Of a stretch of DNA of 64,000 nucleotides, positions 1 through 64,000 are shown one piece after another. Each line of letters begins with the position of its first letter. The first letter of the stretch is position 1. The DNA comes from Deltaproteobacteria bacterium (lineage in GTDB: Bacteria; Desulfobacterota; GWC2-55-46; JAJCZF01). The translations under genes were made by a program, and so were the position numbers. The DNA is taken from positions 2,778-66,777 of the forward strand of contig JAJCZF010000061.1 of NCBI GenBank assembly GCA_029262535.1, written 5' to 3'. The notes under the pieces were generated by a model. The model did no database searches. It was not told the origin of the DNA and was given only the letters and a program-made list of their open reading frames with translations.

Positions 1-1338
1 CTCTTTCGTGCCGTCCGAGGCGGTATAGGAGATATCGAAACGCGCAGGGAGCACGAAGTCTATCTGTATAGTTATAATGGTATCTTCTTTGCCCATAACG
101 TTTCGGGCCTGTATGTCGAGCTTCGGGCCGTAGAAGGCCGCCTCTCCACGACCTATCTCGTACTCAAGGTCTAGCTTGTCGAGAGCGCCGAGAAACATAC
201 TCTCGGCCTTCTCCCAGAGGGCGTCGTCGTCGACGTACTTGCCCTTCTCGTCGTCTCTAAGTGAAGCGCGGAAGCTGACAACATCCCTTATACCCAAGGC
301 CCTCATTACATAATCTGCAAGCTCGACGGCGGCAGAGAATTCCTCTTCCATCTGGTCCATGCGGCATATTATATGAGAGTCGGCAAGGTGAAAGGACATT
401 ACCCTTATAAGACCCGTTAGCGTGCCGGATAGCTCGCGTCTAAACTGCGTGGCAAGCTCGGCGTAACGCATCGGCAGGTCGCGGTAGGACCTGAGCTTGC
501 TCTTGTACATCATAAAGTGGTGCGGGCATGTCATGGGGCGAAGCACATACTCCTGACCCTCAAGGTCCATCGGAGGGTACATAGAATCCTTATAGTGCTG
601 CCAGTGGCCCGAGGCCTCGTAGAGAGACTTATGGCCGAGATCGGGCGAGTATACGTGCAGATAACCGCGGCTGACCTCTTCGTCCACGATAAAGCGTTCG
701 AGGATGCGCCTTATGGTCGCGCCCTTTGGCAAGAAGAGCGGAAGCCCCTTGCCGACCAGTTCGGATACGGTAAATAACTCAAGCTCTTCGCCAAGGCGGC
801 GGTGGTCGCGCTTCATAGCCTCCTCGCGGCGGGCTATATAGTCCTTTAACTCCGGTTTTTCCATAAAGGCCCACGCGTAGATACGCTGCATCATCGGATT
901 ATCGGAAGAGCCGCGCCAGTACGCGCCGGCTACGGAAGAGAGCTTATAGGCCCTCTGCCTGAGATGTTTCGTATTTTCAACATGCGGCCCCATGCAGAGA
1001 TCGGTAAAGTCGCCAAGCTTGTAGACGCTAATGATCTCGCCCTCTGGCAGACCGTTTATCAGTTCGACCTTATAGGGCTGGTCTTTGAAAAATTCCAAGG
1101 CAGCTTCACGTGAGAGCTCGCTCCTCTCAATGTCGAGCCCCTGCTTGGTGATCTTCTTCATCTCGGACTGAATGGCCTTGAGGCTCTCTTCGTTAAGCGG
1201 CTCGGAAAAGTCGAAATCGTAATAAAAGCCGTCGTCTATGGCAGGGCCTATGCCGAATTTGACATCCGGGTAGAGCCTCTGTACGGCTGCGGCTAATACG
1301 TGCGCAAGCGAGTGGCGTACTGTTTCTATATTGCTCAT
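1..1338 (-). CDS. thrS: threonine--tRNA ligase, 5' part (446 codons; the 3' end lies left of the window)
   Basis: My own minus-strand translation from the ATG (complement of 1336-1338) reads MSNIETVRHSLAHVLAAAVQRLYPDVKFGIGPAIDDGFYYDFDF (editing-domain HxxxH). Later it reads YVLRPMTCPHHFMMYKSKLRSYRDLPMRYAELATQFRRELSGTLTGLIRV (class II core). The frame stays open to base 1, which explains its absence from the ORF track. Confidence 0.9.
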   Translation of the reverse strand, partial: MSNIETVRHSLAHVLAAAVQRLYPDVKFGIGPAIDDGFYYDFDFSEPLNEESLKAIQSEMKKITKQGLDIERSELSREAALEFFKDQPYKVELINGLPEGEIISVYKLGDFTDLCMGPHVENTKHLRQRAYKLSSVAGAYWRGSSDNPMMQRIYAWAFMEKPELKDYIARREEAMKRDHRRLGEELELFTVSELVGKGLPLFLPKGATIRRILERFIVDEEVSRGYLHVYSPDLGHKSLYEASGHWQHYKDSMYPPMDLEGQEYVLRPMTCPHHFMMYKSKLRSYRDLPMRYAELATQFRRELSGTLTGLIRVMSFHLADSHIICRMDQMEEEFSAAVELADYVMRALGIRDVVSFRASLRDDEKGKYVDDDALWEKAESMFLGALDKLDLEYEIGRGEAAFYGPKLDIQARNVMGKEDTIITIQIDFVLPARFDISYTASDGTKE

Positions 1339-1573
1339 GTCGTAAAATCCTTTATATTGTGATTATTCTCGTAACTATACGAATATACAGATGATATAGA
1401 AATAGCCCCGCCATGTCAACCCGAAAGCCGCCTATTTTAACCCTATTTGAGCCCTATTTTAGACGACAAACTCCAAATTTGACTTTATGAAGTCACGTAG
1501 TTCATGTTATTCTATTTTATTAAATAAAAACGGCATCGCCGTTTCCACTTTCAAGCGCCTAACAAATAGAGAT

Positions 1574-4201
1574 ATGGGACATACAGAGACAAATACAAAT
1601 AGAGATCTAGCCATACTGCTCTTATTCTTTCTTACGGGCCTAACGGGGCTCGCATACGAGCTGGTATGGATTCGCCTGCTGATACTGGTCTTCGGCTCGA
1701 CCCAGTTTGCATTTACCACGGTGCTTACGACCTTTATGGCTGGCCTTGCGCTCGGTTCGCTGATATTCGGGCGTCTGGTGGACAGGCACGACAACCCGCT
1801 AAAGCTCTACGGAATACTCGAACTCGCACTAGGCGCTTATTGCCTCGCCTCTCCCCTGGTCTTTGAAGCTGTCAGGTATATCTACTTAAATGTCATCGGC
1901 CCCTCGGAGACCGGAGCCGGATTTAACGGGGTGCAGTTCGGACTTGCCTTTATCGCCCTAATCGTGCCGACTACACTCATGGGCGGCACGCTACCGATAA
2001 TCGTAAAGTACCTGACAAAACGCCAGAAGACGGTCGGTTTCAATACGGCGCTGGCCTATTCGGTAAATACCATCGGAGCGGTCGTGGGCTGTCTTATAAC
2101 CGGCCTTGCTACACTATATCTCTTCGGCGTAAAGAGCACGCTCTACGGTGCGGGACTTATAGATATCGCCATCGGAATCGTGCTTATAGGTATACTCTCG
2201 GTCGGAGCCGGCGGATATAAAAGCAGCAAGGAAAGGACTGAAGAAGAGCCCTGCGCCATCTCAAAGACCGGCGACGGACGGGCTCTAATCTCACGCTCGG
2301 CGCTCTTTATCATCATCTCCATATTCGCCATATCGGGCTTCTGCTCGCTCGTATACGAGGTTTTATGGACACGCGTCCTTTCGCTCATTATCGGCTCTTC
2401 GGTATATGCCTTTACCATCATGCTTGCGACATTCCTTCTCGGCATCGGGCTTGGCTCTATAATATTCGCGCCGTTTATCGACAGGTGTAAAAAGCCGGTA
2501 TTCTGGTTCGCCGTACTGGAGGCCGTAATCGGCCTATCGAGCCTTGGGGCGATATTCTTCTATAAAGAGCTGCCCTTTATCTTTTACGAGATAAATGCAA
2601 AATACTCGGAAAATTTCGCCCTCTTCCTAACGATTGAATTCTTCTTTTGCGCGGCCCTTATGATAATCCCCACGTTGTCAATGGGCGCGATCTTCCCGCT
2701 CGTAGGCAAGATATATGCGCGCGGCGGGAGCTCGGTCGGCAGGACCATCGGGGACGTATATTTCTTTAATACCGCCGGCGCTATATTCGGGGCATTCCTG
2801 GGGGGCTTTGTGCTCATGCCCATACTCGGCGTACAAAAGGCCGTCATACTGACCGCCGCGATAAATATCGCCGCCGCCGTTATCCTGGTTTTCGTATCCT
2901 CTACCGGGGTAGTGAGAAAGGCCGCCTCCTCCGTCTTATTTATCGCTCTATTTATCGCACTCACCGTCTCGCTCCCGAACTGGGACCGCATGATCATGAC
3001 ACTCGGCCTCTACTCGAATGTCGTCGGCACAGAGAATATAAAGAAGGTCGCCGAGGGCAACACGGGCGACCACCTCGCCTATTACAAAGAGGGCGTAAAC
3101 GCCATCATCACGGTGAGAAAGAGCGGGCCGGGCGGCATGGACATAACCTATCAGGCCAATGGCAAACAAGAGGCCCGAGCCAGAGGTCCAAGGCCCGCCG
3201 AGGCATGGTCGCTGCTTGGGCATATTCCGGTCCTTATGATGAAAGAACCGCCGCAAAATGCCCTGCTCGTCGGTTTGGGCAGCGGCATTACACTCGGCGC
3301 CCTGACGCGTTATCCTTTTAAATCGATAGATGCCGTAGAGCTAGAGCCTGCGGTTGTAGTTGCGGCCTCTTACTTTTACGAGTCTAATAACGACGCGCTC
3401 GAAGATAAACGCGTAAAACTCCACCTTGCCGACGGGCGTAACTTTCTCTTTACGACAAAGAAGAAGTACGACGTCATCGTCTCGGCCGTCTCAGACCCGT
3501 GGATAAGCGGCGTCTCTAACCTATTTACCTATGAATATTTTACCAGGATGAGCGAGCAGTTAAATGAAGGCGGCACAACGGCCCTCTGGTTCCAGAACTA
3601 TCGCATAAGGCCTGCAGAGTTGAAGATCGGGCTTAAGACCTTTGCCACGGTCTTTCCTTATGTCAGTATCTACTTTCACTACACCAATACGACCGACCTC
3701 ATCGTCATAGGCTCGAACGAGCCGCATGCCTTTGACATGGGAACGCTCGACAAATATTTTCGTATAGACGAGGTGCGAGACGACCTCAGAAGGATCGATA
3801 TAACGGGGCCGCTCGACCTCTTAGACCTCTTCCTTATCGGGGATAAAGACCTTCGCGCTTACATGGGAGATGCGATCATAAATACCGACGAGAGGCCATT
3901 TCTTGAGTTCGCCCTTCCGAAGCTGCTCTACATGGACCCGGCCAGGGCCATCAATAATGTTCAGGAGATTATAGGGCTAACCACGGAAGTGCTTGCCCCG
4001 GTGACCTTCCCCGAGAGGTGGACGGCGCGAGACAGGGCGCGTTTTTACTTTGAGCTTGGTAAGAAATATGCGAATTCGAGCTTTCGCCTAAGACAGGCGG
4101 TAAAGCTCTTTGAGAAGGCCCTTATAGAGGACCCCGCCCACAAGGCCGCGCGTGAACACCTAAAGATGCTCAAGAGAGAACTCGGCCTCAAGGACGCTTA
4201 A
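1574..4201 (+). CDS. polytopic membrane domain fused to a spermidine-synthase-fold domain, with a TPR-like C-terminal tail (family usually annotated as fused MFS/spermidine synthase)
   Basis: ORF 1487-4201. I moved the start to ATG 1574 (MGHTETN) because the first 29 codons are an AT-rich leader containing a hairpin. Many hydrophobic segments are followed by LLVGLGSGITLGAL, VELEPAVV, LADGRNFL and YDVIVSAVSDPW (spermidine-synthase Rossmann and acidic motifs). The tail reads ELGKKYANSSFRLRQAVKLFEKALIEDPAHKAAREHL (TPR-like). Confidence 0.75.
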   Translation: MGHTETNTNRDLAILLLFFLTGLTGLAYELVWIRLLILVFGSTQFAFTTVLTTFMAGLALGSLIFGRLVDRHDNPLKLYGILELALGAYCLASPLVFEAVRYIYLNVIGPSETGAGFNGVQFGLAFIALIVPTTLMGGTLPIIVKYLTKRQKTVGFNTALAYSVNTIGAVVGCLITGLATLYLFGVKSTLYGAGLIDIAIGIVLIGILSVGAGGYKSSKERTEEEPCAISKTGDGRALISRSALFIIISIFAISGFCSLVYEVLWTRVLSLIIGSSVYAFTIMLATFLLGIGLGSIIFAPFIDRCKKPVFWFAVLEAVIGLSSLGAIFFYKELPFIFYEINAKYSENFALFLTIEFFFCAALMIIPTLSMGAIFPLVGKIYARGGSSVGRTIGDVYFFNTAGAIFGAFLGGFVLMPILGVQKAVILTAAINIAAAVILVFVSSTGVVRKAASSVLFIALFIALTVSLPNWDRMIMTLGLYSNVVGTENIKKVAEGNTGDHLAYYKEGVNAIITVRKSGPGGMDITYQANGKQEARARGPRPAEAWSLLGHIPVLMMKEPPQNALLVGLGSGITLGALTRYPFKSIDAVELEPAVVVAASYFYESNNDALEDKRVKLHLADGRNFLFTTKKKYDVIVSAVSDPWISGVSNLFTYEYFTRMSEQLNEGGTTALWFQNYRIRPAELKIGLKTFATVFPYVSIYFHYTNTTDLIVIGSNEPHAFDMGTLDKYFRIDEVRDDLRRIDITGPLDLLDLFLIGDKDLRAYMGDAIINTDERPFLEFALPKLLYMDPARAINNVQEIIGLTTEVLAPVTFPERWTARDRARFYFELGKKYANSSFRLRQAVKLFEKALIEDPAHKAAREHLKMLKRELGLKDA

Positions 4202-6071
4202 GGCCGCTACCCGACAAACGCCTCTTGACATGTTCGAGATTCTTGGCGGCAAGTTCATTGCCGGGGTGCAGCCTCAGGGCCTTCAGATATTCTTCACGGG
4301 CGAGCAGGTACTTGCCCGTCAGGACGTAGGCGTTTGCGATATTAACGTGTACATTCGAGGTATGAACCCTATCCATGACGCTCTCTTTCGCATACTCGCT
4401 CTCAAGTGCGAGCTTGAAGTGTCTTATGGCCTCTCTATTCTTTCCGGTATTTAAGAGGGCCGTGCCGATATTATAACGCGCGTCCTCATATGCGGGGTCG
4501 ATCTCAAGCGCGGCCCCAAAGAGCCTTATAGCGTCGAGATAATTGCCGCCCCTCATCGATATTACACCGAGATTGGTAAGGGCCTTTACCGAATCGGGCT
4601 TTAACCTAAGGGCCTCTCTCAAGGATGCGACCGCCTCGCTCGACCGCCCCGCCATCATATAAGAGTTGGCAAGATCGATATGTCTGCCCGCCACATTCGG
4701 GCTCTCGGCCACTTCATTTTCATAAAATAGCACCCGGTCCCCCCACTGGAGATTTCTCTGGTAGGTAAGAAGTCCCAGCAGAAGCAAGACAGCAACAAGC
4801 AAAGCCCACATCACCCTGCCCCTCATAAGACCTTTAAAACGCGAAGATATATAATGTATCGCAGCCGATATAAAGATAAAAAAACCGACCGACGGCAGAT
4901 AAGACCTGTGTTCGAATATCGGATGTTGTATAGGTATGACCGACGACTCGACGCTCATCGTAATAAAGAACCAGACGATACCAAGAGAGGCGAGTATTCC
5001 GTAATAGGAACGCCTTGCGGCCGAACGGATAAAGAGCCAGATCGCGACGCCGAATATAAAGAGCAGGACGAGACCGGGAAGAAAGACCCTAGCATCCGCG
5101 AGCGAACGCGCCGGCGGGTAGTCGTAGAGCAGGTGTAGCCCTTCAGGAATAAAAAAGAGCTTAATATATACCAGTATTACGCCAAACTGCGTAATGAAAT
5201 AATTATAACGCGGCACCTTATCGAGATCCCGCAGCTGCGCCTCATTCATTACCGACTGCACGCTACTCTCTCCACCGGCCATAAGGCTCGGTCCGTAGAG
5301 GAAGAGAGGAATGATAAAGAGTGTCAAGAGGAAGGGTATAAGCGCAAGCCATCTGGAGGCCGGTTTAGCCGAGCCGGGCGATTTAGCCGTTTTAGATGGA
5401 ACCATAAAAACAAATTCAAAGAGCATCACTATAAACGGCAGCGTAAAGGCTATCTCCTTGGTTCTCATTGCGACCACCGCGCTTATTAGAGCGGTTATAT
5501 AGTAAAACCGCGCCTGCCGCGCATGGGCCGCCCTCTCACCACCAAACGAAATCAGGCGTGACTTAAGGTATAGAACCAGCGAAAGCAGGTAAAAGAGAGT
5601 AGCGAGCGAGGCGAAGCGCTGCGTTATATAGGCTACGGCCTGAGTCTGGAGCGGGTGCAGAAGAAATAAGAGCGAAGCCGCCAGCGCAAGACTAGCGGTA
5701 CTTGATAAGGCCTGACCATCGGACTCGGCCCGCGCGGAAGTCAAGAGCGGCGTACCTGCCAGCAAGCTTACCATCAAATAGACAAGTATGGCGTTGATCA
5801 CATGTATAAAAACATTGCTTATATGATACCCAAATGTATCGAGGCCGGAAATAGCATAGTTCAGCGCAAAGCTCAGGTAGGTGACGTAACGGGCCCCCGC
5901 GAGATCGGCAAAGCTTGAAAGATCCCGGATCTTCATATTATTTACAATATTATCGGCGTCGTCGAGGATAAAGGGGCCGTAAAGGGCCGCCGAGTAGACC
6001 AGGAGCCCAAGGGCTATAAAGAGGGGCGCGATATACTTAATGGGAATATTTGCGTCCTGATTCTGTTTCAT
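4188..6071 (-). CDS. TMTC-like polytopic membrane protein (putative GT-C glycosyltransferase) with about 5 C-terminal TPRs, paralogue P1
   Basis: ORF 4188-6083. ATG 6071 is preferred over TTG 6083 because AAGGA lies just upstream. Motifs: FILDDADNIV, GYHISNVFIHVINA, HPLQTQAVAY, TKEIAFTLPF, FEHRSYLPSVGF, junction RNLQWGDRVLF, then TPRs such as EALRLKPDSVKALTNLG. Confidence 0.8.
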   Translation of the reverse strand: MKQNQDANIPIKYIAPLFIALGLLVYSAALYGPFILDDADNIVNNMKIRDLSSFADLAGARYVTYLSFALNYAISGLDTFGYHISNVFIHVINAILVYLMVSLLAGTPLLTSARAESDGQALSSTASLALAASLLFLLHPLQTQAVAYITQRFASLATLFYLLSLVLYLKSRLISFGGERAAHARQARFYYITALISAVVAMRTKEIAFTLPFIVMLFEFVFMVPSKTAKSPGSAKPASRWLALIPFLLTLFIIPLFLYGPSLMAGGESSVQSVMNEAQLRDLDKVPRYNYFITQFGVILVYIKLFFIPEGLHLLYDYPPARSLADARVFLPGLVLLFIFGVAIWLFIRSAARRSYYGILASLGIVWFFITMSVESSVIPIQHPIFEHRSYLPSVGFFIFISAAIHYISSRFKGLMRGRVMWALLVAVLLLLGLLTYQRNLQWGDRVLFYENEVAESPNVAGRHIDLANSYMMAGRSSEAVASLREALRLKPDSVKALTNLGVISMRGGNYLDAIRLFGAALEIDPAYEDARYNIGTALLNTGKNREAIRHFKLALESEYAKESVMDRVHTSNVHVNIANAYVLTGKYLLAREEYLKALRLHPGNELAAKNLEHVKRRLSGSGLKRP

Positions 6072-6185
6072 CGGTCCTTTCAACGGTCCTTTTAATGGAT
6101 AGCTGGATACGATTTTGGGACTAATACTCTGAGCCCTCTATACATCTGTCAAAGATAACACACGGTTAAGGCAAAAACCATAAAA

Positions 6186-6214
6186 TTGACTTAAGGGCTT
6201 TTGTCCTATAACAT
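6186..6214 (+). promoter_or_regulatory. sigma70-like promoter candidate for P2
   Basis: TTGACT (6186-6191), 17-nt spacer, TAACAT (6209-6214). The ATG at 6222 follows after only 7 nt, and no Shine-Dalgarno is seen. Confidence 0.3.
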
Positions 6215-6221
6215 AAGCAGA

Positions 6222-8045
6222 ATGAGCATCAACACAAACAGGACAGGCGGCTTTACGCCGCCGTTCATAATCGCGGCCTTTGCAACGGCTATATACCTGA
6301 TCTCTCTTGCAAACGGCTTTGTCTACGACGACCACTTCCTTATAGAGTCCAATAGCTGGATAGAGGGGCTGCGTATCTATGACATATTCACGCGCTCCGA
6401 GTGGTCCTTCGCCTCTGGCGAGAGTCCTATCAACTACTACAGGCCCTTTTTCTATATCTTCCACGCCCTCTCTTATAATATCTTCGGCCCTGAAGCGTGG
6501 GGTTTTCATCTCTCAGCCCTTCTCTTAAACGCCTTTAACGCAGTGCTCGTCTACTATCTCGCGCGCGTTATAGTACCTGTGACAAAAGGAATAAGCTCTG
6601 ATGAAAATATTACGTGGGCGGCCTTTCTCGGAGCTTTGATATTCGCCGCGCATCCGGTTCATACCGAGTGCGTGGCCTGGGCCTCCGCCGTGGCTGACCC
6701 GCTCGTCACATGCTTTGTATTGCTCTCGCTACTTGTCTACATAAGAAAAGAGACGAAGGCCTGCGCCAGCCTGCTATCGCCGACCTTCTTCCTCTTCGCG
6801 CTCTTTTCCAAGGAGACGGCGATAGCGCTGCCCTTCTTCATAGTCCTATACGACCTTTTGATTGAAAGGAGATTACGTTTAAAGGGTTATCTTCCCTTTG
6901 TCGTCGTCGCCCTGGTCTACTTCGCACTCAGGCTGAACGCCCTTGGCGGCATGGCCCCGGAAGAGCTAAGTTATACGACAATGACAGGTTATGAAAAGCT
7001 TATAAATATTCTGCCTCTTCTGGCCCGTTATATCTTTACTCTATTCGTCCCCCTAAAGCTCAGCATCTTTCAGGACTTTCATCCCATAACTTCTCTCTTC
7101 GGCTTTAAGGGAATATTATCGATACTCTTCTCCATCGGTCTCATACTCGTAATGCTCGCGCTCTTAATAAGGAACCGGGTCGCGCTCTTTCTCCTCTTCA
7201 TGACCCTCTTGCCGCTCGGCCCGGCCCTCTATATCCCGGCGCTCGGCAGGGAGGTATTCGCAGAGAGATATCTCTATATGCCAAGCGCGGGTTTTGCCAT
7301 ACTTATCTCCCTTGTAATATTATATCTCTTCAACCGCTCTCAAGGACTAAAGAGGCCGGTTATTATAATCGCCTTCGCAGTCTCCGCAATCTTCGCGGTG
7401 GCGACTATTCTAAGGCTGCCTGCGTGGAAAAACGACTACACTATATGGCTCGACGCCTCCATAAAAACGCCCAATAGGGGTTACCCGCATATGATGCTCG
7501 GCCCGGAGCTTACAAAACGCGGCGAGTTCGACCTATCCGAAAAGTCGCTTAAAAGAGGAATAGAACTTGGCCTGTTGGAGCCGGACCTTCGGATGGCGCT
7601 CTATAATCTTGGTAATCTTTATATGAAAAAGGAAGAGCCGAACAGCGCTCTTAAGGCCTATGAAGAGGCCCGCGCCCTTGGCCACCCCTCGACAAAACTG
7701 CTCTACGCGCTCGGCGCGGCCTATGAAGAAAAGAGTTTGCTTGACGAAGCCCTTATAGTATATGAAAATGGTTTATTGAAGTCGCCCGGTGACCCCGATA
7801 TGCATGCCGCAGTTGGGCGCGTCCACAGAAAGAACGGACGGCTCAAGGAGGCGCGTCTCCACTACGAGACCGCCGTCAGCTTACACGGCGAGAGCGCGGA
7901 GTACAGAAACAACCTCGGCGTAATATACGCCATGCTCGGTCAAGTCAAAAAGGCCGAGGCCGAATTCCGGGCCGCGCTAAAGGCCGACCCCAAACAGGAA
8001 GACGCGCGCAGAAATCTCGAAAGACTAAAAAAAGAGAGCTTTTAA
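6222..8045 (+). CDS. TMTC-like membrane protein with about 5 TPRs, paralogue P2
   Basis: ORF 6201-8045 starts at TTG; the first ATG is at 6222 (MSINTNR). Motifs: FVYDDHFLIE, NYYRP, WGFHLSALLLNAFNA, HPVHTECVAW, SKETAIALPF, FAERYLYMPSAGF, junction LPAWKNDYTIWLD, then TPRs. Confidence 0.8.
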   Translation: MSINTNRTGGFTPPFIIAAFATAIYLISLANGFVYDDHFLIESNSWIEGLRIYDIFTRSEWSFASGESPINYYRPFFYIFHALSYNIFGPEAWGFHLSALLLNAFNAVLVYYLARVIVPVTKGISSDENITWAAFLGALIFAAHPVHTECVAWASAVADPLVTCFVLLSLLVYIRKETKACASLLSPTFFLFALFSKETAIALPFFIVLYDLLIERRLRLKGYLPFVVVALVYFALRLNALGGMAPEELSYTTMTGYEKLINILPLLARYIFTLFVPLKLSIFQDFHPITSLFGFKGILSILFSIGLILVMLALLIRNRVALFLLFMTLLPLGPALYIPALGREVFAERYLYMPSAGFAILISLVILYLFNRSQGLKRPVIIIAFAVSAIFAVATILRLPAWKNDYTIWLDASIKTPNRGYPHMMLGPELTKRGEFDLSEKSLKRGIELGLLEPDLRMALYNLGNLYMKKEEPNSALKAYEEARALGHPSTKLLYALGAAYEEKSLLDEALIVYENGLLKSPGDPDMHAAVGRVHRKNGRLKEARLHYETAVSLHGESAEYRNNLGVIYAMLGQVKKAEAEFRAALKADPKQEDARRNLERLKKESF

Positions 8046-8048
8046 ATA

Positions 8049-8834
8049 TTGGCAAATAAGTCGAATAACAAGAAGAAGCCGAAAAAGAGCCCGGTAAAAA
8101 AGGCTGCTAACTCCGCCCCCTACCTCTCGATAATAATGCCCTGCTATAACGAAGAGAAACTTATAGGGGATACGCTCGAAAAGGTGACCTCCTATCTTTC
8201 GGGCAGGTATAGCTACGAAGCCATTGTCGTTGACGACGGCAGTTCGGACGGCACGGTGGAGATCGCCACGGCTTTTTCTAAAAAGATACCCGAAGTGCGT
8301 GTTGTCGAAAACGGCAGGAACAGGGGCAAGGGTTTTACCGTCAAAAACGGCTTCCTTAACGCCAGGGGTGATGTCGCCATATTCACCGACGCCGACCTCT
8401 CGACACCGATAGAAGAGATAGAGAAGGTCATCGCCGGTATCTCCGAAGGCTACGACGTTGTGATCGGATCGCGCACGCACGGCTCATCCGACATCGCCGT
8501 GCACCAGCCCTGGTGGCGCGAGATAATGGGCAAGACATTTAACCTGATGGTCCAGACCCTGACCATCAAGGGCATTAAAGATACCCAGTGCGGTTTTAAA
8601 GGTTTTACAAAAAAGGCCTATCCTGAAGTATTCGAGCGGCAGACGATAGAAGGCTTCGGCTTTGATGTAGAGATATTATTTATCGCCTCCAAGTTCGACT
8701 TTAAGATAAAAGAGGTCGGGGTTACATGGATAAACCGGATAGAATCCCGCGTAAATCCATTTATCCACCCCATACTGATGATGATAGACCTCTTCAAGAT
8801 CAGGCTCGGCAGCATGGCGGGCAGATACAAGTAA
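8049..8834 (+). CDS. GT2 polyprenyl-phosphate hexosyltransferase (Dpm1/Alg5-like)
   Basis: TTG start, 3 nt after the P2 stop. Motifs: LSIIMPCYNEE, VVDDGSSDGT, NRGKGFTVKNG, AIFTDADLSTP (DxD), QCGFKGF. These are the typical GT-A dolichyl/undecaprenyl-phosphate sugar synthase blocks. Confidence 0.8.
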   Translation: MANKSNNKKKPKKSPVKKAANSAPYLSIIMPCYNEEKLIGDTLEKVTSYLSGRYSYEAIVVDDGSSDGTVEIATAFSKKIPEVRVVENGRNRGKGFTVKNGFLNARGDVAIFTDADLSTPIEEIEKVIAGISEGYDVVIGSRTHGSSDIAVHQPWWREIMGKTFNLMVQTLTIKGIKDTQCGFKGFTKKAYPEVFERQTIEGFGFDVEILFIASKFDFKIKEVGVTWINRIESRVNPFIHPILMMIDLFKIRLGSMAGRYK

Positions 8835-8847
8835 GGCCGCCTACTCG

Positions 8848-10401
8848 CTACCTGCCCTCTAATATCCTTATAGCCTGATCGAGATTCGTCTTCGCCTCCG
8901 GATAGTCTCCGGTTGTGTCGAGCCGCACGGCAAGATCAAAGTTTCTGGCGGCCTCTCTGATATCGCCCTTCTTGGCAAATACTATTCCGAGATTATTATA
9001 TACAGCACTCGACCTCGGGTCGATCTCCTTTGCTGCAAGAAGCTCGCCCATGGCCTCGTCAAGCCTCTCAAGCTTTGCAAGCTCTATGGCGTAACTTACG
9101 CGCGCCTGCCTGCTCGTCGGGTTCTTCGTTGCCGCGTCCTTCCAGATGGTATATTCGCTATCCCAGTCCGGTATACGGTTAAGCGTACCCGCGCCGTAAA
9201 GAACCGCCACTATTAGCGCCACGACCCAGGCGCTCTTTATTCGACCAGGCTTTTGCCATGCTGCAATCGATGCAAAAAAAGATGCCGCAAATATCGCGTA
9301 ACCCACGGAGGCGCCATAGAGATACCTGCTCTCATAAACGGGAGAGGCGCTCTTCCAGGCGAGGTAAAATGGTGGCGCTATCATGATAAGGAACCAGAGT
9401 ATCGCAAAGAGCATCAAACGCGACCTTCTGTAGAGTCGGACCATGAGGGCGATAAATGCGATAAAGAATATCAGGCAATAGATCGCCCTCACATCCGAGA
9501 TAGAGCGCACCGGTTCAAATAGGTTAAAATAAAAGAAGGTTATATCTATAGGCACGAGAACTTTTCTGACATAGAGGAAAAAGAGCGTTGGCAGATTCAG
9601 AAAGAATTCGTAGTAGGAGAGCATCCTGTTTGTGCCCGTCTCGCCAAGCGCCAAAAAGTCTCCGTGAAGCGAATAGGTCCTCATCGCTATAAAGACAAAA
9701 CCGGCTATAACGGTCGGGAGGTAACGGCCTATTATCTTTTTTATTACAAATACGGAATCACGCCTTAAGGTAAGATCGTAAGCGACGAGCGCGAAAGGCA
9801 GCATCATGCCCGTCTCCTTTGAGAGGGCCGACAGGAGAAAGGCGATTGCCGTAAGGATATACCGGTCCTTGATATAAAAGAGCATGGCAAGCAGGGCAAA
9901 TAAGGTGAACGAGACCTCCGGCACCGCGGCTATCCACGAGACCGCCTCGCTATTAATCGTATGAAAGCCGAAAAAGAGAGCCGCGAAGAAGGCGGCGAGG
10001 CTCACGCCCTGCGCTGACCACCTCTCGTCTTGATCATAACCTTCGTTCTTTAAGAGAGAAGAGCTTAAGAGAAAGACCAGAACGGTATTTATCGCGTGGA
10101 GGATTATCTTCATCAGGTGATAACCCCACGACTCAAGCCCGGATAGCTGATAAGAGAAGGTGTAGAGTATATACTTTACCGGCCTGTAATAATTAGAATC
10201 GCCCTCGCCCGGCAGGAAGTCCCAAACTGAAGAGAAGAGGATATTTGAGATATTGGAAAAGTCCTTTATCCATTCGTTGCGTGCGATCTGGTAGAGATCG
10301 TCCGAGATGAACTGGCCGTTAATGCCCGGCAAATATAAAGCCGCGGTCAGACAAAAAGCCAAAAGCATCAAGAAGTTATCGTTTTTAATAAGAGAGTGCA
10401 A
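8848..10401 (-). CDS. TMTC-like membrane protein with about 3 TPRs, paralogue P3
   Basis: TTG start at 10401. Motifs: INGQFISDDLYQIA, NYYRP, WGYHLMKIILHAIN, HTINSEAVSWIAAVPEVSF, SKETGMMLPF, YESRYLYGASVGY, junction IPDWDSEYTIWKD. Confidence 0.8.
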   Translation of the reverse strand: MHSLIKNDNFLMLLAFCLTAALYLPGINGQFISDDLYQIARNEWIKDFSNISNILFSSVWDFLPGEGDSNYYRPVKYILYTFSYQLSGLESWGYHLMKIILHAINTVLVFLLSSSLLKNEGYDQDERWSAQGVSLAAFFAALFFGFHTINSEAVSWIAAVPEVSFTLFALLAMLFYIKDRYILTAIAFLLSALSKETGMMLPFALVAYDLTLRRDSVFVIKKIIGRYLPTVIAGFVFIAMRTYSLHGDFLALGETGTNRMLSYYEFFLNLPTLFFLYVRKVLVPIDITFFYFNLFEPVRSISDVRAIYCLIFFIAFIALMVRLYRRSRLMLFAILWFLIMIAPPFYLAWKSASPVYESRYLYGASVGYAIFAASFFASIAAWQKPGRIKSAWVVALIVAVLYGAGTLNRIPDWDSEYTIWKDAATKNPTSRQARVSYAIELAKLERLDEAMGELLAAKEIDPRSSAVYNNLGIVFAKKGDIREAARNFDLAVRLDTTGDYPEAKTNLDQAIRILEGR

Positions 10402-10407
10402 TAGCTA

Positions 10408-12003
10408 TTACCTTCTATCTCCGCCGTTGCCGTCACCCTGGCGTAGTATCTTTACGGCCTGATCGAGATTCTTCCTGGCGTCTTTATTACCCGGGTCAAT
10501 GAGCAAGGCCGCCTCAAACTGAGACGCGGCCTCTGGGATCAACCCCTTTTTGGCATAGGCTATGCCGAGATTATTATGCAGCCCATCTGCCGTATCGTCA
10601 TTCGGAGCGATAAGAAGCCCCTCTTCCATAGTCGTAATGGCCTCGTCAAGCCTGCCAAGGTCGATCAGTTCCCTGCCGTACCAGAGCCGCGCCGTCATAT
10701 TAGACGGCACCTTCTTTACCACGTCGTGCCAGAGAGCGATCGAACTATTCCAGACAATATTCCTCTTAACGGTAGCGACCGAAAAGGTCGCCGTAATAAT
10801 CACCAAAATAAGCGACGCAATAAGCGGCCCCCTAAGCGAAGAGAGCCTCTCTGAAAGAGAATATAAGAGGGTCGAAACGAGCATACCAAAACCTGCCGTC
10901 GATATATAGAGATAACGCTCGGCAAATATCGGTACGCCCTTAATATAACTAATAGCAAGCACCGGCGCAAGCGGGGTCATGATCCATACTATTATAAATA
11001 GATAAGGCGACCGGGCCCTGTAGAGCCTGTAGAGGAAGTAGATAAAAAAAGCGGTAGAGAGAATATATATAATAGCGCGAAGCTCGAAGGGCGAAAGCAA
11101 TAACTCAAACCTCATATGCGAAAAGTAGGCAAGCTCTATAGGCAAGATAAGTTTCTCAAAATATGTTGCAATAAGCGGCATCATATTCAGCGCAAGCTGA
11201 AAAGCAGAGAGCTCCGCGTCCACCTCAACGCCCTCGACAGGCGTCAGCCCTCCGCCCATAGCGACCATGCGCATAATAAGATAAAATACTACTACCGCGC
11301 CGTATGGTATGAAGCGTATTAGCAGCGCAGTAAAGCGCTCTCTTATAAGCAACAGTGAATAAGCGAAGATTATAGCGGGAACGATAATCGCCGTCTCCTT
11401 GCAAAAGATTGCCGGGATAAAGAGTAGAACCGATACTACCCTTGCGCGCCTGCTACCGCTTATATAAAAAAGGAACGAAAGAAGCGAAAAGAAGGTAAAA
11501 GAGATCTCCGGCACCGCAGCGACCCAATCCACGACCTCGGTATTTATAGTGTGGGTGGCAAATATCAGGGCCGCGAAGAATGGCGGCAGGTAGCTCCATC
11601 CGCTCTTCTCTTCGCCTTCTTTAAAACTATCAAAGATACGAATAGTCAGAAGAAAGACGAGCGCAGAATTAATCGCATGCAAAAGGATATTCACGAGGTG
11701 GTAACCCCACGTCTCAAGGCCGGAGAACTTGTAGCTGACCATATAAAAGAGATGCATCATCGGGCGGTAGTAGACCTGTTCGCCGCCCTCTTCCATAAAA
11801 CCCCAGACAGGTTTTACAAAGACACTGCCTATATTGGAAAAGCTGCGTATCCACTCATTGCGCAAGACCTGGTAGATATCGTCCTTTATAAAATCGCCAT
11901 TAATAGAGTTGGCATAGACCCCGGCCCCGCATACGAAAACCGCCAGCGCGAGCGCGTATAAGATCCTCTTATCTTTTCTATCATAGTGGCGCGGACCGGT
12001 CAT
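10408..12003 (-). CDS. TMTC-like membrane protein with about 3 TPRs, paralogue P4
   Basis: The ATG at 12003 overlaps the P5 stop (ATGA at 12000-12003). Motifs: INGDFIKDDIYQVL, VYYRP, WGYHLVNILLHAIN, HTINTEVVDWVAAVPEISF, CKETAIIVPA, FAERYLYISTAGF, junction NIVWNSSIALWHD. Confidence 0.8.
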   Translation of the reverse strand: MTGPRHYDRKDKRILYALALAVFVCGAGVYANSINGDFIKDDIYQVLRNEWIRSFSNIGSVFVKPVWGFMEEGGEQVYYRPMMHLFYMVSYKFSGLETWGYHLVNILLHAINSALVFLLTIRIFDSFKEGEEKSGWSYLPPFFAALIFATHTINTEVVDWVAAVPEISFTFFSLLSFLFYISGSRRARVVSVLLFIPAIFCKETAIIVPAIIFAYSLLLIRERFTALLIRFIPYGAVVVFYLIMRMVAMGGGLTPVEGVEVDAELSAFQLALNMMPLIATYFEKLILPIELAYFSHMRFELLLSPFELRAIIYILSTAFFIYFLYRLYRARSPYLFIIVWIMTPLAPVLAISYIKGVPIFAERYLYISTAGFGMLVSTLLYSLSERLSSLRGPLIASLILVIITATFSVATVKRNIVWNSSIALWHDVVKKVPSNMTARLWYGRELIDLGRLDEAITTMEEGLLIAPNDDTADGLHNNLGIAYAKKGLIPEAASQFEAALLIDPGNKDARKNLDQAVKILRQGDGNGGDRR

Positions 12004-13595
12004 CTCGCGCCCTCAAGCGCCGCCCGCGCCTGTCTGAGATTATTAGCTGCGTCGGTAAAGGTCGGGTCCAGTCGCAGGGCCGTTGCAAACTCTTTAGCCG
12101 CCTCGCGCATCAAACCTTTTCTCGCATAGACCACGCCTATATTATTATAGGCAAGCGCGGATAACGGATCTATGCGCCGGGCCTCTATAAAGTGAGTGAG
12201 CGAAGCGTCGAGATCACCCCTCCTCACGAGTTCGAGTCCCAGGTTATTACGCGCGATACGGCTTTCAGGGCTCTTTGCCACCGTGTCGCCCCAGAGTGTG
12301 TAATTATCCTTCCATGTAAAGTTCCTCATCACCGTGCCGCCGGCATATAAGACGACCAGCACGGCGAGCGCGCCTCCAAAAGCGCGCATCCATCCAAACG
12401 AGCCCTTAACGTCGCTCTGCCCGCTCCTTTGGGAAAAATATATAGAAAGCTTGGCCCCGTAGAGCGCCAGAAGAAAACCAAAACCGCCTGTAGAGAGATA
12501 TAAGTATCGCTCTGTAAAGGTATTACGCCCAAGCGCCGGTATATATAAGGCGGGAAGCAGAGGCACGGCAATCCATAAAAGCGCGAAAAAGACCAAACGG
12601 TCGTAACGCCACAGGCGCACGAGAGCTACGATAAAGAGCAGGCAGATAATAACGGGCAGGATAAAACGCGGCTCAGAGAGGCTCATAACCGGCTCAAAGA
12701 CATAGTCGAAATTAAGCTCCACCGGCAGGAAAAGCTTACCGAGATAGTCCGCAAAGAGGCTCGGCACGCTCTTTAAGAGCTCAAGATCCGTAAGGTGCGC
12801 AACATGTTTAGGCCTGCCTGGAGCCATCGAAGAAAGCACTGAAAAACGTATAAAGAGATATACCGCGCCGACAAGACCAAAGGGTATCAGTCGTTTTATT
12901 GTCCCTAAGACAGACCGCCTCCATACGAATATCTCAAGCGCTATAAGCAAGACCGGCAAGGTCGCCGTCGTCTCTTTGCTTAAGGCCGCTAAAAAGAAGA
13001 AGAAGAGCGCCCCGATATATCGAAGCCCCTTCATGGAGCGCGCGCCGGAGTATAAAAAGAGACTTATCAGGTAAAAGAGCGCAAAGGAAAGCTCTGATAT
13101 AGCCGATACCCAGCCCACGGCTTCGGTATTTACCGGATGCACGGCAAATATCAAAGCGCTGAAAAATGGCACGAATAATAAAAGAGGCGCAGGTAAAGAG
13201 AGAGGTAACTCGTCGCTCGAAATAGCGGCACGCTCTTCTTCCTTGCGCCTGCCAACCAGTAGCGAGGCCGTAAAGAGATAGACAAAGACCGTAGACAATG
13301 CATGGACGAATATATTCATGGCGTGGTATCCCCACGCCGCCTTGCCGGAGATATTATAACCTACCATGAAAAAAAGGTGATAGAGCGGGCGATACTGGTT
13401 GGAGGCCCCCTCCTCGTCTATACCCCATACCGGGGAGGAAACTATCTCTGGAATATTACCGATATCGGTGATCCAGCGATTTTCAAGAACAAAAAACTTA
13501 TCGTCGCGCACAAGGTCGTTACCGAGCGTATTCGTATATACCGCTATGGCAGCCACAAAGACAAATATAATGGCTATAAGGCGTTTACGATCCAT
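12000..13595 (-). CDS. TMTC-like membrane protein with about 3 TPRs, paralogue P5
   Basis: ATG at 13595. Motifs: LVRDDKFFVL, NQYRP, WGYHAMNIFVHAL, HPVNTEAVGWVSAISELSF, SKETTATLPV, FTERYLYLSTGGF, junction NFTWKDNYTLWGD. Confidence 0.8.
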   Translation of the reverse strand: MDRKRLIAIIFVFVAAIAVYTNTLGNDLVRDDKFFVLENRWITDIGNIPEIVSSPVWGIDEEGASNQYRPLYHLFFMVGYNISGKAAWGYHAMNIFVHALSTVFVYLFTASLLVGRRKEEERAAISSDELPLSLPAPLLLFVPFFSALIFAVHPVNTEAVGWVSAISELSFALFYLISLFLYSGARSMKGLRYIGALFFFFLAALSKETTATLPVLLIALEIFVWRRSVLGTIKRLIPFGLVGAVYLFIRFSVLSSMAPGRPKHVAHLTDLELLKSVPSLFADYLGKLFLPVELNFDYVFEPVMSLSEPRFILPVIICLLFIVALVRLWRYDRLVFFALLWIAVPLLPALYIPALGRNTFTERYLYLSTGGFGFLLALYGAKLSIYFSQRSGQSDVKGSFGWMRAFGGALAVLVVLYAGGTVMRNFTWKDNYTLWGDTVAKSPESRIARNNLGLELVRRGDLDASLTHFIEARRIDPLSALAYNNIGVVYARKGLMREAAKEFATALRLDPTFTDAANNLRQARAALEGAR

Positions 13596-13598
13596 AAG

Positions 13599-15134
13599 CT
13601 AATCTTTTCCGAGTATGGAGAGGGCTTGTTGAAGATTCTTTCTCGCATTTATGTCATTTGGGTTATCGGCAAGCACCGTTTGGAACTCCCTTACCGCCCC
13701 CTCTATATCGCCAGTCTTTGCTAGCGCGATACCGAGATTGTTTCGCGCCGGGTTATGACCGGGGTCTATCTCCAGCGACCTTCTGAAAGCGACGATGCCC
13801 TCGTAGATGCGTCCCCTTCGCGTAAGCTCTATGGCGAGATTATTAAAGGCGTACTTGTTATCTGGGGCCTTGCTCGTGCTATCTTGCCATAAGGTAAGCT
13901 CGTTCTTCCACGCCCCTGTCCGGTGAATCGTACCGTAGCTATAGAGCAGAATCAATCCTATGAAAAATGCCGTAAGAAATTTCTTCGCCCCTGCGCTCGA
14001 CTCTGCATAATATAGATAACCGAGCGCAAGCAACAAGCCAAAACCCGCAGTGGAGATATATAGATAACGCTCGGCAAGGGCCGGGTGACCCTTGAGCATC
14101 GACATATGAAATACCGGTATGAGCGGAATAAATATCCAAAGAAGCGCGAAGAGCGCGACACTATTCCTCTTTCTAAGGACTACGGCAAAGTATATAACTG
14201 AGAATATCACAACGAGCGAGCCCAGCAAACGAGGATCGGTAAGGCCGGTTACGACATCGAGATACTCATAAAATATAAGATTTACAGGCCTGTAGAGCTT
14301 TCCTATATATGCATGTACAAGCGGAAAGAAGTTTAGCACGATATCGCCCTCGGCAAGGTCGGGTTCGTTACTCATCGGCGTAATACCGCCGAGCGCCTGA
14401 AATCTCATTACAAGATAGACGATACCGACAAAGACAAAAGGCAGGTACCTGACAATCCACGCCTTAATGGGCCTTACCGGCTCGCGCCTTATCAAGAGAT
14501 CGTAACAGACCAGGAGCGGCGGCACAAAGGCCGCAGTCTCTTTTGAAAGCGCGCCGATAAAAAAGAATATCACCGCGCCCCAGTACCGGAGCGAGCCGAC
14601 TCGCTCCGAAGAGATATATAGATAGATACTAATAAAGGAGAATAGGGCAAAAGAGAGTTCCGATATGGCGGCGACCCATACGACCGACTCCGTATTAACA
14701 GGGTGAGTCGCAAATACCAGCGCGGTGAACAATGCTCCGAGACGCGCTTTGGATGCCCACTCGCGTTCCTCTCCGTGCCTGCCGCCGATAAGCTTTAGGG
14801 CGATAAGGAATACGAATATCGACGAGAGCATATGGAAGATATTATTTACGAGATGAAATCCCCACGCCGCGTAACCGAATATATGGTAGGTGACAAGATA
14901 ATAGATAAGATATAGAGGCCGGTAGTGGTTCGAGAGATTTTCAAGCCCCTGAAAGGACCAGACCGATTTCGTAAGTATGAGCGGGATATACTTCACATCG
15001 GTTATCCACGGATTGGCGAGAATCAGATGACGATCGTCCACCACAAAGTCGCAGCCGAGTGCGCGCAGGTATACGCAAAACGATACAACGGCGACTATGC
15101 CCATATATAGATATGTCTGTTTTACGTTATTCAT
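13599..15134 (-). CDS. TMTC-like membrane protein with about 3 TPRs, paralogue P6
   Basis: ATG at 15134. Motifs: FVVDDRHLIL, NHYRP, WGFHLVNNIFHML, HPVNTESVVWVAAISELSF, SKETAAFVPP, LAERYLYISTAGF, junction GAWKNELTLWQD. Confidence 0.8.
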   Translation of the reverse strand: MNNVKQTYLYMGIVAVVSFCVYLRALGCDFVVDDRHLILANPWITDVKYIPLILTKSVWSFQGLENLSNHYRPLYLIYYLVTYHIFGYAAWGFHLVNNIFHMLSSIFVFLIALKLIGGRHGEEREWASKARLGALFTALVFATHPVNTESVVWVAAISELSFALFSFISIYLYISSERVGSLRYWGAVIFFFIGALSKETAAFVPPLLVCYDLLIRREPVRPIKAWIVRYLPFVFVGIVYLVMRFQALGGITPMSNEPDLAEGDIVLNFFPLVHAYIGKLYRPVNLIFYEYLDVVTGLTDPRLLGSLVVIFSVIYFAVVLRKRNSVALFALLWIFIPLIPVFHMSMLKGHPALAERYLYISTAGFGLLLALGYLYYAESSAGAKKFLTAFFIGLILLYSYGTIHRTGAWKNELTLWQDSTSKAPDNKYAFNNLAIELTRRGRIYEGIVAFRRSLEIDPGHNPARNNLGIALAKTGDIEGAVREFQTVLADNPNDINARKNLQQALSILGKD

Positions 15135-15199
15135 ATCACCTTTTAAAGCATCTCTATGAGCAAAAGGCTCACCATAAAATCTAATGACTTAAACACTTT

Positions 15200-15228
15200 A
15201 TGCTAACATCTTAAGCCTTTTTTTTCAA
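15200..15228 (-). promoter_or_regulatory. sigma70-like promoter candidate for the P6-P5-P4-P3 operon
   Basis: On the minus strand: TTGAAA (complement of 15223-15228), 17-nt spacer, TAGCAT (complement of 15200-15205). The -35 box and spacer share an A8 homopolymer (plus-strand T8 at 15218-15225). AAGGTGA precedes the ATG at 15134. Confidence 0.35.
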
Positions 15229-15287
15229 TGGGAGAGGCAGCGCGCAGTTCTCTGCTTATTTAACGAAATGGATTACAGAACGCTTAT

Positions 15288-15316
15288 TTGACAGCTCTGC
15301 GCCGTATATATAATAA
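15288..15316 (+). promoter_or_regulatory. sigma70-like promoter candidate for the ABC importer operon
   Basis: TTGACA (15288-15293), then either TATAAT at a 15-nt spacer (15309-15314) or TAATAA at a 17-nt spacer (15311-15316). Confidence 0.3.
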
Positions 15317-15521
15317 CTTCAACTCCCTTCATATTGACAGGCATTAAATTTCTTCAGTCTTCAAATGATTACCGTACAAATTATAAGATTAGTCAAAAGC
15401 TCCACAGGCTGTAGAGTGACCTGTACGGAGTTACTGCCTTGACCCTCACCCTGCTCTATGATAACTTATATAATTCAGAAACTTACACTAATTACACTCT
15501 TTAAAGGGCCGCGTATTTACG

Positions 15522-17747
15522 ATGATTTCAGAGGGCAGACTCATAAGGTTTATTGCAAAAAGCAGCCTTGCGCTTATCCTTTTTTCACTCGTTCTCCTGT
15601 CTTGTGAAAATACCAACAACCCCTACCGCGCCGAAGAGCGCGATGCCAATGTCTATTATACGACCTTTAGCGAACCCCCGAAACATCTCGACCCGGCGCG
15701 TGCCTACAGCTCCGACGAGTACGGTTTCCTTGCGCAAATTTACGAACCGCTCGTCCAGTACCACTATCTTAAGAGGCCCTATGAACTAGAGCCCCTTACG
15801 GCCCGCTCTCTGCCCGCGCCAATTTATTACGACCAATACGGAGCAAAACTTTCCGACGAGGCCGAGCCTGGCGACGTGGCGCGCGCCGTATACGATATCG
15901 AGATAAAAAAGGGCATCCTCTACCAGCCCCACCCGGCATTTGCAAAGAAACCGGACGGCAGCCCTTATTACAAGAAGCTGGCCGACGAAGACCTTAAAGG
16001 GGTGGACGAGATACGCGACTTTGCCGAGACCGGCACGCGCGAGCTTACGGCTGACGACTACATATACCAGATCAAGCGCCTTGCCGACCCGCAGGTGATG
16101 TGCCCCATACTGCCGATACTCGAAAAATATATCGTCGGCATGACCGAACTGAAAATAGCGCTCAAAAAAGAGCTTGAAGACGAACGGGCCCGCAGAAAAG
16201 AGGCAGGAGGGGCGGCATATAACCGCGCGCTCGACGAGAAGACAAACCCCATAATACTCGATTATTCCATACCGCTTGAGGGTGTGCAAAAGAGAGGCCC
16301 ATACTCTTTTGAAATAATCCTTAAATCCAAATACCCGCAGTTTGTCTACTGGCTCGCCATGCCGTTCTTTGCGCCGATCCCAATCGAAGCCGACCTCTTT
16401 TACAAGGAACCGGCTCTGGCCGACCGCAATATCACTCTCGACCGCTTCCCGGTCGGCACCGGCGCATTTATGATAGACGTATTCGACCCGCACCTTGAGA
16501 TAACACTCGCCGCCAACCCCAACTTTCACGAAGAGAGATTTCCAACAGAAGGCGAAGCCAGAGACCGCGAAAGGGGACTTTTGGAAGACGCGGGCAAACG
16601 TCTGCCCTTCTTAAAGAAGGTCGTCTTCAAACTTGAAAAAGAATCGATACCGCGCTGGAACAAATTCCTTCAGGGTTACTTCGACACGTCTGGCATATCG
16701 AACGACAGCTTTGACAGCGCCGTAAGCATCTCACCCTCGGGCGGGGTGGACCTTACCGATCTCATCAAAAGCAAGGGGATCCGTCTTAAAACGTCGATCA
16801 GGCCATCGAGCTCCTATATGGGCTTTAATATGCTCGATGAGACCGTCGGCGGATATAGCCCTGAAAAACAAAAACTCCGCCAGGCCATATCAATCGCGCT
16901 CGACTACGAAGAGTTTATCGAGATATTCATAAACGGGCGCGGTCTGCCCGCTATGGGGCCTCTGCCGCCCGGCCTCTTCGGTTTTGAGAAGGGTGAGAAT
17001 GGTATAAACCCCTATGTCTATAGCTGGAACAAAGAAGAAGAGATGCCGGAACGACGCTCCCTCGAAGAGGCCAAAAGATTGCTGACCGAGGCAGGATATC
17101 CCGGCGGACGGGATAAAGATGGCCGACCTCTGGTCATCACCTTTGACAACGCCTGGGCCGGGGTGACCAGCCTTCAGCAAAATATAGACTGGTTCGGCAA
17201 AAAGCTCAAACTCATAGGCATACAGCTGGAAAACCGTTCGACCGACTACAACCGCTTTCGGGAGAAGGTTACGTCTGGCAACTTCCAGCTATTCAGCTGG
17301 GGATGGAACGCCGACTATCCGGACCCGGAAAACTTTCTCTTCTTACTTGCCGGACATAACGGCAAGGTAGAGTACCGCGGCGAGAATGCGGCAAACTACA
17401 AAAACCCGGAGTTCGACCGCCTCTTTACAAAGATGGAAAATATGGAATCCAACCCGGAGCGGCTGGAGATAATACGCAAGATGACCAAGATAGCGCAAAA
17501 GGACGCGCCATGGGTCTTCGGATACCACCCCGTCTCATTCACGCTCCAGCACCGTTGGGTCGGCAATAGCAAATCAAACGCCATGGCAAACGGCACCATG
17601 AAATATATCAAGATAGATACCAGTATGCGAACCGAAAAGCGCGCCGCATGGAACAAACCGCGCTTCATGCCTATAATAGTCCTCTTTATTATTATCTTTA
17701 TCATAGCCATACCGGCGGTAATAAAGATAAGAAGGAAGCTCGGTTAA
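15522..17747 (+). CDS. ABC transporter substrate-binding lipoprotein, family 5 (YejA/OppA-like), with an extra C-terminal TM helix
   Basis: Lipobox LVLLSC at the N-terminus. Family-5 blocks: SDEYGFLAQIYEPLVQY, FMIDVFDP, WGWNADYPDPENFL. The C-terminus reads PRFMPIIVLFIIIFIIAIPAVIKIRRKLG, a hydrophobic helix followed by a basic tail. Confidence 0.8.
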   Translation: MISEGRLIRFIAKSSLALILFSLVLLSCENTNNPYRAEERDANVYYTTFSEPPKHLDPARAYSSDEYGFLAQIYEPLVQYHYLKRPYELEPLTARSLPAPIYYDQYGAKLSDEAEPGDVARAVYDIEIKKGILYQPHPAFAKKPDGSPYYKKLADEDLKGVDEIRDFAETGTRELTADDYIYQIKRLADPQVMCPILPILEKYIVGMTELKIALKKELEDERARRKEAGGAAYNRALDEKTNPIILDYSIPLEGVQKRGPYSFEIILKSKYPQFVYWLAMPFFAPIPIEADLFYKEPALADRNITLDRFPVGTGAFMIDVFDPHLEITLAANPNFHEERFPTEGEARDRERGLLEDAGKRLPFLKKVVFKLEKESIPRWNKFLQGYFDTSGISNDSFDSAVSISPSGGVDLTDLIKSKGIRLKTSIRPSSSYMGFNMLDETVGGYSPEKQKLRQAISIALDYEEFIEIFINGRGLPAMGPLPPGLFGFEKGENGINPYVYSWNKEEEMPERRSLEEAKRLLTEAGYPGGRDKDGRPLVITFDNAWAGVTSLQQNIDWFGKKLKLIGIQLENRSTDYNRFREKVTSGNFQLFSWGWNADYPDPENFLFLLAGHNGKVEYRGENAANYKNPEFDRLFTKMENMESNPERLEIIRKMTKIAQKDAPWVFGYHPVSFTLQHRWVGNSKSNAMANGTMKYIKIDTSMRTEKRAAWNKPRFMPIIVLFIIIFIIAIPAVIKIRRKLG

Positions 17748-17752
17748 GACGT

Positions 17753-18733
17753 ATGCATACCTACATCATAAGGCGTCTGCTCTACGCCATACCGATCCTT
17801 ATCGGCGTAAATCTCATAACGACGCTGCTCTTCTTTTATGTCAATACGCCGGACGACATGGCCCGCCAGATACTAGGAGATAAGAACGTCACCGCGGAGT
17901 CCGTTGAAAACTGGAAGCGCGAGCACGGTTACGACCTGCCGCTATTTATTAACAACTCCGAAGAGGGCCTTTCAAAGATCACTCAGACCGTTTTTGCGGA
18001 AAAGTGCGCGCCGCTCTTGTGGTTCGACTTCGGCCGGTCGGATAGAAACAATATCGATATCGGCAGCCAGATTCGGACCAGGATGTGGCCTAGCCTCGCC
18101 ATCGCGGTGCCGACTTTTATTGTGGCCATATTCGTAAATCTCATCTTCGCAATGATACTGGCTTACGTGCGCGGCACCTACCTGGACGTATGGGGCGTAA
18201 TCTTTTGCGTCTCAATGATGTCCATATCCTCTCTATTCTTCATCATATCGGGCCAGTTCGTGCTCGGAAAGATGCTAAAACTATTTCCAATCTCCGGTTT
18301 CGACACCGGTATATACGGGATTAAGTTCGTCATACTGCCGATAGTCATCGGCATCATCGCCTCCATAGGCGGTAGCGCGCGCTTTTACCGCATAGTATTT
18401 CTCGAAGAGATCGGCAAGGACTACATCAGAACGGCGCGGGCAAAGGGCTTGTCCGAAGGCAAGGTGCTCTTCAAACACGGCCTGAAGAACGCCATGATAC
18501 CGATACTGACCAATGTCGTCGTCGCCCTGCCCTTTCTATTTTACGGTTCGCTTATAATGGAAAACTTCTTTGCCATACCGGGGCTCGGCAGCTTTACCAT
18601 TGACGCTATACAGTCGCAGGACTTCGCCATAGTGCGCTCGATGGTCTACCTCGGCTCTATATTGTATATCATAGGGCTGATATTGACAGATATCAGCTAC
18701 ACGCTCGTTGACCCGAGGATAAGGCTCAAGTGA
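17753..18733 (+). CDS. ABC transporter permease (YejB/OppB-like)
   Basis: ORF 17648-18733, trimmed to ATG 17753 (MHTYIIRRLLYAIPILIGV), which lies 6 nt after the SBP stop. Contains the EAA-loop block YIRTARAKGLSEGKVLFKHGLKNA. Confidence 0.85.
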   Translation: MHTYIIRRLLYAIPILIGVNLITTLLFFYVNTPDDMARQILGDKNVTAESVENWKREHGYDLPLFINNSEEGLSKITQTVFAEKCAPLLWFDFGRSDRNNIDIGSQIRTRMWPSLAIAVPTFIVAIFVNLIFAMILAYVRGTYLDVWGVIFCVSMMSISSLFFIISGQFVLGKMLKLFPISGFDTGIYGIKFVILPIVIGIIASIGGSARFYRIVFLEEIGKDYIRTARAKGLSEGKVLFKHGLKNAMIPILTNVVVALPFLFYGSLIMENFFAIPGLGSFTIDAIQSQDFAIVRSMVYLGSILYIIGLILTDISYTLVDPRIRLK

Positions 18734-18799
18734 TCTCATTGATCGCCAAAGAGAAGAAAGTTTTATAAATGACTGTTGATGAGGAAGTAATATAAAAAA

Positions 18800-19972
18800 A
18801 TGCCCGTAGTTCTCTCTACAGATCTCATAATGTACCTGCTGGTGCTCATGGTCGTCTATATGGCCGTGCTGGTACGGCGTGACGGTTATATCAAGGATGC
18901 GTGGCGCACCATTCGTTCGCGCAAGCTTGCCATGATCTCGCTACTCATCCTCTTGACCTTCGGCGCGATAGCTCTGGCCGACAGCATACGCTGGCGCGAC
19001 GCGGTAACGGACGAAGACGGCTCTATCTCGCACGCTACAGACGGCTCGGTCATATACGACATGAGGCCGCTAACGCTGCTCGACCGCGCTCTTTCAGAGC
19101 TTCGCACCAATACGGAGAAGACATTTTCCGCGCCGCTGGCCACTCACCAGTTCACCAAAGAGATGATGACACGCGCCGACGGCAGCACCGGGCGCGACTA
19201 CCCGCCGCTCAAATACCCGGGCACGCATCTGCTAGGCACCGGCAAGGTCGGTAACGACGTGCTCTTTACCGCCCTTAAATCTATAAGGACAGGTATCATA
19301 ATAGGCGCGGGCACGACCATTATCATCATCCCCTTCGCCATATTCTTCGGCGTTATGGCCGGTTTCTACGGGGGGCTAATCGACGACGCCATACAATATA
19401 TCTATACAACACTCTCCAGCATACCGGACATACTCTTGATAGTGGCCTTCATGCTGCTCTTCGGAAACAAGGGCTTTCAGGGCGGGCTCGTTAATCAGGC
19501 GGATACTCTACTTAACTTCTTCGTCTTAAACGACCGCCTCTTCTGGTTATGTTTCATCATGGGCATAACCTCTTGGACCGGTCTCTGCCGTCTGCTTCGA
19601 GGAGAAACGCTCAAGCTGCGCGAGATGGAATATATACAGGCCTCAAAGGCCTTTGGCGTATCCAAAAGCCGCCTCATCGTTCGCCACATAGTGCCCAATG
19701 TCATGCACCTCGTGCTCATAACTATGGTGCTTCAATTCTCAGGGCTCGTCCTTGCCGAGGCCGTGCTCTCTTATATTGGCATAGGCGTAGGCGTAGAGAT
19801 AGCTAGCTGGGGCAATATGATAAATACCGCGAGAATGGAACTATCGCGCGAACCGGTAGTCTGGTGGAACCTGCTTGGGGCCTTTATATTCATGTTCGCG
19901 CTCGTACTGCCGGCCAATATATTCGGCGACGCGGCAAGAGACGCGCTCGACCCGAAATTAAGGACCAAGTAA
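18800..19972 (+). CDS. ABC transporter permease (YejE/OppC-like) with a long first periplasmic loop
   Basis: TM1 is followed by a hydrophilic loop of about 100 aa, then the permease core. Contains the EAA-loop block YIQASKAFGVSKSRLIVRHIVPN. Confidence 0.85.
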   Translation: MPVVLSTDLIMYLLVLMVVYMAVLVRRDGYIKDAWRTIRSRKLAMISLLILLTFGAIALADSIRWRDAVTDEDGSISHATDGSVIYDMRPLTLLDRALSELRTNTEKTFSAPLATHQFTKEMMTRADGSTGRDYPPLKYPGTHLLGTGKVGNDVLFTALKSIRTGIIIGAGTTIIIIPFAIFFGVMAGFYGGLIDDAIQYIYTTLSSIPDILLIVAFMLLFGNKGFQGGLVNQADTLLNFFVLNDRLFWLCFIMGITSWTGLCRLLRGETLKLREMEYIQASKAFGVSKSRLIVRHIVPNVMHLVLITMVLQFSGLVLAEAVLSYIGIGVGVEIASWGNMINTARMELSREPVVWWNLLGAFIFMFALVLPANIFGDAARDALDPKLRTK

Positions 19973-21823
19973 TTGACCAAAGTTCTTGAAATAAAAGAGC
20001 TGAAAACCTATTTCCGCACGCCCTCCGGTATAGCGCGTGCCGTGGACGGGATATCCTTCTCCATAAAAGAGGGCGAGACCTTCGCGCTCGTAGGCGAGTC
20101 GGGCTGCGGAAAGTCCATGACCGCGCTTTCAACTATACAGCTCGTGCCGGAACCCGCCGGTTTTATCGCCGGCGGAGAGATTCGCCTGAACGGAAGAGAT
20201 ATCATCCCGCTCCCGGAAAAAGAAAAACGCGAGCTACGCGGCAATAGCGTCTCTATGATCTTTCAGGAGCCCATGACCTCGCTCAACCCGGTCTTTACCA
20301 TCGGCGAGCAGCTCATAGAACCGATAATACTGCATCAGAATAAGAATAGGGCGACCGCAAAGAAGCTCGCCATAGAGATGCTCGGCAAGGTCGGCCTGCC
20401 AGACCCGGAAAGACTCTATAGCGAATACCCGCACCGTCTATCAGGCGGTATGATGCAACGCGTGATGATCGCCATGGCGCTTGCATGCAAACCCGACCTG
20501 CTCATAGCCGACGAACCCACAACGGCGCTCGACGTTACTATCCAAAACCAGATACTGAAACTAATGAAGGAACTTCAGCGCGAGATGAATACAGCGGTCC
20601 TTTTGATTACGCATAACATGGCCCTTGTCTTTCAGAACGCCGAGCAGGTGGCCGTAATGTATGCCGGCAAGATAGTCGAACGGAGCGAGACCAAAAAACT
20701 CTTCCGCGACCCGAAACACCCCTATACGATATCGCTGCTTCGCGCCATTCCCGAAGGGGTTGGGCGTGACAAGCCGCTTGAGACGATCAAGGGTTCCGTG
20801 CCTCCTGCGACCGGCTACCCGGACGGCTGCCGCTTCTCGGGGCGCTGCCCTAGGGAGATGACCGGCTGCGCCGCGACCGAGCCAAAGTTGATAGAGGTAG
20901 GGCCTGATCATTTCGCCTCATGCCACCTGCACGACGAATCCTTTATGAGGGGTCCCGGCGCAAGCCCGCTCGTACAGGGACCGCAACCGCTTTCACCCAT
21001 AAATAAACGCCCGGAAGACGGCGCGACACTGCTTGAGGTAAGAGGCCTCAAGAAATATTATCCGATCAGAACGGGGCTCTTAAAGAGGGTCTCCGGTTAT
21101 GTCAAGGCGGTGGACGGCATAGACCTTGTAATCAAACGGGCACAGACGCTGGCGCTGGTCGGAGAGTCTGGTTGCGGAAAGACGACTGCCGGGAAATCTA
21201 TTATTCAACTTATCAAACCGACCGAAGGTTCGGTGCGCTTTTCCGGCTCAATGCTTACGGAACTATCTGAAAGGGAGCTTGCGCCCTTTCGCGCCAATAC
21301 GCAGATAATATTTCAGGACCCCTACTCGTCGCTCAACCCGAAGATGATGGTCGGCGAGATCATCACCGAGGGCATACGCTCGCTTAAGCCGGAGATGGCG
21401 CGGGCCGAACAGGACGAAAAGGTACGCCAGTCTTTAGAACGTGTGGGGCTCTCAGAGGAGATGATGAAACGTTATCCGCACGAGTTCTCCGGCGGACAGA
21501 GACAGAGGATAGGCATTGCGCGAGTGCTCGCCGTGGAGCCGGAGTTCATCGTATGCGACGAGGCCGTTAGCGCGCTAGACGTATCTGTGCAGGCTCAGAT
21601 ATTAAATCTCCTAAAATCGATACAAAAGGATTTTGGGATATCTTATCTATTTATCACGCACGATCTTGGCGTGGTAGAATATATCGCGGACGAGGTCGCC
21701 GTGATGTACGGCGGTCGTATCGTGGAGCGCGGAACGGTCGATGAGATATTTAAGAACCCCAAAGATCCATATACGAAAAAGTTACTAGACGCGGTGCCGC
21801 GCTTGCCGCGAGACCTCGCCTAG
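19973..21823 (+). CDS. ABC transporter ATP-binding protein with two fused ATPase domains (YejF-like)
   Basis: TTG start adjacent to the upstream stop. There are two Walker A motifs ([20 protein letters not shown]) and two signature motifs ([18 protein letters not shown]). Confidence 0.9.
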
Positions 21824-21853
21824 AAACCAAATAAAACCAACCGTCCATTTGAC

Positions 21854-21881
21854 CCGACCGGCACACTAAAAAGCCGGTCGG
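21854..21881. terminator. hairpin between convergent genes (weak bidirectional terminator candidate)
   Basis: CCGACCGGC (21854-21862) pairs with GCCGGTCGG (21873-21881) across a 10-nt A-rich loop. There is no clear U-tract on either side. Confidence 0.3.
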
Positions 21882-21903
21882 ACCAGAATGAACTTAAACG
21901 CTC

Positions 21904-22119
21904 TTAATACTCGTCTGTCGCTTCATCTTCGGTAGAGGCGATAACAGATACCTTGCCCTCGGCTACTTCTCTCAAGGTGGTTACTATCGCCCTGTTGTTG
22001 GAATCTACGAGCGGGGTCGCGCCCTTGAGTATCTGACGCGCCCTCTTTGCCGTGGCGTGCACCAACTCGAATCTATTATTTACATTTTCAAGACTATCTT
22101 CTACGGTAATTCTTGCCAT
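21904..22119 (-). CDS. rpoZ: DNA-directed RNA polymerase subunit omega
   Basis: MARITVEDSLENVNNRFELVHATAKRARQI is the canonical RpoZ N-terminus. Confidence 0.9.
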   Translation of the reverse strand: MARITVEDSLENVNNRFELVHATAKRARQILKGATPLVDSNNRAIVTTLREVAEGKVSVIASTEDEATDEY

Positions 22120-22149
22120 CTTTTTCCCCTTTTATTTGTTCAGTTTTCA

Positions 22150-22758
22150 TTAGTTCAGTTGAAATATCTCTTCTACCTTATTAAATACTCTCTCTCCACC
22201 GGCATGTTCGGCAACTATTACGGATCTAAGCGTTTCAGCCGCCAACTCAAGTTTATCATTTATTATTATATAATCATAGGACTCGGCCTCTTTAATCTCG
22301 TTTCTAGCGCCCTCGAGCCTTCTCTGTATCGATTCTTCATCCTCTGCGCCCCTGGCCCGAAGCCTCTCTTCACAGACCTCCATGGAGGGCGGCACTATAA
22401 ATATATATATGCCGCCTTTACGCGAGGATCTTATCTGCGCTGCGCCCTGCACATCGATATCCATCAATACATCTTTTCCACTCGTGAGCAGCGCATCGAG
22501 GTCGGCCTTGGAGGTTCCGTAGCGATTTCCGTGCACATCGGCATGTTCTGCGAACTCGCCCGCATTCACCATGCGTTCGAACTCGGCATGATCTATAAAA
22601 CGATATTCCACACCATTGCACTCTCCGGGCCGCGCCTTTCGCGTAGTGTAAGAGATAGAAGGCGTAAGCGCTTGAAAATGGTCCATGACCAGATTTGACA
22701 GTGTCGTCTTTCCCGCGCCCGACGGGGCCGAGAGCACGAAGAGGATACCCTCACTCAA
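22150..22758 (-). CDS. gmk: guanylate kinase
   Basis: P-loop SAPSGAGKTT, plus ISYTTRKARPGECNGVEYRFI. Confidence 0.9.
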   Translation of the reverse strand: MSEGILFVLSAPSGAGKTTLSNLVMDHFQALTPSISYTTRKARPGECNGVEYRFIDHAEFERMVNAGEFAEHADVHGNRYGTSKADLDALLTSGKDVLMDIDVQGAAQIRSSRKGGIYIFIVPPSMEVCEERLRARGAEDEESIQRRLEGARNEIKEAESYDYIIINDKLELAAETLRSVIVAEHAGGERVFNKVEEIFQLN

Positions 22759-23620
22759 TATTTTGCACCTGTTCCCTTATCTTTTCAAGCTCGCCCTTTA
22801 TCTCGACCACTACCTGCGTTACGGAGACATCCGATACCTTCGAGCCCGTGGTATTTACCTCGCGCAGTATCTCCTGACAGAGAAAGTCGAGCCGCCTGCC
22901 AACAGGCTCCGTCTCGATAAGGTAGTCGGCAAAACGAGCCAGATGGCTCTTTAGCCTTGTTATCTCTTCGTCAAAGGCCGATTTTTCAGCGGCTATGGCA
23001 GCCTCGGTCAGGAGGCGGGTCTCGTCCACACCCTTACCGACCAGCGCCCTTATCTTATCGGCGAGCTTTTCTCTATAAGCGCTCTCAAGCCTTGGGGCCT
23101 CGGCCTCTAGCAAGAGGGCTTTATCTTCTATAAAGGCGAGCCTCGTTATTATATCTTCCTTTAGTTCCCCGCCTTCGCGCAGACGCCACTCTGCTACCTT
23201 TACAAGAGCGCCGTTTACAGCGCTCTTAAGCGCGGGCCAATCGTCCTCGTTATTATCGCCTGTCGAGGTCGCCTCGCTCATGATGCCGTGCATCCTCATA
23301 ATCGTAGAGAGGTCAAGCTCACCGGCGACTCCCATCTCCGAAAGCTCTCCGGCTGCTTTCAGGGCGGCCTCAACCAGGGGCCTGTTCAATCCGGCGGGAA
23401 GGCATGTGCTGCCTGCGCTCTTTATCATTACAGATACATGGCCGCGGGCAAAGGCCTTCTTTATATCTTCACGAATATTTACCTCAAGGCTGAAAAACCT
23501 CTCCGGCATTCGTATCTTGGTATCCAGATAGCGGTGATTGAGGGTTTTCACCTCAACGATAAAGGCCTCGTCACCGATAGAAAAGTCGGCGCGTCCGTAT
23601 CCCGTCATCGAGTTGCACAT
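22751..23620 (-). CDS. yicC: YicC family protein (stress-induced endoribonuclease family)
   Basis: MCNSMTGYGRADF parallels the E. coli YicC start MIRSMTAYAR. The C-terminal DUF1732-like helix region is present. The gene overlaps the gmk start by 8 nt. Confidence 0.8.
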   Translation of the reverse strand: MCNSMTGYGRADFSIGDEAFIVEVKTLNHRYLDTKIRMPERFFSLEVNIREDIKKAFARGHVSVMIKSAGSTCLPAGLNRPLVEAALKAAGELSEMGVAGELDLSTIMRMHGIMSEATSTGDNNEDDWPALKSAVNGALVKVAEWRLREGGELKEDIITRLAFIEDKALLLEAEAPRLESAYREKLADKIRALVGKGVDETRLLTEAAIAAEKSAFDEEITRLKSHLARFADYLIETEPVGRRLDFLCQEILREVNTTGSKVSDVSVTQVVVEIKGELEKIREQVQNIE

Positions 23621-23623
23621 AGA

Positions 23624-24160
23624 TTAAACACCCTTCTTGCGTGAGGCACGCGAGCCCCTAAGCCCGTCTCTAAGCATTTCGAGAAAATCTATTATCGGAC
23701 TCTTGGCATATTCCGCGTAAGTCCAGGCAAGGCTTTCATAAGCGCCGCCCTTCCTTATCAACGTAAGGTCGGCATATATGCCGGAGCCGATATAGATCCT
23801 GTGAGAAAAATTCTTACAGCTCGCAAGCACTACCTTTTCAAGGGCAAGGTAACCCGGATCTATATTTACAGACCTCTTGGTTCCCTGTAAGAAAGAGGCC
23901 TCAAGGCCGTTTGTAAATACCTTTATAGAGGACAGTTCGCCGGGGTCGATCAAGTCCTCAAAGGCCACTAAAGACCTTGTGAGTCCAGGACCCATCTCAC
24001 TGGCGTAATAGTCGCTATGGCCGAAGGGCACGGGACCGCATATGGTCGAGACCGCGCCGAATCGCTCTTCTAAAAGACCCTCTACCCGGCTCGTAAGCTC
24101 TTCGTCGCCTGAGAGGATGCTAATAAACAGAACTACCCTCTCCGGCTCCGCCGCTTTCAC
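23624..24160 (-). CDS. DUF4416-like protein, function unknown
   Basis: SDYYASEMGPGLTRSLVAFEDLIDPGELSSIKVFTNGLE matches my memory of the DUF4416 signature. This was not checked against an HMM. Confidence 0.5.
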   Translation of the reverse strand: MKAAEPERVVLFISILSGDEELTSRVEGLLEERFGAVSTICGPVPFGHSDYYASEMGPGLTRSLVAFEDLIDPGELSSIKVFTNGLEASFLQGTKRSVNIDPGYLALEKVVLASCKNFSHRIYIGSGIYADLTLIRKGGAYESLAWTYAEYAKSPIIDFLEMLRDGLRGSRASRKKGV

Positions 24161-24178
24161 AGCACCGCCTTCACTTTC

Positions 24179-25174
24179 CTATTTCAGTCCCTCTGAAACG
24201 GCCTGCCTCAACTCGTCTACAGTTACCGTTGCCGTGCCTAACTTTCCGACTACCAAACCGGCGGCGAAATTCGCTATTACCGAGGCCTCGACAAATGTCG
24301 CGCCAGAGGCCAGCGCAAGCCCTATGACTCCGATAACCGTATCGCCAGCGCCGCTTACGTCGTATACCTCTTTTGCAACGGTCGGGATGTGGGTCTCAAT
24401 ATCTCCGGCAAAGAGGCTCATGCCGTGCTCGCCGCGTGTTATAAGCACGGCCTCGCACTTTATCCTATCCAAAAGGTTTTCGCCCGCTTCGTGCAGACTC
24501 TCTTCGTTATCTATCTCAATAGCCGAGGCAAGAGAGGCCTCAAGGTTATTGGGTGTAACGATGGTAACGTCCTGATAAAAATCAAAGTGCTCTACCTTAG
24601 GGTCCACGGCTACAGGTTTTCCGTGTTTCTTTGCAAGGGCGGTGATGTGTCCGACCAGCTCCGGAGAGATCAAGCCCTTGGCGTAATCCGAGATCAAAAC
24701 GAGATCTGTCTCTTCGATGGCTTCTTCTATAAAGTCTATAACGGTCGCAAGAGTGTCGGCGTCTATTCTCGCCCTGGACTCGCGGTCGAAGCGCACCACC
24801 TGTTGGTTATGCGCGATAACACGCGTCTTTATCGTAGTAGGCCTGCTCTTGTCGACTATTATACCGTCGGTCGAGATACCCTTCTCTTCAAAGATAGATA
24901 AGAGGCGGCGACCGTCGAAGTCTTCGCCTATTATACCGGCCATAACCGAACTGCCGCCAAGGCTGTGGATATTATTTACGACATTTGCGCTACCGCCGAG
25001 CATGATCGACTCGGAACGCACGTCAACGACCGGCACCGGGGCCTCCGGAGAGATACGCGAGACCTTGCCCCATATGAAATGGTCCATAATCAGGTCGCCG
25101 ATTATGAGTATACGCGTCTCGTTAAATGAATCGATGATCTCGCTGGCGCGAGTTATATCTAAAAGTGCGTTCAT
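24179..25174 (-). CDS. hldA: D-glycero-beta-D-manno-heptose-7-phosphate kinase (RfaE domain I type, PfkB fold)
   Basis: ILIIGDLIMDHFIWGKVSRISPEAPVPVV and DVSGAGDTVIGV. There is no adenylyltransferase domain. Confidence 0.8.
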   Translation of the reverse strand: MNALLDITRASEIIDSFNETRILIIGDLIMDHFIWGKVSRISPEAPVPVVDVRSESIMLGGSANVVNNIHSLGGSSVMAGIIGEDFDGRRLLSIFEEKGISTDGIIVDKSRPTTIKTRVIAHNQQVVRFDRESRARIDADTLATVIDFIEEAIEETDLVLISDYAKGLISPELVGHITALAKKHGKPVAVDPKVEHFDFYQDVTIVTPNNLEASLASAIEIDNEESLHEAGENLLDRIKCEAVLITRGEHGMSLFAGDIETHIPTVAKEVYDVSGAGDTVIGVIGLALASGATFVEASVIANFAAGLVVGKLGTATVTVDELRQAVSEGLK

Positions 25175-25351
25175 GAAATCTGATCTTTTCCCAGTCTCTT
25201 CGTATGGTTTCGCTTATGCGCTTAAAATATCGTACCGTTTTTTATATCATATTTTTCTAATGCGTGCCACATAAGTATGGCACAAAGATATGGCGCAAAA
25301 GAAAGAAACTAGCATATATAAGAGGCTTCGCAATAAGCGCAAAAAGCCCGG

Positions 25352-25435
25352 CTGTCGCCCTGAGCGTAGCGAAGGGTCCCGGATAAGCAGGCTGCTAAGA
25401 GGCCTGAGATTCTTCGCTTCGCTCAGAATGACAAG
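25352..25435. repeat. imperfect palindromic intergenic repeat element, copy 1
   Basis: Left arm GTCGCCCTGAGCGTAGCGAAG (25354-25374) versus the reverse complement of CTTCGCTTCGCTCAGAATGAC (25412-25432): 17 of 21 positions can pair. The right arm matches copy 2 at 19 of 21 positions. Confidence 0.6.
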
Positions 25436-25464
25436 TAAAGAGTACTTGACCGTCCGAAAGCCTC

Positions 25465-26298
25465 TTATAGGTCAAGTCCCAGCTTTTTCAAGTGTTGCTC
25501 CAGAGCGGAAGAAGGAGGCTTATAGGTAACCTTCTTCTTAAAGAGCGCCTCCAGGCGATAGCCCAGACGGGTCATGAGCTTCTTCTCCTTGCGGGTCTCT
25601 TTGGTAAATACCGGGAAGCGGTTCCTGTTACGCCCCGAAAAGATCACCTGCGGCGGGATGGCGCTGTAGTCGAATAGGTACTCGACCGGCGCGTCCGGAA
25701 ACTTTTCAGGGTCGAAGAGGTCCTCTCTGACAAGAATGGTATTTAGCAAGGTGCAGCATATCGCCCTATAGCCCTTCTCCCGGCCTACCCTCTCTATCGC
25801 CTTTGCCGAGCAGCGCAGGTAGACCGTCTCCTCGGGGTCGTAGTAGTCTATATAGGGCGGTATCTTCTCGTTATGTTCTACAAGAATGATCTGCGCGTCA
25901 ACGTACTCTATATTCTTAAAGACATGGTAGTCGAAGGAATCGATGTCTATCACCAGGACGCCGACCTCCGGCGAGAGCCCTTCGCTCTTGAATATATCGT
26001 CAAGGCTGTCCTTGCCGCGTATGGCGACGTAACGGCTAACTATGGTCACGTCCTTGCCGGCGGTATTCTTCTTTAAGATATCGTACTTGCTCGTGTCCCC
26101 CTCGATCAGTACGCCCTTAAAGCCCTTGTTGTGCCAGAGATTGTAGGCGTTGGAGATATGTACTCCGTCCCAGGCCCCGAACTCGCATGCGACCTTTACG
26201 AGCTTGTCTCCGATCACGCCGCATATATAGTCGATGATGCCGTCCTCGCCATCTTTGCTCGTTATATTTTTTTCAAACCTGTTCAGTTTTTCCAACAT
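25465..26298 (-). CDS. hypothetical protein, possibly a methyltransferase fold (FkbM-like)
   Basis: ORF 25465-26355. ATG 26298 (MLEKLNRF) is preferred because GGGGA lies 7 nt upstream and the overlap with the GT9 gene disappears. The motif KDGEDGIIDYICGVIG...ACEFGAWDGVHISN...VLIEGD is weakly remembered from FkbM-like proteins. Confidence 0.4.
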   Translation of the reverse strand: MLEKLNRFEKNITSKDGEDGIIDYICGVIGDKLVKVACEFGAWDGVHISNAYNLWHNKGFKGVLIEGDTSKYDILKKNTAGKDVTIVSRYVAIRGKDSLDDIFKSEGLSPEVGVLVIDIDSFDYHVFKNIEYVDAQIILVEHNEKIPPYIDYYDPEETVYLRCSAKAIERVGREKGYRAICCTLLNTILVREDLFDPEKFPDAPVEYLFDYSAIPPQVIFSGRNRNRFPVFTKETRKEKKLMTRLGYRLEALFKKKVTYKPPSSALEQHLKKLGLDL

Positions 26299-26308
26299 AA
26301 AAGATCCC

Positions 26309-27424
26309 CTAGATATCCTTCTTTGCCCCTTTGGCAAGACATGCTTCTCTTTCAATCTTTATATTCTTTTCCAGATCGACCGCAACCTTGCCGTCGAGCA
26401 AACTACCTTCATCACCAGTTTTTTCACCAGTTTTCTCAAATAAACCGTGTATGCAGAGCGGCTCCTTGCACGATTCTATATAACAATATACCCCTGCAAG
26501 CCCCGCGTCGCGTAGAGAGCTTACGATATTACCACGATTAAGAATAATCTCCGGCGGCGTTGGGCCGAATATCGCGATACTCGGCACTCCCAGGGCCAGG
26601 GCGAGATGGAGCGGCCCCGCGTCCACGCCTATAAAGAGGTCGGTCATCTCCATCAGTTTCAGGAACGCGCGGCTCCTCGCATTGGACTTGCCAAAGACGA
26701 ATGTCTCAACCCCGCGCGGCAGTCCGAGCGGCGACGAATCGTCCGTAGCCACGGCAATAGCCGCATCTGGAAAACGCGAAGTCGCAAGTTCCACTACCCT
26801 GCCAAGGACCGCCCTGTCGAGGCTCTTGGCGGGGTTGGACGAGTCTGGGGCGATAACGACGGTGCGCACTTCCTTTAACTCAGGCTCCACTACGACATCA
26901 TCCGGCTCCGGAAGTAACAGGTACTCTCTCACACGTGCGTAGAGATTCTTATTTATCTCGTGGCTCGGGAATTTTCTGTAAAGGGCGCTCTTCGTCGCAA
27001 AGCTTAAAAAATATTCCGAATCGTCTCCAAGGCTGAATGGGTTGAAGCCGATATCATAGGCGCTCTTTTTAAGCCGGTTTGTTAACTTCAATAGCTTTAC
27101 AGGATTTTTTCTCTTATTAACCGATTCAATATGAATAGAGCCAGTACTACCAGTACTAATAGAATCGACGTCGGCGCGGTCGCCTCTTAAGATCCTCTCG
27201 GCATACGGGCGGAGCTGATTCGAGGTGATTATGAGATAGTCCTTATCCGGCCGCGCGGTTATGAAGTCGCGTATAACGGCAAAGCTAAGTATGCCGTCGC
27301 CATAACGGGAAAATACCGCAAAGAGAACCTTACGGGCCGCATCGATATCCTCCAGCCCTACGTCGCCTCCCGGATAGGCCGCAGCCCTGGCCACCCTCTT
27401 CTTTATCATGCGCTTTAAAACCAC
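26309..27424 (-). CDS. glycosyltransferase family 9 (heptosyltransferase family)
   Basis: DLFIGVDAGPLHLALALGVPSIAIFGPT is the GT9 C-terminal signature. The N-terminal block is VLFAVFSRYGDGILSFAVIRDF. Confidence 0.8.
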   Translation of the reverse strand: MVLKRMIKKRVARAAAYPGGDVGLEDIDAARKVLFAVFSRYGDGILSFAVIRDFITARPDKDYLIITSNQLRPYAERILRGDRADVDSISTGSTGSIHIESVNKRKNPVKLLKLTNRLKKSAYDIGFNPFSLGDDSEYFLSFATKSALYRKFPSHEINKNLYARVREYLLLPEPDDVVVEPELKEVRTVVIAPDSSNPAKSLDRAVLGRVVELATSRFPDAAIAVATDDSSPLGLPRGVETFVFGKSNARSRAFLKLMEMTDLFIGVDAGPLHLALALGVPSIAIFGPTPPEIILNRGNIVSSLRDAGLAGVYCYIESCKEPLCIHGLFEKTGEKTGDEGSLLDGKVAVDLEKNIKIEREACLAKGAKKDI

Positions 27425-28474
27425 CTAGTTGGCCTCCGCCTCCAATTGCATCTCTATAGCGCGTTGCTCCAGAATATACTCTACCGCCTCATAGACCTCG
27501 TCCACAGTAATAAGCCTCATGCAGGTTTTGTCGCCCTTGTCGCAATCCTTTGAATGGCCGCAGGGGCTGCAATCTACATCATGGGCAAAGACAAAGTGTT
27601 TCTTGCCTATCGGATGCCAACGCCTGAAGTCGGTAGGACCGAATAGGCCTATGGTCGTAGCGCCCATTGAACAGGCTATATGCATCGGGGCCGAATCGTT
27701 GCCGACGAAGAAGATCGACTCGCGCTCCACTACCGCAAGGTCGCGTATCGTCGTCTTACCCGCGATATTGGTTGCCCGCTCCGTCATTGCCGACTCTATC
27801 TTACCGGCATTCTCAACGTCCATGGAGCCGCCGCAGATAACGACCTCGACACCGGCGCGCACCGTCCTGTCGGCTAGTTCCGCAAAGCGCTCCGTGGGCC
27901 AGCTCTTATACCAGCGTCTCGCGCCGGGGTGAAATACGGCATAAGGTTTTTTTACGTCCTTGATCAGGGCCATGGCCTTCTCTACCTCTTCATCGAGAAG
28001 GAAGATCTCCGTCTCCGGCTCAAGCCTCCTCAGACCAAGCTGGCGGCCCACCTCAAGGTTTCGTTCCTCCTCGCCGAGATCGTTCGGGATATCGAGCAGG
28101 ATGTTGTAGAGCCGTTTATTCCTAAAATTCTTGTGACCCTTTATGCCTACCCTTGAATAGGGCTTTAGGAAACGCGCTATCCACGCGGAGCGGTCCGAGT
28201 TCGTGAGATCTATCGTCGTCTCGAACTCCTCTTTTTTAAGCTTTCTTATAAAAGACATCTGCTTTGTAAGCCCCCACGAGCGGTCGAAGGTAATAGCCTC
28301 GTCTATATAGGGGTTATTTTCCAGTGTCTCTTCGGTGCCCTTGTTGACCAGGACCGAAATCTTCGCGCCGGGATAACCCTTGCGAAGCGCCCTTAAGAAG
28401 GGCGTTATCAGAAGCACATCGCCTATGTAACGCATCTTTATAACCAGTATTCTATCTTTACCCAGGAATCTCAT
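27425..28474 (-). CDS. glycosyltransferase family 9 (heptosyltransferase family)
   Basis: ILVIKMRYIGDVLLITPFLRALRKGYP and FVGNDSAPMHIACSMGATTIGLFGPTD. Confidence 0.85.
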   Translation of the reverse strand: MRFLGKDRILVIKMRYIGDVLLITPFLRALRKGYPGAKISVLVNKGTEETLENNPYIDEAITFDRSWGLTKQMSFIRKLKKEEFETTIDLTNSDRSAWIARFLKPYSRVGIKGHKNFRNKRLYNILLDIPNDLGEEERNLEVGRQLGLRRLEPETEIFLLDEEVEKAMALIKDVKKPYAVFHPGARRWYKSWPTERFAELADRTVRAGVEVVICGGSMDVENAGKIESAMTERATNIAGKTTIRDLAVVERESIFFVGNDSAPMHIACSMGATTIGLFGPTDFRRWHPIGKKHFVFAHDVDCSPCGHSKDCDKGDKTCMRLITVDEVYEAVEYILEQRAIEMQLEAEAN

Positions 28475-29568
28475 CTTCTAAATTCTACCACCTTATCCGA
28501 ACGTCCGTCGAGCGTTCCGGCAACGGCGTCGTATACGTCGCGAGCCGAAACCATCGAGGCCTGAGAGCCGTTCTTTATCGTTATATTAGATTCGCCCCAC
28601 GGCCTCCAGACCGTGGTCGAAGTATTACCGAATATAGCTATCGTCTGACACCCAGAGGCCGCGCCAATATGCATGGCCCCGCCCTCAAGGGTTATAAGTT
28701 TATCCGAACGGCTTAGAAACGCCGCAAAGCCCTTCAGGCCGTTTGCCTTAAAGACCGGCGGTTTAAGTTTTACGCCATTCATGATACGCGCCGCGTTCTC
28801 TTCTTCAGCGGCCATCCAGTTCATCACTACTTCCACGTCGGGGCGTGCTTGAAGCGCGTCGATTAGTTCGACATAATGCTCTACCGGCCAGAAGCGGTCG
28901 TGCTCCGGGCGCGAGGTGAGATGCAGACAGATAAGCGCCTTTTTTCTCTTTAACTTATAGGCCTCTATAAATGCGTCGGCCTCCTTTAACTCCTCTGCCG
29001 GTATATAAAGGTTGAGCCTCTTATCCTCGATATCAACGCCAATGGTGCGAAGAACATTTAAAGAGCGTTCCACCTCGTGCACCTCCTCCACCGAACCGTC
29101 GGAAGCATTATCGCCATAACCTATCTCGTCGGGCGCAAAGATATTAAAATAGTTCGACATTGGCCAGCCGCCCTTTAGCGGCCTGTGACCGAGCCTTTGT
29201 GGTGCACCGCTTGCGTAGACAAGCCAGGCGTGGGACTTTGTAAAACGGCTCCTGATGCCGATGGCCAGGTCGAAACCGGTGTTGCGTATCTCCTTCATCA
29301 CCCCGGCCTGCTTCATCCAGGTGGAGAGCTTTCCGCTATCGGAATGCTTGGCCTTCTCGTATGAGAATACGCGGTCGAGGTACGGATTTCCAGTAAGCGC
29401 TTCCTTTGTATAGTCCGCAACGAGGGCCGCTATATAGGCCTCGGGGAAAGAACGCCTCAGGGCCTCTATCGCCGGGGTCGTATTGATAACGTCGCCGAGA
29501 TTATCGCTGCGCACGACGAGTATCTTTTTGACCGCATCTTTATTAAATTTTATTTCTGCCATCTTCAA
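28471..29568 (-). CDS. glycosyltransferase family 9 (heptosyltransferase family)
   Basis: ILVVRSDNLGDVINTTPAIEALRRSFP and LITLEGGAMHIGAASGCQTIAIFGNT. A 4-nt overlap joins it to the downstream gene. Confidence 0.85.
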   Translation of the reverse strand: MKMAEIKFNKDAVKKILVVRSDNLGDVINTTPAIEALRRSFPEAYIAALVADYTKEALTGNPYLDRVFSYEKAKHSDSGKLSTWMKQAGVMKEIRNTGFDLAIGIRSRFTKSHAWLVYASGAPQRLGHRPLKGGWPMSNYFNIFAPDEIGYGDNASDGSVEEVHEVERSLNVLRTIGVDIEDKRLNLYIPAEELKEADAFIEAYKLKRKKALICLHLTSRPEHDRFWPVEHYVELIDALQARPDVEVVMNWMAAEEENAARIMNGVKLKPPVFKANGLKGFAAFLSRSDKLITLEGGAMHIGAASGCQTIAIFGNTSTTVWRPWGESNITIKNGSQASMVSARDVYDAVAGTLDGRSDKVVEFRR

Positions 29569-29578
29569 AAACTTTCAC

Positions 29579-29663
29579 TGTCACTGCGAGGAGCGTAAGC
29601 GACGCGGCAGTCTAGTACTTTTACTCTTAAAAACGAGATTGCTTCGCTTCGCTCGCAATGACT
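29579..29663. repeat. imperfect palindromic intergenic repeat element, copy 2
   Basis: GTCACTGCGAGGAGCGTAAGCGACGC ... GCTTCGCTTCGCTCGCAATGAC. It belongs to the same family as 25352-25435. ORF-track entry 29483-29788 is its spurious translation (LLRFARND). Confidence 0.6.
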
Positions 29664-29684
29664 TCGTGGTGGGACGAGTCCGCT

Positions 29685-30491
29685 CTATGATAACTTTTCT
29701 CTTATATCGTCAATCGAAATACCCTGCCCGTAACCTTGAAGCAGGATCTTTATCTCGTCATCGTTTATATCCGCGACACTCTTTATGAAACGCGACACTT
29801 CTCGTATACGTTCGCTCTTGGATACATTACTTTTAGTACGCACATCTTCGCAGTCTATCAGAAAGAGCCTGCCGCCACCGGCTCCTCTTTCATTCTTCGG
29901 TCCATTCTTCGGTCCATTTTCCACGAGAAAGTTTGTGGACTTGAGATCCCCGTGCGTAGAGCCGGTCGCATGGAGGCGGCCCATTATAGCCCCGGCCTCT
30001 CTTATAAGTCTAACCCGTTCTTTGACATGTCCCTTGCCCGGTTCCTTAACCAAATCTCGCAGCATCGTACCGTCAACAAACTCGGCAAAGAGATAACCGC
30101 GCACAAAACGCCCCATTGAACGCTTCTCAATATAGGCTATAGGCTCCGGCACGAGCACGCCGCCATCTAAAAGCCGCGCGGCGGCCTCCCAAGCCCGCAA
30201 GCCGCGAGATTGTTTAAAGCTATACTTCACGCTCTTTACGAGTTTAAAGTCTCTCTCGTAGTCGTCCTGTTTTATCCAGGCCTTGCGCTTAGAGCCACCC
30301 AAAGGAATATCCATATAGGAGACCAAACGGTCGGTCTTCTTGTCAAAGTCCTTATAGTGCCGCTCGACTACCTCTTTAATATGTTCGTCTATATTGTTCA
30401 GGAATTCGATAAAAGGCGGCTCGTTAAAACCGGCCCCAATGAAACCCTTATAGCCGTTATGTATGTACTCTACAGATCCTTCGGACCCCAT
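29685..30491 (-). CDS. lipopolysaccharide kinase (Kdo/WaaP/InaA) family protein
   Basis: Catalytic loop HGDLKSTNFLV and LIDCEDV. It contains the in-frame tandem repeat GPKNGPKN. Confidence 0.75.
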   Translation of the reverse strand: MGSEGSVEYIHNGYKGFIGAGFNEPPFIEFLNNIDEHIKEVVERHYKDFDKKTDRLVSYMDIPLGGSKRKAWIKQDDYERDFKLVKSVKYSFKQSRGLRAWEAAARLLDGGVLVPEPIAYIEKRSMGRFVRGYLFAEFVDGTMLRDLVKEPGKGHVKERVRLIREAGAIMGRLHATGSTHGDLKSTNFLVENGPKNGPKNERGAGGGRLFLIDCEDVRTKSNVSKSERIREVSRFIKSVADINDDEIKILLQGYGQGISIDDIREKLS

Positions 30492-31566
30492 CCAGAACCT
30501 CTTTGGTCGTTACCGAATCCATGCATATAATATGGTCGCAGTCGTAACGCTTGCACGGCCTCTTAACGTCACACGACTCCGGGTGCGAGACTACGACCGC
30601 GCTCTCTTCTATCGGCCCGGTAGATTCGGCAAGTGTCGAACCTACTATCGCAACGGTCGGCGTGCCTACTGCCTGTCCGACATGCATGGGCCCCGAGTCG
30701 GTGCTCACAAGAACGCTGCATCTCTTTATTATAGCCGCCGATACCCTGAGCGGAACCGCGCCCGCCGTAATGAGCGGTTTTGTCTTCATCATAGAGGCGA
30801 CCTCGCGGCTGCCTGCAATCTCTTTAGGCCCTCCCAGAAGGACCGGGTATAGGCCATCTTTTTCATATAAGAGATCGCCAAGTTCGGCGGCCCTTTTTAG
30901 AGACCACTGGCGCGTCCTCTTCGAGCCGAAGGGGTGAATCGCCGCCATGGGGCCGTCTATATTAAATGCCTTTATGATAGAGTCGGCCTCGGCCTGCTCC
31001 TTATCGGAGAGAAATAGTTCCATCTCCGTATTGTCACAATCTATACCTAGATCCTTAAGCGCCTCTAACCGTAACCTTACCAAATGTCCGCCTGTCCAGA
31101 GCGGTTTATACCAATCGAGCAGAAAGGGAAAGTCGGTCTTTGCCATACCCATCCTGAAGCGCGCGCGGCTCATATATGCCAGCGGCACAGCGTCGGGATC
31201 GTTACCGTGAAGCACTATGGCAAGGTCCGGCCCAAAGCTGCGAAGCCTGCGTATCAACCCCCTTAGGCCCATCAAATACCTAAGGTCTACCTTGTCCGGG
31301 TACTCTATTATCTGATCGATACGCGGATTGCCTGTCAGGACCAGCCGCGCGCTCGACCCTGCTACGACCTCTATCCGCACCTTTGGGAATGTCTCTCTAA
31401 GCGCCCTTATCGCCGGCGTACACATAAGTGTATCACCGATAGCCGTCGTATTTATCAATAGTATCTTTTCTATCTTCTCCTTCGAGTAAGTCTCGCTGCG
31501 AAGGTCCCGTTTATGGATATTGCCCAGAACCCCCTTTAGGATATTCTGCCTTAAGACCTTTGCCAT
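30457..31566 (-). CDS. glycosyltransferase family 9 (heptosyltransferase family)
   Basis: ILLINTTAIGDTLMCTPAIRALRETFP and VSTDSGPMHVGQAVGTPTVAIVGST. Confidence 0.85.
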   Translation of the reverse strand: MAKVLRQNILKGVLGNIHKRDLRSETYSKEKIEKILLINTTAIGDTLMCTPAIRALRETFPKVRIEVVAGSSARLVLTGNPRIDQIIEYPDKVDLRYLMGLRGLIRRLRSFGPDLAIVLHGNDPDAVPLAYMSRARFRMGMAKTDFPFLLDWYKPLWTGGHLVRLRLEALKDLGIDCDNTEMELFLSDKEQAEADSIIKAFNIDGPMAAIHPFGSKRTRQWSLKRAAELGDLLYEKDGLYPVLLGGPKEIAGSREVASMMKTKPLITAGAVPLRVSAAIIKRCSVLVSTDSGPMHVGQAVGTPTVAIVGSTLAESTGPIEESAVVVSHPESCDVKRPCKRYDCDHIICMDSVTTKEVLDGVRRICRVHT

Positions 31567-31567
31567 A

Positions 31568-32263
31568 CTAGTCGCCCTTCACGGCCACTGCGGACCACGA
31601 ATATACGTCGGCCTTTCCAATGGCGTCGAGCGGTAAGGAGATAAAATACAAGAGCATGGCTACGGGCCAGCATATCGCCGCCACCACAAAGAATCTCGGC
31701 GTGCGCGGCAGTACCATAAATACCTTATTCAGCAGGTTATAAAAGAACTCGCCGAAACGGGTAAATAGAAAACTAAAGAGCCCCCCAAGCGGCTCCATGC
31801 TCTCTACCTTGAGCCCTGCCTTTTCAAAAAGATGATTCAGGCCGTGACCAGTAAATCTAAAGAAATCATAAGGCTCGTAGTGCAGACACCATAACATCGG
31901 CGTCGTCAGATAGACCGCGCCGCCCGGCTTTAAGACCCGCTCTATCTCTCTGAGCGCGACCTCCGGTTCGGGCAGGTGTTCCAGTACGTCTGTGCATATG
32001 ACCGCATCAAAGCTCGCCTCTTTAAATGGCAGGGCAAGCGAAGAGCCTACCGTGTCGGGTCCGCGCTTCTCGTTAAAGTCCATTGTAAAGATGTTTGCGC
32101 TCTCTCCTATCATGGACTTAAAGGGCGAACGGCCCGAACCTACATCCAGGACATCTCCCCTCATACGACCGAGCCCCGACTTTACAAAGGCCTTTTTATA
32201 GAGCCGCTTGCCGATGAGGAACTTTATCCGGTTCGACCAATCAGATATCTTTTCTTTATTCAC
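31568..32263 (-). CDS. class I SAM-dependent methyltransferase
   Basis: VLDVGSGRSPF, FDAVICTDVLEHLPEP, LKPGGAVYLTTP. Confidence 0.8.
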   Translation of the reverse strand: MNKEKISDWSNRIKFLIGKRLYKKAFVKSGLGRMRGDVLDVGSGRSPFKSMIGESANIFTMDFNEKRGPDTVGSSLALPFKEASFDAVICTDVLEHLPEPEVALREIERVLKPGGAVYLTTPMLWCLHYEPYDFFRFTGHGLNHLFEKAGLKVESMEPLGGLFSFLFTRFGEFFYNLLNKVFMVLPRTPRFFVVAAICWPVAMLLYFISLPLDAIGKADVYSWSAVAVKGD

Positions 32264-32269
32264 AAAACC

Positions 32270-33382
32270 TCAAAGACGCGCAGCAACTACGTCCGTATAT
32301 ATTTTTGTTAAAGTCGAGACCATGGCCTCCACTGAAAACTTTTCATTGGCGAGCGCATGGGAACGGCTACCATAAAGTCGCTTCATCTCTGCGTCCCCTA
32401 ATATTTCAACTATGGCGGAGCTAAGCCCCTCGACATCCTTCGGCTCGACAAGCCTGCCGTTATCTCCGTCCGATACCAGCTCCGTAAGACCGCCGGTATT
32501 AGAGACCACAACCGGAAGGGCCGAGGCCATCGCCTCTATTACGGCTATGCCGAGCCCCTCCCATACCGACGGAAGCACGTAGAGGTCAAAGGCCTGAAGA
32601 AGCATAGGAACATCGCGCCTTGCTCCGAGAAATAATATACTCTGCGTTATACCGAGCGAGTCGGCCTCATCTTTCAATTCTTTTGCCAACGGGCCGTCGC
32701 CGGCCAGCACCAGCTTTGCCTCTGGTATCTTTTGCAAGATCCCCTTCATGGCGCGTATGAGATATATATGGCCCTTCTGCTCCGTCAGGCGCGCTACCGA
32801 GCCGATAATCGGAATATTTTCGGGAAGGCCCGTCTCCGATCTCGCTTCATTCTTCGTAAGGCTGCTATCGAATCTGTCGAGTTCTATACCGTTATATACG
32901 ACCTCTACCTTATCAGGGTCCAAAGAGTCGCGCCCTATAACGTACTCTCTCACCGCCCCTGAGACAGCAATAATCCTTGCCGTATTTCTGGCGAGGAAGC
33001 GGTTTATGAGCTTCCTCTTGAGCTTGTATTTCAGATATACATTGTGCTCGGTCACAACGACCGGCACACCCGCCTTACTTGCTGCCGCGCGCCCGTACAT
33101 ATTGGCGTGATAGAGATGGGTATGCACTATATCGATATCGCGCTCTCTGATTATCCCTACAATCTCTTTAGTAATCGACGAGTCCCATCTCTTGTGGCGC
33201 ATCTTGTCGAGCACGATCACCTCGACACCGAGAGACTCAATCTCCTCGCCTATCGCCCCCTTTTTACCTATGCAACAGACAGTAGGTCGAAAAGCGCCGC
33301 GGTCGAGATTTTTTACCACAGTACGCAGGTGTTCTTCAGCGCCTCCAACGGGCAGAGTTGTAACTACATAAAGTATATTCAA
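32270..33382 (-). CDS. glycosyltransferase family 4
   Basis: TTG start at 33382. GT-B/GT4 block EGLGIAVIEAMASALPVVVSNTGGLTELV. Confidence 0.85.
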   Translation of the reverse strand: MNILYVVTTLPVGGAEEHLRTVVKNLDRGAFRPTVCCIGKKGAIGEEIESLGVEVIVLDKMRHKRWDSSITKEIVGIIRERDIDIVHTHLYHANMYGRAAASKAGVPVVVTEHNVYLKYKLKRKLINRFLARNTARIIAVSGAVREYVIGRDSLDPDKVEVVYNGIELDRFDSSLTKNEARSETGLPENIPIIGSVARLTEQKGHIYLIRAMKGILQKIPEAKLVLAGDGPLAKELKDEADSLGITQSILFLGARRDVPMLLQAFDLYVLPSVWEGLGIAVIEAMASALPVVVSNTGGLTELVSDGDNGRLVEPKDVEGLSSAIVEILGDAEMKRLYGSRSHALANEKFSVEAMVSTLTKIYTDVVAARL

Positions 33383-33439
33383 ATTAAGAGTCCCAACAAG
33401 CTATCCCTATAGTTCGCGGAGCCAATTGAAGAAAGACCG

Positions 33440-33478
33440 CCAACAGAAAGCGTTGTAACTACATAGAGTATATTCAGA
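33440..33478 (-). repeat. duplicated copy of the 5' end of the GT4 gene, lying in its own leader
   Basis: 33440-33478 matches 33345-33383 at 33 of 39 nt by my count. It encodes LNILYVVTTLSVGG, versus MNILYVVTTLPVGG for the real N-terminus. Confidence 0.7.
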
Positions 33479-33576
33479 ACCAGCCCCCATCCGTTCACTA
33501 CGCCGCATAACTTCTTGCGAAACCGGAAGATAGGTGCTAATATCTCTTACCGGCTACGTGCGGAGATTTACCCTTT

Positions 33577-33636
33577 ATTCTATTAAATTACAGCAAAATA
33601 AGCAACCACGGCAGACAGATGTGCTCTTATTTCGCG
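33577..33636 (-). promoter_or_regulatory. sigma70-like promoter plus a conserved 30-nt upstream element
   Basis: Minus strand: TTGCTT (33600-33605), 17-nt spacer, TAGAAT (33577-33582). The upstream element 33607-33636 is 26 of 30 identical to 62179-62208. Confidence 0.45.
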
Positions 33637-33715
33637 AAAAAAGTTTATAGATAGCCAAAAGGCCCTTGTTCGCGTTTGCAAGTTCGAGTTATAAAGCATA
33701 GGAAAAAAATAAAAG

Positions 33716-34372
33716 ATGTCCGTAAATAACTACATACCGCACCCATGCAATACGAAGATAACCAAACCCGGTTACTACAAGGGCGAGGAACGCGATAAGG
33801 ATATCGCCCTCTTTAATTCACTTATACAAAAAAATGGCGAAGCCGACGTGCTCGACATAGGCTGTAAGAGCGGCAACCTCAAGTTCCCCGGCGCAACGGG
33901 TCTAGATATCGCCCCGAACAAAGGCATAGAGGTCGTGCATAGCCTCGAAGAGTATCCATATCCCTTTTCAGATAATACCTTCGATATCGTGATCGCAAAC
34001 CATATCTTTGAACATATAGAAGACCTGCCGCGCGTCATGGAAGAACTATACAGGATATTAAAGACGGGCGGTCATCTTATCATCAGAACGCCCTTCTTCC
34101 TCACGCACGGCTCCTACGACGACCCTACGCATATAAGACACTACACGCTGCGCTCGATAGATTTTTTCTGTGTGGAGTCAAAGTGGAAGTTCAAGAATAA
34201 CGACGCGTGGTTCAACAAGGTCTATCAAAAACTATTTTTCGGAAGCGAGGCGATAAATCCCGGCAGGTTCGTCATGAATATCTCGCCGAGATATTATGAA
34301 AAATATGTCCAGTACTGGTTCCCCGGCAATACGCTGATGTGGGTTCTAAAATCTGTCAACAGGCCGTCCTAA
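33716..34372 (+). CDS. class I SAM-dependent methyltransferase (Methyltransf_11-like)
   Basis: VLDIGCKSGN, FDIVIANHIFEHIEDLPRVMEELYRILKTGGHLIIRTP. Confidence 0.8.
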   Translation: MSVNNYIPHPCNTKITKPGYYKGEERDKDIALFNSLIQKNGEADVLDIGCKSGNLKFPGATGLDIAPNKGIEVVHSLEEYPYPFSDNTFDIVIANHIFEHIEDLPRVMEELYRILKTGGHLIIRTPFFLTHGSYDDPTHIRHYTLRSIDFFCVESKWKFKNNDAWFNKVYQKLFFGSEAINPGRFVMNISPRYYEKYVQYWFPGNTLMWVLKSVNRPS

Positions 34373-34378
34373 GCCAAG

Positions 34379-35338
34379 CTAACCGACCCATTTCGGGCAC
34401 TTTACCGCGCCGAGCAGCTCCTTGAGTTCTCTATTATATGGCTCATAATACTCGGTAAGGCGTGCCCTCGTCTCCGGCGACATCTCCGGGTATCCGCCTT
34501 CGGAGACATTCAGGAGACGATAGACGGAATCTACTCCACCCTTGATGCCGGGCCTCCTCTTGTAGAGCGACTCAAGCTTACGACTAAACTTCGTAACCGC
34601 CCTGTGAAGACGGCGGCTCCTGACCGAGGTCGTAACATTCTGCTTGGCAAAACTATAAGAGCCAAAGAAGTACGGATCTATGTCGAGAAACTCGCAAAGG
34701 GCCGACATGAAAACAACCGGGTCGTCGCGCAGGTCTTCCTGAAAAACAACCTTAATTTCCTCAGGCGAAAAGAATCTATAAAACTCTTTTAAATAGATGG
34801 CATAACGGCCAGTAAGGAGCGATCGGAGATTTTTTTCTTTCATCCTGCTGCCGCTCGGAATCTCGCCGCAGGAGGCGTAGGCAAAGGCCCTCTCCAGATA
34901 GTCCTCAAAGCGATTAAGTACCTCAAAGCCGCTCGTATGGCCTGCCCTGTTGAAATTATAAAAAGAATAAAAACGGTCCACCGGGTTTCGGAGGATAAAT
35001 ATTAGCTTGACCTCCGAAAGGGTATTTCTGATCTTATTTGCGACATCAGCGCCGCCGGATAGATAAGCGGGGGTAGCCTCTATCATAACCTTCTCACCGG
35101 AAGCAGGCTCCGGAAAGAAGGCCCCGTATGCGCGCAGGTCGGCCCCGGGTTCGCCCTTTACATCCTTGAGAAAGAAGTTGGTCTCTTTCTTAACCGAATG
35201 GCCTACCTCCGGGTGATCCGAAAGGTAGGCGTAGAGCGAGCTGGTCGCGGCCTTTGCAACGCCGCCGATTATAACGTTCGAAACCGGTATGGTGAGCTGT
35301 TTTTCGCGCCTCTTTGATCCAAAATCTATTATGGGCAT
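34379..35338 (-). CDS. sulfotransferase-domain protein (PAPS-dependent type)
   Basis: 5'-PSB-like VIIGGVAKAATSSLYAYL and 3'-PB-like FILRNPVDRFYSFYNF. No signal peptide. Confidence 0.75.
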   Translation of the reverse strand: MPIIDFGSKRREKQLTIPVSNVIIGGVAKAATSSLYAYLSDHPEVGHSVKKETNFFLKDVKGEPGADLRAYGAFFPEPASGEKVMIEATPAYLSGGADVANKIRNTLSEVKLIFILRNPVDRFYSFYNFNRAGHTSGFEVLNRFEDYLERAFAYASCGEIPSGSRMKEKNLRSLLTGRYAIYLKEFYRFFSPEEIKVVFQEDLRDDPVVFMSALCEFLDIDPYFFGSYSFAKQNVTTSVRSRRLHRAVTKFSRKLESLYKRRPGIKGGVDSVYRLLNVSEGGYPEMSPETRARLTEYYEPYNRELKELLGAVKCPKWVG

Positions 35339-35393
35339 ACTGGAGACCTCTTCAATGCTTTCATATCAATTAATCCCATATAAGAGTCGAAAC

Positions 35394-36308
35394 TTAACCT
35401 AACCAGGGTGGGAGCTTTAGCCCCTTGAGCAATAACTTAAGCTCTCTATTATAAGGGGCGTAATACTCGTTTAAGCGCTGTCTTTCAGCGTCCTGCATCG
35501 GCGGATAACCGTCGCTCTTCTGGTTCAGAAATTTATAGACGCGCGAGAAGCCGCCCTTTTTATCCTTCGGGCGGTTGGAGTAGAACTCCATCTTCTTATC
35601 GAGCTTATTGGCTACCTTATGCAGCCCCTTGACGCGCCCCACAGTTGTGGCGTTTACTCGCTCAAAGGTATAATCGTTAAAAAAGGACGCGTCAATGCCA
35701 AGATAAAGACAAAGCTCTCCCATAAAGGCGCGGACGTCGCGTTTCAGATCTTCATAGAACATGACCTTGACGCCCTCTTCTGGAAGGATCTTTAGGAACT
35801 CTTCAAGATGTTTTGCGTACTTTCCGGTCTCTATATCGCGCAGATTCTTCTTTCTTAGTTTTGCCGTCTTGGGGACATCCTTGCCGTCGCTAAATAACAT
35901 GCAGCACTCGACATACTCTTCAAAGGTGATCGAGGCGTCAAAGCCGCTTATGACGTGCAGGTTATAATTATAGTGCGAATAGAGGCGATCGACCGGATCG
36001 CGCAGTATGAAGAGCAGTTTCAGATCCGCAAGCATCTCGCGCATCCTCGGTGCAACTATATCGCCGCGCACGAGGTACCCCGGTGTCGCTTCCATTATAA
36101 CAGAGGCGCCCTCTTTGCGCTCTTTGAAGCAGTCCGAGTATATGACACGGTCCTTATCCGGCTCGCCGGTATAACCCTTTAGAAAAAAATTGGTCTCCTT
36201 AACGTAGGAGCCAATGACCTCCGGGTGCGCGGCGAGGTATGTAAATACCGAGCTGGTCGCCGCCTTGGGCGCTCCGCCTATGATAAAATTCGGCAATAAT
36301 TGATCCAT
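35394..36308 (-). CDS. sulfotransferase-domain protein, paralogue of 34379-35338
   Basis: FIIGGAPKAATSSVFTYL and FILRDPVDRLYSHYNY. The C-terminal block YYAPYNRELKLLLKGLKLPPWLG parallels YYEPYNRELKELLGAVKCPKWVG in the neighbour. Confidence 0.75.
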   Translation of the reverse strand: MDQLLPNFIIGGAPKAATSSVFTYLAAHPEVIGSYVKETNFFLKGYTGEPDKDRVIYSDCFKERKEGASVIMEATPGYLVRGDIVAPRMREMLADLKLLFILRDPVDRLYSHYNYNLHVISGFDASITFEEYVECCMLFSDGKDVPKTAKLRKKNLRDIETGKYAKHLEEFLKILPEEGVKVMFYEDLKRDVRAFMGELCLYLGIDASFFNDYTFERVNATTVGRVKGLHKVANKLDKKMEFYSNRPKDKKGGFSRVYKFLNQKSDGYPPMQDAERQRLNEYYAPYNRELKLLLKGLKLPPWLG

Positions 36309-36326
36309 AAAAACGCTCTCCCCGCT

Positions 36327-37175
36327 CTACCTCTCCAAAAGCCCGCGACTCTTTCGCTCGGCCCTCTTTGCATACATCTTCACTGTGTGGTCGGCCACAC
36401 GCGCCGTCTTCTTCAGGACCTTACCTATGAAGGCCTTGTCCTCCTTCGTCAAACTCCGGCCCGTATAGGCCCGGTAGAAGCGCATTCTGTCGGTCCGCGT
36501 AAAGGCCCACTCGGGCGACGAATAATTCAGGGCCGTTATATCCTTAACAAGCCACCTTTCGCCCGGCTCGTTTCTATGTTGCACTCGTTGCAGGTCTATA
36601 AGGCGAATCTCGAAACCGGTCTCGCTGCTATCGTCGGGCCGCGCCATAACGTGCGTCAGGTACAGGTCCCTATGGTTAAAACCTTTTTCGTGAAAGGCCT
36701 TCACGAGGCGGCCCACCGCCTCTATCAGGTTTCGTTTAGATAGCACCTGGACCCACGTAAGCGGCGGCCTCAGCTCCTCTACCATGGCCTCAAGCTGTAA
36801 GAAATCGTCAAGGGCTTCTGTCAACAAAAAGGACTCTTCCTTCGAGGCCGTCCTGGTCCTCTCGCCGAATGCGACAGCGACCACAGCCCCTATACCGGCC
36901 TCTTCGAGCGCTCCGGCGGCTTCCCACTCGGCGCGGGCCTCGCCCATTGAGTTACCCTTAAGGGCGGCCTTTATCCTCTCGCCCGCCTTTATCTTACGCA
37001 GATGTCTCTTTAGATAAAAAGCCCGCTTTCGCCCCTTGTCGTTCAGCTCTATACGGGTAATCGAGCGGATGCTTATCTTCTTTAAAACCGTCCCCCCGCT
37101 ATAATCCATAAAAGAATCGAAGTCGGAAAGACCGTTCTCTTTCAAAAGCTCTTCGTATCCCTTCCGAATCTCCAT
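36327..37175 (-). CDS. lipopolysaccharide kinase (Kdo/WaaP/InaA) family protein
   Basis: ORF 36327-37250, trimmed to ATG 37175 (MEIRKGYEELL), 1 nt after the upstream stop. Catalytic loop FNHRDLYLTHVM and LIDLQRV. Confidence 0.75.
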   Translation of the reverse strand: MEIRKGYEELLKENGLSDFDSFMDYSGGTVLKKISIRSITRIELNDKGRKRAFYLKRHLRKIKAGERIKAALKGNSMGEARAEWEAAGALEEAGIGAVVAVAFGERTRTASKEESFLLTEALDDFLQLEAMVEELRPPLTWVQVLSKRNLIEAVGRLVKAFHEKGFNHRDLYLTHVMARPDDSSETGFEIRLIDLQRVQHRNEPGERWLVKDITALNYSSPEWAFTRTDRMRFYRAYTGRSLTKEDKAFIGKVLKKTARVADHTVKMYAKRAERKSRGLLER

Positions 37176-37176
37176 C

Positions 37177-38337
37177 TTATCGACGAGTTCGACCGTTACC
37201 GAAGAGCGGCACGACCTTTCTTGAGTCGGTAAGCTCATTGCATAGATCAAGTGTAGCCGAGACGTTCGACTCTATGGTATAGGCGGCGGCTTTCTCCGCG
37301 GCGGCCTCTCCAGCGCCTTCCATTTCAAAGAGCGTTTCGATACGGTCGGCTAGGATTAAGGTATTCAACGGATCGCCGATGACAAATCCGTCCACGCCTT
37401 CGGTGATGATCTCGGAGGCCCCGTTCTTTGTCGTGGTAATGACCGGCAGACCCGACGCCATCGCCTCAAGGCAGACATTTGAAAAGGGATCGTAGAGGGT
37501 CGGCAATACAAAGATATCGGCCGCGCCGTAATATCTCTCCATATCACTAACGGAACCTGCGAATAGGACCTGACCTTTTATACCTAATTTTGTAGCCATC
37601 TTTTTATAGGGAGCCGCTTTGCCCGCGCCGGTGACAAGCAGTTTTACAAAGGTCCCTTTCTGCTTGAGTACGGAAAGAGCCTTTAGGAGGTGAGAGAGCC
37701 CCTTGCGTTTAAAGTCGTTTCCGCTAAAGAGTATCAAAGGCTCGCTCTCCGATATCCCGTGGTGGAGTCTTATATCGGCGCGGTGGACCTTAGAGGCGAG
37801 GTTGAAACGCGACTGGTCGCATCCGTTATAGATTACACGTATACGCTCCGGCGCGACCTCGTATCTCTCGACCAGCCGCTTCTTGACCATCTTCGAGTTG
37901 GTGATGATACGCCTTGAGTTTTCCGGTTTAAAGAGGTTGCGTTCCGTCCGAAGTATCAGGAGGTGCTTAGGGTTGAGGTAACGGGTAAAACGGCGAAGCG
38001 GGTTTGGGAAACGCTCTCTCAGCACATCTGTATGAAGCCCCTCTCCGACCCTGTATATATCGAGCGGGTAGAAGGGCGTCAGACCGTAGACAAGATCAAA
38101 ACTTGCGCGCGAGAGATGTTTCTTAAGATTTCTTGGGAATGTAATGACCTTCAGTATCGAGTTCCAGCGCGTATAGGGGACGTAATGAAATATCAGCCCT
38201 TCTTCTTCGTCCCAGCGGTTGGCGTAGACGTGTACCTCCACGCCCTTTCGCGCAAAACTACGCGAAAGGTTTACGGCATATCTTTCAAGCCCGCCTTTGG
38301 ACTCGACATGCTCTTTTACCACGAGGGCTATCTTCAT
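37177..38337 (-). CDS. glycosyltransferase family 4 (WaaG-like)
   Basis: MKIALVVKEHVESKGGLERY and EAMASGLPVITTTKNGASEII. Confidence 0.85.
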   Translation of the reverse strand: MKIALVVKEHVESKGGLERYAVNLSRSFARKGVEVHVYANRWDEEEGLIFHYVPYTRWNSILKVITFPRNLKKHLSRASFDLVYGLTPFYPLDIYRVGEGLHTDVLRERFPNPLRRFTRYLNPKHLLILRTERNLFKPENSRRIITNSKMVKKRLVERYEVAPERIRVIYNGCDQSRFNLASKVHRADIRLHHGISESEPLILFSGNDFKRKGLSHLLKALSVLKQKGTFVKLLVTGAGKAAPYKKMATKLGIKGQVLFAGSVSDMERYYGAADIFVLPTLYDPFSNVCLEAMASGLPVITTTKNGASEIITEGVDGFVIGDPLNTLILADRIETLFEMEGAGEAAAEKAAAYTIESNVSATLDLCNELTDSRKVVPLFGNGRTRR

Positions 38338-38365
38338 CGGTTACGGCCTCTAATTATAAAATCTA

Positions 38366-38533
38366 TTAAAGTTTCGTGGCCTCGTCCAGAAGCATTATCG
38401 GGATATCGTCCTTAATGGGAAAGCTAAGCGCGCAGCTATCGCATAAGAGCGTGTCACCAGTTTCGCTCAGCCTGAGATCACCCTTACAGCCCGGACAGGC
38501 CAGTTTTTCTAAAAGTTCTTCGTTGATGGACAT
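38366..38533 (-). CDS. Trm112/YcaR-family small zinc-ribbon protein (55 aa; below the ORF-track cutoff)
   Basis: My own translation: MSINEELLEKLACPGCKGDLRLSETGDTLLCDSCALSFPIKDDIPIMLLDEATKL. It shows CPxC...CxxC plus the family hallmark (D/G)IPxML.DEA. Confidence 0.75.
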   Translation of the reverse strand: MSINEELLEKLACPGCKGDLRLSETGDTLLCDSCALSFPIKDDIPIMLLDEATKL

Positions 38534-38552
38534 TGAATCCTCCGTTTATAAA

Positions 38553-39527
38553 CTAACCTTTTGCGGCGGCTCCACCAGCTTCTTCCGCGCCCTTCTTGCC
38601 GCCCATCTTAACATATAAAACCCCTCCGGCGAGGCTCACCAGTACCGTGATAAAAAAGAATAAGAGAGATACTCCAATGGCCTGTTCCTTGGGAACGCCA
38701 GCCGTGGAAAATAGATATACAAAAACTCCCTCTCGAACGCCCAGTCCGGCAAGAGATATCGGCAGCATCGAGACGACCGTGGCTATCGGGACAAATATAA
38801 AATAGTAACCGATAGATATATCTATACCGAGCCCCCAGCCGAAGAGGAAGTATATGAACATGACCGTACTTTGAATAAAGAGCGAACAGACAAAGGCACG
38901 GGAGATGATGGAGCGTTCCCCTTTATAACTCATAAGTACCTGGTAGAGGGCCTCTATCTTCTGGTTTATTCCGTAAAAATGTATCTTCGCCATAATTTTC
39001 ATGAACCATGAATGAAAGAGATCCACCCATAATATGAGGCTTGCGCAGACGTAAGATGCGATGATTATCAAGAGGAACTCCACAACCCGCGTACCCTCAA
39101 GCAGGGAGTGACCGAGGATGATAGCAATGAGCGCGATAGTCATCAGGGCCGAAACACCGGCATAGCGATCAAGAAAGACCGAGGCGGCCGCTAACCCCCC
39201 CTTGCCAGAAGCCTTATAGAGATAATAACCCTTAAGCACGTCGCCGCCGACTATCGTCGGCAGGAAATTATTAAAGAACATGCCGATAAGATATATAGAG
39301 ATGAGCGTCCTGAAAGGGACCTTCGCATCCTTGGAAAGTATTATCGACCAGCGCAGAGTCGAGACGACCTGAACGCAAAGAAGCAATACGACGGCCGCGA
39401 CGAGCGCGATAGGGTTTATCGAAAAGATGGTATCTTTAAATTTCACCATGTCCATATTGCTAAAGAGAACGTACATGATAAAACCGCTTATAGCGATCTT
39501 TATTATCGTAAATAGATGTTTTCTCAC
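38553..39527 (-). CDS. UPF0104 / lysyl-PG-synthase-TM-like (flippase-like) membrane protein
   Basis: About 8 hydrophobic segments. Signature FFNNFLPTIVGGDVLKGYYL. A 4-nt overlap joins it to the GT2 gene. Confidence 0.7.
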   Translation of the reverse strand: MRKHLFTIIKIAISGFIMYVLFSNMDMVKFKDTIFSINPIALVAAVVLLLCVQVVSTLRWSIILSKDAKVPFRTLISIYLIGMFFNNFLPTIVGGDVLKGYYLYKASGKGGLAAASVFLDRYAGVSALMTIALIAIILGHSLLEGTRVVEFLLIIIASYVCASLILWVDLFHSWFMKIMAKIHFYGINQKIEALYQVLMSYKGERSIISRAFVCSLFIQSTVMFIYFLFGWGLGIDISIGYYFIFVPIATVVSMLPISLAGLGVREGVFVYLFSTAGVPKEQAIGVSLLFFFITVLVSLAGGVLYVKMGGKKGAEEAGGAAAKG

Positions 39528-40483
39528 TTCTTACCCAGTACCTTCTTGACCACGAAGATCGGTTTGTTCTGGCTCTCGTGGTATACGCGCGCGAGCATCT
39601 CTCCGAGAAGCCCGAGGATTATTAATTGAACTCCAAGTATTATACAAAGAATACCCAGCATGAGTAGCGGACGGCCCCCTATGGGCGCGCCGGTAAATAT
39701 CTTTACGGCGGTCAAATAGAGACTGATCAAAAAACCCGCGCCGCCCAGAAAGAGCCCGGCCGGGCCAAAGGCCTGAATCGGCCTCGTTGAAAAACTCTGG
39801 AGAAACTTTACCGTTATGAGGTCGAGTATTACGCGTAGGATGCGCGATATACCGTACTTCGACGTGCCGTACTTGCGCGCGTGGTGAGTAGTCTCGACCT
39901 CGACAATCTTTGCCCCGACCCAGCTTGCCAGAGCGGGGATAAAACGGTGCATCTCGCCATAAAGATTTATATTCTTTATGACCTCCTTGCGATAGGCCTT
40001 GAGCGTGCAGCCGTAGTCGTGAAGGGCAACGCCGGTAACCTTGCTTATGAGCCAGTTGGCGGCGACCGACGGCATCCTTCTGGATAAGAGTTTATCCTGC
40101 CGGTTCTTCCTCCAGCCGCTCACCACGTCGGCGTCTTTTATGGCCTCCAGAAGGACCGGGATATCGGCAGGATCGTTTTGCAGGTCGGCGTCCATGGTGA
40201 TAATAATATCGCCCGTGGCATACTTAAAACCCGCAGCCATGGCGGCGGTCTGTCCAAAGTTCCTGCGAAAGGTCACGACGACGACCTGCTCGTCGCTCTC
40301 CTGAATAGACTCCAATACCCCGATAGAACCGTCGGTCGAACCGTCGTCTATAAAGACTATCTCATAGGGCCTTTTCAGGCTCTTCACAGAGTCCTTGACC
40401 GACTTATAGAGATGCGGCAGAGATTCTACCTCGTTATAAACAGGTATTACTATTGAAATTGATTCCGCCAAATTCGCACTCAC
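39524..40483 (-). CDS. GT2 polyprenyl-phosphate glycosyltransferase (ArnC/GtrB-like) with two C-terminal TM helices
   Basis: ISIVIPVYNEVESL, VFIDDGSTDGS, FRRNFGQTAAM, ITMDADLQNDP, then two hydrophobic helices. Confidence 0.85.
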   Translation of the reverse strand: MSANLAESISIVIPVYNEVESLPHLYKSVKDSVKSLKRPYEIVFIDDGSTDGSIGVLESIQESDEQVVVVTFRRNFGQTAAMAAGFKYATGDIIITMDADLQNDPADIPVLLEAIKDADVVSGWRKNRQDKLLSRRMPSVAANWLISKVTGVALHDYGCTLKAYRKEVIKNINLYGEMHRFIPALASWVGAKIVEVETTHHARKYGTSKYGISRILRVILDLITVKFLQSFSTRPIQAFGPAGLFLGGAGFLISLYLTAVKIFTGAPIGGRPLLMLGILCIILGVQLIILGLLGEMLARVYHESQNKPIFVVKKVLGKK

Positions 40484-40498
40484 TTTATTAATAGACTA

Positions 40499-41560
40499 TT
40501 ATACGCTTTTTCTTAACCGAGAGATCTCTATATCTATACTCTCGCCCACCGCCCGAAGCACGTCGTCAACCCTGATCTCGTCCATGCACTTCGTATCGGA
40601 GCACTCTCTCTTAAAACACGGACTGCAGTCGATACCGGTCCTTAAGATAGTATGGCCTTCACCGTATGGGCCGGTCCTGCCAGGCGCCGTAGGCCCGAAT
40701 AAGGCGACCACGCGACAGCCCGCGGCAACCGCCAGATGCATAGGGCCGGAATCTACCGTCACGATAGCCGAAGAACGCCTCAGGATACAAATAAGCTCCT
40801 TAAGGCTTGTCTTACCTGCAAGGTTTACCGTGTCCCTGCCGGCGCGTGTCTTTATACTTTCCAAATAATCGTAATCGTTCGGCGAACCCACGAGCACCAC
40901 CTTAAAATTATACATCCTGTAGAGGTCACGCGAGAGCTCCGCGAAATTCTTAACGGGCCAGAGCTTGGTCTTCCACCTTGCGCGCGGCGCAACAGCCACA
41001 AAAGGCATATTCGGACCGATACCAACAGAGTCCAGAAGGGACTCCATCTCGGCCTCTGTCTTCTCGTCTATATCGAGCGGGAAGACGACCTTGCCAATAT
41101 CCTTCGTAATGCTGCTAAGAAGATGCTTGGCTAGCAGTAGATACCTGTCCACGGCATGCATCTCAGGGTCGTAGACCTTCACCTTCTCGCTATAAAATAC
41201 CGTGCTCATCTCACGGGCGTTAGAAAAGCCGATCCTCCGCGCCCCCTTGGCGCGCGAGACCCAGACCGCGCTCTTCATCAAACCCTGAAAGTCAAGGACA
41301 GCGTCGTAACGCTTGGCCACGAGCCGTTTCGCGGTCTGGCGGCTCTGGCTAAAGTTCTTGGTCCATCCGCGTTTTTTTACGACGATAAGCTCGTCGATCA
41401 TCGAGTTGCCTTCGAGAATAGGCGCGGACGCCTCTTCAACGAGCCAGTCTATTGTAATAGACTTTCCGGCCTTTTCAAAACCCTTTCTGATAGCATAAAG
41501 AGAAGGCAGCGTATGTATGCAATCGCCAAGCGACGAGAGCTTTACGATAAGTACCTTCAA
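40499..41560 (-). CDS. waaC: LPS heptosyltransferase I-like (GT9)
   Basis: MKVLIVKLSSLGDCIHTLPSLYAIRKGF is a WaaC-type N-terminus. Also IVTVDSGPMHLAVAAGCRVVALFGPT. Confidence 0.75.
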   Translation of the reverse strand: MKVLIVKLSSLGDCIHTLPSLYAIRKGFEKAGKSITIDWLVEEASAPILEGNSMIDELIVVKKRGWTKNFSQSRQTAKRLVAKRYDAVLDFQGLMKSAVWVSRAKGARRIGFSNAREMSTVFYSEKVKVYDPEMHAVDRYLLLAKHLLSSITKDIGKVVFPLDIDEKTEAEMESLLDSVGIGPNMPFVAVAPRARWKTKLWPVKNFAELSRDLYRMYNFKVVLVGSPNDYDYLESIKTRAGRDTVNLAGKTSLKELICILRRSSAIVTVDSGPMHLAVAAGCRVVALFGPTAPGRTGPYGEGHTILRTGIDCSPCFKRECSDTKCMDEIRVDDVLRAVGESIDIEISRLRKSV

Positions 41561-42123
41561 CCCTTTAGATCCTCCAATATCCAGTCGACGGCCCCGGTTA
41601 GGTCGGCTGCGATAAAAGCCGGTCTCGCCTCCGCGTTATCTCTGGTAACAGTACCGAAGCCGGTCAGGACCAGCACGCCACGCGCGCCGATTTTTTCGGC
41701 TAGCCTCATGTCGGCAAACTTGTCGCCGACCATATACGAGGCTTGTCCGGCAAGACCAAGCTCTTCGGAGGCCATCTTTACCAGTCCCGGCGCTGGTTTT
41801 CTGCACTCGCAGCCGTGGTTTGGCAGATGAGGACAAAAATAGATACCGTCCAGGCGCGCGCCCTCTGCCTTAAGCAGTTCGGCTAACCTCTCGTGAACCT
41901 TCGCCAGATCCTCTTCCGTGAGCAGGTTGCGCCCTATGCCGGACTGGTTCGTTATGAGCGCCACAGTCAGGCCCGCGTCGTTGAGCTTCTTAACCGCTCC
42001 GGCAGCGCCGGGAAAGAGCACCAAATCGTCCGGGTCGCTTAGATAACCCGGGTCGTCGTTTATCGTGCCGTCCCTGTCAAGATATACGACACCGCTCAGG
42101 TTAGTCTCAAGCGCGCCCGTCAT
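41557..42123 (-). CDS. gmhB: D-glycero-D-manno-heptose 1,7-bisphosphate phosphatase
   Basis: HAD motif VYLDRDGTIN, LITNQSGIGR, and the zinc motif CPHLPNHGCECRKP. Confidence 0.85.
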   Translation of the reverse strand: MTGALETNLSGVVYLDRDGTINDDPGYLSDPDDLVLFPGAAGAVKKLNDAGLTVALITNQSGIGRNLLTEEDLAKVHERLAELLKAEGARLDGIYFCPHLPNHGCECRKPAPGLVKMASEELGLAGQASYMVGDKFADMRLAEKIGARGVLVLTGFGTVTRDNAEARPAFIAADLTGAVDWILEDLKG

Positions 42124-43196
42124 AAGGTATTACCCGCACCCGCAGGGGTGGCAGCAGTGCGCGACAGTAGCGTCCTTGCAACCTCTAAAGCCATATACGG
42201 TTTTATCATATCCATACATTCATAATCTTTATCTTTGCACTTTCTATCAAAACAGGGCCTGCACTCGACATCTGCGCAAAGGACGTTTACCGCCTTGCCG
42301 AGCGGCCCGGTTAGTTCGGGTTCGGTCGAGGCGAATATCGCAACGGTCGGCACCCCTAGCGCCGCGGCTATATGCATAGGCCCCGAGTCGTTCGATATAA
42401 ATAACTTTGCCCCGGCAGCCATAGCTATAAACTCCCGAAGGCCCGTCTTGCCGGTAAGGTTCAGGTGCTCGATATCCTTTTGGGCAAGTCTCTTTGACAA
42501 AGCCTCTGAGTCATCAACGTCGTCCGGCCCTCCGAATATAACAGGGGCCATTGAAAAGTCCGACGAGAGCTCCTTTATGGTTTCTGCAAAAGAGTCCGCG
42601 GGCCACCTCTTGGCAGGCCCGTAAGTAGCGCCGGGCGCGACACCTAACATCGCCGTCAGCGGTCCGACACCGGCTTCTTCTAATGTGGCGCGCGCAAGCT
42701 CGGACTCTTTTTCAGTTATATAAATCTGCGGAACAGGTTCCTTTGGAAGCTCGCCGCCAAGCTCTTTAACTATATTCAGGTAATAAAAGACCTGATGGCG
42801 TTTCTTTATCTCATCCGTAACCGGGATCGACTTAGTCAAAAACGGACCGCGCATATCCCTGGCATAACCGATACGCTCCGGTATGCGTGCCAGAAAGGTT
42901 ATAAGGGCGGCTTCAAAGGCGTTTTGAAAGAGCACGGCCTTTGTGAATTTCTTTTTTTTAAGCGAACGCGCAAGCGACATACGCCCCTTAAGCCCGCTAT
43001 GAGCGCCCGTGGAGTCGTAGTCGACTATCTCGTACACAAAAGGGTTTTGCTCATAAACTGCGCGCACCCTCGGCTTGGCCAAGATCGTTATTTTCGCCCC
43101 GGTAAAACGCCTCCCAAGGCTCTCGAGCGCGGGCAGTGTCATGACCGCGTCGCCGATCCAGTTAGGGACCCTTACCAGAATCCTTTCGATTCCCAC
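42120..43196 (-). CDS. waaF: LPS heptosyltransferase II-like (GT9)
   Basis: GTG start at 43196. ILVRVPNWIGDAVMTLPALESL and FISNDSGPMHIAAALGVPTVAIFAST. Confidence 0.75.
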   Translation of the reverse strand: MGIERILVRVPNWIGDAVMTLPALESLGRRFTGAKITILAKPRVRAVYEQNPFVYEIVDYDSTGAHSGLKGRMSLARSLKKKKFTKAVLFQNAFEAALITFLARIPERIGYARDMRGPFLTKSIPVTDEIKKRHQVFYYLNIVKELGGELPKEPVPQIYITEKESELARATLEEAGVGPLTAMLGVAPGATYGPAKRWPADSFAETIKELSSDFSMAPVIFGGPDDVDDSEALSKRLAQKDIEHLNLTGKTGLREFIAMAAGAKLFISNDSGPMHIAAALGVPTVAIFASTEPELTGPLGKAVNVLCADVECRPCFDRKCKDKDYECMDMIKPYMALEVARTLLSRTAATPAGAGNTL

Positions 43197-43241
43197 TCTA
43201 AATACCCGTTCCGTCTAAACTAATCGTTCTTAGAACAATAT

Positions 43242-43271
43242 ATTATAGTATGAAAAGCAGCCAATTTGCAA
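43242..43271 (-). promoter_or_regulatory. sigma70-like promoter candidate for the waaF-led operon
   Basis: Minus strand: TTGCAA (43266-43271), 18-nt spacer, TATAAT (complement of 43242-43247). Confidence 0.45.
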
Positions 43272-43317
43272 ACTTAATTAACCCCACGGTCCATTAGACG
43301 ACCGCGGCGTCTTGAGA

Positions 43318-43346
43318 TTGACAAAGTACCGGGCCGGTGCTATCTT
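43318..43346 (+). promoter_or_regulatory. sigma70-like promoter candidate for the PfkB kinase and methyltransferase genes
   Basis: TTGACA (43318-43323), 17-nt spacer, TATCTT (43341-43346). Confidence 0.4.
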
Positions 43347-43427
43347 CTCTCTATCATGGGCCATGCGGTATATATACCGTCATCTACAAAGAGTTTTTGT
43401 CTTTTCATAGAGAAGCGGAGAACTAGA

Positions 43428-44318
43428 ATGACAGTCGTCACCGGGTTAGGCCAATGCTCCTACGACTATATTGCGGCAGTCGATTCCTTTGCCGAAGAGG
43501 ACTCGAAAAAAGAGATCTCCGCCTGGCACGAGAGCGGCGGCGGCCCCGTTGCAACGGCGCTCGTAAGCCTCTCGCGCCTGGGTATTGAAACGACCTTCAT
43601 GGGCAGGGTCTCCGACGACCGCGCAGGCAGGCTTATCCGCAAGGAACTTCGAGAAGAGGGCATTAATACGCGAGGTCTGAGAAGCCTGCCTGGCGGCAAG
43701 TCTCAGACGGCCTTCATCGTAGCCAATAAGACAAACGCCAAAAGGACGATATTCTGGCAACAGGCGACCGTCAGGCCGCTCGCGCCAAAGGAGATAAGCA
43801 AGAAGCAGATTCAGCGAAGTGACCTGCTTCTGATCGACGGCCTGATGCGCGAGGCCTCTCTTCACGCCGCCGCAATTGCGCGCGAGGCGTCTGTGCCGGT
43901 AATGATAGACGCGGGTTCGCTACGCGACCACACCGTCGAGCTATTAAAACTCTCCGACTATATTGTCTGCTCTGAAAACTTTAGCAGAGAGTTCGCCGTT
44001 ACACCGAGGGAAACAGTTAAAGAGCTGCTTAAGTTCATGCCGCGCGCCATCACAATTACACTTGGAGATAAAGGTTCGATAAGCTGCTTTAATGGAGAGA
44101 TATTCAAGAGCCCGGCCTTCAAGGTAAAGGCCGTCGATACAACAGGCGCGGGCGACGTATTCCACGGCGGTTATATATACGGCATCTTACAGGGCTGGCC
44201 GATAGAAAAAACGGTCGAGTTCGCCTCGGCCTTCGCCGCGCTTAAATGTCAAAAACCCGGAGGTCGCTCCGGTATACCCACACTAGAGAAGACACTCTCA
44301 TTTATGAAAGGAAGATAG
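43428..44318 (+). CDS. PfkB-family carbohydrate kinase (ribokinase-like)
   Basis: ORF 43356-44318, trimmed to ATG 43428 (GGAG lies 7 nt upstream; MTVVTGLGQCSYDY). Contains DTTGAGDVFHGGYIYG. Confidence 0.8.
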   Translation: MTVVTGLGQCSYDYIAAVDSFAEEDSKKEISAWHESGGGPVATALVSLSRLGIETTFMGRVSDDRAGRLIRKELREEGINTRGLRSLPGGKSQTAFIVANKTNAKRTIFWQQATVRPLAPKEISKKQIQRSDLLLIDGLMREASLHAAAIAREASVPVMIDAGSLRDHTVELLKLSDYIVCSENFSREFAVTPRETVKELLKFMPRAITITLGDKGSISCFNGEIFKSPAFKVKAVDTTGAGDVFHGGYIYGILQGWPIEKTVEFASAFAALKCQKPGGRSGIPTLEKTLSFMKGR

Positions 44319-45047
44319 ATGTCACCATACAAAGAGACGCGCTGGGGAGAAAAAGATTTTGGAAGGATATATCTCGATACGGCAGAGACCTTTGTGCCCG
44401 ACAGGGAGAGGTTGATCGAGATGGCCTGCTCATTTTATGAAGATTTCGTAAAGACCGATAACGGGGAAAAGAGCTTGCTTGAACTCGGCCCCGGAGACGG
44501 CGCATTTACAAACGGCCTTCTAAGCGCGGAGCCTAAGCTAAGAGCGACCCTCGTCGATGCCTCCCCGCAGATGATAAACGCTGCAAAAGAGAGGCTCACC
44601 AACATAGGCACGGAATTTATAATATCGAGCTTTGAAGATCTGCTCGAAGACGACCCGCTCGCAGGGCGCGAGTTCGACTTTGTCGTATCCTCTCTTGCCA
44701 TACACCACATGAAGAGCGAATCAAAGGCCGCATTTTATAGATATATCTTTGACCATATAAGCCCGGGCGGGGCTTTCTTTAATATCGACACGGTCGCCTC
44801 TCCGACAGAGGATATCGAGGACTGGTATATAAAACTCTGGGGCCGGTGGATAGACGGACAAGAGATAAAACCCGACCCCGACGGCCCCTTTGCCAAGAAA
44901 CATCGTGAGATAAAGAATAAACCGGGCAACCACACCGACCCGCTCTTTGATCAAATTGCCATTCTCAAAGAGATCGGTTTTGTCGGAGCGGACTGCTTTT
45001 ATAAGTACGGAAGGTTCGCCGCCTTCGGCGGCAGAAGAGAGAAATAA
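44319..45047 (+). CDS. class I SAM-dependent methyltransferase
   Basis: LLELGPGDGAFT, FDFVVSSLAIHHM, ISPGGAFFNID. AAGGAAG precedes the ATG. Confidence 0.8.
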   Translation: MSPYKETRWGEKDFGRIYLDTAETFVPDRERLIEMACSFYEDFVKTDNGEKSLLELGPGDGAFTNGLLSAEPKLRATLVDASPQMINAAKERLTNIGTEFIISSFEDLLEDDPLAGREFDFVVSSLAIHHMKSESKAAFYRYIFDHISPGGAFFNIDTVASPTEDIEDWYIKLWGRWIDGQEIKPDPDGPFAKKHREIKNKPGNHTDPLFDQIAILKEIGFVGADCFYKYGRFAAFGGRREK

Positions 45048-46004
45048 CTAGATCGTGGCACCGGTACAACTTGAGCCTGCGCCTGCGGCGCAACCGTAAC
45101 AGTGCGACGCGGTGAGGACGTCACGTCTTGAAAGGGCCTCGTAATCAAAGGCGTCTATATGGCCGGGGACACCTTTGAGGCAACGCAGCCCAAGGGCCTG
45201 ATTAAAATCGCAGTCGTAGAGGATACCGTTCCACGCAACCGAAATGCTATTCCTGCACATGACTTTTTGAGCGGCCTCTACGTTAAAAAAGTCGCTAAGT
45301 TTTTCCATATAAGAATCCAACTTGCCTTCTGACTCCAGGCTTTTGCTAAAACGACCGATCGGCATATTGGTTATCACATAGAGCCCGGTAAAGATTATGC
45401 CGTTTCTGGCTTTCAGCTCTCTCTTATAGTCGGCCTCAAGGGTCGCCTGGTCGGGTGGAAGCGACGGACCGGCGGGGTTATATACGAGATGAAGTTTAAG
45501 GCCGCTTCCCTCTTTGCCATAACCGACCATATTGAGTGCGCGAAGGGCCTTTATCGAGTCCTCAAAAACTCCCTTGCCGCGCTGTCCGTCCACATTCTCG
45601 GAAAGATAACAGGGCAGCGAGGCCACGACCTCGACCCCCTTTCGAGCGTAGAGCAGGGGCAGGTCCCGATTGCCTTTTTGCATTATGGCGGAAAGGTTCG
45701 TCCTCACCATAAGACGCTTACCCGCGGCAGATGCGCGCTCCACGAGCCAGCGGTAATGCGGATGTCCCTCGGGCGCTCCCCCTGTGATATCCATCACCTC
45801 GACAGGAGAGTCCCTAAAGGCCCTAAGAGAAGACTCCATAACCTCTCTTGACATCGCCTCCGTACGCTCCGGCCCCGCCTCCACATGGCAGTGGTTGCAA
45901 CTCAAGTTGCAACCATAACCAAGATTTAACTGAAGGGTACGCAGAGCGGTCGCCCGAAGAGGTTCTAGCCCTTCACTCTCTAATTTTTCATTAAAGTTCA
46001 TCAA
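45048..46004 (-). CDS. arsS: radical SAM/Cys-rich domain protein (ArsS-type, arsenosugar-biosynthesis family)
   Basis: CX3CX2C in LGYGCNLSCNHCHVEAGP. The C-terminal Cys-rich tail reads TASHCYGCAAGAGSSCTGA. Confidence 0.7.
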   Translation of the reverse strand: MMNFNEKLESEGLEPLRATALRTLQLNLGYGCNLSCNHCHVEAGPERTEAMSREVMESSLRAFRDSPVEVMDITGGAPEGHPHYRWLVERASAAGKRLMVRTNLSAIMQKGNRDLPLLYARKGVEVVASLPCYLSENVDGQRGKGVFEDSIKALRALNMVGYGKEGSGLKLHLVYNPAGPSLPPDQATLEADYKRELKARNGIIFTGLYVITNMPIGRFSKSLESEGKLDSYMEKLSDFFNVEAAQKVMCRNSISVAWNGILYDCDFNQALGLRCLKGVPGHIDAFDYEALSRRDVLTASHCYGCAAGAGSSCTGATI

Positions 46005-46225
46005 GTGATTATCCTGTAATAATTGGCCACAAGCCTTACTTCAAAAAAAAGAGCCGCATTAACGGGCCGATTGCGAGCCGACTAGAAAATATTTATATTT
46101 TATCCAAATTTGACAGGGAACTCAATATACCATATTTCAGAATCTACCTGCCTCCGGTCTTCTGCTACAAGTCCGAAAGCCTGAGCAAGATGAGGAAGAC
46201 CGACTCTGGCTTCTGCTCGTCTTCT

Positions 46226-46257
46226 CAGCCTGGCCGGGCTTCGAGAGGGCCTGGCTG
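46226..46257. other. strong GC-rich hairpin inside a 500-bp non-coding region
   Basis: CAGCCTGGCC (46226-46235) pairs with GGCCTGGCTG (46248-46257) with one T-T mismatch and a 12-nt loop. Confidence 0.5.
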
Positions 46258-46473
46258 CCTACGACCGCTCCGTACACCCTGACCGTAGCGCCAGTTAAGG
46301 ATATCTTCCTAAAACCATACAAAGAGATTGATTAGAAAAACCCTGCGACATACTTTCGAGGCTCTCCGTTCTTTATAATTATTATTCCTAAATAAGTTTA
46401 CCACCTCTGCGCCCTGAGTCAAGCACGCCGGTTGAGCCGCGAACGCAACGCGAATCCTTAGGCGGCGGCGTTG

Positions 46474-46502
46474 TTGACAAGACTCCCGTTATCGTTTATT
46501 CT
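46474..46502 (+). promoter_or_regulatory. sigma70-like promoter candidate abutting the hisIE start codon
   Basis: TTGACA (46474-46479), 17-nt spacer, TATTCT (46497-46502), then 6 nt and the ATG at 46509. No Shine-Dalgarno is seen. Confidence 0.4.
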
Positions 46503-46508
46503 CTAAAA

Positions 46509-47210
46509 ATGATCAACCTATCTATAATTAAATTCGACGACAAGGGGCTCGTGCCCGCCGTTGCGCAGGATGCGATATCGGGCGAGGTCCTGATGCTCGC
46601 CTACATGAACCGCGAGGCGCTGGAAAAGACTCTCGAAACCGGGCGCGCGCACTACTGGAGCCGCTCACGCGGCAAGCTCTGGTTAAAGGGCGAGACATCC
46701 GGACACTTTCAGGATATCAAGAGCACCCGCTACGACTGCGACGCAGATGCCATACTTCTCTTAATCGACCAGACCGGCGCCGCCTGTCACACCGGCCAGA
46801 GGAGCTGCTTTTACAGAAAGCTCGACGGCGACAATAGGCAGGAGCCGGCAGGAGCAGCCATAGTAAGCGGACTCTTTGAGGTATTAAAGGGCAGAAAGAA
46901 CGCCGACCCGGAACTCTCCTATGTCGCCTCGCTCTATAAAAAAGGCACTCAAAAGATACTCTACAAGGTTGAAGAAGAATCGACCGAGCTTATCGAAGCC
47001 GCCCTGTCGGGCGTTAAAAAAGAGATCGTTCACGAGACCGCCGACCTCCTATTTCATACCATGGTCTTACTCGCAAACGAAGGCGTGGAGATCGAAGAGA
47101 TCTATGAAGAGCTAGGAAGACGCTTCGGTACCTCGGGACATGAAGAGAAGAACTCAAGACCGCAAAAGAAAGTTGTTAACGAAGAAAATAATAATGGAGA
47201 TAAGGAGTAA
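46509..47210 (+). CDS. hisIE: bifunctional phosphoribosyl-AMP cyclohydrolase / phosphoribosyl-ATP pyrophosphatase
   Basis: [33 protein letters not shown] and [13 protein letters not shown] mark His[11 protein letters not shown] and [13 protein letters not shown] mark HisE. Confidence 0.9.
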
Positions 47211-47213
47211 GAG

Positions 47214-47549
47214 ATGGACTGCCTTTTTTGCAAGATCGTAGCTGGCGATATACCCTCCAAAAAGATCCACGAGACCGACGACCTGATCGTTATAGAGGAT
47301 ATAAACCCGCAGGCCCCGGTCCATCTTTTAATCATATCCAAAGAACACTTCCTGAACCTTAACGACTGCGAGGACCCGGCCCTCATGGGAAAATACCTCG
47401 CCGCCGCCTCGACCGTTGCAAAGAAATTACGTATCGCCGAGAGCGGCTTTCGCACCGTTATAAATACTAATGCCGAAGGCGGACAGGTAGTATACCACCT
47501 CCACATACATGTAATGGGAGGCCGCCAGCTCAAGGGCCAAATGGGCTAA
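47214..47549 (+). CDS. HIT-family (Hint-like) nucleotide hydrolase
   Basis: CLFCKIVAGDIPS and the histidine triad HLHIHVMGG. Confidence 0.9.
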   Translation: MDCLFCKIVAGDIPSKKIHETDDLIVIEDINPQAPVHLLIISKEHFLNLNDCEDPALMGKYLAAASTVAKKLRIAESGFRTVINTNAEGGQVVYHLHIHVMGGRQLKGQMG

Positions 47550-48346
47550 CGCGCCGGCTCTCTCAACCTCAGGACCTCCGAAAGCGCATCTTTCGCATCG
47601 TTAAAGTTCGCGTCAGACTCTATCGCCATTCTTAAAAAAATCTCCGCCTCTTTATATCTCTTCTCATAGATATTCAAGAGCGCCATATTATAAAGAAGAA
47701 CCGCATTACCCGCGTCAACGGAGAGGGCCTTGTCAAAAGCCTTTCTCGCAGCTCCGTAAGAGGCGGCCTTCATCTCTAGTATCCCAATATTCATATAGGC
47801 CTCGGGCCTGGACGGATCAATCCTCACGGCCTTCTTATAAAGAGAACGCGCAGAGGAGATCTCGCCCAAACTCACTCTCACATTGGCCATGTTGATATTG
47901 CTATCATAATCGAGCGGATCAATTGCGAGGGCGCTCGTAAAGCTCTCTATAGATCTATTAAGATCACCTTTGGCAAAGTAAAGGTTGCCAAGATTATAAT
48001 GCGGCCCAAGCTCGCCCGGCGCGAGCGAGGCGGCTCTTAGATAATGAAACTCGGCCCCTTTGAGGTCGCCGCGCTCCGCAATAATAACAGCCAGACTAAA
48101 GTGCGCCTCGTGATTGCCGGGATAGAGTTTTATCGCCTTTCGATAGGCGCGCTCCGCCTCGCCCAAATTTCCGGCATTATAAAAACCTTTGGCAAGGCCG
48201 ACATACGGCCTCGACTTTAACGGAGATTTAGTAATTACGTCACTCCATAGCTCAATATCGCCATGCCAGACCGTATTACGCCCGTAAGTAATGAGCGCGT
48301 AGGCCAGGACCATTATCGAGAGTATTATTATGGAGCCTTTTTTCAT
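47546..48346 (-). CDS. single-TM protein with about 6 TPRs; equivalent to the last TM helix, junction and TPR module of the TMTC-like family
   Basis: IIILSIMVLAYALITYGRNTVWHGDIELWSDVITKSP reproduces the family junction motif. TPRs follow. Its stop codon overlaps the HIT stop (CTAA at 47546-47549). Confidence 0.75.
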   Translation of the reverse strand: MKKGSIIILSIMVLAYALITYGRNTVWHGDIELWSDVITKSPLKSRPYVGLAKGFYNAGNLGEAERAYRKAIKLYPGNHEAHFSLAVIIAERGDLKGAEFHYLRAASLAPGELGPHYNLGNLYFAKGDLNRSIESFTSALAIDPLDYDSNINMANVRVSLGEISSARSLYKKAVRIDPSRPEAYMNIGILEMKAASYGAARKAFDKALSVDAGNAVLLYNMALLNIYEKRYKEAEIFLRMAIESDANFNDAKDALSEVLRLREPAR

Positions 48347-48398
48347 TTTACCTGCTTCTATAACGTAAAGATCGATTTAGTAACTACTATACAGGGGC

Positions 48399-49628
48399 TC
48401 AGCCGCCGCCTAGCACATCAAGATTTAAGACATAACGCCCCTCACCCACGCTAATAAGCAGGCCGAGTTCGGAGAGCCGTTTTATATCACGGCGTCCCGT
48501 CCTTTCGCAGGCTGTGCCGTAGAGCAGGCGCAGGTGCGGCGCTTTATATAGGTCGGAAAGGCTAAAAGGCGCGGTATTGCCCAAAAGTATCGCGCCAAGC
48601 TGGTGCTGTCTCTTGGTAAGTTTCTTCAGCTCCCTCAGGTGGTCAAGATAACTTACGAGCATTACGCATTTTACACGCGCCGCAAATCTCTCTCTTACCC
48701 CCTTTAAGGCCTCGACATGGCCCTCAAGCACAAAACGCAGAAATTCGGTAAGGTCGTGGTCGGTCCTGTTCATAACCGCCCTGACTTTAGAGAGATATCT
48801 CTCTTTATGCCTGTAATAATGGACGACCAGCATCTCTGGAGTATAAGCGCGACCGGAAGAACGCAGTATAAATGTCTCAAGTAGCCTTGCGGTCGCGCCG
48901 CTCATCTTGTCGAAAGGCACTGCAAGTAATATATGATAATGAAGAAGCGCCGCTCTGACCTCCGGCCCAAGAGCTATTACATCGTCGGTATTGATCCAGT
49001 TTACAAGCCCCTTTATGAGCACCCTGATATCCGAAACAATCTTGGGTGGAGTATAGTAGGTCGCCTGCTCGGCCGCCGGAGAGATAATCGCGTCGGCTCG
49101 ATAAGGTTCCTTGCTTATTGGAGGGGCCTCCTTGCCGGAGACGATCATATTATTAAGTTCAACTATAAGAGCCTCCGAGATCTCGATACGAGAACCTTCG
49201 GCTAGCGGCAGCTTATCAAAACCGTAAGCAAGATTTATAAGTTCTTTCTCAGAAGGATGGAGCGCTCCAGTCGTGTTCTCTCCTTCTGAAGAAAACCCGG
49301 CAGAAGAAAATCCGCCTGAAGAAAGTCCGGAGGAGAACCCAAGAGCTGAAGATAGCTCCGAATGGTCGGCTTCGAGCAATCTCATCGCATCATCCTCGGA
49401 GGTAGGGTTGCCTTCGATTGCGGCAGAGGCAAAGACAGATTCACACCTTAAACGAGTTAGAAGCCTCTTTCGATCTTCAGGAAAAGAAGGTGTCTCAGAG
49501 ACGATCCCTGCCAGTGTTTCAACCTGGTTCATCAGGCTTTTCAACCCGAGAGAGTCATGCCTGGCGCTCAGAGTATAGGTGCCGGAGCGAAATGTCGGAA
49601 CTTCTTTCATTAGAAAATTTTTGTTCAT
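48399..49628 (-). CDS. Fic-fold protein with a degenerate active-site motif
   Basis: The Fic N-terminal inhibitory-type motif SAAIEGN is present. AVPFDKMSGATARLL sits where HPFxDGNGRxxRLL is expected. There is a (G/A)(F/L)SS low-complexity repeat at aa 92-115. Confidence 0.6.
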   Translation of the reverse strand: MNKNFLMKEVPTFRSGTYTLSARHDSLGLKSLMNQVETLAGIVSETPSFPEDRKRLLTRLRCESVFASAAIEGNPTSEDDAMRLLEADHSELSSALGFSSGLSSGGFSSAGFSSEGENTTGALHPSEKELINLAYGFDKLPLAEGSRIEISEALIVELNNMIVSGKEAPPISKEPYRADAIISPAAEQATYYTPPKIVSDIRVLIKGLVNWINTDDVIALGPEVRAALLHYHILLAVPFDKMSGATARLLETFILRSSGRAYTPEMLVVHYYRHKERYLSKVRAVMNRTDHDLTEFLRFVLEGHVEALKGVRERFAARVKCVMLVSYLDHLRELKKLTKRQHQLGAILLGNTAPFSLSDLYKAPHLRLLYGTACERTGRRDIKRLSELGLLISVGEGRYVLNLDVLGGG

Positions 49629-49666
49629 AATAATGTCCCAGTTAATTATATGATTATATTAGATAT

Positions 49667-49695
49667 AGATTACAAATAAAAAAAGTACTTGTCAA
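49667..49695 (-). promoter_or_regulatory. sigma70-like promoter candidate for the Fic-fold gene
   Basis: Minus strand: TTGACA (complement of 49690-49695), 17-nt spacer, TAATCT (complement of 49667-49672). Confidence 0.4.
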
Positions 49696-50163
49696 TATAA
49701 ATGTCTTAATATCTCCACCAATATCTTGGCCTTTATTGGTAAAAATGGACCCTCAATCCTGAAAAAAACCATATTTCATCAGGCCGATAAAAATATCGAA
49801 ATTCAAACCCACGTCAGGCCCATTCCCGTTCATTAGAGAGATAAAAGTAAAAGCTTCTAAAGTAACCGGGGCTATCTCAGAGCCACTCTAAAAAGAAGAG
49901 AGTAATCTAATAAAAAATTATTTTATAGCTCTTCGCCGGAGTGTATCTGCCTAGCTCATATCGCACCTCAATATAGATTAAAAGTTCATCTCGGGACTCC
50001 TGCATCTGCGCTTCATCTCCCAAATAAGACCGAGGAGGCAAGTCCCAAGCATGCCTAAGCTCCTAATACAGGCGATCCTGAAAGCCTCTTTTTTTTGGAG
50101 ATTCCTTGCAGGGAAAAGAATAAATTAGCTGCAAGTCTTACCCAAATAATGGCAGGATTTTTC

Positions 50164-50542
50164 TCACTGGAGAGACTCTATTTCGACGAACTTCCTGCGT
50201 GCCTCGATCAAGCCGGGATGGAAGCGAATGGTCTCGCGTAGGGAGAAGCGGTCATGGAGCAGCAGCCCTAAACTATAATGAGAGTCTTTCTTTCTTCTTT
50301 TCCTTTGATAGATGCCTAGTAGAGAATATGTGCGTTACACAGCTCCCTTCGATCGAATAGAGATTCCCTGGAGCACTCCTGGCTACAATATCGTTATGGG
50401 AACGCTTTGAGCTACGCACGAGATCTCTCTTTGCGCTCTCATAGTCATTAAGTAGGATATCCTCGCGTACTGAATAATAGTATACGCGGCTCTTCTCGGA
50501 AGGTTTTGAAACTAGATCACTACTGACTCTAATACCGCCGGC
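50164..50542 (-). pseudogene. decayed junction and TPR tail of paralogue P7
   Basis: Reading through the TGA at 50543-50545 in frame gives AGGIRVSSDLVSKPSEKSRVYYYSVREDILLNDYESAKRDL. Compare WSDVITKSPLKSRPYVGLAKGFYNAGNLGEAERAY at 47546-48346. After a 1-nt frame change near the purine tract at 50283-50305, the reading becomes LGLLLHDRFSLRETIRFHPGLIEARRKFVEI. Compare the P1 C-terminus KALRLHPGNELAAKNLEHV. Confidence 0.5.
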
Positions 50543-51784
50543 TCATAGCGCGTTACGAAAGATGGTCGTAACCGAGAGCGCGAGTGTGGCAGATATCACC
50601 AATGTCCAGAAATATCTTACCGGCTTGCGCACCTTGGCGTGTACAGCGCTCAGATAAGCTGCGGACCGATAAAAGAGTGTGGCGGCAACCAGAACGAAAC
50701 CAACGGAAGGCAGGTATAAACGGCCTTCAGCGATATGTTCCTTCATAGGGATTATCGACGATTCGACTGAGAGCGTTAGAAAAAACCATAGTACGCCGAA
50801 GCCGAAGAGTGTCGTTATAGAAGCGGAATGCCGCTGCCGCGCCCTCTTTCGGGCTCGAATGAAGATATATGTGCCGGTCAAAAAGATGCCTGCTAAAAAT
50901 AAGAAAGACAAAAGGACCGGGAGCGCCGTAAGTGAATCATAGGTCGGATAGTCGTAGCTCATTACCTGCCCGACAGGAAAGACTAATAAGCTCAGGTAAG
51001 TCACTACGACACGGAATTCCGTTATAAGATAATCATAGGGCGACAGCTGCGCACCAATGCCGATACCTATAAAGAGGTTATCTAGCGGTATTATCGCTAA
51101 AAGCAGGAAAAACGGAAGAAGCAGGAGCAGACTCTTCCTATAGGTGCCACTACTTTTTATGAAACCCAGCTCTATAAGAAAGAGCATGGCGGGCAAGGTA
51201 AAGCTAATCTCTGCACTCTTAAATGCAAGCAAGGTGGCTAAGAGCGCGCCGATATAAGATAAAAACCTTCGCAGAAGCGCGCCACGGCGTGAGTATAGGT
51301 AGAGCGCTATTGCCAGCAGATAAAATAAAGTAGCAAGAATAGAGAAACGCCCGCTTATATGAGTGACGGCCTCAATATGCACAGGATGGGCCAGGAAGAT
51401 AAGAGCTGCGGCAACCGATACGGATATAGCCCCCGGACTCCCCTCTTCGTCACGCTTAAAGGCGGTATAGCTAAGCAAAGATGAGAGAAGAAGATATACT
51501 AGAAAGGCGTTTATAGAATGGAGAAATATATTTACCAGATGATACCCGACGACACTCTGCCCTCCTACGGCGTAGTTCAAGGCGAGCGAAAAGAGCCCTG
51601 CATATCTCGGACCGCTAAGGTCGCTAAAGTTAGATAGCTCCCTTATCGTCGAATTGCCCCTAATCAAGAGTGAGTCGTCTAGAGCAAAAGCGGAGGTAAG
51701 GCTGTTATGATAGAGTAAAAAACTTAAGAGAATAAAGAGGAGAAAGATAAGAAGACGGCGGCCTGTCATATCAGAAAAGTTCAC
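50543..51784 (-). CDS. TMTC-like membrane domain, paralogue P7, ending exactly at the TM/TPR junction (truncated, or the 5' part of a pseudogene)
   Basis: FALDDSLLIR, GYHLVNIFLHSINA, HPVHIEAVTH, GRFSILATLFYLL, AEGRLYLPSVGF. It ends in TIFRNAL-stop, where its paralogues continue RNxxW. The start is GTG 51784 or ATG 51769. Confidence 0.7.
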   Translation of the reverse strand: MNFSDMTGRRLLIFLLFILLSFLLYHNSLTSAFALDDSLLIRGNSTIRELSNFSDLSGPRYAGLFSLALNYAVGGQSVVGYHLVNIFLHSINAFLVYLLLSSLLSYTAFKRDEEGSPGAISVSVAAALIFLAHPVHIEAVTHISGRFSILATLFYLLAIALYLYSRRGALLRRFLSYIGALLATLLAFKSAEISFTLPAMLFLIELGFIKSSGTYRKSLLLLLPFFLLLAIIPLDNLFIGIGIGAQLSPYDYLITEFRVVVTYLSLLVFPVGQVMSYDYPTYDSLTALPVLLSFLFLAGIFLTGTYIFIRARKRARQRHSASITTLFGFGVLWFFLTLSVESSIIPMKEHIAEGRLYLPSVGFVLVAATLFYRSAAYLSAVHAKVRKPVRYFWTLVISATLALSVTTIFRNAL

Positions 51785-51792
51785 GAACCATA

Positions 51793-52548
51793 TTAACGCC
51801 CGCCATCCCTCTGACGGACCGCCTCGAAGAGCACAACCGTGCCAGCCTGCGCCGCGTTAAGAGAGTCCACACCGTCCGTAGATTGCATGGGTATTGAGAT
51901 AGCCAGATCGCAGCCCTCTCTAACGAGCCTCCTGATGCCCTTGCCCTCGCTGCCTACTACGATGGCGATGTCACCCGACAGGTCTGTCTTCCATGGTCTT
52001 TCGCCGCCTTCGGCGTCGAGTGCGGCGACCCAGATATTTTCCTCTTTAAGACGCTCTATGGCGCGGCGAAGATTGGTAACGCGAGCTATCGGTATACGCG
52101 AGGCCGCCCCTGCCGAAGACTTTATAACGACACCCGTGACGGCGGCGCTCCTGTCCTTTGGAATGAGCACGCCGTCCGCTCCGGCGGCGTTGGCGCTCCT
52201 GATGAGAGCGCCTAGATTCTGGGGGTCTTCAATAGAGTCTAATAAAACGAAGAGAGCCGGAGCGCCTCCTGACCTCCAGCGTGAAATGATCGTCTCGATA
52301 TCCGAGTAAGGAAAACCGCCCTTAAACTCCAGGGCGATGCCCTGATCTTTATCCGTGCCGGTTGCGGCCTTTAACTCTTCGGGCGATACGATATCGACCT
52401 TAACGGACAACTTACGCGCAAGCCGGGTTATCTCGTCTACCGGTCCGCCCTTACGCCTCTTTGAGATAAGCAGGCGTTCCGCGTCCGATTCACCCGATAT
52501 CGATCTCAAGGCCTCCCTTACCGGGTTTATACCAAAAATAATTCTCAA
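51793..52548 (-). CDS. rlmB: 23S rRNA (guanosine-2'-O)-methyltransferase, TrmH/SpoU family
   Basis: IFGINPVREAL, LLDSIEDPQNLGALIRSANAAGADGVLIP, IPMQSTDGVDSLNAAQAGTVVLFE. Confidence 0.85.
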   Translation of the reverse strand: MRIIFGINPVREALRSISGESDAERLLISKRRKGGPVDEITRLARKLSVKVDIVSPEELKAATGTDKDQGIALEFKGGFPYSDIETIISRWRSGGAPALFVLLDSIEDPQNLGALIRSANAAGADGVLIPKDRSAAVTGVVIKSSAGAASRIPIARVTNLRRAIERLKEENIWVAALDAEGGERPWKTDLSGDIAIVVGSEGKGIRRLVREGCDLAISIPMQSTDGVDSLNAAQAGTVVLFEAVRQRDGGR

Positions 52549-52557
52549 TCCATCCTC

Positions 52558-53154
52558 CTACTTTGCCATCACAAGCAATGTCGCGTAATCGGTCTTTTTC
52601 CACGCATGTTCAAGCATCGCGTACTTTATCGGAGTCGCCCCCTTCATATCCGAATGGACAAAGAAGAGCTTTCGGGTATCGTCATAACCTACGGCCACCA
52701 CATAGTGACCTTTCGGAAAACGTTTAATACCGAGATTTAAAAATAGTATGAGCGGTTTTCCGGCCCTGAGCTTCCTCTTCAGGTCGTCAATCGAACCGCT
52801 ATAGTACTCGCCGTAAAAACCGTGTTCCCTTGCATATATGAGCATATCGACCAGGAGCGTGCCGCCGATCTTTTCTATATAGATCGCCTCTTCGACAGCC
52901 GCCAGATCATATCGCGCTTGTGAGGCGCCATTATAATAATTAAGCAGGCTCGTAAGCGCCGCCGGGCCGCACATCTTCGTATCTTGCGGATAGAAAGGCA
53001 CGTTAGAAAGAAATACGCCGCCGCCGCGCGTGGCGATACCGGGGTCTGGCGGCAGGGTAGCGGCGCACCCCACGGACATGGCCATAAAGAAAATAAGGGG
53101 GAGGACCCACCGGGTCCTCCCCCTTAATATATAAACTATATCGACATATCTCAT
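52558..53154 (-). CDS. C39-like (papain-fold) cysteine peptidase lipoprotein
   Basis: Lipobox AMSVGC. Catalytic-Cys block FYPQDTKMCGPAALTSLLNYY. His/Asp block KGHYVVAVGYDD. Confidence 0.7.
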   Translation of the reverse strand: MRYVDIVYILRGRTRWVLPLIFFMAMSVGCAATLPPDPGIATRGGGVFLSNVPFYPQDTKMCGPAALTSLLNYYNGASQARYDLAAVEEAIYIEKIGGTLLVDMLIYAREHGFYGEYYSGSIDDLKRKLRAGKPLILFLNLGIKRFPKGHYVVAVGYDDTRKLFFVHSDMKGATPIKYAMLEHAWKKTDYATLLVMAK

Positions 53155-53182
53155 GGCTGAATCGACGCGCCGTTAGAGTTAC

Positions 53183-53587
53183 CTATTGGATGACGACCTT
53201 CTTATCGGCCGCGCTAAGTATTCCAAGCGCAAAGACCGCTATAAGCACCACCGCCAGAAGCAGTATACCCGCGCCCGAACCGGTCTCCATCGAGTCAACA
53301 GTCTTTGCGAAGCGATTAAGGTCTTTGTCCGAAAGGGCCGCGACGCGCTCTGCCGCCTCCGCGGAGGTAAGGCCGAGAGACTCAAGCTTCATGCGAACGA
53401 CCTTTGACTCAAGCGCGCTCTTTACCTTGGCTATCTTTGTCGTTCTCGTAAGCTCTACCCGGCTGGACTCTGCATCATATTCGGCTATGGATGCAAGGCT
53501 CTGCGACGGTATGCAAGCTATTACCATAAAGACTGAAAATATAGCGACCGCTACCGGCCTTAGAAACGAACCCTTCATCATGCTCAT
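53183..53587 (-). CDS. small secreted, C-terminally TM-anchored protein of unknown function (PA2779-like by recollection)
   Basis: An N-terminal signal peptide, then KVKSALESKVVRMKLESLGLTSAEAAERVAALSDKDLNRFAKTVD, then the C-terminal TM helix GILLLAVVLIAVFALGILSA. Confidence 0.5.
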   Translation of the reverse strand: MSMMKGSFLRPVAVAIFSVFMVIACIPSQSLASIAEYDAESSRVELTRTTKIAKVKSALESKVVRMKLESLGLTSAEAAERVAALSDKDLNRFAKTVDSMETGSGAGILLLAVVLIAVFALGILSAADKKVVIQ

Positions 53588-53766
53588 ATGCTGCCTCCAC
53601 TATTGATTTTTAATAACTATAAAACAAATATAAGCAGCTGTCAAGCAGGCTGGCCTTCATCAAAAACAGATAAGTCGCCAACTCTTACGGGGTGTCCGAA
53701 ACAGGCACGTTATATCTATATTTCAAGGGCCTTTCCCTCTGATTTTACGGGAGTTTAAGCGTGTCC

Positions 53767-53795
53767 TTGAAATGCGGACGATACTGTGGTAAATT
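53767..53795 (+). promoter_or_regulatory. sigma70-like promoter candidate for the DUF507 operon
   Basis: TTGAAA (53767-53772), 17-nt spacer, TAAATT (53790-53795). Confidence 0.35.
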
Positions 53796-53842
53796 TATCG
53801 CTAGTAGAGTTCTCTTTAGATATCTTAAATAAGGACAATAAG

Positions 53843-54130
53843 ATGGCAATGAAACTGACAAGGCATCAGATCGAAACTATTTCGGCGTTAATCCTGATGC
53901 GTTTGAAAGAGCAGCGAGAGATGACGATGAAGGCCGATGAAGAGACCATACTTGCCGCCATTCGCGGGGCCATCACCGAGGATATCGCGGCGGAGAACAG
54001 CCTGGACCTGGAGGTCCAGAAGATGATGAAAGAACACGAAAAATCAATGAACGCCGAACGCATGGACGAGAGAAAAGTCTTTAATATGATCAAGGCCAAG
54101 CTCGTAAGAGAAAGGGATATCATACTTTGA
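53843..54130 (+). CDS. DUF507 family protein
   Basis: ORF 53786-54130, trimmed to ATG 53843 (AAGGA upstream). MAMKLTRHQIETISALILMRLKE. Confidence 0.65.
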   Translation: MAMKLTRHQIETISALILMRLKEQREMTMKADEETILAAIRGAITEDIAAENSLDLEVQKMMKEHEKSMNAERMDERKVFNMIKAKLVRERDIIL

Positions 54131-54399
54131 GATTATCCGAAGAACGCGTTACGCATATAGCTCACCTGGTGAGCAAGGCGCTCTGGGGCGACGACCTCGT
54201 TGACTTTGAGAGCGACGAGCGGGCCCTTACTACCATTAAAGACGTAATGCGCGACTACCTCACCATCGAAGACGCCGCCAACGAGGCTGCCCGAGATAAG
54301 ATAGAATCGCTCTCTAAAAATGTCCTGGAAGGTACGTCCGAGTGGAATACGCTTTACAGGCAATACCTTGATGAAGAACTCTCCAAAAAGAGATTTTAG
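54127..54399 (+). CDS. DUF507 family protein (second copy)
   Basis: The TTG start overlaps the upstream TGA (TTGA at 54127-54130). MRLSEERVTHIAHLVSKALWGDDLVDF. Confidence 0.65.
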   Translation: MRLSEERVTHIAHLVSKALWGDDLVDFESDERALTTIKDVMRDYLTIEDAANEAARDKIESLSKNVLEGTSEWNTLYRQYLDEELSKKRF

Positions 54400-54458
54400 T
54401 GGAGAATCCGCAGTAAAGTATCCAATCACCCTTAATAAGGCTCTAGTCCGGTAATATT

Positions 54459-55061
54459 ATGGACTTAAAGATCATTCTGCCCCCACTCATAGGCGCTATC
54501 ATCGGGTGGCTCACCAACTACGTTGCGATCAAGTTATTATTTCGCCCCTACGAGCCCGTTCGTATAATAGGATTCAAGATACAGGGGCTCATCCCCAGGC
54601 GGCGCGACGCCATCACGCGCTCTTTAGCCGACACAATTGAAAAAGACCTGCTATCGGGCCGCGACATCGCGGAGCTCGTCAATAGCATCAACTGGGAGAG
54701 CGAAGTAGCCAGGGGCGTTGAGGAGGCGGTAGACCACCGCATGTCGGGCAACACACTCAAGAAGGTGCCGCTCATCGGCGCCTTTTCCGATAATATAAAA
54801 GACCATGTAAAGTATCTCATTACGCGAGAGATTCTTTTACTCATAGAAAGAAAGAAAGAAGAGCTTCAGATAAAGATAAGAAATAGCGTCGATATCAAAG
54901 AGCGCGTTATTGAGAAGATAGACAAGCTCGACATGGATAGATTCGAGACGATGTTACTCGGTATAATAGCAAAAGAACTCAGGCACCTTGAATGGCTAGG
55001 CGCCCTTATGGGTTTTCTTATCGGCCTCGTTCAGGCCATTATTCTTTATATATTTTTCTAA
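54459..55061 (+). CDS. DUF445 family membrane protein
   Basis: LIGAIIGWLTNYVAIKLLFRPYEP is the DUF445 N-terminal signature. A C-terminal TM helix is present. Confidence 0.7.
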   Translation: MDLKIILPPLIGAIIGWLTNYVAIKLLFRPYEPVRIIGFKIQGLIPRRRDAITRSLADTIEKDLLSGRDIAELVNSINWESEVARGVEEAVDHRMSGNTLKKVPLIGAFSDNIKDHVKYLITREILLLIERKKEELQIKIRNSVDIKERVIEKIDKLDMDRFETMLLGIIAKELRHLEWLGALMGFLIGLVQAIILYIFF

Positions 55062-55069
55062 CGGTTATT

Positions 55070-55807
55070 ATGAAGAACGTCATTACCATCGCCGGCTCCG
55101 ACCCTTCGGGCGGCGCGGGCCTTCAGGCAGATATCGCGGTCTTCAGGGACCTAAAGGTTCGCCCCTTTTCCGTGGTGACCGCGCTCACGGCGCAAAGCGG
55201 CGCGGGTGTAATAGAGGTGCGCGCCGTTCCGGCCTCATTCGTAGCGACTCAACTGGAGACACTTATTAAGAGGTACGAAATCGACGCGCTTAAGATCGGC
55301 ATGCTCGCGCGAGCCTCCACAGTGAGACGGCTTGTCAAATTCTTTAAAGAGAACCCGTGCGCAAATATCGTGCTCGACCCGGTAATGGACTCATCGAACG
55401 GCATCTCGCTGCTCGACGCGGACGGGCGGGTCGCCCTGATGGACCTCTTGCCCTATGTCAGGGTCCTGACACCCAATCTCGACGAGGCGGCGGCGCTGAC
55501 CAATAGGAGGGTACGCACCATAAGAGAGATGAAAGAGGCCGCAAAACGACTACACGATTCAGGTCCGGGAGCGGTTGTCATCAAGGGCGGACATCTTAAA
55601 AAGAGCGCGGTAGATCTACTCTACGACGGCCTCTCATTCGAATATATTGAAGGAGAACGTGTCACGAGCGCCCGGGAGTGGTTACACGGAACGGGTTGTC
55701 GTTTTTCTTCCGCCATAAGCGCGCACCTCGCTAGTGGCGTCAGCCTTGAAAGCGCCGTTCGCAAGGCCAAGCTCTATGTCTTAAATAGTATCAGGCGAAA
55801 GGTTTAG
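55070..55807 (+). CDS. thiD: hydroxymethylpyrimidine/phosphomethylpyrimidine kinase
   Basis: ORF 54992-55807, trimmed to ATG 55070. MKNVITIAGSDPSGGAGLQADIAVF and GTGCRFSSAI. Confidence 0.9.
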   Translation: MKNVITIAGSDPSGGAGLQADIAVFRDLKVRPFSVVTALTAQSGAGVIEVRAVPASFVATQLETLIKRYEIDALKIGMLARASTVRRLVKFFKENPCANIVLDPVMDSSNGISLLDADGRVALMDLLPYVRVLTPNLDEAAALTNRRVRTIREMKEAAKRLHDSGPGAVVIKGGHLKKSAVDLLYDGLSFEYIEGERVTSAREWLHGTGCRFSSAISAHLASGVSLESAVRKAKLYVLNSIRRKV

Positions 55808-55813
55808 TAAAAG

Positions 55814-56620
55814 GTGCCGATGGAATATTTTATAATCGCAGTCGAAGTACTTATTCTCTTCTTCTCGCTCGTCGCCCTTTATTTTCTATTTGTCACGCGC
55901 GGTTCACTTATCATACAATCTCTCTTCGACGCGGAAAATAGCCGCTCCCATATTTACTGGGTATATTCTAACAAATACCTCATCTGGCTCACCGACAGGC
56001 AGTTCGTAGTCTCGGCTATACTCTTATTTAATTATAAGAGGCTCGTGGACGGGGTCGTCAGGTCGCTCAACCCGTCGCTTGAGGGTAAGCGAGTATTGCA
56101 GGTATCATGCGCCTTCGGTAATATCACCAACAGGATCGTTAAAAAATGTATTAACGAGGGGGCAGAGCAGGTAGTCATAACCGACCTCATGCCGAACGAA
56201 TTAAGGCATACCGAAAATAAACTTAAGAAGGCCCGGCTTGACGATATATGCAGCTTTGCCCTTGAGGATGCGGTCGAGCTATCTCACCCCGAAGAGAGCT
56301 TTGACTACGTAGTCCTCTTCTTTCTCTTCCACGAGCTACCCTATCCGAAGAAGGTCGAGGTCCTAAAGGAATGCTCACGCGTGCTTCGTCCGGGAGGCAA
56401 GATAATCTTTGGAGAGTTCCATTGCCCGACCTCTAAATTACTAAAAATATCCGGAAAATGTTTCTTCTGGATCTTTGAAAAGTTCGCCTATGAGATGTGG
56501 TATCGCTTCGACCCGGAGGAGGTATTAGATAGAGAGACAGATGAGAGGTGGGAGTATTTCAGGAAGACATATCTCTTTGGCAACTACCAGTTATTTACCG
56601 CTAAAAAACTCGATTCGTAG
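55814..56620 (+). CDS. class I SAM-dependent methyltransferase with an N-terminal TM helix
   Basis: Hydrophobic N-terminus IIAVEVLILFFSLVALYFLF. VLQVSCAFGNIT, FDYVVLFFLFHELP, LRPGGKIIFGEF. Confidence 0.7.
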   Translation: MPMEYFIIAVEVLILFFSLVALYFLFVTRGSLIIQSLFDAENSRSHIYWVYSNKYLIWLTDRQFVVSAILLFNYKRLVDGVVRSLNPSLEGKRVLQVSCAFGNITNRIVKKCINEGAEQVVITDLMPNELRHTENKLKKARLDDICSFALEDAVELSHPEESFDYVVLFFLFHELPYPKKVEVLKECSRVLRPGGKIIFGEFHCPTSKLLKISGKCFFWIFEKFAYEMWYRFDPEEVLDRETDERWEYFRKTYLFGNYQLFTAKKLDS

Positions 56621-56667
56621 ACCAAAAAAGGGCGCACGACAGAAGCCGACGCGACAAGGCTTCTTAC

Positions 56668-58992
56668 CTACTTATTAACAACCGTAGTTCTCAGCCTATC
56701 GCGCAGTTCATTATTTTCTTCGATAAGGGCCTTTATTTCGTTCCTAAGGGCCTCCATCTTTATCTCACGCCCTACCATGAGCCTGTTCATGCGGGTCGTC
56801 TCGTCGATATTTTTTGCAAGCTTCTCTTCGGCCTCCTTTCTGGCGCTTATGTCGCGTATCATGTAGATGGCATGAAGCCTGTCGCCCACGCAGGCGCATG
56901 AGAGCGACAACTCAATTGCAAACTCGGTCCCGTCTTTCTTTGTGCCGGTAGTCTCGGAGGTGCCTCCACAACCGTCTTGCGCGCCAACATCCAGAACACT
57001 CGTTGAAGCAGTGACCTTGCCTACGTCGCATTCACCATCAGAGATTACTTCGGCCTTGATAATACTGCCTAGCGACATGCCGATAGCTTCTTTAGCACTA
57101 TAACCAAAAACCTTCTCCGCCGCAGGGTTCCAGTAGGCTATACTGCCCTTATCATCGCTTAGGACTATGGCGTCGTTCGCGGACGAAGTTATGGCCTTAA
57201 GGCGCGCCTCGCTGTCGCGCACGGCGGCCTCGGCCTTCTTTCTATCGGTGATATCGCGGCATACCCCTATCATTGACACGGGACGCCCCTCGGCGTCGGT
57301 TGAGGTAACGGCCTGCGCATAAACATATAACCACTCGCCAGGAAGCCTGCCGCGTACCCGGTACTCAAAGGCGTAACGACTGGCATTACGCATGGCCTTT
57401 AACGTAGCCTCCTCAGTAGCTGCAAGGTCCTCCGGGTGGATACAAGTCTTCCATGAATCGAGGCTCCCGTCGAACTCTCCGGGTTCGAAACCGAAGATCC
57501 TCTGCATCCGGTCGTCCCAGACCACGAGCCCCGACTTTATATCCCATGTCCATGTGCCTTCCCCGGCCACGTCGAGCGAGAGCTGGAGCCGCGCCTGATT
57601 CTCCTTTAACGCATCCTCGGAGAGCATTACGTTAAGGGCGTCGGTCATCCTTAATGCGACATCCCTGAAAAGCATCTCTTCCTCTTTGGTCCATTCCCTC
57701 TTATGCGAACACTGATGAAGCCCCATGAGCCAAGGGCTTCCGACCTTCGGGTGCAGCGCCATGACTATCTGAGAGCGTATCGTGAACTGCTTAACCATAT
57801 CCGTGCCTGATTCGCCCGGGGGAAGCTCATTAGAGTCGAATAGAAAGGTTGCCGGCTCTCTCGTCTCCAGGGTCTTCTTGAAAACGTTGCGAGAGATCTC
57901 GTTACTTGCGACCTTGACCTCTCCGGTCACTGCATACTCGGGACGAGTAACCTGATAGGGCACGGTCCATTCGGGGGCGTTAAGGTCACAGGGATAGAGG
58001 AGCCATGCCCTGTCGCCTGAAAATATTTCGAGTATAGTGGAAAGGCACGCACTAAGAATCTCATCGGTGTCGAGCGCATACTCCAGGGCTTCGTTGACGC
58101 GATTCATGCTTTTGAAATAATGCAGTGTGGCGGCAAGCTTCTCCTCGACGCGCCTACTTTCGGTTATATCCCTTGCCGATGCGTAGAGAAGACCTTCTTC
58201 GGAGGCATGACCGCGCCACGATAGAGTCCTATATGAGCCGTCCTTTGCCCGGTAACGATTGACAAAGGCCAAGGTCGCCGAGCCCTTAAGCTGCCTCTCC
58301 ACCTCCGCAACCGTCGCTTCGCGGTCATCGGGATGTATCAGCTCCATATAAGGTTTTGCCAGAATTTCATCGACGGTATAACCGAGCACACCCTCCCATG
58401 CAGGGTTAAGGCGTTTAAAATAACCGTCTGTAGAGGCTATGCAGAGGAGATCGGAAGAGATGGAAAAGAAACGGTCAACCTCTTGCGCGGCCTTGGAGCG
58501 TCCACTGCTCTCCAGCTTCAACGCTTCGGTACATTCATCGACCAACTCTTCAAGGTGATTACGATACCTCTTTAACTCTTCTTCTTTTCTCCTGTTTTCC
58601 CGCCGTGCCTCAAGGTCCTTTAACTCGCGCTCAAGTGCCGGGACGAGACGTTCCATCTTTTCCTTGCTGATATAGTCGTGGGCTCCCGCCTTCATTGCGG
58701 CGACGGCTGTCTCTTCATCGATCTTGCCCGAGATAATAATAAAGGGCAGATCCAGTCCGCTTTCCTTGAACATGGCAAGCACATCAAGAGCGGTAAATCC
58801 GTCCATTATATAGTCGCAAATAAGAGCGTCCCATCTCTCTTCAGGACGGTCGGACAGGGCCTTTGATATAGAATCAATATCCTCGACTAAAGACGATGAA
58901 ACCTTGTATCCTGCGGCCTCAAGACAGTGCACTACCATCTTCGCCGCAGTAACGGAGTCCTCTACTATAAGTAAGGAAAGCTTTTTTGACAT
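56668..58992 (-). CDS. response-regulator receiver fused to PAS-GAF-PAS-PAS sensor modules, with no recognisable output domain
   Basis: The REC domain shows LLIVEDS, ALICDYIMDG and ISGKIDEE. There are PAS-like segments (DLLCIASTDGYFKRLNPAWEGVLGY; GTWTWDIKSGLVVWDDRMQRIFGF; NDAIVLSDDKGSIAYWNPAAEKVFGY). The C-terminus is a coiled coil. Confidence 0.75.
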   Translation of the reverse strand: MSKKLSLLIVEDSVTAAKMVVHCLEAAGYKVSSSLVEDIDSISKALSDRPEERWDALICDYIMDGFTALDVLAMFKESGLDLPFIIISGKIDEETAVAAMKAGAHDYISKEKMERLVPALERELKDLEARRENRRKEEELKRYRNHLEELVDECTEALKLESSGRSKAAQEVDRFFSISSDLLCIASTDGYFKRLNPAWEGVLGYTVDEILAKPYMELIHPDDREATVAEVERQLKGSATLAFVNRYRAKDGSYRTLSWRGHASEEGLLYASARDITESRRVEEKLAATLHYFKSMNRVNEALEYALDTDEILSACLSTILEIFSGDRAWLLYPCDLNAPEWTVPYQVTRPEYAVTGEVKVASNEISRNVFKKTLETREPATFLFDSNELPPGESGTDMVKQFTIRSQIVMALHPKVGSPWLMGLHQCSHKREWTKEEEMLFRDVALRMTDALNVMLSEDALKENQARLQLSLDVAGEGTWTWDIKSGLVVWDDRMQRIFGFEPGEFDGSLDSWKTCIHPEDLAATEEATLKAMRNASRYAFEYRVRGRLPGEWLYVYAQAVTSTDAEGRPVSMIGVCRDITDRKKAEAAVRDSEARLKAITSSANDAIVLSDDKGSIAYWNPAAEKVFGYSAKEAIGMSLGSIIKAEVISDGECDVGKVTASTSVLDVGAQDGCGGTSETTGTKKDGTEFAIELSLSCACVGDRLHAIYMIRDISARKEAEEKLAKNIDETTRMNRLMVGREIKMEALRNEIKALIEENNELRDRLRTTVVNK

Positions 58993-59128
58993 ATCGATTC
59001 AGACTCTAGTTTTAATTAGAATTTAGAGAAGAAAATAGTACCTCAGGGATACGAATCCACAAAGTTATTATAGCATATTTAGAGGTTAAAAGAGGAAAGG
59101 CCAAGGTCGAAAATTAACCCAGGCTAAA

Positions 59129-59836
59129 TCAGGTGGGCCAGCCCCCATCTCGCAAGCTATAGTGCATACCTCTTCCGATTATGATATGGTCGTGGACCTT
59201 CATATCAACGGCCTTTGCGGCGCGCTCCAGTTCCTTCGTCATGCGGATGTCGGCCCTGGAAGGGGTAGAGTCTCCGCTCGGATGGTTGTGAACAAATATA
59301 ATAGAGCGGGCATTGTGCTTCAACGCGGACTCGATAACCTTCCTCGGGTATATCGCAGTCTGGTCGAGCGTGCCCTCGTGAAGTATCTCCATTGAGAGGA
59401 CCTCGTTCTTGGTGCTAAGATAGATCGCCATAAACTTTTCTATCCTCGACCCGGACAACTCGTGATTCAGGTAATCTATAACATCGTCAGGCGAGCTTAT
59501 TACAGACTTGCCGATAGCGCGTTCTTTAAGGTAGGCGGTGCCAAGTTCCTTGACAAGTTTTATAAGGACCGAGACGCGATCTCCAATGCCGGGAATGCGC
59601 TTAAGATCATCCGGGGTAGCGTCGAAGAGCGCGCGTAGTGAACCGAAACGGCGCAAGAGCGCCTTTGCCACAGGTTTGACGTCGCGTCTCGGTATGGCGT
59701 AGGTCAAGAGCAGCTCCACGGCCTCGTAGTCGTGAAAGGCCGTCAAGCCTGCCTTCTGATACTTCTCCCTAAGGCGTTCTCTATGGCCTGTATGTAGAGG
59801 CTCTTCGGCCTTATTCGCGTTTGTCTCTTCGGACAT
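59129..59836 (-). CDS. radC: RadC-family JAB/MPN-domain protein
   Basis: Helix-hairpin-helix LKRIPGIGDRV and the JAMM motif VHNHPSGDSTPSRADI. Confidence 0.9.
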   Translation of the reverse strand: MSEETNANKAEEPLHTGHRERLREKYQKAGLTAFHDYEAVELLLTYAIPRRDVKPVAKALLRRFGSLRALFDATPDDLKRIPGIGDRVSVLIKLVKELGTAYLKERAIGKSVISSPDDVIDYLNHELSGSRIEKFMAIYLSTKNEVLSMEILHEGTLDQTAIYPRKVIESALKHNARSIIFVHNHPSGDSTPSRADIRMTKELERAAKAVDMKVHDHIIIGRGMHYSLRDGGWPT

Positions 59837-59850
59837 TTTTTAAAAACCTT

Positions 59851-60747
59851 TTAAAGCGGCTCGTCGCCGGAATTACCATCTGAAGGGCCCGGTTCTTGAG
59901 ACTCCTCTTTAGAAGGTTTTATCTCTTCGAGCAGGCCATCTACACTCTCCGTAGCGGAGAGGCTTCTATCGAGCAATTCGGAACCCTTCTTCATAACATC
60001 CATAAAGGGGCTGATCAGATCTATTGGCAGAGGGAAGATAGTAGTCGAATTCTTCTCCGCCGATACCTCGGTAAGGGTCTGCAGATAACGCAGTTGTAAA
60101 GAGATCGGGCTCTTACCCAACTCTTCGGCAGCCCTTGCTATGGCAGCGGCAGCGGCCGCTTCGCCCTCGGCGTGGATTATCTTGGCCCTCTTTTCACGCT
60201 CGGCCTCGGCCTGCTTGGCCATGGCGCGTTTCATCTCTTCGGGCAGGTCGATGCCCTTAAGCTCGACGACCGACACCTTTACGCCCCACGGATCGGTCTG
60301 GCGGTCGAGTATCTCCTGAATCTGCTTGTTAAGGTTTTCTCTAGATATCAAAAGCTCGTCAAGTTCGGCCTGTCCGCATACGCTTCTCAATGTCGTCTGC
60401 GCCAGCTGGCTCGTCGCATAAAGAAAGTTCTCGACCTGAATAATGGCCTTATCGGGCGTCATCACGCGAAAGTAGACGACCGCGTTGACCTTAACCGAGA
60501 CATTATCTCGCGTTATAACCTCCTGAGGGGGCACATCCAGGGTGATGAGACGCAAGCTGACCCTTACCATCTTCTGGATGCCGGGTATAAGAATAATAAG
60601 GCCCGGACCCTTTACCGACTGGTACTTACCGAGAAAAAATACGACCCCGCGTTCATACTCGCGAAGTATCTTTATCGCGGAAAATAAAAACAACAGTATG
60701 ATTACGATTATTACTATAACGCCGGTTCCGGCTCCGCCAAATGGCAT
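59851..60747 (-). CDS. SPFH/band-7 (stomatin-like, slipin) protein
   Basis: An N-terminal TM helix, [16 protein letters not shown], and an Ala/Glu-rich coiled coil [20 protein letters not shown]. Confidence 0.9.
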
Positions 60748-60773
60748 GGTCTTTCTCCTTTCAAACGTTAAAA

Positions 60774-62138
60774 CTAACCCTTCTTAACGGTCAAGGTTAG
60801 TCCGTCTACAGATACAACCTTTACCTTATCGTCTTTCTTTATGGTGCCGCCGGATGCTGGCGCGACCCTGGCCTTCCAGTACTCTCCGTGCACGAATACC
60901 TGTCCCGCTCCGTCGCCACTACCCGGCGTTAGGTCCGCAAGTGCCGTGCCTAGTTCGCCAACGAGCGCGACCTCGCCCGAGACCGCACCCTGCCTCTGTA
61001 TCTTTACAGCATAATAACCTATCAAGACGCAAAAAGCGCCTATGAAGACGATCGTCGGCAGCATTACCGGAAGAGAAACCCGCATAAAAGGCTCTTGAGA
61101 ATCGAATAACATCAAAGAGCCCATAATGAGCGAAACGATACCGGCCAGTGTCAAGAGACCAAAGCTCACCACCTGTATCTCGACAATAAAAAATATGGCG
61201 GCAAGCCCGATAAGCAGTAGGCCTGCATAATTAACAGGAAGCGTCTGAAAGGAATAAAAGGCCAATATCAGCGATATCGCCCCGACCACCCCCGGAAATA
61301 TCACACCCGGATTGGATAGCTCGAAATATAGGCCGGCCATGCCGATCATCATAAGTATATAAGCGACATTCGGATTCGAGATTACCTTGAGAATGCTGTG
61401 ACGCGTGCCCATCTCTACCGTCTTTATCAATGCCCCCTCTGTATTAATGGTCTTCTCTCCCATTCGGAGATCGACCTTCATACCGTCCAGCTGGTCTAAA
61501 AGCGACGCCAGATCGGTAGCGATAAAGTCTATAACCCCAAGGCTTGCCGCCTCGTCTGCCGTGACATTAACCGACTCTCTCACGGCCTTCTCGGCCCACT
61601 CTGCATTCCTGCCGCGCTTTTTCGCAATACTCTTTATATAAGCGGCCGAGTCGTTCTCGACCTTCTTCATCATCGTCTCGTCCATCTCCTTGCCGCCCAT
61701 TGCCACGGGATGCGCGCTACCCATATTAGTGCCGGGAGCCATCGCCGCCACATGCGCCGCGTAAGAGATAAAGACACCTGCCGAAGCGGCCCTCGACCCG
61801 CCCGGAGCCACGTAAACAACGACCGGAACATTCGCTGTGAGCATGCCCTTTATAATATCGCGCATAGAAAGATCGAGCCCGCCGGGGGTGTCCATCTGAA
61901 TTATAACGGCCTCGACCCCGGCCTTCTCCCCGTCCGATATAGCGCCGAGTATATACTCGGCCATTACCGGATTGATAACGCCCTCGGCCTCTACAAGATG
62001 CACTACCGCGGCAACATTATCAGTGGCGGGCGCACCGGTATCGACAGGACTCTCTTGAGGTGATTTTTCAGTAGATGCAGAGACAAAGAGAGGCAATAAA
62101 ATCAGTATTGTGACTATGACCCATACTATCCGTTTCAT
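60774..62138 (-). CDS. NfeD-family membrane-bound ClpP-class serine protease
   Basis: A signal peptide, the ClpP-like block [33 protein letters not shown], four TM helices, and a C-terminal OB-like NfeD domain. Confidence 0.9.
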
Positions 62139-62144
62139 ACTTAA

Positions 62145-62208
62145 ATATTATCAGCATTCCCCCTCCTTTGCAACCCCGCACAGCACACAGGTGTGCTTTT
62201 ATTTCGCG
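62145..62208 (-). promoter_or_regulatory. sigma70-like promoter abutting the nfeD ATG, plus a conserved 30-nt upstream element carrying a perfect palindrome
   Basis: Minus strand: TTGCAA (62168-62173), 17-nt spacer, TAATAT (complement of 62145-62150), then 6 nt and the ATG (62138). The element 62179-62208 contains AGCACAC-AG-GTGTGCT (62182-62197). Confidence 0.45.
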
Positions 62209-62323
62209 GATAAGATCTGTACAAGAGCGATAATCGCCATCCGCGAAGGAAGTGTAATAGCCAATCGTCTTTTTAAAGCATTAAGAGAGTTTGCAGACTT
62301 TCATATCAGAGAAAACTCCCTCA

Positions 62324-62941
62324 TTACCCCTTCAAAAGACCCATCACGGCCTTTATATGGCCCCAGGCGAGCCGTTTACGCTCCGGGTCGGAGCCTATGT
62401 CGGATAATGAGAGAGTCGGCATTAGGGAGATACCGCGAGCCTTTAAGAGCGAACCGGCCTCATAGTCCGGGCCGAGTAAAGAGCTTGCCGCCTCGGGTCC
62501 GAATACCAATACGGCGGCAGGCCTTACGGCCCCTATCAACAAGGACACTGCGCGGGCGCAGCCGCTCTCAGGGCCGCCTTCTTCAGCAGACCAGGCGCCG
62601 GCTGCGCACTCGTTAAGCTCTATGGTATATACGGACTTGGAATCAAGCTTAAAGGCTCCTTCAATAATGGCCTTCAAGAGATCATTCTCTTTATCGTTTA
62701 AAGGGCCGTGCTCCCCCGATGCTACTATGACAAGGTGCGAATCAGGCGCGCCGGTCGCCGAGATTGTTAGAGAGGCTGTCCCGCAGCTCTCACAACCCTC
62801 AAAAGAGAGGCGCGCTCTCTCCAGGCGATCTTCGGCGCTTACCTTCGGTGCGGAGTCATTTATAAAGGCCACGCCGGAATCGGCCATCAGTTCCAGCCTC
62901 TTTTCCAGCGCGTTTATTGCCTCTTTTAAGATAGTTTCCAT
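62324..62941 (-). CDS. uracil-DNA-glycosylase-fold (family 4-like) protein lacking the catalytic motifs
   Basis: Its layout matches family 4 UDG: FEGCESCG, LVIVASGEHGPLNDKENDLL, AAVLVFGPEAASSLLG, PTLSLSDIGSDPERKRLAWGHIK. However, GEAPG, PFVG and the HPS histidine are not present. Confidence 0.5.
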   Translation of the reverse strand: METILKEAINALEKRLELMADSGVAFINDSAPKVSAEDRLERARLSFEGCESCGTASLTISATGAPDSHLVIVASGEHGPLNDKENDLLKAIIEGAFKLDSKSVYTIELNECAAGAWSAEEGGPESGCARAVSLLIGAVRPAAVLVFGPEAASSLLGPDYEAGSLLKARGISLMPTLSLSDIGSDPERKRLAWGHIKAVMGLLKG

Positions 62942-62957
62942 TAGAGCCCCTTTGGGT

Positions 62958-63002
62958 TTGATAAAGCTCGTCTATCATACTATAATGTAGAATTGCTTTC
63001 AA
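62958..63002. promoter_or_regulatory. overlapping divergent sigma70-like promoters
   Basis: Plus strand: TTGATA (62958-62963), 17 nt, TATAAT (62981-62986). Minus strand: TTGAAA (complement of 62997-63002), 17 nt, TATGAT (complement of 62974-62979). Confidence 0.5.
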
Positions 63003-63114
63003 TGGGCCATAATCGCCCGTAGAGGCTCTTCCGGTTTCAAGTTTTTCACCCGGAAAACAAATCTAAGAATAAATAGGCTTCCCCCCTTACCCGGCAGGAG
63101 GTTCTGGAGAATAT

Positions 63115-63618
63115 ATGGCGACACTGCAAAGGACTATAATTATAGAAAGACCCCCGGAGAGGGTCTGGCATCGCCTTGCCGTTTTTGGCGACATCGAAAG
63201 GTGGTCGCCGAACGCCGTAAAGTCGCGCCTCACGACGAAGCTCAAAAAGAGAAAGACCATCGGGGTGGGCACGGAGCGTACCGTAAACCACGTCTCCGAA
63301 AATACAGTGACTCACGTTATCACAAAGTGGGACGAAGGCCGTTCCTTCACCTTTGAATTAAAGGGTGCCTTCGGCCCCATGAAGCGTTTGGTCGAGTGTT
63401 GGTCTATCAAACCCTCCGGCAACGACACACAGGTCACGGTCACGGTCTCCTACAAGATAAAGGTCCCGATCATAGGTATTATAATGGACAGGTTTATGTT
63501 TATGAGCCACATGAATACAGAACTCACCATAGCCCTTGCCGGATTGAAGCATAACCTCGAAACCGGTGAGGTCGTCGGCACCGACTATAAGGACCTGCCG
63601 ACAAGCGCGGTTAAGTAA
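63115..63618 (+). CDS. SRPBCC (START/Bet v1-like, polyketide cyclase/dehydrase family) protein
   Basis: TIIIERPPERVWHRLAVFGDIERWSP is a typical SRPBCC N-terminus. GGAG lies 6 nt upstream of the ATG. Confidence 0.7.
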   Translation: MATLQRTIIIERPPERVWHRLAVFGDIERWSPNAVKSRLTTKLKKRKTIGVGTERTVNHVSENTVTHVITKWDEGRSFTFELKGAFGPMKRLVECWSIKPSGNDTQVTVTVSYKIKVPIIGIIMDRFMFMSHMNTELTIALAGLKHNLETGEVVGTDYKDLPTSAVK

Positions 63619-63622
63619 ACAT

Positions 63623-64000
63623 ATGCAGATGCTTGACGACGACATAAACCTGGCCGCCAAGGTCCACTACAGCTTCATACCCGACGGCTTTGAAAACGAT
63701 AAACTGGATATCGCCATAACGTCGCGCCCCCTGCGTAAGCTCGGCGGAGACTATTGTTCGGTAATGCCTGTCGGCGACGATAGGTTTGTTATTTGTATAT
63801 GCGACGCGACCGGACACGGCGTCGCCGCGGCGCTCTATTCGGCGCGAGTAAATACATTCGTGCTTACTCACGCCATTAAGAGTACCTGCCCGTGCGACCT
63901 GGTTCAGAGCCTCAACGATTACCTCTGCAGGCGTCTAATCGGAACCGGCATATATACGACATTCGCCACGGCATATATCGATACAAAAGATATGCATCTG
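63623..64000 (+). CDS. SpoIIE/PP2C-family serine phosphatase, N-terminal 126 codons (continues beyond the window)
   Basis: My own translation: MQMLDDDINLAAKVHYSFIPDGF...LGGDYCSVMPVGDDRFVICICDATGHGVAAALYSARVN. It shows the GGDY...D(A/V)(T/S)GHGV metal-binding motifs. The frame is open to base 64000. Confidence 0.75.
   Translation, partial: MQMLDDDINLAAKVHYSFIPDGFENDKLDIAITSRPLRKLGGDYCSVMPVGDDRFVICICDATGHGVAAALYSARVNTFVLTHAIKSTCPCDLVQSLNDYLCRRLIGTGIYTTFATAYIDTKDMHL

Follow-up and report, generated by a model that had tools for sequence, protein, structure and literature searches.

How would a bacterium use six membrane proteins of one architecture, a polytopic domain followed by TPRs, encoded around a single GT2 gene? 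The question was raised by a window of 64,000 nucleotides from a Deltaproteobacteria bacterium (contig JAJCZF010000061.1), the whole stretch of DNA analyzed here. In animals, TMTC enzymes attach mannose to cadherins. We consider it somewhat probable that the window encodes a lipid-linked-sugar-dependent periplasmic glycosylation system of TMTC-branch GT-C enzymes, the acceptors of which are most likely proteins. The enzyme family itself is known; the array in the window consists of relatives of the cadherin-mannosylating animal TMTCs.

Array layout and paralogues

The six array ORFs, the GT2 and a seventh, unlinked copy were all found where the initial annotation had placed them (Table 1). The starts that it gave for P1 (6071) and P2 (6222) are internal ATGs; upstream TTG starts are also possible, and either choice is plausible. 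P1 is its own transcription unit, divergent from P2, which is the first gene of a P2–GT2 operon with a gap of 3 nt between the two genes. P6, P5, P4 and P3 form a four-gene operon, with P6 first, P3 last and a 4-nt overlap between the start of P4 and the stop of P5.

Table 1 Coordinates of the TMTC-like genes, the GT2 gene and the neighboring fusion gene in the window.
Feature	Coordinates	Strand	Description
MFS/spermidine-synthase fusion	1487..4201	+	Fused MFS-like membrane domain and spermidine-synthase-like domain, 904 aa
P1	4188..6083	-	TMTC-like GT-C membrane domain and ~5 TPRs, 631 aa
P2	6201..8045	+	TMTC-like GT-C membrane domain and ~5 TPRs, 614 aa
GT2	8049..8834	+	Polyprenyl-phosphate hexose synthase class, 261 aa
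P3	8848..10401	-	TMTC-like GT-C and 2-3 TPRs, 517 aa
P4	10408..12003	-	TMTC-like GT-C and 2-3 TPRs, 531 aa
P5	12000..13595	-	TMTC-like GT-C and 2-3 TPRs, 531 aa
P6	13599..15134	-	TMTC-like GT-C and 3 TPR hairpins, 511 aa
P7	50543..51784	-	TMTC-like membrane domain without TPR, 413 aa, unlinked to array

Pairwise identity across the seven paralogues is 22–42% (30–42% within P2–P6 and 22–29% between P2–P6 and P1 or P7), far above chance level. Pfam models recognized about four to five TPRs in P1 and P2 and two to three in P3–P6. The different TPR tails are not more divergent than the membrane domains: among P3–P6, the tails are 38–44% identical compared to 35–42% for the membrane domains. Three members of the four-gene operon have reciprocal best matches in one related locus, L001: P6 with g1 (53%), P5 with g2 (47%) and P4 with g4 (46%). 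For P3, the nearest gene is g3 (36%), and orthology is ambiguous.

Every DD-loop string quoted in the initial annotation had been correctly read. P2–P6 contain the other blocks proposed as common to the copies, YYRP...WG(Y/F)H, HPx(N/H)TE, (S/C)KET, ERYLY and the R-N/W junction, which are partly missing from P1 and P7. P2 carries FVYDD, YYRP, HPVHTE, KET, PLGP and AERYLY, and P3 carries HTINSE, KET and ESRYLY with only a partial PxxP.

Membrane domains, fold and topology

The blocks had been assigned to eukaryotic TMTC1–4, and this was borne out by a published TMTC1–4 alignment (PMC7801869 Table 4) and by profile and BLASTP comparisons. An HMM of the bacterial family (91 sequences) scored animal TMTCs at 140–191 bits (lowest E 3e-51, Z=1.8e9) and gave no score to ArnT, STT3B, PglB or Pmt1, and hhalign aligned the family with TMTC over 386 columns (100% probability, E=5e-52). 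Conversely, an animal TMTC HMM scored P1–P7 at 67–118 bits (89, 105, 78, 103.5, 104, 118 and 67, in order). By BLASTP, each copy matched animal TMTCs at 22–34% identity across up to ~450 columns (E down to 3e-13, database size 1e11), including P6 with fly TMTC1 and TMTC2 (26%, 385–402 columns) and P7 with fly TMTC1 (34% across 193 residues). The same search gave no match of any copy to ArnT, STT3B, PglB or Pmt1 as controls, and profile probabilities were 99.6–99.9% for TMTCs, 2.3% for ArnT and ≤0.2% for STT3B, PglB and Pmt1, in agreement with the claim that the blocks are not those of ArnT or PglB. As judged by sequence, the membrane domains are homologous to TMTC1–4 specifically and end to end.

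The catalytic residues are conserved. Among 92 family members, no variation occurs at Y71, R72, P73, H94, H144, E149, K198, E199, R356, Y357 and Y359, and conservation of D33 and D34 is at least 90%; the conserved positions correspond to TMTC motifs M1, M2, M4, M6 and M7 (PMC7801869 Table 4). In contrast to TMTC, the bacterial copies do not conserve the mannose-contacting SHK of M2, the M3 arginine or the M5 DW; P5 alone has the exact aspartate at the DW position (FDY). The assignment to DUF1736 was not supported: the Pfam model matched no copy even at E≤10, and the DNP and DW signatures are absent or variable. The donor sugar and the fine mechanism may therefore differ from those of TMTC. These mismatches in M2, M3, M5 and DUF1736 were counted against the favored reading, as were the defects of P7 described below. 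P2 matched Pfam PMT_2 weakly (E=4e-4, under the curated cutoff). The bacterial family is very large (~100,000 clusters), and automated pipelines already label its members.

AlphaFold2 modeled P6 with a pLDDT of 95.3 and a pTM of 0.94, as 11 transmembrane helices followed by TPRs. The top Foldseek matches of this model were ArnT, STT3, PglB, Pmt4 and DPY19, and the top 25 matches of a membrane-only model were all GT-C enzymes (TM-score up to 0.56); the modeled fold is that of GT-C. In all seven copies, short cytoplasmic loops contain 12–19 lysines and arginines compared to 3–4 in short periplasmic loops. The DD, KET and ERYLY loops, together with the TPRs, are predicted to lie on the periplasmic side.

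By sequence comparison, P1 and P7 (38–40% identical to each other) form a separate subgroup. Both have a 15-residue deletion removing the YRP block, lack PxxP and have a degenerate ERxxY, and both retain DD, the HP...(T/I)(E/Q) block and the arginine and tyrosine of M7. P1 keeps DD, HP..T, KE and R..Y, and P7 has AE in place of KE. The description of P7 as a seventh copy of the full architecture stands for the membrane domain only, since the protein ends four residues past the RN junction; the 900 bp downstream hold no significant TPR remnant, and P7 has no Pfam hit. Without the KET lysine, the YRP block and PxxP, P7 may be inactive or specialized. We regard it as rather improbable that P7, and perhaps P1 as well, lack transferase activity and instead are decaying or regulatory copies, for example non-catalytic hetero-oligomer partners like Pmt1–Pmt2. 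The missing TPR and KET lysine of P7 and the losses common to both proteins would suit this reading. An obligate pair would fit the gene order, as genes of the P1 and P2 types occur together around the GT2 in the window and in related loci L009 and L024. However, the residues kept in both proteins and the intact P7 ORF (413 codons) speak against inactivity. The P1-type subgroup is moreover conserved across genomes at 35–38% identity (36% between P1 and its best match outside the window, L009_b), and comparison of its profile with the TMTC alignment gave E=9e-35; selection rather than decay is therefore favored.

The GT2 and its linkage to GT-C genes

The GT2 belongs to the DPM1/ALG5/ArnC/GtrB class, as proposed from its sequence. 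It matched Pfam Glycos_transf_2 (E=2e-33), contains a DAD motif and is of the soluble or peripheral form. Its best NCBIfam models (ArnC, PgfS, Dol-P-hexose transferase, AglJ and PpgS) are all polyprenyl-phosphate glycosyltransferases, each matched under its curated cutoff, and its best PDB match was Pyrococcus Dol-P-Man synthase (5mlz, 7e-23), followed by ArnC and GtrB. Homologues carry the JGI and NCBI name dolichyl-phosphate beta-glucosyltransferase. The enzyme is likely the maker of the lipid-linked sugar donor.

A GT2 adjoins a GT-C gene in all seven related loci sampled (L009 and L021–L026). In L009, the GT2 is fused to GtrA_DPMS_TM, a flippase-type domain, and follows a TMTC-like gene on the same strand, as in P2–GT2. 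No ALG5-like GT2 was found within 10 kb of the L001 counterpart of the four-gene operon, an observation counted against the favored reading.

Proposed pathway, acceptors and neighborhood

In the pathway that we propose, the GT2, by its family, would use a nucleotide sugar to load undecaprenyl phosphate with a hexose, more likely glucose, at the cytoplasmic face. The lipid-linked sugar would then be flipped to the periplasmic face; no component for this step was identified in the window, which has no GtrA-like flippase. The TMTC-like enzymes, predicted to have 11 transmembrane helices and the N terminus inside, would bind the donor on the periplasmic side, in a site made up of the DD loop, the YRP block, HPxxTE, KET, PxxP and ERYLY, and would pass a single sugar to an acceptor that the C-terminal periplasmic TPR domain holds. 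Because the paralogues are ancient and each is conserved in its own right, they probably differ in the acceptor or site that they serve.

The statement that no characterized bacterial system of this kind exists was too strong. TfpW of P. aeruginosa has the same architecture as the array copies (11 transmembrane helices, a DDx motif and a TPR domain in the periplasm), and its acceptor is pilin, which it O-glycosylates (bioRxiv 10.1101/2020.04.19.049825). Gtr-type three-component systems are known analogues (PMC11127046), and streptococcal GtrB/PgtC2 and PgfS/PgfM1 perform protein O-glycosylation (PMC12041528). A combined glycosyltransferase and oligosaccharyltransferase activity was proposed for TfpW (bioRxiv 10.1101/2020.04.19.049825). 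This proposal and the structural matches to STT3 and PglB would suit array enzymes that, in the manner of PglB and STT3, transfer a preassembled glycan from undecaprenyl pyrophosphate, with the GT2 serving another pathway. We regard such a transfer as very improbable, given that the profiles do not match STT3B or PglB, that K/E and E-R-x-x-Y correspond to monophosphate-donor contacts modeled for TMTC (PMC7801869), and that the GT2 is of the monophosphate-sugar synthase type, adjoins a GT-C gene in all seven loci sampled and is once fused to GtrA.

By analogy with TMTC1–4, TMEM260 and TfpW, we infer that the acceptors are proteins rather than glycans, most likely at Ser/Thr of periplasmic or envelope proteins. 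In TMEM260, the TPR domain alone can bind the acceptor peptide (bioRxiv 10.64898/2026.03.17.711096). PilX/PilY1 genes neighbor a related module in L024, as pseudopilin genes do in L025, and archaeal MAGs, from organisms without LPS, contain annotated close homologues. Neither a pilin gene nor an obvious gene for a Ser/Thr-rich substrate occurs in the window itself; the missing acceptor gene and GtrA-like flippase were counted against the favored reading.

The same enzymes and donor pathway could act on envelope glycans (LPS core or lipid A, O-antigen or exopolysaccharide), a possibility that we hold only tentatively; equally tentative is its corollary, that the array performs multi-site Gtr/ArnT-like decoration with the TPRs docking onto glycan-assembly or export machinery. 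Of the characterized Gram-negative three-component systems with a GT2 and a GT-C enzyme, most act on O-antigens or lipid A (PMC11127046). ArnT ranks among the best structural matches, and one copy has a weak match to the NCBIfam domain 'cell surface glycopolymer formation'. A large LPS-core-type cluster (26–43 kb; six GT9, WaaP-type kinases, GT4 and sulfotransferases) lies 7.6 kb away and holds an ArnC-like GT2 and a flippase-like gene with no GT-C partner of its own, and paralogues in L001 and L021 are found beside sugar-nucleotide and glycan-synthesis genes (DegT, GT2, radical SAM and NDP-sugar genes); on these neighborhoods, a glycan acceptor would be equally well suited. However, an Opp-type transporter operon separates the array from the LPS-core-type cluster, and the nearest characterized sequence relatives, TMTC1–4, act on proteins, while the profiles do not match ArnT. 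The archaeal homologues, the pilus and pseudopilin neighbors and the association of TPR domains with protein acceptors in TMEM260 and TfpW likewise argue for proteins.

A further conserved neighbor of the module, absent from the initial annotation, is the fusion gene convergent with P1. Its product matches Pfam Spermine_synth and MFS_1 and the NCBIfam 'fused MFS/spermidine synthase' model (112.6 bits, cutoff 40). We found no literature on it, and a role as the donor flippase would be a guess only. Orthologues (1196 and 1073 bits) lie directly beside GT2 and TMTC-like genes in L022 and L023.

Gene organization and TMTC homology

All open reading frames of the initial annotation were found in place (see table). 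By gene spacing, they form three transcription units, namely P6-P5-P4-P3, with gaps or overlaps of ≤6 nt, P2-GT2, with a gap of 3 nt between P2 and the polyprenyl-phosphate sugar synthase gene (GT2), and P1 alone, divergent from P2. The promoter and terminator scan was uninformative except for one hairpin, located at the convergent junction of P1 and the MFS/SpeE fusion, an MFS-like membrane protein joined to a spermidine-synthase-like one. P1–P7 share a membrane domain of ~400–460 residues, with 28 invariant columns in the alignment of the seven proteins. Pfam detected ~4–5 TPRs in P1 and P2 and 2–3 in P3–P6. P7 had been described as a seventh copy; it consists of the membrane domain only, because it ends four residues past the membrane/TPR junction and no significant TPR remnant was found in the 900 bp 3′ of it. 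That ~900-bp stretch (49629-50542) holds no ORF of at least 100 aa, and one frame in it, 'IRFHPGLIEARRKF', has a faint, non-significant likeness to the C-terminus of P1. Other genes near P7 (47546-49628 and 52558-53154) encode a 266-aa TPR protein that stands alone, a Fic-domain-like protein carrying a GFSS-type repeat and a C39 peptidase domain of the PA2778 family, which covers the first 145 of 255 model positions, without the TPR half.

Coordinates of the paralogues, the donor synthase, their neighbours and related loci in other genomes
Feature	Coordinates	Strand	Description
MFS/SpeE fusion (MFS-like + spermidine-synthase-like)	1487-4201	+	904 aa; convergent with P1
P1	4188-6083	-	631 aa; membrane domain, then TPRs
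P2	6201-8045	+	614 aa; membrane domain, then TPRs
GT2	8049-8834	+	261 aa
P3	8848-10401	-	517 aa; membrane domain, then TPRs
P4	10408-12003	-	531 aa; membrane domain, then TPRs
P5	12000-13595	-	531 aa; membrane domain, then TPRs
P6	13599-15134	-	511 aa; membrane domain, then TPRs
LPS-core-type cluster	26309-43196	-	six GT9 heptosyltransferase-like, two WaaP/Kdo-kinase-like, two GT4
Flippase-like LPG_synthase_TM/TIGR00374 protein	38553-39527	-	overlaps ArnC-like GT2
ArnC-like GT2	39524-40483	-	257 bits to ArnC model, below cutoff
P7	50543-51784	-	413 aa; unlinked; membrane domain without TPR
L021-L024			GT2 neighbours are TMTC-like genes, 166-457 bits (family HMM)
L024	1-10524		TMTC-like module also adjoins PilX/PilY1
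L025 (Brocadia)	8001-12708		GT2 beside two PMT_2+PA14 proteins; T2SS pseudopilin genes adjacent
L026	4782-8714		GT2 beside bacterial TMEM260-like protein, 1049 aa
L009 (Nitrospirota MAG)	11878-13023		GT2 orthologue fused to N-terminal GtrA/DPMS TM domain (GtrA_DPMS_TM)

Pfam and NCBIfam scans of P1–P7, both full-length and membrane-only, returned TPR models, one sub-threshold match to Pfam PMT_2 (in P2 only) and one weak glycopolymer-domain match. Pfam MIR and Wzy_C had no match in the window proteins. DUF1736 (PF08409), which the initial annotation had named along with the TMTC blocks, gave no hmmscan match in any of the seven even at E ≤ 10, and PF08409 was also absent from the precomputed Pfam annotation of the bacterial homologues listed. 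Sequence-profile searches of the PDB were empty for the membrane domain alone and swamped by TPR matches for the full-length proteins. Because the standard family scans were silent on TMTC, the published 'grand alignment' of TMTC1–4 N-terminal domains (supplement of PMC7801869) was used as the reference, and ArnT, STT3B, PglB and Pmt1 within that alignment served as controls.

Each window membrane domain was aligned by BLASTP to animal TMTCs at 22–34% identity over up to ~450 columns, with a best E-value of 3e-13 (database of 1e11 residues), and none of the four controls was matched by either BLASTP or HMMER. With the family HMM, built from 91 bacterial homologues, each of the eight TMTCs reached 140–191 bits (E 1e-35 to 3e-51, Z=1.8e9), and the HMM of animal TMTCs scored 67–118 bits on P1–P7. 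Profile–profile comparison of the bacterial family with TMTC by hhalign gave 100% probability (E=5e-52) across 386 columns that run between TM1 and the RN junction, and aligned the TM7–TM8 loop of the bacterial family, which lacks DNP, at the DUF1736-homologous position. When the family profile was compared with single sequences by hhalign, probabilities were 99.6–99.9% for TMTCs, 2.3% for ArnT and ≤0.2% for STT3B, PglB and Pmt1. Sequence-profile membership in the ArnT (GT83), PMT (GT39) or PglB-STT3 (GT66) families was not supported by these results. The attribution of the blocks to TMTC in the initial annotation was both correct and specific, since the matches are to TMTCs and not to the controls; on this sequence evidence, the window proteins are assigned to the TMTC branch of GT-C enzymes as bacterial members.

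Predicted fold, topology and conserved motifs

AlphaFold2 models of P6, full-length and membrane-only, were obtained with a mean pLDDT of 95.3 and a pTM of 0.94. In Foldseek searches of the PDB, the full-length model matched ArnT and STT3 best, with its tail matched by TPR proteins, while the top 25 matches of the membrane-only model were all GT-C enzymes (STT3A/B, ArnT, PglB, Pmt4, DPY19, Pmt1/2, AftA, Emb and AftD) with probabilities of 0.98–1.00, after which the probabilities collapsed. The highest TM-score of the membrane-only model was 0.56, to Pmt4. No TMTC was among the PDB matches of the Foldseek and sequence searches. Similar best matches are described for human TMTCs, with ArnT first and STT3/PglB-type oligosaccharyltransferases next (Eisenhaber et al., PMC7801869). 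As modelled, the polytopic membrane domain is predicted to adopt the GT-C (GT-C_A) fold, in line with the earlier proposal.

The helices of the window proteins fit the 11-TM topology of TMTCs. With helix ends included, lysines and arginines in short loops numbered 12–19 on the predicted cytoplasmic side versus 3–4 on the periplasmic side in all of P1–P7, although the bias was weak (5 versus 3) when helix ends were strictly defined. Because the TM helices number 11, an odd count, and positive charges are biased to the inside, the TPRs are expected in the periplasm. The DD loop, for which the model, homology and the positive-inside count all indicate a periplasmic position, is predicted to share that compartment with HPxxTE, KET, the TM7–TM8 loop, ERYLY and the TPR domain, as the initial annotation had anticipated for the DD loop and the TPRs.

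The motifs M1–M7 defined for TMTCs are DD, SHKSYRP, RxD, KE(T/Q)xxT, DW, PxxP and ERxxY (PMC7801869, Table 4). P2–P6 retain M1 (DD), the YRP of M2, the HPxHTE block, the acid of M3, the KE(T) of M4 and M7 (ERYLY). M6 (PxxP) is intact in P2 and P4–P6 and partial in P3, and an exact counterpart of the M5 DW is seen in P5 alone (FDY). P2–P6 lack the SHK of M2, modelled as a mannose contact (PMC7801869), the M3 arginine and the DNP signature of the DUF1736 loop. DD is invariant in P1–P7 and at least 90% conserved across 92 homologues; Y71, R72, P73, H94, H144, E149, K198, E199, R356, Y357 and Y359 are invariant in 92 family members. Such conservation suggests that the enzymes are active.

P1 and P7 form a separate subgroup, with a shared 15-residue deletion that removes M2, no PxxP and a degenerate M7, and in P7 the KE is replaced by AE. 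The profile of this subgroup still matched TMTCs with E=9e-35, and P1-type proteins are kept elsewhere: L009_b, a family gene of the Nitrospirota locus L009, is 35–38% identical to P1 and P7, and L024_dn, from the locus with PilX/PilY1, is closest to P1. P7 may lack activity or serve as a partner instead of a stand-alone transferase, and the same perhaps applies to P1.

Animal TMTC1–4 (GT105) are Dol-P-Man-dependent protein O-mannosyltransferases of cadherins and protocadherins. Like them, the window proteins come as a set of paralogues, are homologous over the whole 11-TM domain, have an N-in/C-out orientation that puts the TPR domain outside the cytoplasm (P1–P6), and share DD, YRP, WG(F/Y)H..N..LH, HPxHTE, KE(T), PxxP, ERxxY and the RN junction. 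Unlike them, the window family is bacterial and has 2–5 TPRs, whereas full-length TMTCs have longer TPR regions; its DUF1736 loop is shorter and diverged, with variable DW, no DNP and no Pfam match, and the SHK of M2 and the arginine of M3 are not kept. The donor lipid must also differ, being a bacterial polyprenol, and the adjacent synthase is labelled ALG5-type, not DPM1.

Predicted donor synthase, conserved neighbours and distribution

GT2 carries a DAD motif. Its best PDB match was the Dol-P-Man synthase of Pyrococcus (7e-23), followed by ArnC and GtrB; its best NCBIfam matches were all polyprenyl-phosphate glycosyltransferases, PgfS among them, and its close homologues are labelled dolichyl-phosphate beta-glucosyltransferase (ALG5 type, glucose) by JGI and NCBI. 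The three lines agree with the Dpm1/Alg5-type donor synthase proposed earlier, and GT2 is annotated as a predicted polyprenyl-phosphate sugar synthase of the GtrB/DPM1/ArnC class.

The neighbourhoods of GT2 homologues with 55–69% identity (L021–L026), plus that of L009, were examined, and in every one of these loci GT2 directly adjoins a GT-C gene. After the GT2 fusion, L009 encodes a stand-alone TPR protein, two ORFs without a Pfam match and then a P1-type TMTC-like gene. The GtrA/DPMS TM domain of that fusion is the proposed flippase module of Gtr systems. No GtrA-like or other small multi-TM gene was present in the 64-kb window, where the candidate flippases are the MFS/SpeE fusion and the flippase-like protein of the LPS-core-type cluster. 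Orthologues of the MFS/SpeE fusion (1196 and 1073 bits) lie directly beside the GT2/TMTC-like module in L022 and L023, which makes the fusion a conserved neighbour of the module. The initial annotation had not included the fusion, and no literature on it was found.

A related locus, L001, contains a tandem array of four family members and, next to it, a PMT_2-type GT-C gene as the fifth. P6, P5 and P4 have reciprocal-best orthologues in L001 (53%, 47% and 46% identity, respectively); the paralogues are thus older than the divergence of these genomes, and the retention of each since then suggests distinct roles. Faster divergence of the TPR tails than of the catalytic domains was rejected by identity comparison, as the tails are no more divergent, so the 'different TPR tails' invoked by the initial annotation are by themselves no evidence of acceptor specialization. 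The PMT_2 GT-C gene, of ~527 aa and unmatched by the TMTC-like HMM, ends the paralogue array in both L001 (16381-17964) and L021 (17664-19244), and beside it are a radical SAM gene, a GT2 and a DegT aminotransferase.

At 50% identity, 100,954 clusters (a total that presumably takes in eukaryotic TMTCs) matched the P2–P6 membrane profile at E ≤ 1e-3, and 16,562 did so at E ≤ 1e-30. Homologues occur in Nitrospirota, Thermodesulfovibrionales, Nitrospinota, Thermodesulfobacteriota, Armatimonadota, Myxococcota, Planctomycetota, Acidobacteriota and Gammaproteobacteria and are annotated in two archaeal MAGs; the nearest relatives of the window are in Nitrospirota and Thermodesulfovibrionales MAGs. 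A reference-genome scan with one peptide pattern, a sample and not a census, yielded 15 loci. Homologues are mostly named 'tetratricopeptide repeat protein' and sometimes, by JGI, 'protein O-mannosyl-transferase'. TMTC 'homologues even among prokaryotes' are mentioned by Eisenhaber et al. (PMC7801869), and dbCAN GT105 labels occur in bacterial genome reports (PMC11166690). No characterized prokaryotic TMTC or GT105 member was found in the literature.

Candidate acceptors and related glycosylation systems

In the proposed mechanism, GT2 would charge undecaprenyl phosphate with a hexose, the lipid-linked hexose would be flipped to the periplasmic face, and the TMTC-like enzymes would then move the hexose to periplasmic acceptors presented by the TPR domains. 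Protein acceptors are moderately probable. The nearest characterized relatives act on proteins, TMEM260 recruits its peptide through the TPR domain (bioRxiv 10.64898/2026.03.17.711096) and TfpW provides a bacterial precedent (bioRxiv 10.1101/2020.04.19.049825). The pilus context of L024, the pseudopilin context of L025 and the homologues annotated in MAGs of archaea, which lack LPS, favor the same reading.

A glycan acceptor is possible but rather unlikely. Such a role is the usual one for these systems in Gram-negative bacteria, and the sugar-biosynthesis context of L001 and L021 is in keeping with it. Within the window, the LPS-core-type cluster contains a second lipid-sugar synthase, the ArnC-like GT2, together with the flippase-like gene and no GT-C partner of its own, and the TMTC-like array could be the GT-C partner of this pair. 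The cluster also holds methyltransferases and two sulfotransferases (34379-36308), the latter unusual in core-type clusters. The 741-aa solute-binding lipoprotein encoded divergently from P6 was considered as a Ser/Thr-rich acceptor and rejected, as it has no such region.

The initial annotation knew of no characterized bacterial system of this kind; TfpW, Gtr-type systems and the streptococcal GtrB/PgtC2 and PgfS/PgfM1 pairs are, however, characterized functional analogues. TfpW, the pilin O-arabinofuranosyltransferase of P. aeruginosa, has 11 predicted TM helices with the N-terminus in the cytoplasm; its DDx motif and its C-terminal TPR domain are periplasmic, and ArnT is its closest structural template (bioRxiv 10.1101/2020.04.19.049825). 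Compared by description only, it resembles the window proteins in its GT-C + TPR architecture and polyprenyl-phosphate sugar donor, and its acceptor is a protein. It differs in being a single gene rather than an array, in a D-Araf donor from a DprE-type pathway rather than a GT2 and in lying directly downstream of pilA, whereas the scanned ORFs of the window include no pilin gene. Gtr-type systems share the logic of synthase, flippase and GT-C enzyme, as seen in the GtrB and ArnC matches of GT2 and the GtrA domain of the L009 orthologue. Their GT-C enzymes (including the GT136 pentofuranose type) belong to other families without TPRs, act on O-antigen and occur once per system, in contrast to up to six sharing one locus in the window, where no GtrA-like flippase gene was found.

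The streptococcal GT2 and GT-C enzymes O-glycosylate extracytoplasmic Ser/Thr-rich protein regions (PMC12041528). They share with the window a polyprenyl-phosphate hexose GT2, PgfS itself being among the NCBIfam matches, but their GT-C enzymes are of the YfhO family without TPRs and their hosts are Gram-positive. ArnT/ArnC (GT83) is similar in the structural match of ArnT to the membrane domain and in the ArnC-type GT2 genes of the window, and is dissimilar in the absence of a profile match (2.3%) and in ArnT having a different periplasmic domain, no TPR and lipid A as acceptor. TMEM260 likewise combines an 11-TM GT-C core with a TPR domain that recruits the acceptor peptide, and in L026 a bacterial TMEM260-like gene adjoins a homologue of GT2. 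A Rossmann-like domain is absent from the window proteins, which also gave no match to Pfam TMEM260_N (DUF2723). Overall, the window encodes bacterial GT-C enzymes of the TMTC type, arranged as a multi-copy array within a Gtr-like module and accompanied by a conserved MFS/SpeE partner. More tentatively, and with doubt, the array might be a prokaryotic counterpart of the animal cadherin O-mannosylation enzymes, a multi-enzyme system of periplasmic protein O-glycosylation in Gram-negative bacteria in which the TPR domain of each paralogue picks a different class of periplasmic or outer-membrane protein and the MFS/SpeE fusion is a new essential part that either flips the donor or carries out a further modification.

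TMTC enzymes are important in human development and disease, and their bacterial branch is very large (~101,000 clusters at 50% identity), unstudied in bacteria and related to the human enzyme family. A preprint states that no structure of any mammalian O-mannose-initiating enzyme existed before March 2026. The compact conserved module of GT2, TMTC-like genes and MFS/SpeE fusion offers short proteins that are probably tractable for structural studies of the TMTC fold, and in a heterologous host it would allow direct tests of which sugar is donated, which class of acceptor is used and what the TPRs do. With protein acceptors, the module would represent a second general O-glycosylation route in Gram-negative bacteria; if they are LPS or polysaccharide, the role of the TMTC fold outside animals would be reassigned.

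Elsewhere in the window, a radical SAM protein with DUF3641 (45048-46004, minus strand) lies beside a methyltransferase (44319-45047), a pair typical of arsenosugar-type loci.
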